A stretch of DNA of 64,000 nucleotides from Octopus sinensis (lineage: Eukaryota): the NCBI RefSeq assembly GCF_006345805.1, contig NC_042998.1:204662001-204726000 (forward strand). The letters run 5' to 3'. How positions within the stretch are numbered: position 1 is the stretch's first letter; every line of letters starts with the position of its first letter. Under the pieces are notes generated by a model that saw only the letters and a list, made by a program, of their open reading frames with translations, did no database searches and had not been told where the DNA came from. Shown piece by piece: positions 1 to 64,000 of this stretch. The translations under genes were made by a program, and so were the position numbers.

Positions 1-109
1 GTCCCCCACCACCATCACTTAACAAACAAAGTTGGCGTGTTTATGTCCTCATAACTTAGTGGTTTGGCAAAAGAGACCAATAGACTAAGTACAAGGCTTA
101 CTAAAAATA

Positions 110-235
110 ATTATTTACATTTGACAGATATTTGTCCTCATCTGATATACTCTCCAGCCTTCATCAAGTGCCTTAGAGAAATTTCGAACCTGGGTTCTCA
201 TTCCTAAGGTATTTTTTAATATCATTATTATTATT
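110..235 (-). mobile_element. Probable Penelope-like terminal repeat remnant with a decayed hammerhead-like core
   Basis: Minus strand reads ...ggcacTTGATGAaggctggagagtatatcagatgagg, a CUGAUGA-like core plus partial stem II with no GAAAC, next to an (ATT)n tract. Family assignment is inference. Confidence 0.4.
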
Positions 236-254
236 ATTGTTGTTATTATTATTG

Positions 255-718
255 AGTGAGAGAGCAGTTCATGCCATCAAAGTGACACTGAGGTAAAATA
301 TACGAAGCCCAGTATACCCATCAAGACTACCCATCTGATAAGGGTACACTAGGCACATGCATCACAACCATATGTGCGCAACATGGTGATCTCATATCAA
401 GATAAACAGCACATGACCTTGCAAGTGGGGCCCAGTTAGAATTTTCTTCTGATCGAGTAACCCATCCCGCTCATGAGGTCCCTGAATTAGGATTGTTTGA
501 GGATGTTGAACGAAACACCCATGTTTCCAAAGGTGAATTATCCAAACCTCCAAGAATTCCTTTCAACACACGGCTATGATGCTCCCCCACTACTTCTGCT
601 CGTGATCAGAGATGCACATATCGTCAGCCACTAAGGGACATGCTCAACTGGTTAAGGTCAAACAACTGACAAGCAAATCTGTGGTATTGAGCAGAATATT
701 TGCTGTAGCCCATCTTTT
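255..718 (-). mobile_element. 3'-anchored retroelement fragment with (AAT)n tail; same family at 15745-15885 and 16496-16750
   Basis: Shares the 3' end ...gatggcatg..ctgct..ctcactcAATAATAAT with the 16496-16750 copy; 5' ends differ; flanked by AAT microsatellite. Confidence 0.6.
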
Positions 719-747
719 TTACCATTATTATTATTGTTGTTATTATT

Positions 748-809
748 CAGGTCACTGCTTGGAATCGAACTCAGAATCTTGGGGTTGGTAGCCCATGCTC
801 TTAACCACT
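748..809 (-). mobile_element. Short tRNA-derived SINE (tRNA-like head directly followed by an AAT tail)
   Basis: Minus strand AGTGGTTAAGAGC (A box) ... GAGTTCGATTCC (B box) then agtgacctg(aat)n; no complete cloverleaf. Confidence 0.6.
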
Positions 810-950
810 TAAATATAGAACTGTGTTACAAAGAATAAGTCTTGTGGTTGATTTGTTTGACTAAAGGTGATGCTCCAGCATGGCCGCAGTCAAATGACTG
901 AAACAAGTAAAAGAGTGAAAAAATAAAAGGTTTTATAAAAACATTAAATA

Positions 951-1205
951 ATATTCTGTTGTGTCTAGGGAGAGTAATTTTCTTTTTGTGCCTTATTATG
1001 TAACACACTCACCGGTAAAATTTCCACTTATTTCTTATTTTTATTTTCCTAAAATTTTCGCTGCATCTTGCAACCTTTTCAGTAGACATGATTATTGAAA
1101 ATTTGAGGAAAATAGAAATAAGAAATTAGTGGAAATTTTACCGGTGAGTGTGTTACACTATAAGGCAGAAAAAGAAAATGACTCTCTCCAGACACAATAG
1201 AATAT
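951..1205. mobile_element. Hairpin (foldback) MITE with about 105-bp inverted arms and about 40-bp loop
   Basis: atattctgttgtgtctagggagagt...caccggtaaaatttccact versus agtggaaattttaccggtgagtgtgttacac...ctctccagacacaatagaatat. Confidence 0.8.
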
Positions 1206-1483
1206 GCTTCAACACACAAACTCACATAAAGAATCTTGCAAACCAAATCCAAAAACGAAATTAAATATGCTTTAGCCTTGATAAATCCTCAAAGGTTTTA
1301 TAAAGCATTGAATTGGCAACATTAAGTATAAAACATTAAAATATTTGAAGATGTCTTTTCATACAAAATTTCTTACAGCAAAAATGTTTATGGTGAAATT
1401 TCCTATAACCAGTCCCTCTTTCCACTCAGCAGATAGGCCCTACCCTAACTATTAGATAGGGGTGGGGTCAGTAATTTTGAGGC

Positions 1484-1963
1484 ATTTGCCAGAGCAGCCA
1501 ACTGGCTTCCGTGCTGGTGGCACGTAAAAGGGCACCATTCGAACGTAATTGTTACCAGCATCACCTTACTGGCAGTTGGGCCCGTGCTAATAGGGTGCCA
1601 AGAGCACCATTCGAGTGTGATCGTTGCCAGAACAGCCAACTGGCTCCGTGCCGATGGCACATAAAAGGGTACCATTTGAGCGTGATCGTTACCGTCACCT
1701 TACTGGCATCTGTGCCGGTGGCATGTGTAAAAAGATTTGAGCGAGGTCATTGCCAGTACCGCCTGACTGGCCCCCGTGCCGGTGGCACGTAAAAAGCACA
1801 CACTACACTCTCGGAGTGGTTGGCGTTAGGAAGGGCATCCAGCTGTAGAAACTCAGCCCGATCAAGATTGGAGCCTGGTGCGGCCATCTGGTTCGCCAGC
1901 CCTCAGTTAAAATCGTCCAACCCATGCTAGCATGGAAAGCGGACGTTTAACGATGATGATGAT
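1484..1963 (+). mobile_element. RTE-tail element with about 60-bp internal subrepeats and (GAT)n tail
   Basis: Repeated gtgc(c/t)ggtggcacgtaaaa units, body tacactctcggagtggttggcgttaggaagggcatcc, tail gacgtttaacgatgatgatgat. Confidence 0.85.
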
Positions 1964-2696
1964 TCCCTCAACTCCTATTTTGACCGTAATAATAATTAAA
2001 AAAAGGGTCACTGTATAATGTAGTATTGAATATATTGTCTGAAGGTAAGATGAGGTAATCATGGCTGGAACAATTTGCTGCTAGTTGTGCTGGATGAGAG
2101 CTGGCCTAGGGCTAAACAACAACAAAGCCTCAATAACATTTCAACTCAGCACCAGAAGCTAATGAAACAGCCATCAATTTGACAGTGTTCCTTCCCACTG
2201 TTTACAGTGAATGTTGATCTCAGTATATATTTTAATTTATGTTCACATACACATTGCTTTAAATATTTCATCTCACTGCTCTAGCTTTTGAGTTTTTGTA
2301 TATTTATTACCCCCTCCCCCAAAAATGAGCAATGACCTCCCCTGTCCTGAGTAATAATGATCAACTGCTACCTCCCCTTACATTTTTCTACTTGTTGATT
2401 CATTCATTCACAAACTTCTCCACACATAACATGGACTAAAATCTTCTTAAAAACATAACCTTACAATAATTTCAATGTCATGATTGGCAAAAGCGAAACC
2501 AGTCGACTAACAATACTCTTTCACTTATACAATGTATTAAAAAATATATTAAAAGCATGTAAACTGTGTGCATTTTCCTTCTTTCATTTTATATATTTTT
2601 TGCATTACAACTCACCATGTGGGGGTAATTGAAATTCTCCTTTTTTCATACTACTATATTTACATATATATATCTACATATACACACATACACACA

Positions 2697-3800
2697 CCAT
2701 CATCATACATCCATCCATTGTCTATGCTAGTATGGGTTGGAAGGTTTGACTGAGCTGGCATGCTAGAAGGCTGCACCAGACTCCAGTCTGACTTGGAATG
2801 GTTTTCTACGGCTAGATGCCCTTCCTAATGCCAACCACTCTGAGAGTGTGATGGGTGCGTTTATGTGCCACCTGTACAGGCGCCATTTGCAGGTCTCCGG
2901 GGCTTACTTACATTCCACCAGCACAGGTGCCAATTTGCATGACACAGGTATCTTCCATGATTGCAATTTTGTTCAGCCTGATGAGTCTTCTTCTCAAGCA
3001 TGACATAATGTCAAAAGTCTTAACCACTTTGCCTATGTGAAGCCCAATGCTCGAGAGGAACTCAGCCACTTTGCCTCCATCAGGCCCAACATTCAAAAGA
3101 TGTTCTTTACGTGCCACCAGCACAGCTGCACTTGGCTTGGTGGGTTTCCTTCTCAAGCGCAGCACATCGCCAAAGGTTTCAGCCACTGGCCATTGCCTGT
3201 ATGAGGCTCAAATTTTGAAGATCATGCTTCACCACTTTGTCCCATATCTTCCTGAATCTACCTCTACCACAGGTTCCCTCTGCAGTTAGAGATCTGCACT
3301 TCTTCACACAACTGTCCTTATCCATATGCATCACATGACCATATCAGTGCAGTTGTCTCTCTTGTACACCACATCTGATTCCTCTTATGCCTAACTTTTC
3401 TCTCAAGATGCTTACACCCTGTTGAACATGCACACTAACATCGCAGGTAGCCTGTAGAAGGATATTATAAAAGTGGTCCTTCTGTTCATTTGGTAGGCCT
3501 GCTTGTGGGGTGTAGGCAGAGATAATTGTAGCTATACTAGCCTAAGCTTAAGTACTCTATCGTACACCCTGACTACCTCTATGACTTTATCCATCCATTT
3601 CTCTGCAAGGAGTATGCCTATACCACCTACTCCATCACTGATACCGTCCCAGAAGATTTTATACCTATGTGCCTTGCCTGTGAGAACCCTGGCTGAAGTT
3701 CCTCTCCACCTTATCTCTTGTATGCAGCATATCTCTAAAAACTGGGAGAGGGATGTGGGAGTAAACATGGGAAGGAGAGATGTTATTCAGTGCCTGAAAA
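2697..3800 (-). mobile_element. Internally deleted RTE-clade LINE: APE endonuclease fused to the ORF C-terminus, then 3'UTR and tail
   Basis: Minus strand CCIQEIRWRGTSARVLTGKAHRYKIFW...VIEVVRVYDRVLKLRLV, TIISAYTPQAGLPNEQKDHFYNILLQAT, then directly CDVSVHVQQGVSILREKLGIRGIRCGVQERQLH*YGHVMHMDKDSCVKKC...RKIWDKVVKHDL; no RT domain in between. Confidence 0.85.
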
Positions 3801-4500
3801 GGTTTCCATGTTCATTTGATTGACATGCGACACCTGTTGTTCTCACTTTTAACCTATCATCATTCAAACCTTCAAGCATGTTAAGATTGTTGCCCCTACT
3901 GGAGTAAGTGTTAGCAACATTGTAACTCTAAGTGTTATGAGTTCCTCTTGTAAATACAAGCATTTCTGGTGCTGCAGATGTAAATAGAAATAAAAGTAAA
4001 TATGAATATCATTACGCCAATGTTAGATTACATTGGTGGGCTGCTATCTGGTTGGATTAGTCCTGGGGAGAGAGAGGGGAAGAGGCGAGATAAGGGATTT
4101 CCAGTGAGAGAAGCCAGATTTCTGGTTATTAGTGGTGGGGATGGTGGGAATGGGCAGGCACATGACAAACAAGGAAGGATTATTTTAGAGATTAGCATGA
4201 AAATATTTAGCCAACATGAAAGAAAGATATAGTGAGGCTTTACAGAGATTTCAATTTGGAAGTTATATGAAGAATTAAGGAGAAAAACTGGAACTGAGAG
4301 CGATTAGGATTTGGAATTTATATTGAAGAACCAATTTGAATAATTAGTTTACAAAAGTACATATTAGCAATAATGTGGGTTGGAGGAATGAAGGAATGAA
4401 AACAAAAAAACAAAACAAGAGAATATCTCAGCTGTGCATATTGTGGGTAGCAACAATAACCAAACACTGGAATAAACTACATGAGAGTCTGAGAGGAAAA

Positions 4501-4598
4501 CATACACACACACATACACATACACACACACATACATACACATACACACACACATACAAATACACATACACACATATACACACACACACATATACACA

Positions 4599-4629
<31 letters not shown>

Positions 4630-4645
4630 CACACACACACACACA

Positions 4646-4680
<35 letters not shown>

Positions 4681-4690
4681 TCATACATAC
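4501..4690. repeat. (CA)n/(CATA)n microsatellite
   Basis: Direct reading. Confidence 0.95.
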
Positions 4691-4696
4691 ATATTC

Positions 4697-4843
4697 TCCC
4701 TCTGTTTATTTCCTCGTGTCCCTTTCTGTTGAAGAGCGTAGGCTCAAAATATTAAAGACTTTCTCACCTTCCTGAGCGTTAAACTAATACACCTGTTTGT
4801 TTATACCCCTGTCTTCATCTTAAGTTTTTCTGTAAGTTTCAAA
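4697..4843 (+). mobile_element. Short repeat adjoining a microsatellite with hammerhead-like motif (second copy 11075-11245); probable Penelope-like terminal repeat
   Basis: Both copies share tttctgt...GAGCgtagGCTC(g/a)aaa..aaagactt..cctgagcgtta.actaatac...cctgtctt. Confidence 0.5.
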
Positions 4844-4844
4844 C

Positions 4845-5053
4845 ACCAACCGATCGTGGCCGATGCCAGCCTCGCCTGGCACGTAAAAAGCACCCACTAC
4901 ACTCTTGGAGTGGTTGGCATTAGGAAGGGCATCCAGCTGTAGAAACACTGCCAGATCAGACTGGAGTCTGGTGCAGCCTCCTGGCTTCCCAGACCCCAGT
5001 CGAACCGTTCAGTCCATGCTAGCATGGAAAGTGGACGTTAAACAATGATGATG
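4845..5053 (+). mobile_element. RTE-tail element, 5'-truncated
   Basis: ggcacgtaaaaagcacccactacactc...gacgttaaacaatgatgatg. Confidence 0.85.
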
Positions 5054-5064
5054 ATATATATATA

Positions 5065-5372
5065 TGAGGGTGAGTCAAAAAGTAATGCCATTTTGTTTAG
5101 GACAGGTGTAATTACCAATACAAGAACATGTATCATACATCAAAATGAAGCTGGTCCTCTGTGGATCACATCCCTACTTCTCAACATAGTCACTGTTTCT
5201 CTCAATAGCAATGTTCCACCTTCGAATGAGAGCATGTATCCCTGCCCCATAAAATTCTGTTGACTGTTCTTTGAGCCACTTCTTCACTACCTTCACACTC
5301 ACCAGATTTAGCGCCTTCAGACTATCATCTCTTTGGCCCCATGAAAGAGGGTTTCAGAGACAAACATTATTC
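5065..5372. mobile_element. Mariner derivative: TIR plus inverted transposase 3' end joined to a forward SPDLAPSDYHLF segment
   Basis: TA then tgagggtgagtcaaaaagt (TIR-like). Minus strand KVVKKWLKEQSTEFYGAGIHALIRRWNIAIERNSDYVEK*. Plus strand from 5290 PSHSPDLAPSDYHLFGPMKEGFRDKHY. Confidence 0.85.
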
Positions 5373-6324
5373 CTGCAAATGTGGGGTCAAAAGCTTTTCA
5401 GCCATGACCATCCTGTCTTTGTATCCAGGACTCCATTCCTTTTGTTTCTCATTAAAATGGTTTCCTCTTCAGAAATATGAAAATGGTTAAAAGTCTTCAC
5501 CGTTAAAAAGTTACCTATTTTTTTTAGCCCAAACTCTGCATCAGTCTGCCTCCTGTCTCTTTACATCGTTGTGAGCCAACAGAGGTGACATCATGTGGTT
5601 GCGAGAACCTGCTAATAATAGCAGCTAGATGTTCCTGCAAGAGTGTGTGTATGTGTATGTGCAAGTGTATATCTGTGACTGTATATATATATATATATAT
5701 GTGTGTATATCTGTGATTGTGTATGAGTGTATAAAAGCAGGATGCATTGCTTAATGATGTAGTTGTAGATACATTAGCCTAGAGAAAATCAGAATGGTCA
5801 TGGGGGGAACCCCTCTGGTCATGGTCCTGTTGACCTTCAGTGCAACACATTCCTGCAACCAATTCCAAGATGGCACTCATCTTTGGCTCTGAACTCTGTC
5901 CATGTCTCTTCACAAATGGACTTTTCCATTAACCTTCCATATTGTTTAACCTCAAGGTAATCCTTGATACTGTTGACCCATAATCAAAGCTTTCCAACCA
6001 TGACCATCCCAACTTTTTGTATTTCAGGAGTTACATTGTCCATTGTGTTCTTTTTAAAACAGCAGGACTCATTTTGAGGAATATTCGGTGGCTATTTCTA
6101 GCTTTGGAGGTTTCTCTGTTTGCTTATTCTTCATTCATTAGTCAATCATTCACTGTCAGTGTGTGTGTGTGTGTGTGTGCAAGTAAGCGTGTGTGTGTGT
6201 GATTTCCTGAGCAGTCTCCCCCATCCCCACTCCCCCATTATGAAGTGAACAAAGACTGATACGGCGATAACAAATCAATGAGAAACCAATGTCACGGCGA
6301 CCAGACATCAGCATTTCATCGTTA

Positions 6325-6454
6325 GAGCGTGTGTGTGTCTGTGTCTTTGTGTATGTATGTGTCTGTGTCTGTGTGTGTGTGTCTGTGTGTGTGTGTGTAT
6401 GTGTCTGTGTGTGTCTGTGTCTCTGTGTGTGTGTCTGTGTGTGTCTGTGTGTGT

Positions 6455-6488
<34 letters not shown>

Positions 6489-6850
6489 CTGTGTGTGTCT
6501 GTGTGTGTGTGTCTTTGTGTGTGTGTGTGTGTGTCTTTGTGTATGTGTGTGTCTGTGTCTTTGTGTGTGTGTGTGTGTCTTTGTGTGTCTGTGTGTGTGT
6601 GTGTGTGTGTGTCTTTGTGTGTGTCTGTGTGTGTCTTTGTGTGTGTCTGTGTGTGTGTGTGTCTGTGTGTGTGTGTCTTTGTGTGTGTGTGTCTGTGTGT
6701 GTGTGTCTGTGTGTGTGCGTGTGTGTGTCTTTGTGTGTGTCTGTGTGTGTGTGTCTGTGTGTGTGTCTGTGTGTGTGTCTTTGTGTGTGTCTGTGTGTGT
6801 GTGTGTCTTTGTGTGTGTCTGTGTGTGTGTCTTTGTGTGTGTGTGTGTAT
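6325..6850. repeat. Compound (GT)n microsatellite punctuated by CT/CTTT
   Basis: Direct reading; source of the spurious VC/HT ORFs. Confidence 0.95.
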
Positions 6851-6857
6851 CTTCTCT

Positions 6858-7777
6858 TTTCACAGCTTCACAGAGGCAATGGTGAAAGACCGAGACCTCT
6901 GGAGATATGCTGTGACTGCGAAGACCCGGCAAATAAAGTGAGTTCACAGCTGTAACCTACACCAGTGTCGCATAACCAACCCCAGCCCACTCAAAGGTAC
7001 CTGGGATCATAGGGTGACCTGCTGTGCTTGAGGAGACCTACTGGGTCAAGTACATCAAAATCAAGATCAAATGGAAATTGTAGTTGTGATCCCTGTGTTG
7101 GTGGCACATAAAAAGCACCATCCAAACGGGGCCAATGCCAGCCTCCTCTGGCCCCTGTGTTGGTGGCACATAAAAAGCACCATCCAAACGGGGCCAATGC
7201 CAGCCTCCTCTGGCCCCTGTGTTGGTGGCACATAAAAAGCACCATCCAAACGTGGCCGATGCCAGCCTCCTGTGATCCCTGTGTTGGTGGCACATAAAAA
7301 GCACCATCCAAACGGGGCCAATGCCAGCCTCCTCTGGCCCCTGTGTTGGTGGCACATAAAAAGCACCATCCAAACGGGGCCAATGCCAGCCTCCTCTGGC
7401 CCCTGTGTTGGTGGCACATAAAAAGCACCATCCAAACGTGGCCGATGCCAGCCTCCTCTGGCCCCTGTGTTGGTGGCACATAAAAAGCACCATCCAAACG
7501 GGGCTGATGCCAGCACTGCCTTGACTGGCTTCTGTGCTGGTGGCATGTAAAAAATGCCAACTGATTGTGGTCGTTGCCAGCTTCCTCCAGCCCCTGTGCA
7601 CCCACTACACTCTCAGAGTGGTTGGCATTAGGAAGGGCATCCAGCTGTAGAAACACTGCCAGATCAGATTGGAGCCTGGTGCAACCTCCTGGCTTCCCAG
7701 ACCCCAGTCAAGCCATCCAACCCATGCCAGCATGGAAAACAGACATTAAACGATGATAATGATGATGATGATGATGT
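6858..7777 (+). mobile_element. RTE 3' end and tail containing an expanded 62-bp array
   Basis: ttcacagaggcaatggtgaaagaccgagacctctggagatatgctgtg matches the RTE 3' ends at 29.0-29.6 kb and 63.7-64 kb; ends cattaaacgatgataatgatgatg. Confidence 0.85.
7091..7524 (+). repeat. 62-bp minisatellite, 7 homogenised copies plus a degenerate eighth
   Basis: Unit ccctgtgttggtggcacataaaaagcaccatccaaacg(g/t)ggcc(a/g)atgccagcctcct... starts at 7091, 7153, 7215, 7277, 7339, 7401, 7463. Confidence 0.95.
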
Positions 7778-8369
7778 ACAAGCCTACCCCCTCCTTTTTC
7801 CAATATAAGTCGGTCAGCTTTGGGAGCAGAGGTTATGAGGTCCTTTTAGCCCTGCCTGCCTGAGGACTGTTTAACCTCTCAAGTGTTGGTGTCACAAATA
7901 TATGCACCCACAACAAGTAATAAAGTGGCTGGTGTGTTAGGAAGAGCATCCAGATGTAGGAGCAACGCCAAATCTCACAGGCATCAGCTTATGGGGGCAG
8001 TGGCTCCTTATAACAAGTGACTTGAACTGTGATGAACCATCTAACCCATGCCAGCACAGGAAGCAGACGTAAAAGGATATAATTAATATACTCAATATTT
8101 GTAACAGAGTTAATTTCATCAAGTGAATGTGTGTGTGTGTGTGTGTGGAGGTTGATACCTTTGTAAAACTCTATGCTGTTTGTAATTATCTAAGTATTTA
8201 CCTGTCTGCCATCATCTTGTCAGTACAACTTTCAAGTCCTTTATACACCATATTTTTTAGCAAATAAGTCAACATAGTGTGTAAACATTCAAATATTGGC
8301 CCTATCTTTCCAAATTCTGCTGCATTTCCTGTGGAATTTTTGGTCTGAAAAATTCAACTTGTAAAGCAG

Positions 8370-9206
8370 AAAAAGTTTTGCAATATTTTGCTAACTTTTT
8401 TGCTTTATCCGCTTACAACAAAAGCAGCCGAGCATTCAAGGTAGATGCCATTGTGTTTACGCCATCTGAAGCCGCCTTTCTGCCAGTTCTTTGATCCAAT
8501 GCTGATATCAGTTCTTGTCTTTTGAGGCAAAGAACTCCATCACTAAACCTTCCACCTCGTCTTCGTTGAGCGCAGGTAGTGAGCCACGGATCAGAACAAA
8601 TAACAATCCAAGAGAGAGACACTTTTCCACAATCTTAACAGGGGTTAAGCAGGGGTTAAGCAAGGGCCAGCTTCTGGGCATTTCAAACACAAGGTGATGC
8701 TTGCTCTGCGTTTGATGCGATGATGAGGAGATAATTCACTGACTTTATTTTGGATGGTTGAACTCTCAATGCCAACTTCTACTTTGAACAACTGGAGTGG
8801 ATGCATGCGATTATGTGGCAGAAATATTCAGCATTGGTTAACAGGAAGTGAGCTCATATGACCCAGAATAATCTCCAGGAACTTGAGGGGAGTCAAACTA
8901 ACGCCACACCCAGCCTGTAGTCCGGCCCCTTACTCCCTCCGATTATTATTTGTTCTGTTCCATGACTCTCTTTCTGCACTCACAACACTTCATCAACTCA
9001 GAGGAGTTGAAAGCTTCATTGAAGGAATTCTTTGTCCTGAAAGACAAGAACTGATATCAGCATAGAATCAAAGAACTGTCTGAAAGGTGGCTTCAGACAA
9101 TCCAACACAGTGGCCTCTATTTTGAATGCTCGGCTGATTTTGTCGTAACTTGAGAAAGCAACTAAGTTACCACCAAAACACTGCAAAACTTTTGATTCAA
9201 TACAAT
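8370..9206. mobile_element. Mariner-derived foldback element: forward catalytic-domain/3' fragment plus an inverted copy of the 3' end
   Basis: Plus strand 8690-9130 has decayed HKVML...IIH...TLNANFYFEQLEWMH...KYSALVNR and the C-terminal region; 8370-8610 is the diverged reverse complement of about 8930-9200. Confidence 0.8.
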
Positions 9207-9484
9207 ACACACCACTGTGGATGGTTGTCCTTCCATAGTTTGTTCTGTTTGCAACAAACCTGATATTCCACCATATTCAAGGCAGCTGATTGAAGCTAAT
9301 CTCTGTGGAATACCCTTCCTATTGGGTTACAAAGATATTAATATAAAATGTAAGATGGTTGTTAAAAGCAAATCATCTGGGAATATACATTTATTGATGG
9401 GGGAAACCTGAAGAGTTTTCACCAACCTGTTTATCTTGGTTGGGTTTCATTGTTCACCATCAAAGCTTGGTGATTCTGTTGTTG

Positions 9485-10550
9485 TATAAAGCAGTGAGCT
9501 GGCAGAATCATTAGCAACACCAGACAAAATGCTTAATAGCATACAATCTGAGTTCAAATTCTGCCAGGGTCAACTTTGCCTTTCATCCTTTCTGGGTTGA
9601 TATGATAAATCCCAGTCGAGCAATGGAGATGATGTCCTCAACTAACCCCTCCTTTGAAATTGCTGGCCTTGTGCCAAAGTTTGAAACCCGTAGATTGGTA
9701 GAATCAAGTAGAGCATAAAAAAGAAATATTTTACTGTATTAGTCTCAGATCTTTACATTTTGAGTTCAAATCCTGCTGAGGTCAACTTTGCTTTTCATCT
9801 TCCTGAGGTCGATAGAATAAAGTACCAGTCAAGTACTGAGGTTAATTTGTTTGACTAAATTCTTTGAGGTGGTGCTCCAGCATGACTGCAGTTCTATGAC
9901 TGAAAGTAGTAAAAGATTAAAAGATATATATATATACAATGGGCTTCTTTCAGTTTCTTATTTCTTTACTGCCCACAAGGGACTACACACAGAGGAGACA
10001 AACAAGGACAGACAAAGGGATTAAGTCAATTATATCAACCCCAGTGTGTAACTGGTACTTATTTAATCAATCCCAAAAGGATGAAAGGCAAAGTTGATCT
10101 CGGTGGAATTTGAACTCAGAACGTAGCAGCAGACGAAATACCACTAAGTATTTTGCTCGGCGTGCTAACGTTCCTGCCAGCTCCCTCCACCTTAAGGCTT
10201 CTTTCAGCTTCTGTCTAATGAATCCACTCATGAGGCTTTGGTTGGCTTGGAGCCCACAGTGAAAGACACTTGTCCAAGTTGCTGTGCTGTGGGACTGAAC
10301 CCAGAAACACAGGGCTGGAAAGTGAGCTTCTTGACCACACAGTTACACCTGTGATTTAAAAAAAGATCTCCATTTAACATCCATTTTCCATGCTGGCATG
10401 GGTTGGACAGTTTGAGAGGAGCTGTCAAGTTCAGGGCCCACACCAGGTCCTAGTGTCTGCTTTGTCATGGTTTCTATGGTTACTGGATGCCCTTCCTAAT
10501 GCCAACCACTCTACAGAGTGGACTGGGTGCTTTTTATGTGGCACCAGTTC
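9485..10550. mobile_element. Cluster of SINEs: tRNA-derived Meta-domain-like copies (+ at 9485-9690 and 9700-9920; - at 9955-10195), CORE-like fragment (-), RTE-tail fragment (-)
   Basis: gagttcaaat(t/c)c.g..gaggtcaactttgcctttcatcc motif; gacacttgtccaag; catgctggcatgggttgg. Confidence 0.75.
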
Positions 10551-10884
10551 TAACAGGGTCAGATTTGAAAATGGGTAATCTTTATATCTGTTACAAATTA
10601 TTTCTATTGTTCTTCTTGCTGTTGGCCTCTCTCTCTCTTTCTCTTTCTCTTTCTGATTGTTGGTTATAACTAATCAATACCCAGTAATGAACCCCCACCC
10701 ACTTCTCCATCTCTTGTGCAAAACATGTAGAATGACTTTTGCATTAATTTTGTTTTGGCAAACTTCCTTCACTGAAAAAAGCTTATATTGGATTTCTTAA
10801 ATTACCTGTCAGTCAGGTGTTGTAAACAAGCTAAAGTATTCATTTCCCTAACGATTCTGTTGCTAAGCAATGGTGGTGGGAGTA

Positions 10885-11022
10885 GCATTATTATTATTGT
10901 TGTTGTTATCATCATCATTATCATCATCATTATTATCATCATTATTATTATTATTATTGTTATTATTATTATTATTATTATCATCATTATTATTATTGTT
11001 ATCATTATTATTATTATTATTA
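10885..11022. repeat. (ATT)n/(ATC)n microsatellite
   Basis: Direct reading. Confidence 0.95.
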
Positions 11023-12469
11023 TTCAAACTGCTGCCTTTTCAATGGACAATAATTCGACAAGATATAAATATATTTATATATTTTTTCTCTCCTTGTTTT
11101 TTCTGCGTCCCTTTCTGTAGGAGGTAGGAGAGCGTAGGCTCGAAACATAAAAGACTTTTTCAATTCCTGAGCGTTATACTAATACATCTGTTTGTTTTGT
11201 ACACCACCTGTCTTCGTCTTTTGTTTTTTTTTGTAAACTCTCCCTATATATATATATATGAATGTGTATATATATATATATATATTTACTTCTTCAGTCG
11301 GTTTACTAGAAGACCTGTCATGTGATCGCTTGACTTGCTGAAACCAACCAACTGCAGTCTGATAGCTTTTAACAGACGACAGAAGACACATCCAGCCAGT
11401 GTAGGTGCCTCCATGTGGTTTCCCAACCTGCTAAAAACAGCAGCCAAATTGCCTTCAAATCACAACCATCTGTCTTTAAAGAAAAGTTATTTTGGGTGAT
11501 GCACACTTTGATGTGTAATTCCAAAAACTGACTGGTTGGTCATATCTGGATTGTCTTCCATCACATATCTATGTAATTAAGATTGAGCTGGGTCTAAACA
11601 TTGTCTGATAAATAATGAACTGCCAGGTCCTTCACTATTTGGAGAATCTGTTAATAAGAATATCCCAAGGTTTCAATTAATTATATGACTAATTAATAAC
11701 CAGTTCGTTAGCTCAAGGTTGACAATTACTCAGGAAATTACTTGTTTCTGAAAATTTATGGAACTACAATTCATTCTGCATGTGACACAGCCACCTCTGT
11801 TGCAGAAGTGTCAAACCAATTCCAGAATCCAAGACATCTCATTCTATGAATGGTAGGCTGTTCAGCATCGCCTGTTCAACATCAACAGTTTGTGTGAAGT
11901 AACATTAGAAGTTGTTGCTATGACAACTACAAATTTAAGTCTTCAGAACCAGTAATAAAATGCAAATAAAATGTGAAATATCCAAGAATAATTAGTCATG
12001 TGACCAATGGATTATTCCATATTGTCTGTGGATATTGTTACTGTGCAAAACAACAGAAGAAGATCGATTATGGAACCCAGAGTTTTGTCGTAATTTTGTT
12101 TGAGTTATAATTGTTTAATGACTTCACCTGACATCATTTGTTGGATCCGGTCAAGCGGAACTCTCATTTGAGCCATTTAAAAACCACACTGCCATCATAT
12201 TGGTTGTAATCCACCACAGAAGCACAACAGTTCTGTGATGTTTTAACAAGGACTCTACTGTTCTTTGCATCTTTTGTTTGTTTCAGTCACTGGACTGTGG
12301 CCATGCTGGAGCAACACCTTTATTTAGCCTGGTACTTATTCTATCAGTCTCTTTCACCAAACTGCTATGTTACAGAAACATAAACATGCTAACATTGGTT
12401 GTCAAATGCTGGTGAGGGACAAACACACACACATGCTGGGCTTCTTTCAGTTTTTGTCTACCAAGCATC

Positions 12470-12700
12470 ATCCGAATGTGATCGATGCCAGGCCCGCCTG
12501 ACTGGCTCCTGTGCCAGTGGCATGTAAAAAGCACCCACTACACTCTTGAGAGTGGTTGGCATTAGGAAGGGCATCCAGCTGTAGAAACACTGCCAGATCA
12601 GATTAGGGCCTGGTGCAGCTGCTGGCTCTTCAGACCTCAGTCAAATCATCCAACAAATGCCAGTATGGAAAATGGATGTTAAACAATGATGATGATGATG
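12470..12700 (+). mobile_element. RTE-tail element
   Basis: ggcatgtaaaaagcacccactacactc...gatgttaaacaatgatgatgatgatg. Confidence 0.85.
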
Positions 12701-13155
12701 AAATTCACTCTCAAGGCTTTGGTCGGTCCGAGGCTATGGAAGAAGACACTTGCCCAAAGTGTCATGCAGTGGGATTGAACCTGGAACCATGTCTGCACCA
12801 ACCACATGGTTCCAGGTTCAGTCCCACTGTGTGGAACCTTGAGCAAGTGTCTTCTTCTATAGCCTCGGACCGACCAAAGCCTTGTGAGTGGATTTGGTAG
12901 ACGGAAACTGAAAGAAGCCTGTCATATATATGTATATGTATATATGTGTTTGTGTGTCTGTGTTTGTCCCCCCAACATCGCTTGACAACTGATGCTGGCA
13001 TGTTTACGTCCCCGTAACTTAGCGGTTCAGCAAAAGAGACCAATAGAATAAGTACTAGGCTTACAAAGAATAAGTCCTGGGGTCAATTTGCTTGACTAAA
13101 GGCAGTGCTCCAACATGGCCACAGTCAAATGACTGAAACAAGTAAAAGAGTAAGA
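12701..13155. mobile_element. tRNA/CORE-like SINE (+, 12798-13155) preceded by an inverted copy of its own 5' part (12701-12792)
   Basis: 92-bp arms around an 11-nt spacer; about 10 mismatches by hand count. Confidence 0.85.
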
Positions 13156-13479
13156 AAGTTAAGATATTGACTTAGTTTCCATTGGACCATTTTGAGATTC
13201 CATCATATTAAGAATGGAATGGAGAATTCTGTGGTATTTCTAGTCTTGTTCTTATTTCTGCTGTTGGCCAATCTGTTAATTGGTGTTCAGTTAGAATAAT
13301 AGACATTGGTGCCATAATTGTTGATTTGCTTAGATTCCTCCAAATTACCAAAATGATCCGGTTCTGCTTTTTTTGTGCTTCACCATTCCACATTCTGAGT
13401 TGAATTCTCACCAATATCAACTTTAACTCTCATTTCTCTTAAGTCAATAATGTTATTTGACTGATTTCAATCAGTTGGC

Positions 13480-14270
13480 TGTGGCCATGCTGGAGCACTG
13501 CCTTCGAATGTTCACTCTTTCAGGACTTCTTTTAGCAATATCATCATCATTTAATGTCCGTTTTCCATGTGCCGGCGTGGGTTGGACAGCTTGACAGGAA
13601 CTGGCGAGGCTGGAGAGCTGCACCAGGCTCCATGTCATGTCTGCTCTGGCCTGGTTTCCATGGCTGGATGCCCTTCCTAACACCAACCTCTTTACACAGT
13701 GTCCTGAGTGATTTTTACGTGGCACCAGCACTGGTGGCACTTTATACATGGCACTGGCACCAGTGGAGTCACAAAGTAACTTGCAAGACAAAGATCTCTT
13801 AGTGGAGAGAGGGAAGTGGTTGTGTGCCAGGTGTGATCGAAGAACTTGGCCACCAAACTAGGAAAAGGAAAGAGAAGGAAGCTTATCAAAGAACTAATAT
13901 ATTTCTCATAAATCTATCTGACTCATTGTACCTTATTCTTCTCTGCTCTACAAATATACACAGGCACCATTCGAGCGTGATCGTTACCTGCGTCGCCTTA
14001 CTGGCACTCGAGCCCCGTTCTTGTAGGGTATTAAGAGCACCATCCGAGTGTGATCGTTGCCAGAGCGGCTATCTAGCCTCCGTGCCGGTGGCACATAAAA
14101 AGCGCCCTCTACACTCACAGAGTGGTTGGCATTAGGAGGGGCATCCAGCTGTAGAAACTCAGCCAGATCAATATTAGAGCCTGGTGCAGCCATCTGGTTC
14201 ACCATTCCTCAGTCAATCATCCAACCCATGCCAGCATGGAAAGTGGACGTTAAACGATGATGACAATGAT
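13480..14270. mobile_element. Two RTE-tail elements in opposite orientation (- at about 13545-13800, + at about 13960-14270)
   Basis: catcatcatttaatgtccgttttccatg (minus tail) and gacgttaaacgatgatgac (plus tail). Confidence 0.8.
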
Positions 14271-14730
14271 ATATGTTTATTAAATCTTTTGAAACCTGTT
14301 CTGAACGGAAACAACAACAATAATATAACAACCACTTAATGATGTGGATTAAAAAATATCTTTAACATATCAATATAAACAAATTACAGAATATCGGAAC
14401 GCCCGGCAAACTGTGACATTTAAGCTGCATGCTGATTAGTTAAAACTGTATTCCAAAAATTCAGCTTGTTGGAGCATTCTAAGAGATATTGCAGTTGTCA
14501 AGAACTCACCTGTTAGGTAAATGCATTTTGGAATTTGATGATTGCCACAAACTTATGAAAGCACGAATTTATGAACATTACAAAATATCTTTTTAAATAT
14601 TGAAATACCATAATAAAAGACGTGAAAACCAGACCATGTTCTAACTTTATTCAACTGATATATTATTCTATACACGTTCACACAAATTCGGTAAAAATAT
14701 ATACACATATATATATATGTATATATATAT

Positions 14731-15198
14731 ATTAGAGGGAAACCACTATGTGGACACCCTTATGCTAGAAATAGATCCGCTATGGTCTTACCACTAAGAA
14801 ATGTTCTCAAGAAAAATTTAGCAAAACAACCAAAACGTAATCGAGCAAGACAAAAGAAAAGCAATGAAAATATGGATTATTCGCAAACATGTTTCACTAT
14901 TAACATATTATGTAATTTTACTTACATAAATGTCCGTAGACCATCGGTGCGACCATCCAGATTTATATAATTTGCAGGACTGCATGCTAGGATGTCCACA
15001 CAAAGTTAGATTTGTAAACAGTTCTACCCATTACACTCATGATTACTATTTCAAATGCCCTCGTTTTGGCATGCTAAATTACCGGAAAAACTGATGCTGC
15101 AGATAATACTCTACTGCAGTGGCCTTTGCCGGTCAGAGAACGTATTAACTTAAATTTAAAATTAAAAAGGGTGTCCACATAATGGTTTCCCTCTAATA
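14731..15198. mobile_element. MITE with about 29-bp TIRs inserted in (TA)n
   Basis: tagagggaaaccactatgtggacaccctt ... aagggtgtccacataatggtttccctcta. Confidence 0.85.
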
Positions 15199-15294
15199 TG
15201 TATATAATACAATTTTACTGAACCTTCATTTTTTTTTATATGCTAGACCACTGCTGTGAAATCAATGTTAATAATAATAATAATAATAATAATT

Positions 15295-15535
15295 GTGTAC
15301 AGTGCTCAGGTGCACTACAACTCATCTAAAGTGTATATATAATCAGGTGTAGTTTCGGCGGATTTCGGAAAGCATGAGGGCCTTAAAGGATGCAGTGTCA
15401 TGGCAGTCAACAACTGACGCAGGCAGTTTATTCCATGCTTCAGCAACTCTGAGCGTGAAAAAATGTTTCCGAAAGTCATGGGAGCTGTGTTGTTTTCTGA
15501 CTTTGTAGGCATGTCCACGTGTGTTGGACACATGG
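15295..15535 (-). mobile_element. CR1-group LINE 3' end fragment (second fragment at about 44786-44905)
   Basis: SNTRGHAYKVRKQHSSHDFRKHFFTLRVAEAWNKLPASVVDCHDTASFKALM matches the CR1/L2 TRGH...FF..RV...WN.LP...FK C-terminal pattern. Confidence 0.85.
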
Positions 15536-15744
15536 AGATCAAAATTAATATCTAATTTCTCATAATTTAAATTATATATATATATATACATACACACATA
15601 CACACACACATATATATATAAACATACACACACACAAACATATATATATATATAATTAATAATATTAGGGTAAGAAAAGATTTTAGAAATTTTTACTCCC
15701 AGTGGCCTAGCATGTAGAAAAATTAGTCAGTAGACTATATATTA

Positions 15745-16770
15745 TTCATATCTTGATATATGAGATCACTATGTTATGCACATATGGTTGTGATGCATGT
15801 GCCCGGTGTACCCTTATCAGACAGGTAGTCATGATGGGTACACTGGGCTTTGCATATTTGTACCCAAGCTTCACTTTGGTGATGTGAGTTCAAATTCTGG
15901 TTCATGGCCAGCAATTGGGGGTGGAGGAAGTTGATCACATCGACCCCCCCAGTGTGCAACTGGTACTTGAGAGAATGAAAGGCAAAGTCGACCTCGGTGA
16001 AATTTGAATTCAGAAGGTGAAGATGGACGAAATGTAAGCATTTTGGCCAGTGTGGTGCTCACAGTTCTGCCAGCTCACCACCTCAACTAATAATGATGAT
16101 AATAATAATAATAATAATAATAATAATCCATTTTATTATAGGCACAAAGCCTGAAATTGTGGCAGAGTGGGATAGTTGATTATATTGACTCCAGTGTGTA
16201 ACTGGTACTTAATTTATCAACCCCAAAAGGATGGAAGGCAAAGTCGACCTCGGTGGAATTTGAACTCAGAACATAGTGACAGGCAAAATACTGCTAAGCA
16301 TTTCATCCAGTGTGCTGATGACTCTGCCAGCTCACTGCCTTAAATAATAATAATAATAATAATAACGATAATGATAATAACAATAATGATAATAATAATA
16401 ATAACGATAATAATAATAATAATAACAATAATAATAATAACAACAACAACAATAATAATAATAATAACAATTATGATAATAATAATAATAATAACGTCCT
16501 TAAATAAACCTTATTCAGGGACCTTTTGAGTGGGATGGGTTACTCGATCTGAAGAAAATTCTAACTGGGCTCCACCTGCAAGGTCATGTGCTGTTTATCT
16601 TGATATGAGATCACCATGTCGCGCACATATGGTTGTGATGCATGTGCCTGGTGTACCCTTATCAGACGGGTAGTCATGATGGGTATACTGGGCTTCGTAT
16701 ATTTTACCCCAGTGTCACTTTGATGGCATGCTCTGCTCGCTCACTCAATAATAATAATAATAATAATAAT
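15745..16770. mobile_element. Stack of retroelements in (AAT)n: AAT-tailed family fragments (15745-15885, 16496-16750) and two minus-strand Meta-like SINEs (15920-16085, 16135-16345)
   Basis: Each unit is separated by AAT tracts (16088-16126, 16344-16495, 16749-16772). Confidence 0.75.
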
Positions 16771-17866
16771 TATTTAGTCTGGTTTCTTATCATTTCTTAT
16801 CATGTGTCGTTGCCTGGCAACCTGTGTCAAGTGCCATCACATCTCAAATGTCAGATTCTTCTCTTCTACCTCAACACTGTCACTAATCCTATTCCAATCT
16901 TTAGACATTTCTTATATTGGCTCTTTGAAGCGTTCCATTCATAAGCAGTGGCCACTATAGCTGTATAAATATTGCTGTATTGTTGTTGTTGTTTTAACTG
17001 GAGGATTAAATTGTTGATAAGCTTACTTCCCAATCACGTGGACTTGGGTTCAGTCCTACTGCATGGCACCTTGACTTAAGGGTCTTCTGCCGTACCCCCA
17101 AGTTGACCAAAGCCCAAAGAGCTGATTTAGTTGATGGAAATTGTGACAGAAGCAAATGGTAGCATTTATCCCCACTAAAAATGGATGTTGTTTTAGAACA
17201 CAGAAAACTGCAGGAGCCACCATGAGAGAACCTTTTGGTGCATATAAGCACTCTCGTTTATATTGTTAGCAGGAGATAATCAGCTACTATTGCTGCTGGG
17301 ACCACCAGATCATGTGATTTCAGCCTTCTTTGCCTTTGTCAGTGGTAGACATCCAAAGCTAGAGATAGCAGTAGTTCGTCCATCAATGATATACATAGAA
17401 TCTTGGTACCTAATCAGGCTCTGGTACTGCAAATAGCACATGGGATTATTAAAGAATAATGGCTACAGAAGCAGTATTAGTACCAAAAGATAATATTTAG
17501 GCTGTTAAAGCCCTTTGTATGTGTGTTTGCATGGACCCTTGTGTTGACATCCCATGATTGTTGTAAAAGAGCATCCCCGTCATACAAGTGGGGTTGTCCA
17601 TTCCCAGTCTTCTGTGAAAAACGTGTCTGGCCATGGGGAAATATTACCCTGTTTGGAAGTAGGGTTGGCAACAGGTAGAGCATCCAGTTGTAGACAAATC
17701 TGTCACAACAAATTCCCTATGACCCCTACAAGAATGGAAAGAAAGTGGACATTAAAATCTTTCAACTGTAGTGTTGTTGTTGTTATTGTTGTTGTTGTTA
17801 AGATTAAATTGTTTTTATTTTTTGTTTTTGTTCTTCAGATTCATTTGAAAGAGAGAATTAGTCACC

Positions 17867-18035
17867 ATGAATGACCCACCTCCTCCATATCCCGGTGCAC
17901 CTGGAGCTTCCTATCCTCTTCCTGAAAAGAGTGGCATTCAACCATCAGCCCCAGGAGCATACTATCCAGCCGCTCCTTACCCCACGGCACCTGATATGCA
18001 ACCCCCACCCCCACAACCAATGATGCACCCACAAG
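17867..18035 (+). CDS. LITAF: LITAF-domain gene, first coding exon (exon starts 17839 with 28 nt of 5'UTR); proline-rich N-terminus with PPPY, PSAP and PTAP motifs
   Basis: Acceptor ttgttcttcag at 17838, ATG in the context gtcaccATG, peptide MNDPPPPYPGAPGASYPLPEKSGIQPSAPGAYYPAAPYPTAPDMQPPPPQPMMHPQ, donor G|gtaagt at 18036 (phase 1). The symbol denotes the LITAF/CDIP1 family; orthology was not tested. Confidence 0.9.
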
Positions 18036-18246
18036 GTAAGTCAAACTCTCAGCTTTTCTGAGCTGTGAAGGGAAGGCCCTAATGTCTACACGCTGCACTT
18101 ATTGTGCCCTGCTTTTGCTCAAATCACTTAATCACCCATTGATGGATATTTGATCTCACTTTACTCTTTATATTCCACTGCTACAACATGGGGTGGGGCA
18201 TAAATATTCATTCCTTGCCTATAAGTCTGTATCACTGTGTGTGTGT

Positions 18247-18279
<33 letters not shown>

Positions 18280-18449
18280 ATGGTGAGACCATCTAAAGAC
18301 ACCTCTGCTGCCATTCTACCATTTCAAACCTCAATGCTGCTAATGGTTCCAGGTTCCAACCCACTTCTTGGCCAAGTGATTTCTACTTTCACTCTGGGCC
18401 ATCCAAGACTTCATCAGTGACAATTAGTTGATTGAAATTACATTGAACA

Positions 18450-18480
<31 letters not shown>

Positions 18481-18799
18481 CAGATATATTTGTGGGCGTG
18501 TGGTAAGAAATTTGGCTTCCAGCCACATGGTTCTGGTTCAGTCCCACTGTGTGACACCTTGCACAAGTGTTTTCTATAGCCACAGACTAACCACAGCTTT
18601 GTGTGTGGATTTGGTAGATGGAAACTAAAAGAAGCCTCTCATACATTTGTGTGTTTGTGTTTGTCCCCCACCAGTGCTTGACAACCAGTGTTGGTGTGTT
18701 TACATCCCTGTAACTTAGCAGTTTGGCAAAAGAGACCAATAGAATAAGTACTGGGATTGATTTGTTTGACTATAAAACTTCAGGGTGGTGCCCCAGCCT

Positions 18800-19060
18800 G
18801 GCCACAGTCTGATGACAAGTGAAAGATTAAATGTGTGTGTGTGTTACTGTGTCCTTGGCTTGACATCAAAACAGTCTTTGCTTCCCAATCTTTTGTGAAA
18901 GTATGTCTGATTGAGGGTGGGGGGGGCAGAATATTACCTTTATTAGAAACAGGTGGAGGTTGGTGACAGGAAGAGCATCCAGCTAGATTCATCTCAACAG
19001 ATTTTGTGCCACCCATACATGTGGCACATGTGGGAAAGTGAATGTTGAACAGCAGTGATG
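18800..19060 (+). mobile_element. Degenerate older RTE-tail-type element
   Basis: ggttggtgacaggaagagcatccagct...gaaagtgaatgttgaacagcagtgatg; related copies at 17540-17760, 35900-36140, 38160-38380, 51940-52080. Confidence 0.6.
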
Positions 19061-19067
19061 GGTTTAT

Positions 19068-22000
19068 ACACACACACACACATGCACATCCTCACACACA
19101 CACACACATCCTCACACACACACGCACATCCTCACTCACACACACGCACATCCTCACACACACACATTCACATCCTCACACACACACGCACATCCTCACA
19201 CACACACGCACATCCTCACACACACATGCACATCCTCACACACACACGCACATCCTCACTCACACACACGCACATCCTCACTCACACACCCACACACACG
19301 CACATCCTCACTCACACACATTCACATCCTCACCACACACACACACACACATCCTCACATCACACCACACGCACATCACTCACACCACACATCCTCACAC
19401 CCACACCACACACTCACACACACACCATCCTCCTCACTCACACACACCACACACCTCACACACACACACACATTCACACACACACACACACCTCACTCAC
19501 ACACACGCCACATCCTCACCACACACATTCACATCCTCACACACACACATCACATCCTCACACACACACACGCACATCCTCACTCACACACACACACACA
19601 CATCCTCACACACACACATTCACATCCTCACACACACACGCACATCCTCACTCACACACATTCACATCCTCACTCACACACATTCACATCCTCACACACA
19701 CACGCACATCCTCACACACACACACGCACATCCTCACACACACACATTCACATCCTCACTCACACACACGCACATCCTCACTCACACACATTCACATCCT
19801 CACTCACACACATTCACATCCTCACACACCACACATTCACATCCTCACACACACACACGCACATACTCACACACACCACATGCACATCCTCACACACATG
19901 CACATCCTCACACACACACGCACATCCTCACACACACCCGCACATCCTCACACACACACACGCACATCCTCACACACACACGCACATCCTCACCACACAC
20001 ACGCACATCCTCACACACACGCACATCCTCACACACACACACGCACATCCTCACACACAACATTCACATCCTCACACACACACATTCACATCCTCACACA
20101 CACACGCACATCCTCACACACACACATTCACATCCTCACACACCAACACATCACATCCTCACACACATTCACATCCTCACACACACACGCACATCCTCAC
20201 AACACACATGCACATCCTCACACACAACATTCACATCCTCACACACACACATTCACATCCTCACACACACACGCACATCCTCACACACACACATGCACAT
20301 CCTCACACACATGCACATCCTCACACACACACGCACATCCTCACACACACGCACATCCTCACACACACACACGCACATCCTCACACACACACGCACATCC
20401 TCACACACACACACGCACATCCTCACTCACACACACGCACATCCTCACACACACACATGCACATCCTCACACACACGCACATCCTCACTCACACACATTC
20501 ACATCCTCACACACACACATTCACATCCTCACACACACACACGCACATCCTCACACACACACATTCACATCCCCACTCACACACACGCACATCCTCACTC
20601 ACACACATTCACATCCTCACTCACACACATTCACATCCTCACTCACACACATTCACATCCTCACACACACACACGCACATCCTCACACACACACACGCAC
20701 ATCCTCACACACACACATTCACATCCTCACTCACACACACGCACATCCTCACTCACACACATTCACATCCTCACTCACACACATTCACATCCTCACACAC
20801 ACACATTCACATCCTCACACACACACACGCACATCCTCACACACACACACGCACATCCTCACACACACACATGCACATCCTCACACACACACATGCACAT
20901 CCTCACACACACACACGCACATCCTCACACACACACACACGCACATCCTCACACACACACACGCACATCCTCACACACACATTCACATCCTCACTCACAC
21001 ACACGCACATCCTCACTCACACACATTCACATCCTCACACACACACATTCACATCCTCACACACACACACGCACATCCTCACACACACACACGCACATCC
21101 TCACACACACACATTCACATCCTCACTCACACACACGCACATCCTCACTCACACACATTCACATCCTCACTCACACACATTCACATCCTCACACACACAC
21201 ATTCACATCCTCACACACACACACGCACATACTCACACACACACATGCACATCCTCACACACATGCACATCCTCACACACACACGCACATCCTCACACAC
21301 ACGCACATCCTCACACACACACACGCACATCCTCACACACACACGCACATCCTCACACACACACGCACATCCTCACACACACACGCACATCCTCACACAC
21401 ACACACGCACATCCTCACACACACACATTCACATCCTCACACACACACATTCACATCCTCACACACACACGCACATCCTCACACACACACATTCACATCC
21501 TCACACACACACATTCACATCCTCACACACATTCACATCCTCACACACACACGCACATCCTCACACACACACATTCACATCCTCACACACACACATTCAC
21601 ATCCTCACACACACACATGCACATCCTCACACACACACATGCACATCCTCACACACACACGCACATCACAACAACACGCACATCCTCACACTCACACATT
21701 CATCCTCACACACACACATCACATCCTCACACACACGCACATCCTCACACACACATGCACATCCTCACACTCACACATTCACATCCTCACACACGCACAT
21801 CCTCACACACATTCACATCCTCACCACACATTCACATCCTCACACACACACGCACATCCTCACACACACACATTCACATCCTCACACACACACATTCACA
21901 TCCTCCACACACACATGCACATCCTCACACACACACATGCACATCCTCACACACACACGCACATCCTCACAGACATACGCACATCCTCACACTCACACAT

Positions 22001-25000
22001 TCACATCCTCAACACACACACATTCAACTCCTCACACCACGCACATCCTCACACACACACATTCACATCCTCACACTCACACATTCACATCCTCACAACA
22101 CGCACATCCTCACACACACATGCACATCCTCACACACACACGCACATCCTCACACACACACGCACATCCTCACACACACACATTCACATCCTCACACACA
22201 CACATTCACATCCTCACACACACACATTTCAATCCTCACACACACATTCACATCCTCCACACACATTCACATCCTCCACACACACATCATATCCTCACAC
22301 ACACACATTCACATCCTCACACTCACACATTCATATCCTCACACACACACATTCACATCCTCACACACATATTCACATCCTCACACTCACACATTCATAT
22401 CCTCACACACACGCACATCCTCACACACACATGCACATCCTCACACACACACGCACATCCTCACACACACACGCACATCCTCACACACACACATTCACAT
22501 CCTCACACACACACATTCACATCCTCACCACTCACACATTCATAATCCTCACACACACACATTCACATCTCACACACATTCACATCCTCACATCTCACAC
22601 TCACACATCACATCCTCACACACACGCACATCCTCACACACACATGCACATCCTCACACACACCACGCACATCCCACACACCACACGCACATCCTCACAC
22701 ACACACATTCACATCCTCACACACACACATTCACATCCTCACACACACACATTCACATCCTCACACACACATTCACATCCTCACACACACACATTCACAT
22801 CCTCACACACACACGCCACACCTCACACACACACATTCACATCCTCACACACACACATTCACATCCTCACACACACACATGCACATCCTCACACACACAT
22901 GCACATCCTCACACCAACCCGCACATCCTCACAGACATACGCACATCCTCACACTCACACATTACAACCCACAATCCTCACACACACACACATTCACATC
23001 CTCACACACACGCACATCCTCACACACACATGCACATCCTCACACACACACGCCACATCCTCACACACACACGCACATCCTCACACACACACATTCACAT
23101 CCTCACACACACACCATTCACATCCTCACACACACACATTCACATCCTCACAACACATTCACATCCGCCACACACACACATTCACATCCTCACACCAACA
23201 CATTCATATCCTCACACACACACATTCACATCCTCACACTCACACATTCATATCCTCACACACACACATTCACATCCTCACACACACATATTCACATCCT
23301 CACACTCACACATTCATATCCTCACACACAACGCACATCCTCACACACACATGCACATCCTCACACACACACGCACATCCTCACACACACGCACATCCTC
23401 ACACACACACATTCACATCCTCACACACACACATTCACATCCTCACACTCACACATTCATATCCTCACACACACACATTCACATCCTCACACACACACAT
23501 TCACATCCTCACACTCACACATTCACATCCTCACACACACGCACATCCTCACACACACATGCACATCCTCACACACACACGCACATCCTCACACACACAC
23601 GCACATCCTCACACACACACATTCACATCCTCACACACACACATTCACATCCTCACACACACACATTCACATCCTCACACACACATTCACATCCTCACAC
23701 ACACACATTCACATCCTCACACACACACATTCATATCCTCACACACACACATTCACATCCTCACACACACACATTCATATCCTCACACACACACATTCAC
23801 ATCCTCACACACACACATTCACATCCTCACACTCACACATTCATATCCTCACACACACACATTCATATCCTCACACACATTCACATCCTCACACACACAC
23901 ATTCACATCCTCACACACACACATTCATATCCTCACACACACGCACATCCTCACACACACACATGCACATCCTCATACTCACACATTCACATCCTCACAC
24001 ACATGCACATCCTCACATACACACGCACATCCTCACACACACACACGCACATCCTCACACACACACGCACATCCTCACACAACACACATGCACATCCTCA
24101 TACACACACACGCACATCCTCACTCACACACACGCACATCCTCACACACACACGCACATCCTCACACTCACACATTCATATCCTCACACACACACATTCA
24201 TATCCTCACACACATTCACATCCTCACACACACACATTCACATCCTCACACTCACACATTCACATCCTCACACACATGCACATCCTCACACACACACGCA
24301 CATCCTCACACACACACATGCACATCCTCACACACACACATTCATATCCTCACACACACACATGCACATCCTCACACACACACGCACATCCTCACACACA
24401 CACACGCACATCCTCACACACACACACGCACATCCTCACACACACACATTCATATCCTCACACACACATTCACATCCTCATACACACACGCACATCCTCA
24501 CACACACGCACATCCTCACACACACACATTCACACCCTCACACACACACATTCACATCCTCACACACACACATTCACATCCTCACACACACGCATGCACA
24601 TCCTCACACACACACACGCACATCCTCACACACACACATTCACATCCTCACACACACACATTCACATCCTCACACACACACATTCACATCCTCACACACA
24701 CACATTCACATCCTCACACACACACATTCACATCCTCACACACACGCATGCACATCCTCACACACACACATTCACATCCTCACACACACACATTCACATC
24801 CTCACACACACACACACACATCCTCACACTCACACATTCACATCCTCACACACACACATTCACATCCTCACACACACACACACACATCCTCACACTCACA
24901 CATTCACATCCTCACACACACACATTCACATCCTCACACACACACATTCACATCCTCACACACACAGACACACATCCTCACACTCACACATGCACATCCT

Positions 25001-25398
25001 CACACACACACGCACATCCTCACACACACACATCCTCACACACACACACGCACATCCTCACACACACACCATTCACATCCTCACACACACACCATTCACA
25101 TCCTCACACACACACACACACACATCCTCACACTCACACATGCACATCCTCACACACACACACATTCACATCCTCACACACACACATCCTCACACACACC
25201 ATTCACATCCTCACACACACACCATTCACATCCTCACACACACATTCACATCCTCACACACACACATTCACATCCTCACACACACACACACACATCCTCA
25301 CACTCACACATGCACATCCTCACACACACACGCACATCCTCACACACACACATCCTCACACACACACACGCACATCCTCACACACTCACACACACATC
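19068..25398. repeat. 6.3-kb CA-rich satellite with unit (CG/TT/TG)CACATCCT(CA)n, about 20-24 bp, in LITAF intron 1
   Basis: Direct reading; variants CATATCCT (distal) and CCTCACTCA (proximal). Confidence 0.97.
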
Positions 25399-25600
25399 TT
25401 TAACATCCACGTTCCATGCTGGCATGGGTTGGACAGTTTGACTGAATCCAATGTGTCCAAGAACTACATCCTGCTCCACTGTCCACTTTGGAATGGTTTC
25501 TACAGGTGGCCATCCTTCCTAATGCCAACCCATTTGCATTGTGTGTTGGGTGCTTTCTTCCGTGGCACCAACACTGACCGAGCAGCTTGCAAGACAATGA
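25399..25600 (-). mobile_element. RTE-tail element whose tail runs into the satellite
   Basis: tttaacatccacgttccatgctggcatgggttgg...catccttcctaatgccaacc. Confidence 0.8.
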
Positions 25601-25958
25601 ATTGTGAGTGAGGAGTTTTGTGTTCAGAGATGAGGGGGTTAAAGTTCGAGAGAAGGGACCAGAAGAGGAAAAGGTCCGGTGCTGAAGAAGAGCTACATGG
25701 GTGGTGGGGTGATTGGGGAGGTGGAGCTGAAAAGAGATAGAAATAGGGATGAGGTGTGAGGGTGGACCTTCAAGGTGTTGCGTGAGTAAAAGGAGTGGGG
25801 ACAGTGTGTGGGTGGGTAGAGGTTGCATGGGAGAAAGGGTGTGGGGGTGTGACGAAGGAGAGAGAATTTAGTGGCTCAGCAGGGGGATCAATGTCAGATG
25901 CAAATAGAACAGACAGCATGAGATAGAAGGATAGATACACACACACACATATTATATC

Positions 25959-26175
25959 TTAAACTCTTTCGAATTTAAACTGGCCATATTTGGCCCATAT
26001 ATTCTACCTGTTTTATGTTCGTACTGGCCAGATTCAGCCTCTCACACCTACCCTACAATGTCATTAACAATCACATTTTCAAAATCTTCAAACTACAAGA
26101 TAAAACAGGATTAATTAAAAGCTCGTGATTAAATAAGCATTATATTTGACAGTAATCTGAGTGTTAAAGGGTTAA
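25959..26175. mobile_element. piggyBac-type MITE, family B (related copies at about 34812-34982, 41662-41868, 42790-42900)
   Basis: TTAA...tgttaaaggg-TTAA ends; shared internal ctctcacacctaccctacaatgtcatt. Confidence 0.7.
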
Positions 26176-26375
26176 AAAAATTCATATCTGATTATTATTG
26201 CAAACTGTGCCAACTCGAAGTGTGTGTTGCCTGTCGACTCTTGCGACTCCAGCACAAACTCCCTCTTTTGCTCCCTTTATAATTCTGTTTTGTTTTCTTC
26301 TCTGTCTTTTTCTCCTCTCTCTCTCTCTCTCTCCCTCTCAGTATTTTCTCATACTCATCTTTTAATCTATTTCAG

Positions 26376-26405
26376 AATATGGACCAGCTCCCCTTGGTGG
26401 CCAAG
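26376..26405 (+). CDS. LITAF: LITAF gene microexon 1 (30 nt, phase 1-1): (E)YGPAPLGGQ
   Basis: Long pyrimidine tract ending tttaatctatttcag|AATATGGACCAGCTCCCCTTGGTGGCCAAG|gtaact; frame-preserving and compositionally matched to the flanking exons. Confidence 0.8.
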
Positions 26406-26559
26406 GTAACTATTATCTCAACAATTTCCTTTTAGATTCCTACGCAACAGTTTAACCATGAATGACAGGTCCAATATCCAAACCCTGTCTCTGTCTCTCT
26501 CGACTCGGATGGAATTCTGGGATATAAAACCTTCAGTGATCCACTCAAGTGAATTTTGT

Positions 26560-26940
26560 CCAAACTTACATTTTCATCCACGGCATGTAAAAACCACCAA
26601 CTGATCGTGGTCGTTGCCAGCCTCCCCTGGCACCTGTGCCGGTGGCACATAAAAAGCACCATCCATACGTGGTCGATGCCAGTGCCACCTTGACTGGCTT
26701 CCGTGCCAGTGGCATGTAAAAAGCACCAACCAATCGTGGCCGTTGCCAGCCTCCCCTGGCACCTGTGCCGGTGGCACATAAAAAGCACCCATTATACTCA
26801 CAGAGTGGTTGGCATTAGGAAAGGCATCCAGTTGTAGAAGCTCTGCCAGATCAGACTGGAGCCTGGCGCAGCTTCCTGGCTTCCCAGACTCCGGTCAAAC
26901 CGTCCAACCCATGCTAGCATGGAAAACGGACGTTAAACTT
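26560..26940 (+). mobile_element. RTE-tail element with about 60-bp subrepeats
   Basis: gtgccggtggcacataaaaagcacc units; ends ggacgttaaac. Confidence 0.85.
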
Positions 26941-27699
26941 AATAGGGCTCAGCCATCTTGTTTCCATGTTGTATAAGTGACCGTGGTCACAACATTCCCT
27001 TCACAAGGGTCCTTATTTACAGCTGAATGGACTGAAGCAGTGTGTATTGGAGTAGTTTGCTTCAGAACAAACTGCACTGCTTGATCCAGGAATTGAGAGA
27101 AAACCTTTATTCCAGGTTTTGTTGAGTTTAGTTTAGTTGTATCAATTTATATTCATCCTGCTGTTGTTTAACTGTAGGTCAGTCCAGATCAAGGAAACCT
27201 ATAATGAAAGACATTCCAGCCATGAGCATCCTGTCTTTTTAGCATTGTGTAAGGATGTATGTATTCTTTCCTTGTTTAAGACAATAAGGTGTGATTTTAA
27301 GAATTTGCTGCTATTTCTAGCAGTTCCAGAGACTATATAGAGACTCTCTTTGTTTGTATTACTTTCGTTCATGATGGAGACAAATCTATCACTGATGAAT
27401 CTATTTTAAGTATCTAAGATGGATATGGATTGACTTGAGGCTGGATGGCCATCTGTGAAGCATTGAAATCAAAGCTATTTGTATATTAATCAAATGGCCT
27501 TTGTTATGATAAAATCGTTTCCCTTTTTGCTTTTTTTCAGATTTAATTTATCTAAAACTCTTTCTTTTTTTTTTTAGGTAAACTGGAACTTTTATTTCTT
27601 CAAGCTTTCAGCTTCATCACCATCACTGCCATCTTCATCTTCCTCATCATCACCACCACCTCCACCATCACCACTACCTACAATGTTTCTACTTGTTGT

Positions 27700-27940
27700 T
27701 GTTGCTGTTGTATACAATTCTGATTTCAGATTGTGGGACAAGGCCAGAAAGTTTGGAGAAGAAGCTAATCAATTACATTGACCCCAGTGTATTACTGGTA
27801 CTTATTTTATTGACCCTGAAAGGATGAAAGGCGAAGTCCACCACGGCAGAATTTGAATGCAGTGTGCAAAGACAAACAGACAGACAGACGAAATTCCGCT
27901 CGGCATTTTGCCTACTGTGCTAACAATTCTTCCAGCTGGA
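27700..27940 (-). mobile_element. Meta-like tRNA SINE
   Basis: ttgaccctgaaaggatgaaaggcgaagtccacc...gaaattccgctcggcatttt. Confidence 0.65.
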
Positions 27941-28374
27941 CTCTATTACAAAATATTGACCAAACTAGGAATTGTTGTTGTTCCACCAATGACCTCTCCC
28001 CACCCGACACTCTGACATTTCTTGTAATCTGTTTCCAATACTACATCACCCACCTTTTCACAGTCCTGTCTGTTGCAGATATTCTGATGAAAACTTCCTT
28101 CTTCCTCACTTCCCCACCACCACCACCACCACCCAGTCTTGGGTTGTGGTCTGGGTTGAGGCTCCGTGAAAAGCCACAGGCGCTGCCCTTTCAGCATCCT
28201 CATTTAACATCCACTTTTCAATGCTTATCTTGGGTCTGGTGGAAGCAAACGTTCCTCAGCCGGATGGGCGCCCTTCCTGTCACCCACCCTCCACTCTTCC
28301 AAGCTTGAACTTGTTTTCCATGGAACACGGAAAACGATATTTATTGATAACTATCCCACGCTGTTTAGGCAAGG

Positions 28375-28755
28375 ATATTTGTTTCAGCCACGGCCATGCT
28401 GGGGCACCACCTTGAAGAGGTTTTACTCAAATGAATCAACCCCAGGACTTATTTTAAGCCTAGTACTTATTCTATCAGTCTTTTGGGTTGAATCGCTAAG
28501 TTATGGGGATGTAAACACACCAACACCGGTTGTCAAGCAGTGGGGGTGGGGTGGACAAACACAGACAAGAACACACATGCATATACATATAGATGATGAT
28601 GGGCTTCTTTCAGTTTCTATCTACCAAATCCACTTACAAGCCTTTGGTTGGCCCGAGGCTATAGTAAAAGACACTTGCCCATGGTGCCGTGCTGTGGGAC
28701 TGAACCTGGAACCATGTGGTTGGGAAGCAAGCTTCTTACCACACAGCCACATGGT
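28375..28755 (-). mobile_element. tRNA/CORE-like SINE, near full length
   Basis: gtttcagccacggccatgctggggcacc...gacacttgccc...gggactgaacc...cttaccacacagccac. Confidence 0.85.
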
Positions 28756-28949
28756 TTGAGGGGAAACTGAAAAAACAAGTTTCCAAGAATTTCAAATGAC
28801 TTTTTCTTCTATACAGATTAGCAGTCGTTGTTTTGTGTAGAACGGTAGAAGCAGCTAGCAGTTATTTGCAATTAACAGCTAATTACAATTAACTATAATT
28901 CATGTAACCTCGTTTGTCATCAATTCATTAATCAGGGGTCAGAATTAAT

Positions 28950-29577
28950 ATGGTACATTCATGGGATGGATGAGGAGAGCTGTGTGAAGAAGTGTCACAC
29001 CCTAACAGTGGAAGGAATCCATGGAAGAGGGAGACCCAGGAAGACATGGAATGAGGTGGTGAAGCATGACCTTCGAACACTGGGCCTTACAGAAGCAATG
29101 ATAAGAGACTGAGACCTTTGGAGATATGCAGTGATTGGGAAGACCTGGCAGGCCAAGTGAGATCACAGCCATAGCCTATACCAGTGTTGCATAACCAGAC
29201 CATTTAAAAAGTACCCTTGAATCATCAGGCGATATGCTGTGCTTGAGAAGACCTACTGAGTCAAATTAAAATCAAAAATCAAAATCAAATTAAAATTGAA
29301 ATCAGGAATGGAAAATGTAGTTGTGACCGATGCTAGTGCCACCTGACTGGCACCTGTGCTGGTGGCACATAATAAACACCATTCAAGTGTGGGTTGATGC
29401 CAGTGCAGCCTGATTGGCCCTCATACTGGTGGCACGTAAAAAGCACTCACTACACTCTTGGAGTAGTTGGTGTTAGGAAGGGTATCCAGCTGTAGAAATA
29501 TTGCCAGATCGAATAAGAGAGCCTGGTGCAACCCATGCCAGCATGGAAAGCGGACGTTAAACAATGATGATGATGAT
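28950..29577 (+). mobile_element. RTE LINE 3' fragment (ORF C-terminus, 3'UTR, GAT tail)
   Basis: ggatgaggagagctgtgtgaagaagtg...ggaagagggagacccaggaagacatggaatgaggtggtgaagcatgacctt (GRGRPRKTWNEVVKHDL). Confidence 0.85.
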
Positions 29578-29578
29578 T

Positions 29579-29841
29579 GCCTTTACAAAGTGCATGGAAA
29601 CTAATTCATTTATCCTTGTTGTCCTTTTGTTTTATATCGCACATTCGGATGGTATACCTTTGCCGATGATGTACCTCCACTCAACTACCAAACTCTCAAT
29701 TCCGACGACTCAACAGAACTCGACGTCTAGTCTACCAACAGCTCCAGCTTGCTCTACTTGATGCTTCTCGTCTAGCTATCACGTCCACTATTTATACGTA
29801 TTGGACTAGCCTACTTATCATCTGGGGGTGTCCACACAACA
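29579..29841. mobile_element. Possible solo LTR
   Basis: CpG-enriched unique block with TG...CA ends (ends ccacacaaca) and a TATA-like gtataaatag on the minus strand; no TSD found. Confidence 0.3.
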
Positions 29842-30505
29842 TTTTGGAACCAAACTTCCAAGATAAACAAGGACAGATGTATAATCAGAGTTTGTTGAAT
29901 GTCAGAGATTAATTAGGTTCATCAATTAGACATATTAATATTCTGTATGCTCTCTCTCTCTTTCTCTCTCTCTCCTTTCATCTTGCAAGGTATGTGGTGA
30001 CCCTGTCAGTGATGGTGCCAGATAAAATGCACCCAGTCCACTCTGTAAAGTGGTTGGCATTATAAGGGCCTCCACCTGTGGAAACCAAAAGAGACTAATT
30101 CTCTCTGATACAGCTCTCCAGCCTTGCCAGCCCCTGTCAAACCATCCAACCCATGCCAGCATGGAAAACAGATATTAAATGAGGATTATGATGATGTCAC
30201 TGCAAACCCTCCTTAATTTTCCATAGATTCTAGATTTTATCCTGTAATATATGATCTGCATAATCAAAACCAATTTAATTACAGTTAATTACTCTTACAC
30301 GTTTAACTTAATGGAATATTTTCTTGTATTCAGATGAAGACCAAAATATATTTATTTTATTTAATTTCTCAGTATCATTTTGGTTTATGATAACATTGTT
30401 TTTTTTTTTTCTTTCCCAATGAAGTCTTTCCAAATTCTTCAAACCCTTTGTTCTCATCTAAATACCCTAATTAAGCCTGCTTTTCTTCTAATTCCTGTCT
30501 TTCAG

Positions 30506-30538
30506 CTTGGATTCCTCCTCCTCCACCTCCTCCTCATG
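30506..30538 (+). CDS. LITAF: LITAF gene microexon 2 (33 nt, phase 1-1): (A)WIPPPPPPPH
   Basis: ttttcttctaattcctgtctttcag|CTTGGATTCCTCCTCCTCCACCTCCTCCTCATG|gtaagt; strong acceptor and donor, frame-preserving. Confidence 0.75.
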
Positions 30539-31149
30539 GTAAGTTATTATTCCTCCTCGTCCTCCTCCTCCTCTTCCACTCATGTGGCACACTAACCTAA
30601 CCCTAATCATGTAGAACATTGCACTGTGTTGACTATTTAAGTCTAAGACCTAGTCTTCATCAAAAGTCATTAGTCAGTGGCCTCATTCACCTAATCCTCA
30701 CTCATTAATCTTGGGTCTTGTCATCAATCAATGCTAATTTTTCTTTTTTTGTTTTCTTTTTTTGTCATTTAAATATCTTACATTCATTGATACCACCTGA
30801 AACCATTGGTTGTACAAAATGGTTGGCTCTCAGCTGCCGTCTCTCCAACTTTCACTGTTTACTGAAAGCAACAACAGACATTGTTTTCAGGAATATGAAA
30901 AAAATAAATTCAAAAACTTTATAACTTTATTCCCATGGACAGAAATTGGTGCAGAAGTTTTTAAACATTGACTGCCTTCCATTCAATATTCACTGCTGGC
31001 TAGCAACAGTTTACTGTAAGCTGTTTCATATTCATTGATAACTGTTTAACATTCACTGCTGAATGTTGATATTCCCCATTGGCTGATAAATCTTCTCTGC
31101 AGTCTATTTGATATTCACTGTCAGTGTGAAAATATTTACTACTGAATAT

Positions 31150-31379
31150 TTAACCCTTTCGTTACTGTATCTATTTTGAGATGTTCTGTGTTTCTTTCAA
31201 TCATTTTAAAATATAACCAAGAATTTAGTAAAATAACTTGGTTATCATTGAAGCTAGTGTTAGGAACGTAAATTGTGACTAAGGTTTGGTGGAAGATTTT
31301 AATTCAAAACTTATGAAAACAAGACTTTGTACTACAGAGCCAGAGCTGGTTTTGGCCGGGTTGGTAATGAAAGGGTTAA
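31150..31379. mobile_element. piggyBac-type MITE, family A
   Basis: TTAA|ccctttcgttac ... gtaatgaaaggg|TTAA (11/12 TIR match); decayed copy at about 32460-32655. Confidence 0.85.
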
Positions 31380-32751
31380 CTAAATATGTAAATGCTAACA
31401 AAATGGTATAACCTTATGTGGACCTTAATACAGGACTTTTCAAACTGTGCTCTGAAAATGAAATAATTATTTTTAAAAAATACACAAATTTTACATATTG
31501 TTTTCATAATTATACTTTGGGTAAAAATATTTTTTGATTTACTAATGTTTAAAATCATTTATTAGTTAAAATAGATAAATCACCCCCTCCCCCACACCTT
31601 TTTTTAGTATATTACCAAAAACCTGTACAAGTGCCTGACTTTTTTTTTCACAAAGTGCTCTAAAATACTTTTTCTGTTTGCTCTAAAGTTTGGGATCAAC
31701 TGCACTAACATGACACAGTGTTCTTACAACATGTAGTTATAACATGTAGTAACAACATGATGCAATTACATGATGTAAAACGAAGAAGAAAGTCCATATT
31801 GTTTCAATCTACTTGGAAGCCACATGTTAAGAGATTTTCTCTCTTCAAAGAGCTGTGTATGGTGTGCATGCGTTTGTGTGTGTGTGTGTGTGCTTGCATG
31901 CGTCCCTGTGTGTGTGTGTGTGTGTGTGTACATTTTACATTGGCTTCAATGTGGAACAAGAGGATTTCTTTATCCAAATTTTGTTTTTTTTTCAGATTGT
32001 TTTCTTCATAATATTTTTGCTTCTCTTATATATAGAAATGGTTTCAGTGGAGAATCTGGTCACTGAGTCTGCTAGAAACAGTAGCCAAATCTTCACAATA
32101 TTCTAACAACTTTAAAACAAATTTAGGAAAGAAAATACTTATTGGAAGATTTGGAAAAAGTAAAAAATGGAATGGTCATGGATGGGACGTCTGTGATCAT
32201 GGCAAATGTTCACATGTTACATTCCATTATACTAAGTTCGTTAATAGTCAAGGTACCGTTGCCCTCCATCAGAACAACTCTGAGTACCTCAGCCAGTGTC
32301 CAACAAACTCCTCTAGTTTTTCTGCTACCTCTTTAGTCGACCCAATATGACACACAATCTCATTTCTCTATCTTCTGAAAATTTGAGACCTTAGATGAAG
32401 AGGAGACCGAGATATTTCCACTGCTACCATTAATCATAATTTTGGAACTGTTTGATCAGAACCCTTTTCTTACCATATTTCTGTAGAAAAGCATTGCTTC
32501 CTTTGTTTCAATTCATTTTGAAAATAATAAAGAACTTACTAAAATAAATTTGTCATTATTAAATGAACATTTAGAATTTTAACATTAAATTTTCATGGAA
32601 GGTTTTGATTTAAAACAGCAAACATGATCTTGGGCATATTGGTATCAAACGAGTTAATCTGTTGACACCCTTGCATGAATTTGCATATTAATCATTTTGC
32701 TTTTAGTCTCAATGAAACTAATGAAATTTTAACAAATTTGTTACCCAACAG

Positions 32752-32769
32752 CCTGGGCCCCTCCTCCAG
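32752..32769 (+). CDS. LITAF: LITAF gene microexon 3 (18 nt, phase 1-1): (A)WAPPP
   Basis: ttgttacccaacag|CCTGGGCCCCTCCTCCAG|gtaagt; perfect donor, weaker pyrimidine tract, GC-rich island in AT-rich intron, frame-preserving. Confidence 0.72.
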
Positions 32770-33013
32770 GTAAGTCCTCACTGCATGCCACGGATTTCAT
32801 TGCAGATTCGTTTTATCACCCTGTGGTTGTTTCCTCCGTATATAAATTGTATTGGTTATTGATCACATTGCATGTTCCTCTGGTGAACATTAAATAATGC
32901 TCCATCTATTGTTTGTCACTTCTCCTTATTTTAATCATCTCATGTTGTGAAACCGTCAAGGATACAACAAAAGAATATTTTAATCCCTGCATCTTCATTG
33001 ATTCATGCCTTAC

Positions 33014-33060
<47 letters not shown>

Positions 33061-33842
33061 TACTGAACAGTGAGAATGAGTGCTCAATACAGCATTAGTG
33101 GATAAATATTATTTATTTATGGGGTATCAAGGCTACCAATAGTTTCATGTGAACAAATCTTCACAATTGTTTGAGCATGCTACATGGAAGTGTTGGTACT
33201 CCTCCCCATTTTGGATTCCCATCCAAAATAAAGATGAGTACCAACACTTCCATGTGGTACGCTTGAACCGTTATGAGGATTTCTTCACATGAAAGCCTCA
33301 GTAGCCTTATTAATCCCCAAATTAAGAATATTTCTCCATCAATGTGGTGTTGAGCACTCATTCTCACTGTGCAGTGTGTGTGTGTGTGTTCTATTTCCAC
33401 TTCTTTAGTTGATTGTAGGTTTAGGCTGTTTGTGCACTTGAAGAGCGAATTGCCGAAATGAGATGCGACATCCCAAAATATTTGCTTTTCTCTGGCAACT
33501 TCTATTCTACCTCACACATAAAAGAGAATGAATTGTAAAATCTGTGTCAACATGGAATTGGTTCACTCCTGGTTGTCATTGTTTTCTGTTGATTTTTTTT
33601 TTGTATCAACCCACCTCCACCTGCATCAGTGTTTCCATTGTCCCCCACCCCTCACTTCTCCAGTATGTCACCTGCTGTAGTACCTGTTGTAGTAAAGTGG
33701 TAGTAGTTCCATAAAGAAACAGCTTGGGATAACAAAAAGCTAGAAATCACTTGTCAGTGTTTTCCTTTTACACATTTTGAACCTCTGTTGTTGTTATTGT
33801 TGTTATTATTATTATTATTATTATTATCGTCATTATTATTAT

Positions 33843-34004
33843 GAAAGACTCTGGCATAGTTCTCACTTACCAGATGTTCCTTACTCGAAAGCAGACAACA
33901 ACAAATCACCAAAGGTTTCAAGTAGTGCTTTCCTCTGTGACTCAAAGAGACAATATTCTCCTTAGAATGTGAGCTGTACCCAATAATACTGTCTTCTGGA
34001 TCAC
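33843..34004 (-). mobile_element. 5'-truncated R4/Dong-like (restriction-like endonuclease) non-LTR element in a (TAA)n microsatellite
   Basis: IQKTVLLGTAHILRRILSL* (QKxxLLGTAxILRxxL C-terminal motif), about 100 nt 3'UTR, TAA repeats on both flanks. Confidence 0.75.
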
Positions 34005-35029
34005 TATTATTATTATTATTATTATCATTATTAATGATAATAATAATAAATTGCAGGTTTCAAGCACTGAACGTATCTTTATATTATACAAATGTTTTAT
34101 TTCCTGCTGTTGTGCATTAAACATTATATTTTTATCTCTCTTGATGATTTATCTAATGACATGGTTGTCTCTCACTTTTTAATGTTATTTCAAAACAAAA
34201 AAATTACTTTCTTTCATATAAAGGTTCTGAAAATAACTCTTTCATCAGGGATCTCCAATTCATTTTCAGAAACAACACAAAATAACAAAGATATTTGAGG
34301 TTTTGTTGGGGTTTTTTTCTTTCTCCAAAGTCTTCAAAGAAGAAAACCATCTTTTTTGGTTCCGTAGTCTTTTAGATTTAACACTTTCTAACTGCATTTC
34401 AATCTTAGAAAAAATCTGTTGTCTTGAAGAGTTGAAAGCTCATTTAAGCATATTAACGAGTTAAAATGTTGATTAGTTAATTAGTCAAGATTTAGATTAA
34501 TCAATAACTGTACAGTATGATCAATATTATATTGTAGTTTCTCTAAAAATGGTAAACTGGCAGAACTAGGAACTCAGCAGAATGTTTGATGGTTCTTTAC
34601 ATTGTGAGTTCAGTTCTGCTGAGGCTCACTTTGCCTTTCATCCTTTCAGGGTCAATAAGTATGAATTGGTTGCTGGGGATGGGTGGGGGTCAGTGTAATC
34701 GACTTATCCCCCACTCTGCCCCTAAATTGCTGGCCTTGTACCAAAAGGTGAAACCATTTTTATAGTTTCATTCAGTAAATAATGTTTATTGGATATAATC
34801 AGGGATTTCTTTAACCCTTTGGCATTCAGACTATTTTGTCAAGTGTGATCCTTATTAATTCCAGTTGTTTTGAATTAATTGTGTATTATCTGGTACCTTT
34901 GAGATTTCAATGATATAATTGTTGATTTTTAGAAAGACATTGTGGGGTAGGTGTGAGAGGACAGATCTGGCCAGTTTGAATGCTTTAGGTTTTTTAAAAA
35001 ATAGATAAAACAAATAAAAGCAAGGCTGT

Positions 35030-35258
35030 GTTGTTAAGAAGCTTACTTTGGAACCACATGGCTTCAGGTTCAATCCCACTGCACAGCACTTTGGTAAGTG
35101 TCTTCTTCTGTAACCCTGGGCCAACCAATTCCTTCTGAGTGGATATAGTTGATGGAAATCACTTGTATGTGTGTGTGTGTGTTTGTCTTCCACCACCACC
35201 ACCACTTGACAACTGCTGTTGGTTTGAATATGTCCTCATAACTTAGCAGTTCAGCAAA
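35030..35258 (-). mobile_element. tRNA/CORE-like SINE fragment
   Basis: ggaaccacatggcttcaggttcaatcccactgcacagcactttggtaagtgtcttc...; this copy reads in the same sense as the 62857 copy, so the strand call is uncertain. Confidence 0.55.
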
Positions 35259-35369
35259 ATCCTGAAGGAGCATTTTCTAAACTTCCGTATTAGAGAAGAT
35301 TTTAATGCATGAATTGGTGGCTACTGTCAGCTTCCAAAAGTACCATCTTTGAAATCACAAGCTAAAACT

Positions 35370-35565
35370 CTCTATTGTGCCAGTCTAATATTTAGGGGTC
35401 ATCAACTCTTCAACTGTTTTCCTAAAGAAATCAGAAAAAATAAAAAACACTTACTGTAACATTAAAAAATAACGTTGGATAAACTCCTAATGATGCTACC
35501 AGACCAGCCAAGCATTCAAGGATACACTCGGGGAAGATCAGCTGCAACAACACTCAATTATAGGC
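35370..35565 (+). mobile_element. Non-LTR retrotransposon ORF C-terminal fragment (clade undetermined)
   Basis: SLIFRGHQLFNCFPKEIR ... LDKLLMMLPDQPSIQGYTRE matches the RGxxLFNxLPxxIR...LDKFL..IPDQP...GY pattern. Confidence 0.6.
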
Positions 35566-37158
35566 CAACTTCCAGCCATAAAGTGACAACAAACTGATAG
35601 AAGAATAAAGGCAGTGCTCCAGCATGGTCATAGTCTTACAACTGATGTGGTTGGGAAGCAAACTTCTTACCACACTGCTGCCCAGATGCTGTATAACTCC
35701 TTGAGAATGGTTAAAAGAGCAGAAAGGAAGCAGCTGGAAGTGCATGGCCAGGACACAGAATGGAACCCGTAACAGCTCCTGCAACCCTTCATCTTTGTTT
35801 CTGTGGAATTCAATTAGTAAACTGCTTAATCTTCTTATTCATCATCATCATCATCATTTACATGTACTTCTATTATTCCTGATGTAAAGAATGGTGATAT
35901 TGTTCCTGTTGTTGCTAAGGTCATTCCTGTCTCCTTGTCTTGGCATCAGATGATGGCTGTAAACAAGCATCACTGTCCTACAAGCGTTAAAACTTCTCCG
36001 ACCATAGGAAGGAAATGTTACCTTCACCTGGATGCAGGTGAGGATTGGTGATAGAAATGGTGTCTGGCCATAGAGAATCTGCCTCAACAAATTCCATCTG
36101 ACCCATGCCAGCATGGAAAAGTGGACGTTAAATGATGATGGTGCACTCATGCCAGTGCCATGAGGGTGGCACTCATGCCGGCACACGTGAGAAGCACTCA
36201 TGCTGGTTCCATGTGAAAAATACCTAGCGCACTCTGTGAAATGGTTGAAGGTGGGCATCCAGCTATAGAAACCATACCAAAACAGATGACTGGAGCCTGG
36301 TATGGGTCCTTTGCCACCACTCCCAGCCGTGCCACCTTCCAACCAAACCATCCAACCCATGCCAGCATGGAAAATGGGTTGAACGATGATCATGAACCAA
36401 CCCACTTCATATGTAAATGTATCGGAATTGGTAAATAGATATAGGAGAGGGGGTCGAAGAAGGGGAAATAAAGAAATGAGAAGAGAAACAGATCAACACT
36501 TGTACATGAGAACCCAAAGGGACCCACAACCAGATGAGGACTGGACCAAAAGACATCAAAACAACGAGTTGAAGATGTGTACACATAAACTGAACTGACT
36601 TAAAAAATAATTTTATTGCAAAAATTCACTTCTCTATTTTATTGTCTTGTTTTATTTTGTGACGGTGATGTTTTGTATTTCTGAGTGCATAGAGTTGGTG
36701 AGGGGACGTGCAGATGTAAGTAGGTCAAGAGAGGTACAGGTATGACACGTATATATCACAGGAATGCAAGTATGATGTATGTATAACGAAAGTACAGATA
36801 TTACATATATATATATATTTAGGAGTACAGATACAATAAACACGAAACAGCTGTTCAGATATGACATCGACATACAGGGATTTGGATACGAGACCAACAA
36901 AGCTGAATGTAAATTTCAATTTAAATTTCTTTTCCTCGTTAAAGAAACTAATCAAAATCTTTCTGATATGAAACCACATTGCCATTCATGAAATTTCTCA
37001 TTGTAAAAAATTTTAATTAATTTTTCTCGTTATCTTTTTCAAATTTCTAAATTGTAGATTGTTATTAACAGATGGCTTTGAATATTCCAAATATTTTTCT
37101 CATAACTGTTGTTGTTGTTGTCTTTAATATTGTTATCAAAACTATTTTATATTTTTAG

Positions 37159-37185
37159 GTTATGGGCCGATGCCAACAGCTCCGG
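37159..37185 (+). CDS. LITAF: LITAF gene microexon 4 (27 nt, phase 1-1): (G)YGPMPTAP, containing a PTAP motif
   Basis: ctattttatatttttag|GTTATGGGCCGATGCCAACAGCTCCGG|gtaagt; frame-preserving. Confidence 0.82.
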
Positions 37186-40100
37186 GTAAGTTCACTTCTT
37201 TCCCTCCCTCTTCCTCCATCCTCTCCTCCCTCTCACCATCGCTACATGTAAAAAGTGTCACAGTCTACCTAAATTCATTGATATTGTCAATCACTTCCGT
37301 TTTTCTTGCCCATCAAAGAATAAGCAATTTTCTTTTACCATTCATTAGTCAGGTATCATCCCCATTATTCATTAGTCACACCCCAACAAAACCACCTCAC
37401 CCCCTGCCCATATTTAATATTGGAGAATAACATTTCCAGCAATCTCTTTTTCTCACAAAAGAATCGTATGAACATTCTCTAGATTTCTTCCACCACCAAA
37501 CTCTCTTTTATATTCTTCAATCCTGAGAATATTTTTAGAAACTAAATCCATTCTTCATCATCTCAGATAATGCCATTATTCTTCCTCTCTTCTTTCTACA
37601 AGAGCTTTTCAGCTCAACTTTTTTTTATCTTATTTATCATTTTTTTTTTAAATATTTCTTTTTCTCTTCATTGAATCCGAATAGATTAAGGAACCAGTGA
37701 CCTGTTTATTGTGTGAGAAATCTAAAAATGTGATATTTTGGAATCGTTGTTGTGCTTCAGACATAATTCCTTGTCTTGGCTTCAAAAACTAAAATGGCTT
37801 TTATTTATTTCTATTTTTAGGCAGTGTATTATTATTATGAAGATTTGAAGGACATTTGGTTGTTATTTCTTGCAGGTTGTGAGACTACAGATTAAAAAAG
37901 GAAGTTGAAGAATTAGGAGGGGGTGGGAAGAAATTCTATGTTAATGAGAAAGCCTCTAAATGGTCACTTCATCTGCTAGAAATAGCAGACAAATAACATA
38001 ACTACCCTAAGAAAATTAGATTCGGCATAGCCGTGTGCTTAAGTTGTTTGCTTCCCAGCCACATGGTTTTGGGTTCAATCTCACTGTGTGACATCTTGGG
38101 CAAATGTCTTTTACTACAGCCCTGGGCCAACCAAAAGCCTTGTGAAACTGGAACATGCCCATCCTGTGTGTTAGTGTCTTGTTGACCTTGACATTGTGTG
38201 GTAGATGTAAATGAATGTCACCATCCTATAAGTGGGTCATTTTGGTTTCTAGTCTTCTGTAAAGACATGGAGAAATATTAGTTTGCTTTGAAACAGACGA
38301 GGATTGATGACAGGAAGAGCATCCAGCTGTAGAAGAGCTGTTTCAACAAATTCCATCTGACCCATGCAAACATGGTAAAAAGAAAGAAAAACCTGCTGGA
38401 ATATCTGGATCATAGAGCTGCCCTGTCGTAGTTGACCTAGGGTTAAACAGCAACTTGCATTTGTTATTTTGTTTCTTTTATGCCTTTCTGTTTTATACTG
38501 GCAGCACATTCAAAGTGCCCATTCTGGGGCCACATGGAAAGCACCCCAGTCTGCTCTGTAAAGGGGTTAATGTGTTAGGAAGGGCATCCAGACAACTAGA
38601 GACAAAAACAGACAATTGGAGCTCTCCAGCCTTGCCAGCCCCTGTCAAACCGTCCAACACATGCCAGCATGGAAAATGGCCATTAAAGGATGATAATGGG
38701 GACATTTCTAAGTTTTGTGTGGAGGAAGTATAAACTAGAAGATGAAGAGAATGAACAGTATTTGAACTTTTGGTAGTGGTGGTCACTGTTGGCTAGCAGA
38801 TTGGTTAAATCAATGAGGATAATGTTTTGTCAGTGAACCTGTATTATTTAATGTTATTTTTGTAATACAGTGTGATTTATTTGACTGCTATTTCTAGCAT
38901 GTCAGCTGACTGCTTAGGGCAGTGGTTTTTAGCCTTTTTGATATCCGGGTCAGATCCAAAACCTGGATTTTTTAGGGGCCCACCAAAAAAGTAAAACACA
39001 AATCAATTAAAGAAAAATTTATATTTATAGAGGGAAGACTGTCAAGGGTCACCAGAAGGTTGCTTGAGGGCTGCATGTGGCCCTGGGAAGTGTAGTTGAG
39101 AGCTGTTGACTTCGAAGCTCCCTCGTTGGCTTGTTATTTCTGCCATAATAGCTTCTGTTTCTTTAGACATATACAGCAGTAAGCCTAGATACACTGCTTA
39201 TATAAGGCAGAATGGTCATGGCTGGAATGCCTTTTACACCATAGGTTTGCTTGTTCACAGCTGACTAAGCCACAACATCCTTCTAAATATTATACCTTTT
39301 CTGTCCAAATCTCAACAATTTATTGTTTTATGGTCTCCTGTATTCGTGTGTATGCCATAGCAATTAAGTCTTTCAAATCCAAACTTTCCATCGAGGTTTC
39401 AATTTCTAGTTTATCCATTCTATTTTACATTTGGTTTCCATGACTTTTAGAAAATGGAAACAAATATTTCACTCCGTATGGTCATATTTTTAACTAGAAG
39501 ATATTCCATTTTGTGTTTAAATTTCTAAAATTCCAGCTCCATAGCAATAGATAAATGCTTACCTGTTGACATTTCATTCAAGATTTCGAATTTAAATTGG
39601 AAACCCTTTAATAGACAAATTCAGATGAGGTGGGGAGCAGTGTGAAAAAGGGGTTAGATTAGATTTCAGACCTATTTGAGCTTGGAATGGTTTGCAATGT
39701 ACCTGAAACTTTGCCTTCAGTGCATGCTTGGTCCAAACACATTCGATTCTCCCGATTCTGAGTTCACTGAAGCATAACTGGACACAGCCGTTTCTTCTTT
39801 TGATTCTTCAAAGTGTAATGCTGACACAGGTTTCCCATTTCTTTACATTTTCATGCCACTCTGCAAAGTCTTTTGTGTTGCAAGGATCGGGTGGCAAATA
39901 ACAAACATGGCAATGCTATGAAATATGGTCTGCTTTCCCGCATTCACGAGGGGTTAGACAAGCAGTCTTTTAGCCCCGTTGAGCAAATCAAATTCCATTT
40001 GTTTCCTTCTTGTTCTCTGGTGGTTAAGGGTATCTTCTATTGAATCCATGATGCATCTGAACCAGGAGTGGGGGGGTCAGTCTTCAGTGGAAGGGGGTGG

Positions 40101-40494
40101 GGCTTCCCATGTCAATTAGATGAGAGTCGTTCTTGAGTTTTTCCATCCAGAGTCTGGCTTCTTCCTAAGATGCTGTCTAGCCCACAATATAAGCTCTCCC
40201 TCAAGGACAAGTATCAAAAATCCAGTCCCCTGATTATTGGCAATGTTTTAGTCCTTGCTGGCCCCTAACCCCTCACATTCTTTCTTCTTTTTATTCCCTT
40301 TTCTTCATTTTCTGTGGCCTCCATTATGAAGAAGGTCTCTAGGAGTTCCTGTCCCTATCTAACTCGCAACACCAAGATTAGGCCTCAATCTGGTCTCCTC
40401 CCACCCGCCCCACTCAAAATAGCTGCCAGTTCTCTCTGAAATCATGTCCTACATCTTTAAAGAAAAGGAAGGATGTATTCAATAATGTAGTTCA

Positions 40495-40830
40495 TCATCA
40501 TCGTTTAACGTCCGTTTTCCATGCTGGCATGGGTTGGCCAGTTCAACCGGGGTCTGGTAAACCATGGAGGCTGCACCAGGCTCCAGTCTGATCTGGCAGT
40601 GTTTCTACAGCTGGATGCCCTTCCTAACCCCAAACCACTCCATGAGTGTAGTGGATGTTTTTTACGTGCCACCGGCACAGGGGCCAGTCAAGGTGGCGCT
40701 GGCATCGACCACGTATGGATGGTGCTTCTTATGTGCCACCGGCACAGAAGCCAGTCAAGGCGGCGCTGGCATCGGCCACATTCGGATGGTGCATTTTACG
40801 TGCCACCGGCACAGGTATCACAACTACAAT
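40495..40830 (-). mobile_element. RTE-tail element with subrepeats
   Basis: catcatcatcgtttaacgtccgttttccatgctggcatgggttgg...tttacgtgccaccggcac. Confidence 0.85.
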
Positions 40831-43119
40831 TAGTTCTTGGTATAAGCAGAAGAGATGGGATGGTCACTGCTGAGTTGGGTTTGGTCTTAGGCTGGCTGGA
40901 CCAAGATTGACTTGGAACTAGACAACAACTGGGACAGTCCACTCATGTCATTGCCTGGTACACCTGGTAATGAGTGATTGAGTGGATTAAAGTTCAAAGT
41001 TTAATTGTTGTTAATGACTTACGAGCTATGGTCAATTGATTGTCTTCAAGAGAGGTCATGGCATTGAGTTGGTGGTCAGCCAATAACTGGCATTTCTTTC
41101 TCTGTCAGAAGTCTTCAGCCTCTGCTTTTTAGTCATTGTACTGTGGCCATGATGGAGCACCACCTTCAACAGACTTACTCATGTTGACCTCTGGCCCTTA
41201 TTTCACTGCGGTCCTTATCTGAACACAAACCTCATGCAATAGGTTCCCCACTTGTAGAACGAATCCCTTTATTCCCATCTAAAGTAACAGCTTCCTAAAC
41301 ATGTTTTCATTTGTCCTTTCATTGGTTAAAATACTTTGCAACATCTGCTAATTAAGTCACCTAGGTAACGAAGCTACTCTTAGGGAATCCTCTGAGCATT
41401 CACAAAGATTCATTTCATAAATACTCTTAATTTAACGAGTACTCTTATTAGAACTAACAACCCCTCCTACACATTTACTACAAACTCTTGTGTTTATCAG
41501 CCGACCTTTGATCCCACTTTATAACTTGTTGTTCACCCCTAATTTCATGTTGGGTTCACCGCATGGAATTGACCAAAACCTTGAAGCTGTTGCCCCAGTA
41601 ACTGAAAGCAATAAAAGAATTGTCTGACACAGGAAGACATCCTTCAAGAATTCCACTTTGACTCTTTAATATTTGAACCAGCCATATTTGGCTAAAAATA
41701 CCCTGACCCTTTTATGTTCAAATTCGCCAGATCTGGTCTCTCACACTGACCCTACAAAGTCATTCTAAAAATAAATCACAACACTGAAATATCAAAGCTA
41801 TAAGATAAAGCATGATTAACTGTAAACAATGAGAATGGATAATGATTGTCTTTGACAAAAGGTTAACGACATCAATAACCTATAGAGATATTTCTACCTC
41901 TCTATCTGTGATTATAACGAAGCTGTTTGTTAATTAGTTACTAGTAACTTTTACTAAAAGAAAGCAAGTATTAAAGTCTACACTTAATTATGACTTAATT
42001 AAGGGTGACACAGAAATGTCTGCAAGTCTTCCTGAATTTCACTGGAAATTCCTGAATGAAGAATCCTCCTTGTTAAATGGTTCATCAATTCTAAAATCTG
42101 CTGAGATTTCTATCAGAAAAATAAACAGTTTTGCAAGAATTTTAAGGAGTTTCCGTCTGCACCCGTTGAGTTGTATGCCACCACTCCACCTCCACACACA
42201 CACACACACACAGAGGAAGTCCCCTAATGAGATAACTTTTGTTGTTTACTGATGACGATCAAAACTAAACAAGAAAATAGGTGAAACTAATTAACATTTA
42301 ATTACTAATTAGGCTTAATTCTTGATTATAATGTCAGAAATCTTTTATATACAGAGAGAGAGAGAAGTAAATGCTTTTATTTTCTCTCTTCTTTTCTCTC
42401 TCATTCTCTCTTTGGAATTTGACTTATTACACCCCCATCCGCATCACTTCCACCCCATCCGCATCACTTCCACCCCACCACCACCCACACCACCACCCAC
42501 ACATATTTTCTCATTGGGTTTTCTTGGTTTCTTTCTGCAGATTCTCTTCTTCATCTAATTTTGTTATCATTTCTGATTTTTAATTAATTTTTCTTTTATT
42601 TCTTTTAACTTTGATATATTTCCTTACGTGGATGTAAATCTGTGTGTGTGTGTGTGTGTGCTTGCATACACACACACACACAAGTGTGAAGTGCTGACAT
42701 TGCTGTTTGGTGTGGAATTTCAATTCCCAGTCGCATTGCTTTGGGTTCTGTTCCACTTCATGTCACCTTGTGTAGGGGGCCTTGCACTTTAACCCCTTAG
42801 TATTCAAACAGCCATATCTGGGGCCCAAGTATTCTCTCTGTTTTATGTCCAAACTGTTATGATCAGGCTTCTCACACCTACCCTACAATCTCGTTCTTGA
42901 AAATCTCAGATATGAGAAAATTGAAATCCAGTGCCGCCTGACTGGCTCCCTTGCCAGTGGCACATAAAAAGCACCCACTACACTCTTTGAAGTGATTGAC
43001 CCTAGAAAGGGCATTCAGCCGTAAAAACCATTCCAAAGGAGACCCTGGAACTTGGTGCAGTCGCCTGACTTGTTGGATGCTGTCAACTCATCCATTTCCT
43101 GAAAGATGAGGATGCATAC

Positions 43120-43805
43120 ATCATCATCATCATCATCGTTTAACGTCCGTTTTCCATGCTAGCATGGGTTGGACGGTTCAACTGGGGTCTGTGAAGCCAG
43201 AAGGCTTCATCAGGTCCAGTCTGATCTGGCAGTGTTTCTACGGCTGGATGCCCTTCCTAACGCCAACCACTCCGCAAGTGTAGTGGGTGCTTTTTACGTG
43301 CCACCCGCACAGGAGCCAGACGGAGCTGGCAAACGGCCACAAACGGATGGTGCTTTTACAAGTATAGATACACATGCAACGTACCTCAATTTAAGTACCT
43401 AATTCAATTGAATCTTATCATCATCGTTTAACATCCGTTTTCCATGCTGGCATGGGTTGGAGGATTTGACTGGGGACTGGCAGGACAAGAGGCCGCAGCA
43501 GGCTCCAATCTGACCTGGCAGTGTTTCTACAGCTGAATACCCTTACTAATGCCAACCACTCCGAGAGTGTAGTGGGTACTTGCCACTGGCATTGGAAATA
43601 AATATATATATATAATCATCTCATCATCATTTACTGTCTGCCTTCCATGCTGACATGGGTTGGATGGTTTGACAGGAGCTGGCCAGGCAGAGAACCACAC
43701 TAGGCTCCAATGGTGTGTTCTGGCATGGTTTCTACAGCAGGATGCCCTTCCTGATGCCAACCACTCTGAGAGTGTAGTGGGTGCTTTTTATGTGGCACCA
43801 GCACT
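43120..43805 (-). mobile_element. Three tandem RTE-tail copies (about 43120-43350, 43418-43590, 43618-43805)
   Basis: Each begins (atc)n gtttaac.tccgttttccatgc and contains gccaaccactc.gagagtgtagtgggt. Confidence 0.85.
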
Positions 43806-45025
43806 TACACACACACATGGTCAATTTTAATGTAAGAAATGTGATGGAATCTTTGTCTGTCTATATCTGTTTGAGGGTGTGTAAGTATGTGTGTGTGTGT
43901 GTATATATATATATATAGTCAATCATCATATACTCTGAATTGTGTTTTGGTTCAGTCTATACATTTATGTTAAATATCAGCATCAGTGTCATTATTTTAC
44001 ATCTTGTTTTCCATGCTGGCATGGGTTAGGTGACACCTCTTTTATACAGCACTTTGCAACTAGCCACAGTCCCTTGTCATCTCCCTTGCAAGGTTTAGTA
44101 GCCTCATGGGGTCAGGTCTTACTCTGTGTGTGTGTGTGTGTGTGTAGTCAAACATTACATATATATATAATACACACACACACACACACAGTTAAACCCT
44201 GTATAATGTTATTGGTTATAGGCTTCCAGTGGATTAATCACTGGTTCATTGCATGACTGACAATGAATGACCGGGGAGTGTCTGCAACTTACAATGAAAG
44301 AAATATCTCATTAGTCAAGCATCTAATTTCTATTCATTAGTCAAGTGGTTACCTTCTATTCATTAGTCAAGTCTTATCCCTGTATTCATTAGTCAAGTAA
44401 TAGCTATCACTACTTTAGTCATGTAATCCCTCTGTTAGTCTTGTTATCTCTTTATTCATTAGTCATGCGCTCCCTCCACCACCACACTATCCTCTACTGT
44501 ATTTGAAGGAGTTTTTCATCATGTCTTCTTATCTGACCAAACTCTGTTTTATTTCCTTTAGAAATGAAATCCAAAATAATTTTCAGAGAACATTTCCATT
44601 CTTTGATGATAACCATAATAAACTCATTGTCTACAGAGCTGTTCAGGTGCTGCTCTGCAGCTGATCAGAATAAGTAACCAAAACTGCAGGAATGGTGCAC
44701 AGAATAATGTGCAGGAAGTGAACAGGGAATAAGTCCACAGGAATAAGAGGGGGGTGGGGCATTAGGCGTAGGGTTCCCAACATCTTACAACTGATGCAGG
44801 TAGTTTGTTCCATGCTTCAGCAATTCTGAGTGTGAAAAGATGTTTCCAAAAGTCATTAGGGCTGTGTTGTATTTTCTTTGATTCTCTAAGCATGTTCATG
44901 AATGTTTGGTTTATGAAATTCAAAAAGATGGCCAAGGTTTTTGCTTAGAAGATGGTGGATAACCTTGTGCCAACTTCTCACCCCAAACGCTACTTACTTC
45001 TTCAATTGCTTCTCTTTGATTGCAG

Positions 45026-45194
45026 TGCTCCCACAGACGACCGTTGTCATCCAGCAACACCCACAGATTTTGCACTTTGGTGAATCCTCCGTACAAACTC
45101 GTTGCCCCAAGTGTAACGCTGACATCATGACAAGTATCCATTATGAAACTGGTAACCTCAGCTGGGTCATTTGCCTCCTCCTCAGTTTCTTTGC
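45026..45194 (+). CDS. LITAF: LITAF domain exon, N-terminal half: first CxxC (CPKC) and start of the hydrophobic segment
   Basis: tctctttgattgcag| acceptor (phase 1), (V)LPQTTVVIQQHPQILHFGESSVQTRCPKCNADIMTSIHYETGNLSWVICLLLSFF, donor GC|gtaagt at 45195 (phase 2). Confidence 0.93.
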
Positions 45195-45329
45195 GTAAGT
45201 CAAAAATTATAAACAAGAATCAATTTCTTTCTTTTCTCTCAAATACTGATCTTCATTTAAAACTGAAGGGGTGGGGAATTCAGCCGGGAAAGCGGACACA
45301 CAAGAGACAGTGTATTACTGGTATATAAA

Positions 45330-45925
45330 GGCGGCAAGCTGGCAGAAACGTTAGCACGCCGGGCAAAATACTTTGCGATATTTTGTCTGCCGCTATGTTC
45401 TGAGTTCAAATTCCGCCAAGGTCGACTTTGCCTTTCATCCTTTCGGGGTCGATTAAATAAGTACCAGTTATGCACTAGGGTCAATATAATCGACTTAATC
45501 CATTTGTCTGTCCTTGTTTGTCTCTTCTGTGTTTAGCCCCTTGTGGGAAGTAAAGAAATAGGTATATAGGCAGAGGCATGGCTGTGTAGGGAGAAGCTTG
45601 GCTTCCCAACCACATGGCTCCAGGTTCAGTCCCACTGTGTAGCTCCTTGGACAAGTGTCTTCTGCTATAACCTTGGGCTGTCCAAAGCCATGGGTGTAGG
45701 TTTGGTTGATGGAAACTGAAAGAAACCTGTTTGTGTGTGAGTTCCACTACTGCTTGACAGCTGGTGTTGGTAGGGTTTATATTTCAGTAACTTAGTGGTT
45801 CATCAAAAAACACCAATAAAATAAGTACCAGGTTTAAAATAAAGTACTGGGGTCAATTCATTCAACTAAAGGTTCAAGGTGGTGCTCCAGCATGGCCACA
45901 GTCTGACTGAAACAAGCAAAAGATA
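45330..45925 (+). mobile_element. Young Meta-like SINE (45330-45561) followed by a tRNA/CORE-like SINE (45568-45925)
   Basis: gcaagctggcagaaacgttagcacgccgggc...gtcgactttgcctttcatcctttcggggtcga; ggcatggctgtgtag...gggtcaattcattcaactaaagg. Confidence 0.85.
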
Positions 45926-46020
45926 GCTGTACCCTAAATAGGGTCCACCTGGAATTCACATTTACTACTGATACGTTGTGAAAAATGTGAGTGAGAAAGA
46001 AAGAGAGAGAGAGAGAGAAT

Positions 46021-46054
<34 letters not shown>

Positions 46055-46327
46055 GTATTCATACATGTTTTCCACTGTATTAACACCTTTGAGAAAGGCT
46101 TGAATATCACAGCATCCTGATTCACTTTTGCCACATCTATCTATAAAAAGTAAAACCTGGATTTATTAACAAACCTTAGCACAGGCATGAACATCACAAC
46201 AGCTACTTCACACCACTTCAACTCAATGCAGTTGATTGTCCAGTGATTGTGTTTGATAAATCTGTTTTCTAAAACCTTTTCTGAAATGTTTTAATGTCTA
46301 GGATTTGCTTCTTGTTAATAAAATTAT

Positions 46328-46840
46328 CATCATCATGTTTAACGTCCGCTTTCCATGCTGGCATGGGTTGGACGATTGACTCGGGGCTGGCAAACCAGAT
46401 GGCTGCACCAGGCCTCAATCTTGATCTGGCAGACTTTCTACAGCTGGATGCCCTTCCTAACGCCAACCACTCTGAGAGTGTAGTGGGTGCTTTTACGTGC
46501 CAGTCAGGTGGTGCTGGCAACGACCTCGCCCGAATCTTTTATACATGCCACCGGCACAGGTGCCAGTAAGATGATGCTGGTAACGATCACGCTCAAATGG
46601 TGTCTTTTACGTGCCACCAGCACGGAGGCCAGATAGCTGCTCTGGCAACGATCACACTCAGATGGTGCTCTTAGCACCCTAATAGCACGGGGCTCGAGTG
46701 CCAGTAAGGCAACGCTGGTAACGATCACGCTCGAATGATGCCTTTTAAGTGTCACTGGCACGGAAGCCGGTTAGCCGCTCTGTCAAAGATCACACTCGTA
46801 TGGTGCTCTTTGCACCCAGCTAGCACAGACGCCAGTCATC
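46328..46840 (-). mobile_element. RTE-tail element with about 60-bp subrepeats
   Basis: catcatcatgtttaacgtccgctttccatgc... repeated acgatcacgctc units. Confidence 0.85.
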
Positions 46841-47016
46841 GATTTTGATTTTGATGACCTCATCTTTTGAGATAAAACTATAATTTTTGATATTCTATGT
46901 GTGGATAGATGCATGGTGCCAGACTGACCGAACCCACCTGATGACGATTAAAGATCAAGCTGATTGACATGCAATGGAGATGCTAAAATAGTCTTCATGT
47001 CTTCATCTGTAAAAGT

Positions 47017-47808
47017 TTAACCCTTTATTCTGTTTCTGTTGAACTTTGCTGCCTTAGTTTCAATTAATTTTGAAAATAATGAAAAATTTAGTAAAATATC
47101 GGGTTGTCCGGAAAGTTCTTGCCGATTTTTAAAGGAAAGAAAAAGGTCAATAAATTCTTGCCATTACATTTTTAATCAACCAAATATGAACCATTTTGTT
47201 GCACAATGCGTCTCCATCTTTCCTTTAACTTGAAAATACCCTCTTCCCAGAATTGAGGGGCTTTCATGGCAAAGAATTCATCAAGGTATCTTTTTACGTC
47301 ATCCAAGGAATTGAAATTTTTACCATTAAGACCATTCTGCAGAGACCTGAATAAATGGAAATCCAAAGGAGCAATATCTGGTGACTATGGAGGGTGGGGT
47401 AACACATCCTAGCCGAGCTGCAGCAATTTTTGTCTGGTTCCCAAAGCATCAACTGCCAAAAATGAAATTTCTTATCTTCCATTTTAAAGGGTTACATAAT
47501 TAACACAGGTTATAGGAACATAAACCTTCTTCCACGAAAAGATAGCTTAAACTGTGCTCTAAATGGAGGTGTAGTCAAATCCTATTTTATGGACTCAACT
47601 ATGTTCTAAGATAAGTCGAAAGGTAAGCTACTATAAATCGGTACAAACTTTCCAGACAACCCAATAATTTTGTCATTCTTAAGCTTGTCTTTGAAACGTA
47701 AATTAATATAAAATTTTAATGAAAGGTTTTAATTAAGATCCCTTTAAAACAGGAAGTTTGTATCAGAAACAATAATGATCTGAGGCAGGTTGGTGTGCAA
47801 AAGGTTAA
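47017..47808. mobile_element. piggyBac-type MITE (family A) interrupted by a mariner element
   Basis: TTAA|cccttt at 47017 and aaagg|TTAA at 47805; the halves align with the 31150 copy and are split at TA. Confidence 0.75.
47099..47664 (-). mobile_element. 566-bp internally deleted mariner with both TIRs and TA target duplication
   Basis: TA|tcgggttgtccggaaagtt ... aaactttccagacaacccaa|TA. Minus strand encodes N-terminal MEDKKFHF joined to VLPHPP*SPDIAPLDFHLFRSLQNGLNGKNFNSLDDVKRYLDEFFAMKAPQFWEEGIFKLKERWRRIVQQNGSY. Confidence 0.9.
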
Positions 47809-47945
47809 TTAAGGCTTCAAACCATTGTAATATTATTAATTAAAACAATTGTAATATTATTAATTAAAACAATAATGATATTTGGTAATTTTTAGATCTC
47901 ATTCTTTATTTTGTTGTTTATTTGTGTTTTTCTTTTCTTTTCCAG

Positions 47946-48054
47946 TTGTATTTGTGGCTGTTGCTTAATTCCATTCTGCATGGATAGTACCAAAGACATT
48001 GTCCACACATGTCCAAACTGTTCTCATTTTATCGGCCGTTATTCACGCCTCTGA
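47946..48054 (+). CDS. LITAF: LITAF domain terminal coding exon: end of hydrophobic segment, HxCxxC and stop
   Basis: ttttcttttctttccag| acceptor (phase 2 matches), (A)CICGCCLIPFCMDSTKDIVHTCPNCSHFIGRYSRL then TGA at 48052-48054. The spliced total is 555 nt = 184 aa + stop. Confidence 0.93.
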
Positions 48055-48063
48055 GATACCACC

Positions 48064-48125
<62 letters not shown>

Positions 48126-48964
48126 ACCAAAAGGAACAAAAGACAAAACCTGAAATTATTTCAAAAACTCAAGTGGTCAGTTAAAACTGACCGATAGGTT
48201 TAAGATATCCTGTGACAAATTACTGGCACTTCTTCTTTCCTCCTCCAGCTCTTCCCATCCAGTTCTTCTTCTTCTTCATGCTGTCGTCTCTCCATATTCA
48301 ATGTCTGCCTTACATAATTTATATAGACTTTCTGTTTATTTTTTATTTGTAACAGCCCCCCCTCTCTCTCTCTCAACAATAGTTGGTGGGTTGGTAACAG
48401 GGAACACTTGCCCTAAAGATCATTCCTACAATTACAAAACTTGACACTAATCCTTAGCCCTATTCACCCAGCTGTTCCCTATGCTGCAGCCTGGGCAACT
48501 TAGCGTTACCCTACTCAAACTAAATTATATACATAAACATTCACACTCTTTAATACAGTAATTAACCTCCAGTATGGAGATGAATATTTCTTAACTTACT
48601 AATGAATCATACAACTAATGATTATGTTATGCAAATGAAGGACTCTGATCCTTTTTCCAGTTACAGTTCACATGGTGAAACTTAGTGTGTGTTTATGTGT
48701 GTAGATAGATAGATAGATAGATTCATAAACAGTATATGTATGTGCATGTATGCATCTATGGTGTATCAGATACATAGATAATGGTATTCCTTTGTATCAT
48801 ATGAAACTATATTGCTAAATTTAACTCCTGTAGATGTACGGTTATGATTGTGTTCCTTCATTACTCTTCTAATCAGGCATAATTTAACATACATCTCCAT
48901 ACATAAATACATGTGTATGTGGTGTGTGTGTATATATATTTATATATATAATTTAATGTACAGA

Positions 48965-49090
48965 GTATAAAGATAAGGGTTGCTAATAGTTTCTTGCTGT
49001 GGAGACATGTTTTGAGGCAGGTTTGAGACACGTACCTTGTGTCTCCAAGCAATCTTCAACAAACTATTAGCAGCTCCTATCTTTATACTG
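48965..49090. mobile_element. Small hairpin MITE (about 125 bp)
   Basis: gtataaagataagggttgctaatagttt ... aaactattagcagctcctatctttatac. Confidence 0.65.
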
Positions 49091-49188
49091 TGACCTCATT
49101 AAATGACCTCTCTCATTGAATGGAATACATTTTTTGGTTGATCTTACTATAACAGAACAGTAAATTATATATATATATATATATATAT

Positions 49189-49398
49189 ATACAAAATTTA
49201 GAGGACTGACCACTAAAAAAATGGACAGCCTATATGCTAGATATAGACTTCAAAATCGCCATTTTCCACGAAGAATTACAAAACTTGACACTAATCCTTA
49301 GCCCTGATCCACATTCTTCATGGAAAATGGCAATTTTGACGTCTATGTTTAGCATATAGGCTGTCCACTTTTAGTGGTCAGTCCTCTAAATTTTGTAT
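49189..49398. mobile_element. 210-bp hairpin MITE in (TA)n (duplicate at 50385-50594)
   Basis: About 88-bp arms (about 7 differences by hand) around the loop ttacaaaacttgacactaatccttagccctgatccac. Confidence 0.9.
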
Positions 49399-50332
49399 GT
49401 AAAAAAATTTTTCATCTTCAGATTTTTTTGAAATATGCTAGGCCACTGGTTTTAATTGATTAATATCAATTTCTACCCTTATTTAATTATATATACATAC
49501 ATACCCATACCAGCATGGGAAACGGTCGTTAAACAATGATGATGATGATATTGTTAGGCAAAGAGATATAATTCCTGTTAGCATGAGTTAGAAATGGTCT
49601 TTTCTAGTTCAGCTAATTTTGCTGCTTGTTGCAAGCCATTTCCATTTCCTTCAGGAGTTTTGCAGAAATCGCAGGATATAAAAAGCAGATCTTGGACTGG
49701 CACAAGACATGTTGGCTAATGCAGCATTTGTACTTCTTCTTTAAGTACACCAACATAACATAGCTTTTGTTTGTATGTCTTTGATGATTCCTGCTAACAG
49801 GGACCACCACCACTAGTTCAGCAGTTCCTGGAATAAGGTTTGCCTGATTATGTTCTTGTGTGCCAATGGATGTACGTAGTTTAGTAGTTGTGACTACCTC
49901 CGTAGAAAAGGAAGGTCTGAGTGATACAGGGGACAGGCAAGTTCACTGGAGTATGAAAGAGTGGCACATGGGTAGAGGGGAATGGCAGAAACGGGTGGAG
50001 GCCTGATCAGTGTGAATATCAGCTTCTGGTGAAAGGTGGTGGAAATGGGAGGGAGGGAGGTAGCAGTGGGGATTATGGGAAGTGTGTGGGTGTGGGGTGC
50101 AAGAGAGATGCACTGTGCCAGGGATAGAGGGGTGGAAACAGTAGGGGACTACCTTGGTAAAATGAGAAGGTATACATGATCGGGGATGAAATGTGCAGTT
50201 CCGTTGTCATAGAATTACCGCAGATGAGAGAATGGTGCCGTAGTGAGGAGAGTGATGGAGGGGTGAGTGTTTGGAAGGGAAGGGATTTGTCAAAGACAGA
50301 TTGGGTGTAGGGGCACATACAAATGACATGCT

Positions 50333-50376
<44 letters not shown>

Positions 50377-51540
50377 ATATATATATACAAAATTTAGAGG
50401 ACTGACCACTAAAAAAATGGACAGCCTATATGCTAGATATAGACTTCAAAATCGCCATTTTCCACGAAGAATTACAAAACTTGACACTAATCCTTAGCCC
50501 TGATCCACATTCTTCATGGAAAATGGCAATTTTGACGTCTATGTTTAGCATATAGGCTGTCCACTTTTAGTGGTCAGTCCTCTAAATTTTGTATGTAAAA
50601 AAATTTTTCATCTTCAGATTTTTTTGAAATATGCTAGGCCACTGGTTTTAATTGATTAATATCAATTTCTACCCTTATTTAATTATATATACATACATAC
50701 CCATACCAGCATGGGAAACGGTCGTTAAACAATGATGATGATGATATTGTTAGGCAAAGAGATATAATTCCTGTTAGCATGAGTTAGAAATGGTCTTTTC
50801 TAGTTCAGCTAATTTTGCTGCTTGTTGCAAGCCATTTCCATTTCCTTCAGGAGTTTTGCAGAAATCGCAGGATATAAAAAGCAGATCTTGGACTGGCACA
50901 AGACATGTTGGCTAATGCAGCATTTGTACTTCTTCTTTAAGTACACCAACATAACATAGCTTTTGTTTGTATGTCTTTGATGATTCCTGCTAACAGGGAC
51001 CACCACCACTAGTTCAGCAGTTCCTGGAATAAGGTTTGCCTGATTATGTTCTTGTGTGCCAATGGATGTACGTAGTTTAGTAGTTGTGACTACCTCCGTA
51101 GAAAAGGAAGGTCTGAGTGATACAGGGGACAGGCAAGTTCACTGGAGTATGAAAGAGTGGCACATGGGTAGAGGGGAATGGCAGAAACGGGTGGAGGCCT
51201 GATCAGTTGTGAATATCAGCTTCTGGTGAAAGGTGGTGGAAATGGGAGGGAGGGAGGTAGCAGTGGGGATTATGGGAAGTGTGTGGGTGTGGGGTGCAAG
51301 AGAGATGCACTGTGCCAGGGATAGAGGGGTGGAAACAGTAGGGGACTACCTTTGGTAAAATGAGAAGGTATACATGATCGGGGATGAAATGTGCAGTTCC
51401 GTTGTCATAGAATTACCGCAGATGAGAGAATGGTGCCGTAGTGAGGAGAGTGATGGAGGGGTGAGTGTTTGGAAGGGAAGGGATTTGTCAAAGACAGATT
51501 GGGTGTAGGGGCACATACAAATGACATGCTTGTGTGTGTG
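49191..51540. repeat. Tandem duplication, period 1196-1198 bp, bounded by (TA)n tracts
   Basis: 49191-50342 versus 50387-51540; the differences found by hand are two single-T indels. Confidence 0.95.
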
Positions 51541-51548
51541 TATATATA

Positions 51549-51581
<33 letters not shown>

Positions 51582-54500
51582 ATAATTATTTGAGGAATAT
51601 TAATCCTAACTTACAGGGAAAAATTCAATTTAGAAATACTAAATCAAATTTCACACAATATAATATATATATATATAATATATATATATATAAATTTGAA
51701 AAAAAACACCTTTTATCAATTCAAAATGAACAATTAAATTATACCATCTAGAAAATTACGTATAATAGAAATATTAAAAATAAAATAACAATGATATACC
51801 GATGATTAAGTAAATTGCAAGAAAATAATAAAGACATATATAATTGGTATATATATATATATATATATACACATATGCCAGTGTCCAATGCATCTCAGCA
51901 TCATAAAGGGGACATTAAAATGAAGATAATTGTCATTTAGCGTCCACTTTTCCATGTTCGCATAAGGCAGATTTTCTGCTGTTGGATACTCTTCCTGTTG
52001 CTAACCCTTCATCCGTTTCCAAGTAAAGTAAGTCTTCATCACCAAACATGTTTTCATGTTAGATTGGAAATGGATACCACTTGCGTGAGGGTGACATTCG
52101 TTTATGCCATCATGTGATATCTAGACAAGGAGGCAGTAATACGCACGCTCACATACACATACATATACATGCAAATACATACACACACACATATATAATA
52201 GCCTTCTGTCAGTTTCTGCCTACCAGATCCACTCATAAGGCTTTGGCCAGCCCAAGGCTGTTGTAGAAGACATCTGCCCAAGGTGCCTTGCCATAGGACT
52301 GAACTCAAGACCATGTGGTTGGGAGGCAAACTTTTTACATACACATGACCGCTGGTACCAGTCAATGAATTACTTAAGATTTAAATGAATTAAAATGATG
52401 ATAGAATTTCTTAACTTTGAGGCCCATGTGGTCATGACTTCAAACCTAACTCTATTCGTTGTGCATTTGGAGAAGACACACCACATATGAAATAATGTTG
52501 ATCCTGAAAATATGGTGACCTAATTCTTTTTGTAATTTCTAAAGGAACCACAACACAAGGCTAAAGGATTGCACAGTTAACATGGTTGCTGTCCACCCTT
52601 TACTTACTATAGGGCAATGTATATGGGGCTTGTTACCCCTAATTCCTAGCTAAGGAATCTAACTTCCAAAATATTGGTTGGAATTATCAACATTATCTCA
52701 CTCTGCAGAGACTCTTGGTGGACAAACCAATTGGGCTTACAACCAAAACTCTCAACTTTAAACATGTTGCCTGGTGTATTACCCATGATTTCCACAGTTA
52801 AAATTTTGCCTAAATTCAGATTTGAAGTCATTTCTAATGAAGTCCCCAAAATCCAAACGAAAAAGGTTGAAGCTTTAAGACAACAAGAGTAGTTTAATGT
52901 TTGTTGGGTATTTGTGAAATAAAGGATTCGTTATTTTTCTTATCCCAGATGTGACCCCTGCTGGTCCTGAAGTTCTTGCAACTCACCACTTTGGTACAGT
53001 GGAAAGTTACTCTTTTACTCTAAAGGATTAAGTCTTGAGCACTTACTAATTATCTAACTGCTGCTACTACTACTGCTGCCACTACTACTGCTACTATGAC
53101 AACCACTACTACTACTGTTGTTGTTGTTAAACAACAAGACGGGTAAGGGGGATTAGGTGATGGTCTAGGGCTTAGGGGCGGGAGACCCCAGACCTGGAAA
53201 AAAAAACTTTGGTCGTCTTGTTGTAGTCAAGGGCTCTTTGGTGATGCTTGACACCACTGGGAGGTGACCCTCGAAGTCGCTGGAAATGGAGATCTCCAGG
53301 TCCAAATTCTTGGACGGCTGCTGCTGCTGCGACTGTCATCTATTCTATTTCTCCTCATTCTTGGAATTTTAAGTTCTGATGTTTGATAACAAAAGCAAAA
53401 CAAGGCAAAAGTCTGACAGAATTGTTAATGTGCCAAACGAAATGCTTAGAGGCATTTCGTCTGTCTTTATGTTCTGAGTTCAAATTCTGGCATGGTCAGC
53501 TTTGCCTTTAATCCTTTCAGGGTTGATGAAATTAAAGTGCCAGTCAAGTACTGAGGTCAAATGTATTCAACTATCTCCCCACCCACCCCACCCCAAATGT
53601 CAGGCCTTGTGGCAATGGCCGAAAGGATTATCAGTATTGACAATCTTTATTTTGAAAATACATTCCCTTTCCAATTTTCGGTTGACTTACCCCTCCTCCT
53701 CCTCTCTCACCTCCTACCACTCCCCAGTCTCTTGCCAATGACAACACCACTTTCTCTGTATTTCTCAAGAGTCGAACACCCAAACTGTTTGACCCCCTTC
53801 ACCCCTCTCACTCAGACTCTGCACCCCTCACTCACAGCATTTAAACTTTCCCAATTTTCCAATAAATTTTGAGGTTTTCATTTTTTGTGCCATTTAAATA
53901 AATACAATGTATATATATGAGGGATTGTACATTGTACAGTGTGTATATAATGGGCAAGGTGTGTACAGTGTGCAATACCAAAGTGCATTGCTGGCCGACA
54001 GGCGTTGTTGTACATAAGTAGAAGTTGTTGTTATTGTTGTATGATGGAACACAAACAAATCGATTGTTCTGGTTTTTATCTCCTGCACAAAACATGTGAA
54101 GTGGTGGGCTTTATGCAGAGCCCCATCTACTTACATACATTGTGCTTGTTCAGCTGAAACAAAAATATGTCATGAAAACAAAGGAAAATGTGAATTAATT
54201 AATGGGGGGAGGTGGGGGAAAATGAGGGCGTTTTTTTTTTTAATTATATTTTGGACATTAATCTGAGATTCAACTAAAAATACATTTTTATATATTTTAA
54301 ACTGTGGCTGCTAACACAAATGGGATTTGTTTGTGACTCAATTACACACACACCACACACACACGTGTACAGTCATATTTTACTTGTTGATGCCCATTCA
54401 GAGATGAGAAGACCTATTGCTGTGGAAATATTCTTGGAAGAAGTTTCTCTTCATGAATAATGTGTGAAAAAACAGATTGGGCTATGGATGCTGGTAGTCA

Positions 54501-55939
54501 CATGCATTTCTGCATTATTGCATGGCATCAGCTACAAATACTGAACCCATCCTCTCCTGCTGCATCAGGTAACTAAGAACAAATTTAGTATTTATAATTG
54601 ACAAAGCACAACAACGCAGAAATGCAGGCATCAGTTGAGCTGACTGCATCGTTCATAACCCAACGTTTCCACAATAGTGAAAGGGCTTCCAACTGCCAAG
54701 CAGACCTGAACAGGTTAAATATGACAGAACATAAATGTGTGTCGTATGTATTTATATATATTTGTGACTGTTCACAGCTAGTTTCAAAACTCTTAAACAT
54801 GGAATGCAGTGGTTTCTTCACATTCGCCTTTGACTTCATGTTGCTTATTGATTTAATTATTTTAGAATTCTTTACTTAAATAGAAACTTAGAAAATATTC
54901 AAATGTTGTTCTGATGCTCTACCAGTGAAAACCCCTTTTTTTCAAAAAAGCAAAGTAATCTTTTGTCACCAATTGTTAAAATTTTAACATTTTGTTGAAA
55001 AATAGTTACTAAAACAAAATTTTAAAACTGCTGTTATAAACGACAATTTGTTAAGACTTGTTAATGTTTTTTTTTTATTTATTGTATGTCATTAGTTGCA
55101 GTGTGTGTATACACGCACACATGCGTGTATAGAAAATTGGTAAACTGTTGAAGCAATTAATTTGCAACCTGTTCCTTAATTCTTGGTTGCAGCTCTTTCA
55201 TTTTTGCCACAAATAACTCTTGGAAAGGCATGAATGTCATATAATCCTATTCCTCCTGTTCTATAAATATGTGGCTTACTGCCAAACAAAAACACCAGTA
55301 TTGAGTCCTTAGAAAGCCGACTGTTTTTACCCAGATTTGCTTCTGTAGTTAAAACCAAATACGTTATATTCGTGTCCAGAAAATTCACCATAAACATTTT
55401 TGCTGTAAAGGAGGCACACCTGCAGACTGTAAACTAGATAACTCATTTTAAAGAAATTACCTGTCTCTAATTGGTGGGTTAATTGATGAAGTTGCCATTT
55501 TAAGAAATCGGTGGGGGGTGGGAGAGGTCAATTTTATGATAGCACTTTCCTACACCAAAAATGTTTACAGTGAGATTTCCTATAAACCATTTATATTTCA
55601 CTGCAATTGACTTTGAGAAAGGCCCAACCCTTGACAATAACCAAATTGTTTTTTATTATAATGGTTCCTGACACAGCCTTAGACCATTATTCATCCATTG
55701 AAAGCAATATGATAAATGTCTCTTTTATTGTGGTCGATATGTTGACTATATTTCATTAGCATTAAAGTTGTTTTAATTAACTTTTGTTTACATAATGAAT
55801 ATATTTTCTTTTTTATAAAAAATATCCCTCAACTGTTTTTTCTGTTTTTTTAAAATGTTCGAAGTAAAATTATTATTTAAGATTACTTAGTTTTTGTATT
55901 TGGTTTGCAAGGATGTGAATTCATGTCACAAAAGAAGTT

Positions 55940-56550
55940 TTGTTGTGTTTTAGGTGGGTCGTTACGCCAATCATAACACATGCACTGGTTTAATATCACT
56001 TCTTTATTGTTAGTCAGTTGATTATATATCTAACCAACTAACTAATCGATCATTTATTTGATGTGCTGGTTAAACAGTCAATCGGCTATTTGTTGGTCAG
56101 TTCTTTAGTCGCTGTTTGCAACCTTTTCAGTGACTCAGCAACTTCCCCTCTCACTCTAAAGTCTGAACCCTTAAAGAGATCACAGATGGCTAATGGACAC
56201 ACACACAACCACACACACACACATGCAACACAAACACACCATTTACTCTCACCCTTACTTCCTCTTCTAAGCAAACATACACACACACACACAGTCAGAC
56301 ACAAAACCAATTCTCAGACGCAGAGCTGGTCTTGGAGTGAGAGGAAAAGTCACTAAGTCACTGAAAAGATCACAGACAGCGACAAAGGAACTTTGACCGA
56401 GAAACAGCCGGTTGAGTGTTTAACCTGCACATTAAACAGACGATTGCTTAGTCAGTCGGTTAGATATATAACCAATTGACTGACAATGAGGAAGCGATAT
56501 TGAACCAGTGCATGTGTTATTGGCATAATGGCCCTCCCAAGACATAACAA
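55940..56550. mobile_element. Old foldback element with about 230-bp imperfect inverted arms and a CA-rich spacer
   Basis: ttgttgtgttttaggtgggtcgttacgccaatcataacacatgcactggtt... versus ...aaccagtgcatgtgttattggcataatggccctcccaagacataacaa. Confidence 0.8.
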
Positions 56551-57142
56551 TATTATTTATAGTAATACTGTTATTTTAGAAGAATATTAATCCTCATTTA
56601 ACACATTTGATTTGTAAAATATTTAAAACATGAAAATGGGGAAAAAAAATAGAATTTAAGAGAATATTTTGAGAAAGTCAGCCAAATAAGTTGACAGGAA
56701 TGGTTTTTGACTAAACACCTTGTATTTTCTGTAATTCTTTTACATTCTTGACTCAAATCTTGCCTCTGTTCACTTTGCATACATACATCTGGTGCCAATA
56801 AAATATTACCATTATTTTATTGGAATTGAGTTCACTGAATAATTTAGAAGTTTCTTTCAGGATATTCCTTTTTTTTTATTTTTTGCTAATGTTGTTGTTA
56901 ATGATGATACCAGCTCTACATGGGTACTCTTGCAGCCGAGAGGTTAGTCAGATACTTAGGGTGTGTACATGAGGTGTGTGTGTGTGTATATACATATATA
57001 TATTATTATAATTATTGTTATTAGTTTGTCATTCTGAGTCATGAATCACAGTATTTCAACTCTGAATTAATCTGACTCTATTTCACCAGATGGAGTCAGC
57101 TTTTCTGCTTAAATGCACACACATTCATTTAGCTGTTTGTTC

Positions 57143-57146
<4 letters not shown>

Positions 57147-57185
<39 letters not shown>

Positions 57186-57235
57186 CTGTTTGAATGAACC
57201 TTGAGAAGTGAAAGAAAGTTGCCATGAAACTCTCT

Positions 57236-57296
<61 letters not shown>
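57147..57296. repeat. Two (TA)n tracts
   Basis: Direct reading (57147-57184, 57240-57296). Confidence 0.95.
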
Positions 57297-57303
<7 letters not shown>

Positions 57304-57454
57304 GCTTAGGGGTATGTATAATGTGTGTGTTACCCATTAAAACCCAAATCAATAACACCACCTCAAATGTCTTATTTTCTCATATTGCCTTTAACTACAA
57401 ACTACTGACTCAATACCCACACACACACTATATATATATGAATATAAATAAAGG

Positions 57455-57664
57455 TAGAAAGGTGGCAGAATCATTAGCACACTGGACAAAATGCTTGGAG
57501 GCATCTCATCTGTCTTTAGGTTCTGAGTTCAAATTCCACTGAGATCAACTTTGCCTTTCATCCTTTTGGGGTTGATGAAATAAGCACCATTTGAGTGCTC
57601 GGCTCAATGTAACTGATCTATCCCCTCCCCGAAATTGCAGGCCCTCTGCCATATTTGAAACTAA

Positions 57665-57665
<1 letters not shown>
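57455..57665 (+). mobile_element. Meta-like tRNA SINE
   Basis: ggtggcagaatcattagcac...gagttcaaattccactgagatcaactttgcctttcatcc. Confidence 0.75.
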
Positions 57666-57695
<30 letters not shown>

Positions 57696-58393
57696 GTATG
57701 TATGGAGAGGTTGTGTGTACATATATGTATGTCTGTGGTACTTTGTTTGACCTTCACTCCTTTTATGTCACTGTTGTTGTTATTGTGGTCAGTATTGTCC
57801 TAAGTTGTTGGACTTCAGTTTATAATCATTATTTTTACAAGGAATACAGAAATTGTCTGGTCTTCCATTTTAAAAGAAACGTAGAAATTTCTTGAATGAA
57901 GTTTCACTTCATAAAAGTTTTCTTCCTTGCTAAATGTTATTAGTTATCAATTAATTAAATATTTCTAACAAGGATCATAATTAATATTAAGATTAATACA
58001 TTCATTTACTTTTTGAAGGAAATCTGTTTTTCTCTGCTTTGTAAGTTTGGCTGTTCTGTTACAGAACAACTCTTTGGAATACTGGAATGGTCTGTTTCAA
58101 AAAAGACAAAGCAAAACGGTTTCCTCATTGAAACTAAACTCCATGTTGTTGCTATTGAGTTTTATTCAGCAATCTCACGTCTGTCTGTTCTTAGCTGGAC
58201 ATTCAGACTATCACTCCACACTCCACTCAAGCAATAAATCCCTCCTAGATTTAATGTTCCCATCACACTCACACTCGACTCATCTCTGGCTTTATTTGTC
58301 TTCAGTTTTCTCTTCTCCCGTGGCAGCCACACTCACTCTCCACTCTTGTCCATAATTTTACTCCAATCCAGTTGCTCTCATCTGCCAGTTGGA

Positions 58394-58625
58394 TGCACCA
58401 CAAGGGATAAGCAGATGCACCATGAAGAGTGTCTGGGTGCACCACAAGGGATAAGCAGATGCACCATGAAGAGTGTCTGGGTGCACCACAAGGGATAAGC
58501 AGATGCACCATGAAGAGTGTCTGGGTGCACCACAAGGGATAAGCAGATGCACCATGAAGAGTGTCTGGGTGCACCACACGGGATAAGCAGATGCACCATG
58601 AAGAGTGTCTGGGTGCACCACAAGG
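58394..58625. repeat. 44-bp minisatellite, 5.3 copies, each made of two 22-bp halves starting TGCACCA
   Basis: tgcaccacaagggataagcaga + tgcaccatgaagagtgtctggg at 58394, 58438, 58482, 58526, 58570, partial at 58614. Confidence 0.95.
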
Positions 58626-60997
58626 AATGCCAGTTGCACTGCAGATTTTGAAACTATTTTTCAAGGTTTTAGAAAATCCACTCTTGACCATATTAAAAAC
58701 CTGTTTTTTACAATTTATTTATGATTTTATTTATATTGTTAGCCACCAACATGGTTTGCCATAATTTTTATTTTGTTTTCTAAATTTTTTTAATTTCAAA
58801 ACCTTGTTTTGTTTTTTTTGTTTTTTTCTTGCTTTCCATGTGAAGTATTTCAGTAATTATTTACTTTCCATGCAAAGTTTGCCAGGAATTTTGATCTCCA
58901 GACTAGTACAGTGTCAACCACTGCTGGAACAACAACACCACCACCCTCTCTATCCTTCATCCCACTCCTTTACTCACCCAGAACTCCAAGGTGAGCTTGA
59001 CCACTGTCTTAAAACAAAATGCTTCAAATCGAGTTTGTCAGTTTTAATTGTAGCTCGTCCCCCTCCCCCCACTCCACCCATCCTCCCACACATCCATCTG
59101 AACAAACAATTATATACTCACTCGTTAATCTGGATGATTTCCAGAAATAATCCTCCTCGTTGAGCTGAACAGTTTAAACAATTCTTATACATTCTAATGA
59201 TCAATGTGATTTTGGAAATGATGGACCCCACATTTTCTGATCAGATGACTGTCAGAAAATATAAACCCCTGCTCATCACATGATTTTAGAAATGACATGT
59301 ACCACCTGCTGATCAAAATGATTTTTAAGGTTACACATGGTGTAACATACTTCTTAATTTATATGAATTAATTTAAAATGTTAAACATTAACCTTTTTTT
59401 TTTAACAATATTTTTATAAACAATTCTTTTATTCCATTACCAATTTTTTGTTGTTGAATTTATTTGTCTTTTCTTTATAAAAAAAAAACCTTTCATTTCC
59501 TCGTTTTGTTGTTTGTTTTTTTTTTGTTTTTTTTTTAATAATTGTCATTATCGCAGCAATAACATAAGCCAAGTTGATTGATAGTTGGAATTAGAGATGC
59601 TTAATTGATGACTTAATCCTTGTCACCAAATGAATCTGTTTAATGGCCCAGTTCACTTAGCTGTAAATAGATACCATAAAGACATATACCTCACAACTGG
59701 CAGTAGGAGCACCATATAAGTGATGAGTGTTTTGTTAATTGCCAACAATAGACTCAAATTTCCTCATCTTTTTGGTGAAGAAATAAATTTTCATCCTCAT
59801 TTAATGTCTTTTTTTCATGCTGTCATGGGTTGGATGGTTTGGCAGGAGCTGGCAAGGCTGGAGGGCTGAGCCCAGCTCTGTTGGTTGTTATGGCAATGGT
59901 TTCTATGGCTGGATGCCCTTCCCAATGCCAAACACTTTTAGGTGGCACCAGCACGGGGCAGGGTTACCAAGTAACTTGCAACCTAAAGACCCATTGACTG
60001 TGGCTTTGTGCCAGTTGGTAAGAGGTTAATGTATAGCAGAGGGAGGGAGGGAGGGAGGGAGGGAGGAAGATAGAATGACAGGGTGAAAGAGTGTTGGTGG
60101 TGGAGATGTGTTAAGACATATCCTGGAGGGGGGGTTAATATAAGTGGTGTAGAGAATTGAGGATGAAAGCAGATATGAAAGACGTTAAAGATAGAGTGTA
60201 GCAGAGACAGAGAACAATGGCTGGAGGGGGCACATTGTGGTTCCAAGAAGGGGACAAAGGTAACTGAAGGGGGTGGGGTATAGTTCTGCTTTCAGGTGAT
60301 CACAACCACAATAGTGTTAGGGGATGAGATGGGGGTGGGGAAGACCCCCTCCTACTCCACCCCATGTGCACAAGCATTACCAAAGTGGTTTTAGGCTATC
60401 ACTAATGAATTTATTATTAAAACAATAATCGTTAGCAAGTCACACAAAATGCTTAGTGGCAGTTTTTTTTTTTTTTTCCGGCTCTTTGCATTCTGTGTTC
60501 AAATAGCACTGAGGTCTTTCATTCTGTGAGTAGGGTGATGTAATAAACTGACCCCTCTCTTCAGAATTGCTGGACATGGGCCAAAATCAGAATTATTACT
60601 TTGGAACAATAAGTGCAATGGTTGAAACTAGCTCACTTGGCTGTTGGGCCTCACAGTAATCTCTATTGGGATTTTCAATTAAGGCTGAGTGAGCTTTGTT
60701 TTCATATTTTGAAGGTTGAGTACCATCCAATACCAGTTATGTACTGAGGTTAGTAAAATTTGCTATGCTCCTTTGCTTTTATTCTCATCACTTTCTTACA
60801 ATAAATATAATTACTGAAAACAGGGCAACACACTGGCAAACTTGTTCCAGTGCTGGTCAAAGTGTTTGGTGGTATTTCTTTGGCCTGGACTCTAACCGCG
60901 GTCAACTTTGCCTTTTATCCCTCTGGGGGTCAATAAAATGTAGCACCAAGTATTGCCCCCTCCCCTCAAAATTGCTTGTGCTAAAGTTTTAACACAA

Positions 60998-61366
60998 GGA
61001 GTAGGAGTGGCTGTGTGATAAGTAGCTTGCTTACTAACCACATGGTTCTGGGTTCAGTCCCAGTGCGTGGCACCTTGGGCAGGTGTCTTCTACTATAGCC
61101 TCAAGCTGACCAAAGCCTTGTGAGTGGATTTGGTAGACGGAAACTGAAAAGAATCTCGTCATATATATATATATGTATTTGTGCGTCTGTGTTTGTCCCC
61201 CAACATCACTTGACAACCGATGCTGGTGTGTTTACGTCCCCATAACTTAGCAGTTCGGCAAAAGTACTAGGCTTACAAAGAATAAGTCCTGGGGTCAATT
61301 TGCTTGACTAAAGGCAGTGCTCCAGCATGGCTACAGTCAAATGACTGAAACAAGTAAAAGAGTAAG
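60998..61366 (+). mobile_element. tRNA/CORE-like SINE, near full length
   Basis: ggagtggctgtgtgataag...gggttcagtccc...ggcaccttgggcaggtgtcttc...gaaacaagtaaaagag. Confidence 0.85.
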
Positions 61367-61594
61367 TTAGAATTATCAAAGATCAATCAAGAATGATACC
61401 TCCATCCTTTTTCTTGGGGTTGTATGCCATCATGGGAATCCTGGGAATATTTGCTCAGAGTGACCCTTCTAAATATATAAGCATCAGGTTTCTTCCCTAT
61501 CAGGTTCCCAGCTGACCTCTGATGTTCTATGGTACCTGTTTGCAATCAGGAGCAGGTGTTCAGTATTTTTACAAAACTCACATAATATAGATGC

Positions 61595-62210
61595 AGGTAT
61601 AGCTGCTTGCTTCCCAAATGCATGGCTCCAGGATCTGTCCCACCTAAGGTAAGTGTCTACTACAAAAGCCTTGGACTGACCAAAACCATCTGTGTGGATT
61701 TGATAGATGGAAACTGAAGGAAGCCCATTGTATATATGTATGTATGTCTTTGTCTCCCCGCACACACACACATCACTTTACAATCAGTGTTGGTGTGTTT
61801 ACGTCCCCATAACCTAGCAATTTGGCAAAAGAGACTAACAGAATAAGTACCTGGGATTTATAAGGTGGTGAGCTGGCAGAAACGTTAGTACGCCGGGTGA
61901 AATGCTTAGCGGTATTTCGTCTGCTGTTAGGTTTTGAGTTCAAGTTCCGCCGAGGTTGACTTTGCCTTTCATTTTTTGGGGGGTCGATAAATTAAGTACC
62001 AGTTACGCACTGGGGTCAATGTAATCGACTTTATCCCTTTGTTTGTCCCCTCTGTGTTTAACCCCTTGTGGGCAATAAGGAAATAAGAATAAGTACCTGG
62101 AATTAAAAAAAAGAAGTCTTGGGTGGGGGTTGATTTGTTTGACTAAAATTCTTCGAGGTGGTGCCCCAGCATGGCCAGAGTCTAATGACTGAAACAAGTA
62201 AAAGAATAAG
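61595..62210 (+). mobile_element. CORE-like SINE interrupted by a Meta-like SINE (about 61855-62085) with a 15-bp TSD
   Basis: agaataagtacctgg at 61840-61854 and 62086-62100. Confidence 0.8.
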
Positions 62211-62514
62211 CCACTCAGTTTACCTACATATAACCAGGAACCTGACCTTAACAAAGAAGCACTTTTCTTGCCATATTTCTGTTGGTAGAGACTCTGTTTA
62301 TTTCAGTTAGTTTAGAAAATGATGAAGCTTTTAATAAAATAACTGTCATAATTAAACTGGCATTTGGAACATTAATTAATGGGGAATTTTTATTAAAACA
62401 GGAAGCTTGTATTATCGGAGCAAGGCCAGTCTGAAACCGGTTGACATCAAAATGGTTAAATGATTGTCTAAAAATGAAGAACTTCACTATAAAGAAATAT
62501 TGGCTATTACATAT

Positions 62515-62820
62515 ATTGTTTGTTCCTTCTTGAGCCATGCCTGGCTCATAAGGGCCAATTTTCCCGGTTTCCTTGGTGTATAGGTTCCCCACCTGGATGG
62601 GACGCCGGTCCATCACAGGTGAGCTGCAAGATGCAGGAGGAAAGAGCGAGAGAAAGTTGTGGCAAAAGAGTCAGCAGAAGTTCACCATTACCTTCTGCCA
62701 GAGTTGTGTGGAGCTTAGGTGTTTCGCTCATGAACACACTACATTGCTCAGTCTGAGATTCGAACCCACGATCCCTCGACTGCAAATTCGCTGCTCTGAC
62801 CACTAGGCCATGTGCCTCCC
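62515..62820 (-). mobile_element. tRNA-derived SINE with V-domain-like core
   Basis: Minus strand GGCCTAGTGGTCAGAGC (A box), GGGTTCGAATCTC (B box), tgtgatggaccggcgtcccatccagg (V-SINE-like). Confidence 0.7.
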
Positions 62821-62856
62821 CATTATAACTATTAATTGAAGGTAAACATATTTATA

Positions 62857-63256
62857 GGTGCAGGAGTGGCTGTGTGGTAAGTAGCTTGCTAACCAACCAC
62901 ATGGTTGCGGGTTCAGTCCCACTGCGTGGCATCTTGGGAAAGTGTCTTCTGCTATAGCCCCGGGTCGACCAATGCCTTGTGAGTGGATTTGGTTGACGGA
63001 AACTGAAAGAAGCCTGTCGTATATATGTATATATATATGTATGTTTGTGTGTCTGTGCTTGTCCCCCTAGCATTGCTTGACAACCGATGCTGGTGTGTTT
63101 ATGTCCCCATCACTTAGCAGTTCGGCAAAAAGAGACCGATAGAATAAGTACTAGGCTTACAAAGAATAAGTCCCGGGGTCGATTTGCTCAACTAAAGGCA
63201 GTGCTCCAGCATGGTCGCAGTCAAATGATAGAAACAAGTGAAAGAGTGAAAGTGAA
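62857..63256 (+). mobile_element. Full-length tRNA/CORE-like SINE
   Basis: ggtgcaggagtggctgtgtggtaagtagc...gcgggttcagtccc...internal TA/TG tract...gaaacaagtgaaagagtgaaag. Confidence 0.9.
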
Positions 63257-63679
63257 AGAGATATTCAACCAGATTATCACCTGTCTGTGTGTGTTATCTT
63301 CATCATATAATGTCTCTCTCCTATGTCAGCATGTGTTGGCTGGTTTAACAGGATTCAATAAGTCTGAGGACAGTATTAAGCTTCAATTGTTCTGGCTTTC
63401 TACAACTGGATGCCTTTCCTAATGCCAACCACTTTACAGAATGTACTGGGTTTTTTTTTTTTATGTGGCACCAGCACTAGTGAAGTGACCGAGCAATTTG
63501 CAAGACAACCCTCCAAATGAGTGAGGGAAGTGAGTTTGTGCCAAGTGTTGAGAGGTTATGACAATGGCAGGGGGACAAGGATCTTGATAGAGAGGAGATT
63601 CATAACTACCCAGTAATAGATATGGGTGGGTGGAAGTAACTGGAAAGAAGGTGGTCTGCTGGATGTGTAATGTCAGTGT

Positions 63680-64000
63680 GCACACACGACAGAGTGTAAG
63701 CGCCCTGGGAGAAATGCTGGACTTAAGATGCGGATTGCAAGAGAGACGTTAGCATTGGTATGGTCATGTACTACGGATGGATGAGGAGAGCTGTGTGAAG
63801 AAGTGCCACTCCCAAACTGTTGAAGGAATCCAGAGTAGAGGGAGACCGAGGAAGACACGGGATAAGGTGGTGAAGCATGACCTTCGAACGCTGGGCCTCA
63901 CAGAGGCAATGATAAAAGACCGAGAACCTCTGAGGGTATGCTGTGACTGAGAAGACCCGGCAAATAAAGTGAGTCCACAGCTGTAACCTGCACCAGTGTC
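63680..64000 (+). mobile_element. RTE LINE 3' fragment, continuing past the window edge
   Basis: tggtatggtcatgtactacggatggatgaggagagctgtgtgaagaagtgc (WYGHVLRMDEESCVKKC)...agagggagaccgaggaagacacgggataaggtggtgaagcatgacctt. Confidence 0.85.

What the first reader, a model, noticed from the sequence alone, without database searches (positions are those of the whole stretch)
26376..37185. Cassette of four symmetric microexons (30/33/18/27 nt) in the proline-rich arm of a LITAF gene
Seen: four tiny exons, each bounded by AG and GTAA(G/C), each a multiple of 3 and phase 1-1, spread over 11 kb between the N-terminal exon and the LITAF domain. Every upstream exon ends in G, so junction residues (E, A, A, G, V) are unchanged whichever exons are skipped. 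Inference: up to 16 in-frame isoforms could rewrite the adaptor-binding linker while leaving the zinc/membrane domain fixed, a combinatorial microexon code on an endolysosomal ESCRT/ubiquitin adaptor. I am not aware of such an array being described for this family but could not search.
Basis: partly seen in the sequence, partly recalled or inferred. Interest (0 to 1): 0.85.

Follow-up and report, generated by a model that had tools for sequence, protein, structure and literature searches.

The report
Alternatively spliced microexons in octopus LITAF
The four tiny exons are real coding exons of an octopus LITAF gene, but public gene models show only the two middle ones being skipped (4 variants, not 16), so this is a tidy but fairly ordinary case of microexon splicing that is already in genome annotation.

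Summary
Four phase 1-1 microexons of 30, 33, 18 and 27 nt lie between the N-terminal exon and the LITAF-domain exons. All 16 combinations stay in frame.

The window is identical to assembly GCA_006345805.1 (Octopus). The all-inclusive 184-aa product equals RefSeq isoform X1.

- Ten public protein models from three Octopus species all contain m1 and m4.
- Only m2 and m3 are skipped, and all four m2/m3 combinations are annotated in O. bimaculoides.
- A deposited O. vulgaris cDNA product lacks exactly m3.

m3 looks like a regulated exon:
- Its peptide AWAPPP is unchanged in Argonauta despite four third-position changes.
- The only UGCAUG cluster in the 27-kb interval surrounds it (-80, +13, +100). 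The two downstream copies are conserved in Argonauta.
- m3 joined to m4 creates a second PPxY motif (PPGY).

Similar arrays occur elsewhere. Argonauta has five such microexons. Scallops have six, plus two alternative last exons, and RefSeq lists up to 16 isoforms. A limpet and a hemichordate have only one such exon.

No paper found describes this array. No RNA-seq could be examined, so tissue specificity is untested.

The parts
17867..18035 (+). Coding part of the N-terminal exon E1 (ATG at 17867; 56 codons plus 1 base; ends CACAAG|gtaagt). It encodes PPPY (residue 5), PSAP (26) and PTAP (39).
   Evidence: The CDS start matches the annotated gene range in GCA_006345805.1.
26376..26405 (+). Microexon m1, 30 nt, phase 1-1, peptide EYGPAPLGGQ, donor GTAACT. 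Present in every annotated Octopus isoform, so it is treated as constitutive.
   Evidence: Identical in O. bimaculoides. The 50-nt flanks are 98-100% identical between the two Octopus species.
30506..30538 (+). Microexon m2, 33 nt, phase 1-1, peptide AWIPPPPPPPH (heptaproline). Cassette exon skipped in O. sinensis X3, O. vulgaris CAI9716855, and O. bimaculoides XP_014772880 and X3.
   Evidence: O. bimaculoides has a 30-nt version with one Pro codon fewer.
32752..32769 (+). Microexon m3, 18 nt, phase 1-1, peptide AWAPPP. It has the weakest polypyrimidine tract of the four (0.56). Cassette exon skipped in X2 and X3 models of all three Octopus species and in the O. vulgaris cDNA product AUR53648.1. 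Joined to m4, it creates PPGY.
   Evidence: The peptide is identical in Argonauta, with 4 of 18 nt changed, all at third codon positions.
32724..32751 (+). Conserved acceptor region of m3 (aaattttaacaaatttgttacccaacag), including a likely branch point TTAAC.
   Evidence: Apart from coding exons and dispersed repeats, this is the only part of the window that still aligns by blastn to Argonauta. The hit covers 32724-32788.
32672..32677 (+). TGCATG (UGCAUG, RBFOX-type motif) 80 nt upstream of m3.
   Evidence: Also at -80 in O. bimaculoides.
32782..32787 (+). TGCATG 13 nt downstream of the m3 donor.
   Evidence: At +14 in O. bimaculoides, +14 in Argonauta exon D and +12 in its duplicate.
32869..32874 (+). 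TGCATG 100 nt downstream of m3, inside a conserved block tattgatc...tgcatg.tcc.
   Evidence: At +106 in O. bimaculoides and +103 in Argonauta exon D.
37159..37185 (+). Microexon m4, 27 nt, phase 1-1, peptide GYGPMPTAP (carries a PTAP motif). Present in every annotated Octopus isoform.
   Evidence: One synonymous difference from O. bimaculoides.
45026..45194 (+). Exon L1: end of the arm plus the first CxxC (CPKC) and the hydrophobic stretch of the LITAF domain.
47946..48054 (+). Last coding exon L2: second half of the LITAF domain (HTCPNC) and the stop codon TGA.
   Evidence: The CDS end matches the annotated range.

Best explanation
The four microexons are true coding exons of the Octopus LITAF-homologue gene. 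They encode a modular, disordered, proline-rich spacer between the N-terminal motif region and the membrane-anchored zinc-ribbon LITAF domain.

m1 and m4 behave as constitutive exons. m2 (heptaproline) and m3 (AWAPPP) are independent cassette exons, giving four arm variants. In this species those would be 184, 178, 173 and 167 aa.

Because all exons share phase 1-1, any skipping is in frame and leaves the LITAF domain untouched.

Inference: inclusion changes the length and motif valency of the arm.
- m3 joined to m4 builds a second PPxY (PPGY), a candidate site for a WW-domain ubiquitin ligase.
- m2 adds a polyproline stretch.
- m4 always contributes a third P(S/T)AP.

Inference: m3 is a regulated exon. 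Its weak acceptor is compensated by an RBFOX-type enhancer acting on the conserved UGCAUG copies at +13 and +100.

Partly shown: the array grew by tandem duplication of a microexon together with its flanks. It has expanded separately in octopods and scallops from an ancestral state with a single small phase-1 exon.
For: Locus identity:
- The window is identical to GCA_006345805.1 CM016860.1, and the annotated CDS range is 17867-48054.
- The three window-derived isoforms m1+m2+m3+m4, m1+m2+m4 and m1+m4 match RefSeq X1, X2 and X3 exactly.

Alternative use:
- O. vulgaris has the same three forms. Its 178-aa form lacking m3 carries a separate GenBank cDNA-type accession, AUR53648.1.
- O. bimaculoides has all four m2/m3 combinations.

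Coding constraint:
- All 3 differences between O. sinensis and O. bimaculoides, and all 4 differences in m3 against Argonauta, are at third codon positions.

Regulatory signal at m3:
- It has the lowest pyrimidine content at the acceptor, 0.56.
- The only cluster of 3 TGCATG in the 27-kb interval lies at -80, +13 and +100 from m3. Only 0.8% of 418-nt windows reach 3 copies, and all of those are at m3.
- The two downstream copies hold their positions in O. bimaculoides and Argonauta. No TGCATG lies within 200 nt of m1, m2 or m4.

Motifs:
- PPGY appears only when m3 precedes m4.
- PPxY binding to NEDD4/ITCH and P(S/T)AP binding to TSG101 in the human LITAF arm, and their control of localisation, are described in PMC5142333 and PMC3033906.
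- RBFOX and PTBP1 control of microexons is described in PMC4317164.

Duplication:
- Argonauta exons B and C share flanking sequence, as do exon D and its duplicate.

Other lineages:
- Pecten has six phase-1 microexons, with RefSeq isoforms using them combinatorially.
- Patella and Ptychodera have only one such exon.
- Logan assemblies of sequencing runs (unidentified source, 63% identical LITAF domain) encode isoforms without introns. The isoforms differ by 7-aa units.
Against: - No RNA-seq junction counts could be examined.
- RefSeq X-models are computational, and I could not see what support underlies each one.
- Absence of isoforms lacking m1 or m4 is weak evidence. The protein collection holds no Logan-assembled Octopus transcripts for this gene.
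- UGCAUG motifs are a sequence inference. No octopus RBFOX binding or expression data were examined.
- PPGY as a functional WW ligand is untested.
- Flank conservation between the two Octopus species does not clearly separate the alternative exons from the constant ones.
Confidence: 0.7

Rival explanations
1. Full combinatorial code. All four microexons are independently optional, giving up to 16 isoforms that rewire the adaptor arm by tissue.
For: All 16 combinations are in frame. Scallop orthologues show that this gene family can use five or more cassettes combinatorially in annotated models. m1 has a weaker GTAACT donor.
Against: None of the ten public Octopus protein models from three species lacks m1 or m4. 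No other Octopus isoform cluster appeared in the search of 5.8 billion proteins. Neither m1 nor m4 has a UGCAUG within 200 nt.
Confidence: 0.1
2. Splicing noise. Skipping of m2 and m3 is real but non-functional leakage, because very short exons with weak signals are hard to define. The isoforms would have no distinct roles.
For: m3 is only 18 nt and has a poor polypyrimidine tract. No tissue or functional data are available. The arm is disordered and repetitive, so it may tolerate length changes.
Against: The same skipping patterns are annotated in three species. The m3 peptide and its flanking UGCAUG copies are conserved between Octopus and Argonauta, while the surrounding intron is otherwise not alignable. 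The junction-dependent PPxY is conserved in all three octopods.
Confidence: 0.15
3. Annotation artefact. All four exons are constitutive, and the shorter models arise because aligners or protein-based predictors drop microexons.
For: Microexons are often mishandled by aligners, and X-models are predictions.
Against: A separately deposited O. vulgaris cDNA-type record (AUR53648.1) lacks exactly the 6 residues of m3. Three independent annotations agree. In another, unidentified species, intron-free assembled contigs show length variants in the same arm across many sequencing runs.
Confidence: 0.05

Closest known systems
Human LITAF/SIMPLE and CDIP1 (LITAF-domain endosomal adaptors)
   Same: Same architecture: a disordered proline-rich N-terminal arm carrying PPxY and P(S/T)AP motifs, followed by a C-terminal zinc-ribbon monotopic membrane anchor. 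The Pfam zf-LITAF-like match scores 87.9 bits. The two CxxC pairs and the hydrophobic stretch can be read directly from the sequence. Motif roles are described in PMC5142333.
   Different: The octopus arm is split into four phase-1 microexons, two of them optional. I did not examine vertebrate gene structures here. In a hemichordate and a limpet, the arm sits mostly in one large exon fused to the domain.
Scallop LITAF/CDIP1-homologue loci (Pecten maximus, Argopecten irradians, Mizuhopecten yessoensis; RefSeq isoforms numbered up to X16)
   Same: Same position in the gene and the same phase 1-1. Every exon ends in G|gtaag, sizes are 18-39 nt, and annotated models use the exons combinatorially.
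   Different: The repeat unit is AQPYGQP-like instead of AWxPPP or GYGPxP. There are six microexons, of which five vary. There are also two mutually exclusive last exons, which Octopus lacks. Units resemble each other within a lineage and not between lineages, so the arrays probably expanded separately.
Fast skeletal troponin T N-terminal mini-exon cassette (exons 4-8 plus a mutually exclusive exon pair). This is from my own knowledge and was not checked here.
   Same: A run of adjacent same-phase mini-exons, encoding a variable disordered N-terminal segment, is included combinatorially while the functional core stays fixed.
   Different: Unrelated protein and function. In Octopus only two of the four exons are documented as optional.
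RBFOX/PTBP1- and SRRM4-regulated microexons in animal nervous systems and muscle (PMC4317164)
   Same: Exons of 51 nt or less that preserve frame, lie in interaction-prone disordered regions, have conserved flanks, and carry UGCAUG just downstream (m3).
   Different: Regulation is inferred from motifs only. Tissue specificity is unknown. An adjacent array of several microexons in one linker is unusual for this class.
Schistosome micro-exon genes (MEGs) (bioRxiv 10.1101/2023.06.21.545858)
   Same: Arrays of symmetric microexons separated by long introns that generate protein variants by exon skipping.
   Different: As I recall it (not checked here), MEGs encode secreted proteins whose CDS is mostly microexons. 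Here microexons make up 108 of 555 coding nt, and the protein is a conserved intracellular membrane adaptor. It is not a member of that family.

Membership tests
LITAF-domain protein family (Pfam PF10601, zf-LITAF-like) | Profile match above the curated cut-off | tested here: met
   87.9 bits against a cut-off of 23.8; residues 113-181 cover profile positions 2-69 of 70.
LITAF-domain protein family (Pfam PF10601, zf-LITAF-like) | Two cysteine pairs (CxxC ... HxCPxC) flanking a hydrophobic stretch of about 22 residues | tested here: met
   CPKC, then LSWVICLLLSFFACICGCCLIPF, then HTCPNC, read from the translated model. The feature definition comes from PMC5142333.
LITAF-domain protein family (Pfam PF10601, zf-LITAF-like) | N-terminal proline-rich arm with PPxY and P(S/T)AP motifs | tested here: met
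   PPPY at 5, PSAP at 26, PTAP at 39, PTAP in m4, and PPGY at the m3|m4 junction.
LITAF-domain protein family (Pfam PF10601, zf-LITAF-like) | Zinc binding and monotopic membrane insertion at endosomes | not testable with these tools
   Biochemical property, shown for human LITAF in PMC5142333 and PMC5095921.
Alternatively spliced microexons | Length of 51 nt or less (strict definition 27 nt or less) and frame-preserving | tested here: met
   Lengths are 30, 33, 18 and 27 nt, all multiples of 3. Only m3 and m4 meet the strict limit.
Alternatively spliced microexons | Documented inclusion and skipping in transcripts | tested here: inconclusive
   Annotated isoforms and one cDNA-type record show m2 and m3 skipping in three species. 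None shows m1 or m4 skipping. No read-level data could be examined.
Alternatively spliced microexons | Conserved flanking intron sequence and regulator motifs | tested here: met
   Met for m3 only. Its acceptor region and two downstream UGCAUG copies are conserved between Octopus and Argonauta. Not met for m1, m2 or m4.
Alternatively spliced microexons | Tissue-specific (for example neural) inclusion | not testable with these tools
   No RNA-seq access. The preprint that covers O. bimaculoides tissues has no supplements held.
Combinatorial mini-exon cassette (troponin-T type) | Several adjacent same-phase cassettes that are each independently optional | tested here: not met
   In Octopus, two of the four exons are optional, and all four combinations of those two are seen. 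The feature is met in Pecten, where five of six exons vary.
Schistosome-type micro-exon genes | Most of the CDS made of symmetric microexons, and a secreted product | tested here: not met
   Microexons make up 108 of 555 coding nt, about 19%. The product has no N-terminal signal-like segment and carries a membrane-anchor domain.

The most novel reading that the evidence does not exclude
Mollusc LITAF genes carry a microexon array that keeps growing by tandem duplication and that acts as a tunable valency code for WW-domain, ESCRT and polyproline ligands on an endosomal membrane anchor. In octopods, an RBFOX-type switch that has been conserved since the Octopus-Argonauta split toggles a junction-spanning second PPxY motif (m3|m4). 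This would redirect the adaptor between ubiquitin-ligase partners in a tissue-specific way.
Probability: 0.25. Interest if true: 0.55.

Novelty: new member of a known kind. Interest (0 to 1): 0.3.

Why it matters
LITAF's proline-rich arm decides which ubiquitin ligases and ESCRT components the protein recruits and where it localises (PMC5142333). [quoted passage not shown]

A natural system in which splicing adds or removes single short linear motifs, while the membrane anchor stays constant, would be a clean model for how motif number and spacing tune such adaptors. The second PPxY and the heptaproline stretch are the motifs concerned.

The comparative picture is also a compact example of how same-phase microexon arrays arise by duplication. 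There is one such exon in a limpet and a hemichordate, four or five in octopods, and six in scallops.

The interest is limited. The exons and isoforms are already annotated, only two exons are shown to be optional, and cassette microexons in disordered regions are a well-known phenomenon.

Tried and rejected
1. Further hidden proline-rich microexons. I scanned 18036-45025 with relaxed donors (GT[AG], any last base). Nothing new was convincing beyond the four exons, an alternative GTG donor and an internal acceptor inside m1, neither of which has any support.

2. A second LITAF gene, or mutually exclusive LITAF-domain exons as in scallops. tblastn of L1, L2 and both Pecten last exons against the whole window found single copies only.

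3. Gastropod structure through Haliotis rufescens isoform X3. No record was found, so I used Patella vulgata instead.

4. Transcript-level evidence for Octopus in Logan assemblies. The Octopus cluster has no Logan members, so I did not spend exact look-ups on the 13 unannotated isoforms. The Logan contigs that were found come from another, unidentified species.

5. Flank conservation between O. sinensis and O. bimaculoides as a discriminator of alternative versus constant exons. The 50 nt upstream are at least 94% identical for all four exons, against roughly 85% for introns in general, so this was not discriminating.

6. Literature.
- LITAF + microexon: 0 papers.
- LITAF + Octopus, splice variants or alternative splicing: only expression surveys, plus a mussel paper that noted a shared 3' exon and a multigene family.
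- A 2026 preprint with O. bimaculoides tissue splicing data does not mention LITAF in its text and has no supplements held.

7. Schistosome-type MEG membership was considered and rejected, because the microexon fraction is too low and the product is not secreted.

Full report
**Observation**

The + strand carries a seven-part coding model.
- E1: 17867-18035. It starts at the ATG and ends CACAAG|gtaagt.
- m1: 26376-26405, 30 nt.
- m2: 30506-30538, 33 nt.
- m3: 32752-32769, 18 nt.
- m4: 37159-37185, 27 nt.
- L1: 45026-45194.
- L2: 47946-48054, ending in the stop codon TGA.

Every microexon has an AG acceptor and a GTAAG donor (GTAAC for m1). Each is a multiple of 3 and is phase 1-1.

It returns only the four exons plus an internal acceptor inside m1. 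First-order Markov simulations give 2.3 +/- 1.9 hits for the splice rule alone. They give 0.03 hits that are also at least 70% P/G/Y/A/Q, against 5 observed.

The constant final G is the normal -1 base of the donor consensus. The invariant junction residues are therefore a by-product.

**Identity of the locus**

The protein matches Pfam zf-LITAF-like at 87.9 bits, against a cut-off of 23.8.

Window 16867-49054 is identical to GCA_006345805.1 CM016860.1:204678867-204711054. The gene called there spans exactly 17867-48054. The species label was truncated in the tool output. From the accession series I recall this as the Octopus sinensis reference, and that is my own recollection.

The window-derived isoforms m1+m2+m3+m4, m1+m2+m4 and m1+m4 are letter-for-letter RefSeq isoforms X1 (XP_036356589.1), X2 (XP_029655931.1) and X3 (XP_029655937.1). 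The exons and part of their alternative use are therefore already in public annotation.

**Which exons are optional**

The 90%-identity cluster holds ten Octopus proteins from three species. Decoding them gives the following.
- O. sinensis and O. vulgaris each have three forms: all four exons, minus m3, and minus m2 and m3.
- O. bimaculoides has all four m2/m3 combinations.
- Every model contains m1 and m4.

The O. vulgaris form lacking m3 also exists as a separate GenBank record, AUR53648.1, named LITAF. That points to a cloned or assembled cDNA and not a genome prediction.

No other Octopus isoform cluster appeared among the hits from 5.8 billion proteins. That negative is weak, because the collection holds no Logan-assembled Octopus transcripts of this gene.

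The documented variation is therefore two cassette exons giving four arms, not sixteen.

**Constraint and regulation**

Orthologous exons were located in O. bimaculoides (L001) and Argonauta hians (L002).

Between the two Octopus species the microexons differ by three substitutions, all at third codon positions, plus one in-frame Pro-codon deletion in m2. Against Argonauta, m3 has 4 of 18 nt changed, all at third positions, and the peptide AWAPPP is identical.

Octopus and Argonauta introns are otherwise not alignable. Outside coding exons and dispersed repeats, the only blastn hit covers m3 and its flanks, window 32724-32788.

m3 has the poorest polypyrimidine tract of the four, 0.56.

TGCATG occurs 12 times in the 27-kb interval. 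Three copies lie at -80, +13 and +100 from m3, and only 0.8% of 418-nt windows hold three copies, all of them at m3. O. bimaculoides has the same three copies, at -80, +14 and +106. Argonauta keeps the two downstream ones, at +14 and +103. No TGCATG lies within 200 nt of m1, m2 or m4.

Downstream UGCAUG is the classical RBFOX inclusion enhancer, and RBFOX and PTBP1 are known microexon regulators (PMC4317164). I infer that m3 is a regulated exon. This is a motif-based inference and has not been tested.

**What the exons encode**

E1 carries PPPY, PSAP and PTAP. m4 adds another PTAP, and m2 adds a heptaproline run. A second PPxY (PPGY) spans the m3|m4 junction and exists only when m3 precedes m4. 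The same AWAPPP|GYG junction is present in O. bimaculoides and Argonauta.

In human LITAF the arm is disordered. Its PPxY motifs bind NEDD4/ITCH WW domains, its P(S/T)AP is predicted to bind TSG101, and these contacts determine localisation (PMC5142333; PMC3033906).

The likeliest function is therefore splicing-controlled tuning of motif number and spacing on a fixed membrane anchor. m3 would act as a PPxY on/off switch. This is inference.

**Comparative picture**

- **Argonauta** has five phase-1 microexons of 45, 27, 21, 18 and 30 nt. Exons B and C share flanking sequence. Exon D has a near-identical duplicate in which TGG has become TAG. Together these show duplication of an exon with its flanks.
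- **Logan assemblies** from an unidentified source (63% identity across the LITAF domain, possibly a decapod cephalopod) encode isoforms of 169, 176, 183 and 190 aa. They differ by 7-aa MYGPPxG units. The one contig set fetched, for the 183-aa form, is intron-free, and that form is found in many sequencing runs.
- **Pecten maximus** has six phase-1 microexons of 39, 36, 30, 21, 21 and 18 nt, all ending G|gtaag, plus two mutually exclusive last exons. Nine of its RefSeq isoforms decode to seven arm patterns.
- **The limpet Patella vulgata and the hemichordate Ptychodera flava** have only one such exon, of roughly 27-39 nt. The rest of the arm is fused to the domain exon.

The multi-exon array therefore looks like a lineage-specific expansion of an old single phase-1 exon, occurring separately in octopods and pectinids.

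**Novelty**

No paper in the searchable library pairs LITAF with microexons. Mollusc LITAF papers treat the transcript diversity as a multigene family or note only a shared 3' exon.

The phenomenon is a known kind: frame-preserving cassette microexons in disordered, motif-bearing regions. It resembles the troponin-T mini-exon cassette (my own knowledge). It is not a schistosome-type micro-exon gene, because only 19% of the CDS is made of microexons. The sequence-level facts are already in RefSeq.

**Limits**

- I could not examine any read-level RNA data, so tissue specificity and the true frequency of each isoform are unknown.
- RefSeq X-models are computational.
- The RBFOX and PPxY mechanisms are inferences from sequence.

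**Verdict**

The structure is real and conserved. The 16-isoform code is an over-reading: two optional exons are documented. Interest is modest at 0.3. The most testable new lead is the conserved UGCAUG-flanked m3 exon that toggles a junction-spanning PPxY.

Noticed in passing
window 19071-25398: A 6.3-kb tandem array in intron 1: period 22, about 299 copies, consensus CACACACACACATGCACATCCT, GC skew near -0.9. In O. bimaculoides the two flanks lie almost adjacent (L001 about 3393-4264), so the array is a species-specific expansion.
   Followed up: partly
L002 (Argonauta hians) 6209-6226 versus 10780-10797: A near-identical duplicate of the AWAPPP microexon with about 100 nt of its upstream flank and about 70 nt of its downstream flank, in which TGG has become TAG, giving an in-frame stop. 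It keeps AG/GTAAGT splice sites and the UGCAUG at about +12, so it could be a dead copy or a poison exon.
   Followed up: partly
window 26388 (inside m1): An internal AG acceptor 12 nt into m1 would give an in-frame 18-nt version of the exon (APLGGQ). No annotated isoform uses it.
   Followed up: no
window about 30552-30582: Just downstream of the m2 donor lies a CCT-rich tract (cctcctcgtcctcctcctcctcttcc) that resembles the exon's own proline codons and is conserved in O. bimaculoides. It could be a relic of exon slippage or duplication, or a pyrimidine-tract-protein binding site.
   Followed up: no
L003 (Pecten maximus) 6786-6806: The scallop 21-nt microexon e5 also has TGCATG at +13 from its donor, the same offset as octopus m3. 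Its twin e6 lacks it.
   Followed up: no
L008 (Patella vulgata) 1001-33639: Three gene models share the 5' exons but end at 13011, 22603 and 33639. This suggests three alternative 3' LITAF-domain modules in tandem. Pecten has two mutually exclusive last exons (L003 18206-18307 and 25676-25780). Octopus has one.
   Followed up: partly
window 26432-26938, and similar copies near 7000-7650, 29320-29580, 40490-40910, 43110-43810 and 46290-46570: A dispersed repeat family is scattered through the introns and flanks. Its reverse-strand ORFs read ...FLCATNTGARGG... or ...MLFMCHRHR.... It has many copies in the O. bimaculoides and Argonauta loci as well, and one copy begins about 180 nt downstream of m1.
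   Followed up: no
window 17832-17866: E1 is preceded by a good acceptor (ttgttcttcag|ATTCATTTG...) 27 nt before the ATG. A separate 5'-UTR exon therefore probably lies further upstream. It was not located.
   Followed up: no

What the first reader, a model, noticed from the sequence alone, without database searches (positions are those of the whole stretch)
37159..37185. A 27-nt microexon adds a third P(S/T)AP late-domain motif
Seen: the first coding exon has PPPY (aa 5-8), PSAP (26-29) and PTAP (39-42), and microexon 4 encodes GYGPMPTAP. Established: PPxY binds NEDD4-family WW domains, P(S/T)AP binds the TSG101 UEV domain, and mammalian LITAF uses both motif types. Inference: inclusion of this exon tunes ESCRT-I avidity by placing an extra PTAP next to the membrane-bound domain.
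Basis: partly seen in the sequence, partly recalled or inferred. Interest (0 to 1): 0.7.

Follow-up and report, generated by a model that had tools for sequence, protein, structure and literature searches.

The report
Octopus LITAF microexon carrying a PTAP motif
The 27-base exon is real and gives an octopus LITAF-type endosomal membrane protein a third PTAP docking motif, but every annotated isoform contains it, so it looks like a fixed part of the protein and the splicing choice falls on two neighbouring microexons.

Summary
Window 37159-37185 is a 27-nt, phase 1-1 exon with AG and GTAAGT flanks that encodes GYGPMPTAP. It is the last of four consecutive microexons (30, 33, 18 and 27 nt) in an octopus LITAF/CDIP1 homologue. 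The spliced products are identical to Octopus sinensis RefSeq isoforms X1-X3.

Three P(S/T)AP motifs are far more than composition predicts (shuffle P = 4.5e-5). The third motif is kept in Argonauta hians as PSAP, despite three synonymous changes and one T-to-S change. It is absent from cuttlefish and every other LITAF homologue retrieved.

The idea that inclusion tunes avidity is not supported. All 10 annotated isoforms from three Octopus species contain this exon, as does a cDNA-derived GenBank entry. No isoform lacking it is in the protein collection. The variable exons are the 33-nt and 18-nt microexons upstream. The 18-nt exon, joined to this one, creates a PPGY (PPxY) motif three residues before the PTAP.

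The most likely reading is a constitutive, membrane-proximal ESCRT-I (TSG101) docking site that arose in octopods. Binding was not tested. This is an ordinary family member with a neat detail, of modest interest.

The parts
17867..18035 (+). Coding part of the first coding exon (56 codons plus 1 base, ends in phase 1). It encodes MNDPPPPY... with PPPY (aa 5-8), PSAP (aa 26-29) and PTAP (aa 39-42). A likely acceptor AG at 17837-17838 implies an untranslated exon further upstream.
   Evidence: 98% identical to O. vulgaris P0001 and 100% identical to O. sinensis P0071. The donor is AAG|GTAAGT. The upstream acceptor is inferred from sequence only.
26376..26405 (+). Microexon A, 30 nt, phase 1-1, encodes EYGPAPLGGQ. 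It is present in all annotated isoforms.
   Evidence: Flanks are tttcAG| and |GTAACT.
30506..30538 (+). Microexon B, 33 nt, phase 1-1, encodes AWIPPPPPPPH. It is a cassette exon: absent from the 167/169-aa isoforms and from the O. bimaculoides 175-aa isoform.
32752..32769 (+). Microexon C, 18 nt, phase 1-1, encodes AWAPPP. It is a cassette exon, absent from the 178/179-aa and 167/169-aa isoforms. Its last residues plus the first two of microexon D form PPGY (a PPxY motif). It has the weakest polypyrimidine tract of the array (0.53).
37159..37185 (+). Microexon D, the finding itself. 27 nt, phase 1-1, encodes GYGPMPTAP. It is present in every annotated isoform.
   Evidence: Orthologous exons are in O. 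bimaculoides L001 17272-17298 and Argonauta L002 14213-14242.
37173..37184 (+). The PTAP codons (CCA ACA GCT CCG), the third P(S/T)AP motif. It lies 30 residues before the first CxxC.
   Evidence: Argonauta has CCT TCA GCC CCT = PSAP.
45026..45194 (+). Exon encoding the linker VLPQTTVVIQ... and the first half of the LITAF domain (the CPKC zinc knuckle and the start of the hydrophobic segment). It enters in phase 1 and leaves in phase 2.
47946..48054 (+). Last coding exon. It holds the rest of the hydrophobic segment, the HTCPNC knuckle and the stop codon TGA (48052-48054).

Best explanation
The window carries the Octopus sinensis LITAF/CDIP1 homologue. This is a small protein with a C-terminal zinc-ribbon and hydrophobic LITAF domain that anchors it in endosomal membranes, and a disordered, proline-rich cytosolic N-terminus that carries short docking motifs.

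Between the first coding exon and the LITAF-domain exon lies an array of four phase-1 microexons, each ending in G. The array probably arose by duplication of GYGP/AWxPPP-type units.

The 27-nt exon at 37159-37185 is the last of the four and appears to be constitutive. It places a P(T/S)AP motif in the flexible linker about 15-25 residues before the folded domain. I infer that this motif acts as a third, membrane-proximal binding site for the UEV domain of TSG101 (ESCRT-I), alongside the two P(S/T)AP motifs and the PPPY of exon 1. Together they would raise local ESCRT-I recruitment.

Alternative splicing acts on the two preceding microexons (33 and 18 nt), not on this exon. Those two exons change the length of the proline spacer. 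The 18-nt exon also creates a junction-spanning PPGY (WW-domain ligand type) three residues upstream of the PTAP.

Shown here: exon anatomy, isoform content, conservation, motif enrichment and predicted disorder. Inferred: TSG101 and WW-domain binding, and any effect of the splice variants.
For: Gene identity: PF10601 at E = 3.4e-25. The best homologues are Octopus LITAF proteins, and the spliced products are identical to O. sinensis X1-X3.

Exon array with canonical sites and uniform phase.

The exon is in 10 of 10 annotated isoforms of three Octopus species, including GenBank entry AUR53648.1. The isoforms differ only in microexons B and C. PMC5736919 lists an O. vulgaris Litaf sequence, MF467267. 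No D-less isoform is in the collection.

The motif is non-random: P(>=3 motifs) = 4.5e-5.

Purifying selection on the motif: Argonauta keeps P-S-A-P with three synonymous changes plus T-to-S, while the two residues just before it changed. Argonauta also keeps three motifs in total, even though exon 1 is rearranged.

Accessibility: the AlphaFold2 model gives pLDDT 44-59 for residues 1-100 and above 90 for the LITAF domain.

Precedent: mutating the human SIMPLE/LITAF PSAP impairs its endosome-to-lysosome trafficking function, and that paper cites earlier work showing the mutation abolishes TSG101 binding (PMC3514783). PPSY binds NEDD4 WW domains, and the N-terminus is flexible and independent of the LITAF domain (PMC5142333).

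PPGY exists only in isoforms that contain microexon C, and it is conserved in O. bimaculoides and Argonauta.
Against: No binding data exist for any cephalopod LITAF. The octopus TSG101 UEV pocket was not examined here.

'Constitutive' rests on annotation-level isoforms (RefSeq and ENA models plus one cDNA). There are no junction read counts, so low-level or tissue-restricted skipping would be invisible.

In cuttlefish, microexons at the equivalent position just before the LITAF exon are clearly alternative, so skipping is mechanistically plausible.

The third motif is absent from cuttlefish and from all other molluscan and vertebrate homologues retrieved. It is therefore not needed for basic LITAF function.

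P-x-x-P in a region that is 38% proline could serve other proline-recognition domains.

Intron flanks of the exon are no better conserved than background between two Octopus species. That is neutral evidence.
Confidence: 0.6

Rival explanations
1. The 27-nt exon is a regulated cassette exon, and its inclusion or skipping sets the number of P(S/T)AP motifs (3 versus 2) and so the avidity for ESCRT-I.
For: The exon is 27 nt and phase 1-1, so skipping keeps the reading frame. Its neighbours B and C are true cassette exons. Cuttlefish LITAF transcripts vary by one to three 21-nt units just upstream of the LITAF exon (species from PMC11917092).
Against: None of the 10 annotated isoforms in three Octopus species lacks it, and the cDNA-derived GenBank entry contains it. 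Eight exon-less sequences are absent from the protein collection. The donor is a consensus GTAAGT. The flanking introns show no extra conservation of the kind typical for regulated microexons.
Confidence: 0.15
2. The PTAP is a by-product of a Pro/Ala-rich low-complexity linker. The exon serves only as a flexible spacer between the N-terminal motif cluster and the membrane anchor, and has no specific partner.
For: The N-terminal region is 38% proline and 13% alanine. Cuttlefish and all other homologues lack a motif at this place. The homologous units elsewhere are plain GYGPPPP or GMYGPPxG repeats.
Against: Three motifs are about 30 times the expected number of 0.09 (P = 4.5e-5). The motif survives in Argonauta with three synonymous changes and one motif-preserving change, while adjacent residues diverged. 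The total of three motifs is also preserved in Argonauta.
Confidence: 0.17
3. The segment MPTAPVLP acts as a generic PxxP ligand for SH3 or another proline-recognition domain (for example in ESCRT-0/STAM-type partners) and not for the TSG101 UEV domain.
For: PTAP is itself a PxxP, and it is followed by VLP, which gives PxxPxxP. Human SIMPLE also binds STAM1 directly (PMC3514783).
Against: The T-to-S exchange in Argonauta is exactly the one tolerated by the P(S/T)AP consensus, and the A and both P positions are invariant. The same protein has two further canonical P(S/T)AP motifs.
Confidence: 0.08

Closest known systems
Human LITAF/SIMPLE
   Same: It has a C-terminal LITAF domain (CxxC, a hydrophobic stretch, HxCPxC) and a flexible proline-rich N-terminus. 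That N-terminus carries PPxY (NEDD4 WW ligand) and P(S/T)AP (TSG101 UEV ligand) motifs, and the two kinds lie close together.
   Different: In human LITAF the paper describes the P(S/T)AP as overlapping the first PPSY (residues 20-23), so it sits far from the anchor. To my knowledge it is a single motif and the N-terminal region is not split into microexons. Octopus has three motifs, the third only 30 residues from the first CxxC and carried on its own 27-nt exon. Its proline-rich region is cut into four microexons, two of which are alternative.
[quoted passage not shown]
   Same: It is the paralogous LITAF-domain protein. The fish CDIP1 hits carry an N-terminal PPPY followed by PSAP, and CDIP1 interacts with ESCRT-I (PMC7865452).
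   Different: In the fish sequences retrieved, the PSAP sits 126-160 residues upstream of the CxxC. ESCRT-I contact in CDIP1 is bridged by ALG-2 according to that paper. No membrane-proximal motif was seen.
Cuttlefish (Sepia esculenta) LITAF orthologue, transcripts P0003-P0006
   Same: About 63% identical, with the same PPPY start, the same GYGP-type units ending in G, and a microexon-like modular linker just before the LITAF exon.
   Different: It has no P(S/T)AP at all and instead has two PPGY motifs. The three 21-nt GMYGPPxG units are alternatively included, giving 169/176/183/190-aa isoforms.
Argonauta hians LITAF orthologue (P0002)
   Same: The same gene structure, with the orthologous last microexon encoding GYGSVPSAPA. 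It has three P(S/T)AP motifs and a junction PPGY.
   Different: It has five microexons instead of four (an extra AWVPPPQ unit). The last microexon is 30 nt. The motif is PSAP instead of PTAP. The exon 1 motifs are rearranged.
Regulated (for example neuronal) cassette microexons
   Same: The size is 30 nt or less, the length is a multiple of three, and the exon encodes a short surface or linker peptide that alters an interaction motif.
   Different: No isoform without the exon is known, and the flanking introns show no elevated conservation. The description fits microexons B and C better than D.

Membership tests
LITAF/CDIP1 family (Pfam PF10601, zf-LITAF-like) | Significant match to the LITAF-like zinc-ribbon domain profile | tested here: met
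   88.4 bits against a cut-off of 23.8, E = 3.4e-25, covering profile positions 2-69 of 70. All 70 homologues retrieved carry PF10601.
LITAF/CDIP1 family (Pfam PF10601, zf-LITAF-like) | CxxC knuckle, a hydrophobic segment of about 22 residues, then an HxCPxC knuckle | tested here: met
   CPKC, then LSWVICLLLSFFACICGCCLIPF, then HTCPNC. C119, C122, H169, C171, P172 and C174 are invariant in 42 homologues. The model places a helix at residues 136-152.
LITAF/CDIP1 family (Pfam PF10601, zf-LITAF-like) | Zinc binding and monotopic insertion into endosomal membranes | not testable with these tools
   Shown for human LITAF only (PMC5142333 and PMC5095921).
P(S/T)AP ligands of the TSG101 UEV domain ('late-domain' type motifs) | The tetrapeptide P-[ST]-A-P is present | tested here: met
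   PTAP at codons 37173-37184, residues 89-92 of the 184-aa isoform.
P(S/T)AP ligands of the TSG101 UEV domain ('late-domain' type motifs) | The motif lies in a disordered, accessible, cytosolic segment | tested here: met
   The AlphaFold2 model gives pLDDT 51-59 for residues 81-100, with no secondary structure before residue 116. This is a prediction only. The cytosolic location is inferred from human LITAF topology.
P(S/T)AP ligands of the TSG101 UEV domain ('late-domain' type motifs) | The motif is conserved in orthologues beyond what neutral drift allows | tested here: inconclusive
   It is kept in three Octopus species and in Argonauta (three synonymous changes plus T-to-S). It is absent from cuttlefish and from all other homologues. 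It is therefore conserved within Octopoda only.
P(S/T)AP ligands of the TSG101 UEV domain ('late-domain' type motifs) | Direct, motif-dependent binding to the TSG101 UEV domain | not testable with these tools
   This needs a pull-down, ITC or NMR. The octopus TSG101 sequence was not retrieved.
Alternatively spliced cassette microexon | A very short exon with canonical splice sites and a frame-preserving length | tested here: met
   27 nt, AG|...|GTAAGT, phase 1-1. Skipping keeps the reading frame.
Alternatively spliced cassette microexon | Transcripts or isoforms exist both with and without the exon | tested here: not met
   All 10 annotated isoforms contain it. Eight exon-less sequences are not in the collection. 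This is an annotation-level test only, and read-level data were not available.
Alternatively spliced cassette microexon | Elevated conservation of flanking intron sequence | tested here: not met
   Identity between O. sinensis and O. bimaculoides is 0.79 in the 100 nt upstream and 0.74 in the 100 nt downstream. The intronic background has a median of 0.73 and an upper quartile of 0.89. The introns cannot be aligned to Argonauta. The two Octopus species are close, so the power of this test is low.

The most novel reading that the evidence does not exclude
Octopods turned the last GYGP-type repeat microexon of LITAF into a membrane-proximal P(T/S)AP site. The neighbouring 18-nt cassette microexon works as a splice-controlled switch. 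Only when it is included does the exon-exon junction spell PPGY, three residues before the PTAP. This would build a composite WW-ligase/ESCRT-I docking module next to the membrane anchor, functionally like the adjacent PSAP and PPSY of human LITAF but assembled by splicing. Isoform choice (ABCD and ACD against ABD and AD) would then decide whether NEDD4-type ligases and ESCRT-I compete or cooperate at that site.
Probability: 0.25. Interest if true: 0.5.

Novelty: new member of a known kind. Interest (0 to 1): 0.3.

Why it matters
If the third motif does bind TSG101, octopus LITAF would be a natural example of a host membrane adaptor with several ESCRT-I docking sites, one of them very close to the membrane. 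That would be useful for asking how the number and spacing of motifs affect ESCRT recruitment. The microexon array shows how short docking motifs can be born (a GYGPPPP-type unit becoming GYGPMPTAP) and assembled across exon junctions (PPGY) in a disordered linker. None of this changes what is known about the LITAF family in general.

Tried and rejected
A permissive tblastn of P0001 and P0002 against the window located the microexons but was mostly noise. I confirmed the boundaries by reading the sequence.

My first gene model joined exon 1 directly to microexon D. It matches no known isoform and I dropped it.

A three-way DNA alignment around the exon misaligned Argonauta because the introns are not alignable. 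I replaced it with an exon-only comparison.

Flanking-intron conservation between the two Octopus species did not discriminate between constitutive and alternative exons.

A sequence search of the PDB found no solved LITAF-domain structure.

A whole-window repeat search was swamped by the intron 1 minisatellite. ARAGORN found no tRNA-like genes. Long ORFs in the window are repeat artefacts, and I recognised no second gene.

A literature search for LITAF plus microexon returned nothing. A search for PTAP plus alternative splicing returned only retrovirus-budding papers.

I considered retrieving octopus TSG101 with a large protein search. I did not run it. The prior that ESCRT-I is present is very high, and vertebrate clusters would probably have filled the output.

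Full report
**What is at the coordinates**

Window 37159-37185 is GTTATGGGCCGATGCCAACAGCTCCGG. It sits between a pyrimidine-rich ...tatatttttAG acceptor and a consensus GTAAGT donor. Read in phase 1, it encodes GYGPMPTAP. The PTAP codons are at 37173-37184.

The first coding exon runs from the ATG at 17867 to 18035. It encodes MNDPPPPYPGAPGASYPLPEKSGIQPSAPGAYYPAAPYPTAPDMQPPPPQPMMHPQ.

**The gene**

Downstream exons at 45026-45194 and 47946-48054 encode a LITAF domain: CPKC, a hydrophobic stretch, then HTCPNC. The assembled protein matches Pfam PF10601 at E = 3.4e-25.

A search of the large protein collection returned Octopus LITAF homologues as the best hits. Mapping the O. vulgaris protein back onto the window revealed three more microexons that the simple model had missed:
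- A: 26376-26405, 30 nt, EYGPAPLGGQ.
- B: 30506-30538, 33 nt, AWIPPPPPPPH.
- C: 32752-32769, 18 nt, AWAPPP.

The finding is therefore microexon D, the fourth of an array. All four exons are phase 1-1 and end in G. Introns of 2.2-8.3 kb separate them.

The spliced combinations ABCD, ABD and AD are 100% identical to O. sinensis RefSeq isoforms X1, X2 and X3. The window is therefore O. sinensis or something indistinguishable from it.

**Is it more than chance?**

- I scanned the 27 kb between exon 1 and the LITAF exon for in-phase, stop-free AG...G|GTRAG mini-exons. Apart from an extended-acceptor version of B, the only proline-rich candidates were B, C and D. A has a GTAACT donor, which that pattern does not cover.
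- The N-terminal 92 residues are 38% proline and 13% alanine. The expected number of P[ST]AP motifs is still only 0.09. In 200,000 shuffles, three or more occurred with frequency 4.5e-5, and a motif fell within the last nine residues with frequency 0.006.

**Conservation**

- The orthologous loci of O. bimaculoides (L001) and Argonauta hians (L002) have the same exon at the same place, with the same phase.
- O. bimaculoides differs by one synonymous base.
- Argonauta belongs to a different family of incirrate octopods. Its exon is 30 nt and encodes GYGSVPSAPA. Within the motif, three codons carry synonymous changes and the fourth changes T to S. That is the one substitution the P(S/T)AP consensus allows. 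The two residues in front of the motif changed from PM to SV.
- Argonauta also keeps three P(S/T)AP motifs in total, although its exon 1 is rearranged.
- Outside Octopoda the third motif is absent. Transcripts with 63% identity have no P(S/T)AP at all. One of them comes from a Sepia esculenta RNA-seq run (SRR31864756, listed in PMC11917092).
- Among the 79 LITAF-family sequences on hand (the hits plus the Octopus isoforms), no protein outside the octopods has a motif closer than 45 residues to the first CxxC. In octopods the distance is 30-32 residues.

**Is the exon alternatively spliced?**

The 90% identity cluster of the Octopus protein has 10 members. They come from O. vulgaris, O. sinensis and O. 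bimaculoides. One of them is AUR53648.1, a GenBank LITAF entry from O. vulgaris. A study of the O. vulgaris gastric ganglion lists an O. vulgaris Litaf sequence, MF467267 (PMC5736919).

Aligned, the 10 members fall into four patterns:
- ABCD: 184/185 aa.
- ABD: 178/179 aa, including AUR53648.1.
- ACD: 175 aa, O. bimaculoides only.
- AD: 167/169 aa.

Microexon D is present in all ten. Only B and C vary.

I looked up the exact sequences of eight D-less combinations, using both the O. sinensis and the O. vulgaris alleles, plus the D-only and ACD forms. None is in the collection.

The splice sites fit this picture loosely. D has a consensus donor. C, the shortest cassette exon, has the weakest polypyrimidine tract (0.53). 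Intron flanks of D are no better conserved between the two Octopus species than the intronic background (0.79 and 0.74 against a median of 0.73). This is neutral to mildly against a regulated microexon.

These are annotation-level data. None of the Octopus cluster members lists Logan as a source, so no transcript assemblies bear on this. Rare or tissue-restricted skipping cannot be excluded. It is mechanistically plausible: in cuttlefish, transcripts identical elsewhere differ by a clean 63-nt block of three 21-nt GMYGPPxG units directly upstream of the LITAF exon, and intermediate isoforms of 176 and 183 aa exist.

**What alternative splicing does change**

Including or skipping B and C changes the length of the proline spacer between the exon 1 motif cluster and the PTAP, by 11 and 6 residues. 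The last residues of C (APPP) joined to the first residues of D (GY) spell PPGY, a PPxY-type motif, three residues before the PTAP. PPGY is present only in the ABCD and ACD isoforms.

The same junction motif exists in O. bimaculoides and Argonauta. PPGY motifs also recur in the cuttlefish protein.

This is the more interesting splice-dependent feature. Its function is untested.

**Mechanism**

Human LITAF/SIMPLE binds TSG101 through its PSAP. Mutating PSAP to ASAA impairs its role in endosome-to-lysosome trafficking (PMC3514783). Its first PPSY binds NEDD4 WW domains. The P(S/T)AP overlaps that PPSY. The proline-rich N-terminus is flexible and independent of the LITAF membrane anchor (PMC5142333).

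An AlphaFold2 model of the 184-aa octopus isoform, built on a 42-sequence alignment, gives pLDDT 44-59 for residues 1-100 and above 90 for the LITAF domain. The first strand starts at residue 116. The third PTAP (residues 89-92) therefore sits in a predicted disordered linker, about 15-25 residues from the folded domain. That makes it accessible in principle.

I conclude, by inference, that the exon supplies a constitutive, membrane-proximal ESCRT-I docking site that arose in the octopod lineage from a GYGPPPP-type repeat unit.

The rivals are listed with their weights in the report sections:
- a functionless low-complexity by-product;
- a generic PxxP ligand.

**Comparison with known families and novelty**

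The gene meets the sequence-level criteria for the LITAF/CDIP1 family. The motif meets the sequence criteria of a TSG101-type P(S/T)AP ligand. Binding itself was not testable here. As a cassette microexon it fails the one defining test available, because no isoform lacks it.

The gene and its isoforms are already in RefSeq. I found no paper that mentions LITAF microexons.

This is a new, uncharacterised member of a known kind, with a tidy evolutionary detail. Interest is modest.

**Limits**

- No read-level RNA-seq was available.
- No binding assay was possible.
- Octopus TSG101 was not retrieved.
- The Octopus species are closely related.
- Only one non-Octopus octopod and one decapodiform orthologue were available.

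Noticed in passing
window 19071-25398 (intron 1 of the LITAF gene); related array at 6329-6848: A 6.3-kb minisatellite: about 299 copies of a 22-bp unit, CACACACACACATGCACATCCT, at 86% matches. It causes extreme strand skew (GC skew down to -0.93). The orthologous O. bimaculoides intron is only about 1.6 kb and holds a plain (AC)39 microsatellite, so the array looks like a lineage-specific expansion from an AC repeat. An inverted, roughly 70% complementary GT-rich array lies upstream at 6329-6848.
   Followed up: partly
window 32752-32769 joined to 37159-37164: The junction of the 18-nt cassette microexon with the PTAP microexon encodes PPGY, a PPxY-type motif. It exists only in isoforms that include the 18-nt exon. 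It is conserved in O. bimaculoides and Argonauta.
   Followed up: partly
L003 432-1004, L004 322-831, L005 1453-1962 (cuttlefish transcripts): LITAF transcripts, one from a Sepia esculenta RNA-seq run, are identical except for a 63-nt block of three 21-nt units (GMYGPPxG) just before the LITAF-domain exon. Proteins of 169, 176, 183 and 190 aa all exist. This points to an array of alternative 21-nt microexons. These proteins have no P(S/T)AP motif.
   Followed up: partly
L002 3874-14242 (Argonauta hians locus): Argonauta has five linker microexons instead of four (an extra AWVPPPQ unit of 21 nt) and a 45-nt first unit. All are phase 1 and end in G, which is consistent with growth of the array by unit duplication.
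   Followed up: partly
window, many sites, e.g. 7000-7650, 12463-13018, 26582-26938, 28500-28800, 40500-40950, 43135-43575, 61007-61246, 62866-63113: Two families of SINE-like interspersed repeats of about 250-320 nt occur on both strands, with at least 14 and at least 40 blastn hits. One family contains internal 62-nt tandem sub-repeats. They produce recurrent spurious ORFs such as ...CPRC.A.GLN.EPCGWEA....
   Followed up: partly
P0010, P0027, P0014 (Dreissena polymorpha isoforms X11, X9, X3) and similar series in Mya, Mercenaria and Ruditapes: RefSeq isoform series of bivalve LITAF-domain proteins differ by short GY/PQ-rich blocks (for example GYAPQYG) in the same linker position. Modular, alternatively spliced mini-exons in this linker may be a general molluscan trait.
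   Followed up: no
window 48070-48130: An (AT)n microsatellite starts about 20 nt after the stop codon, in the presumed 3' UTR.
   Followed up: no
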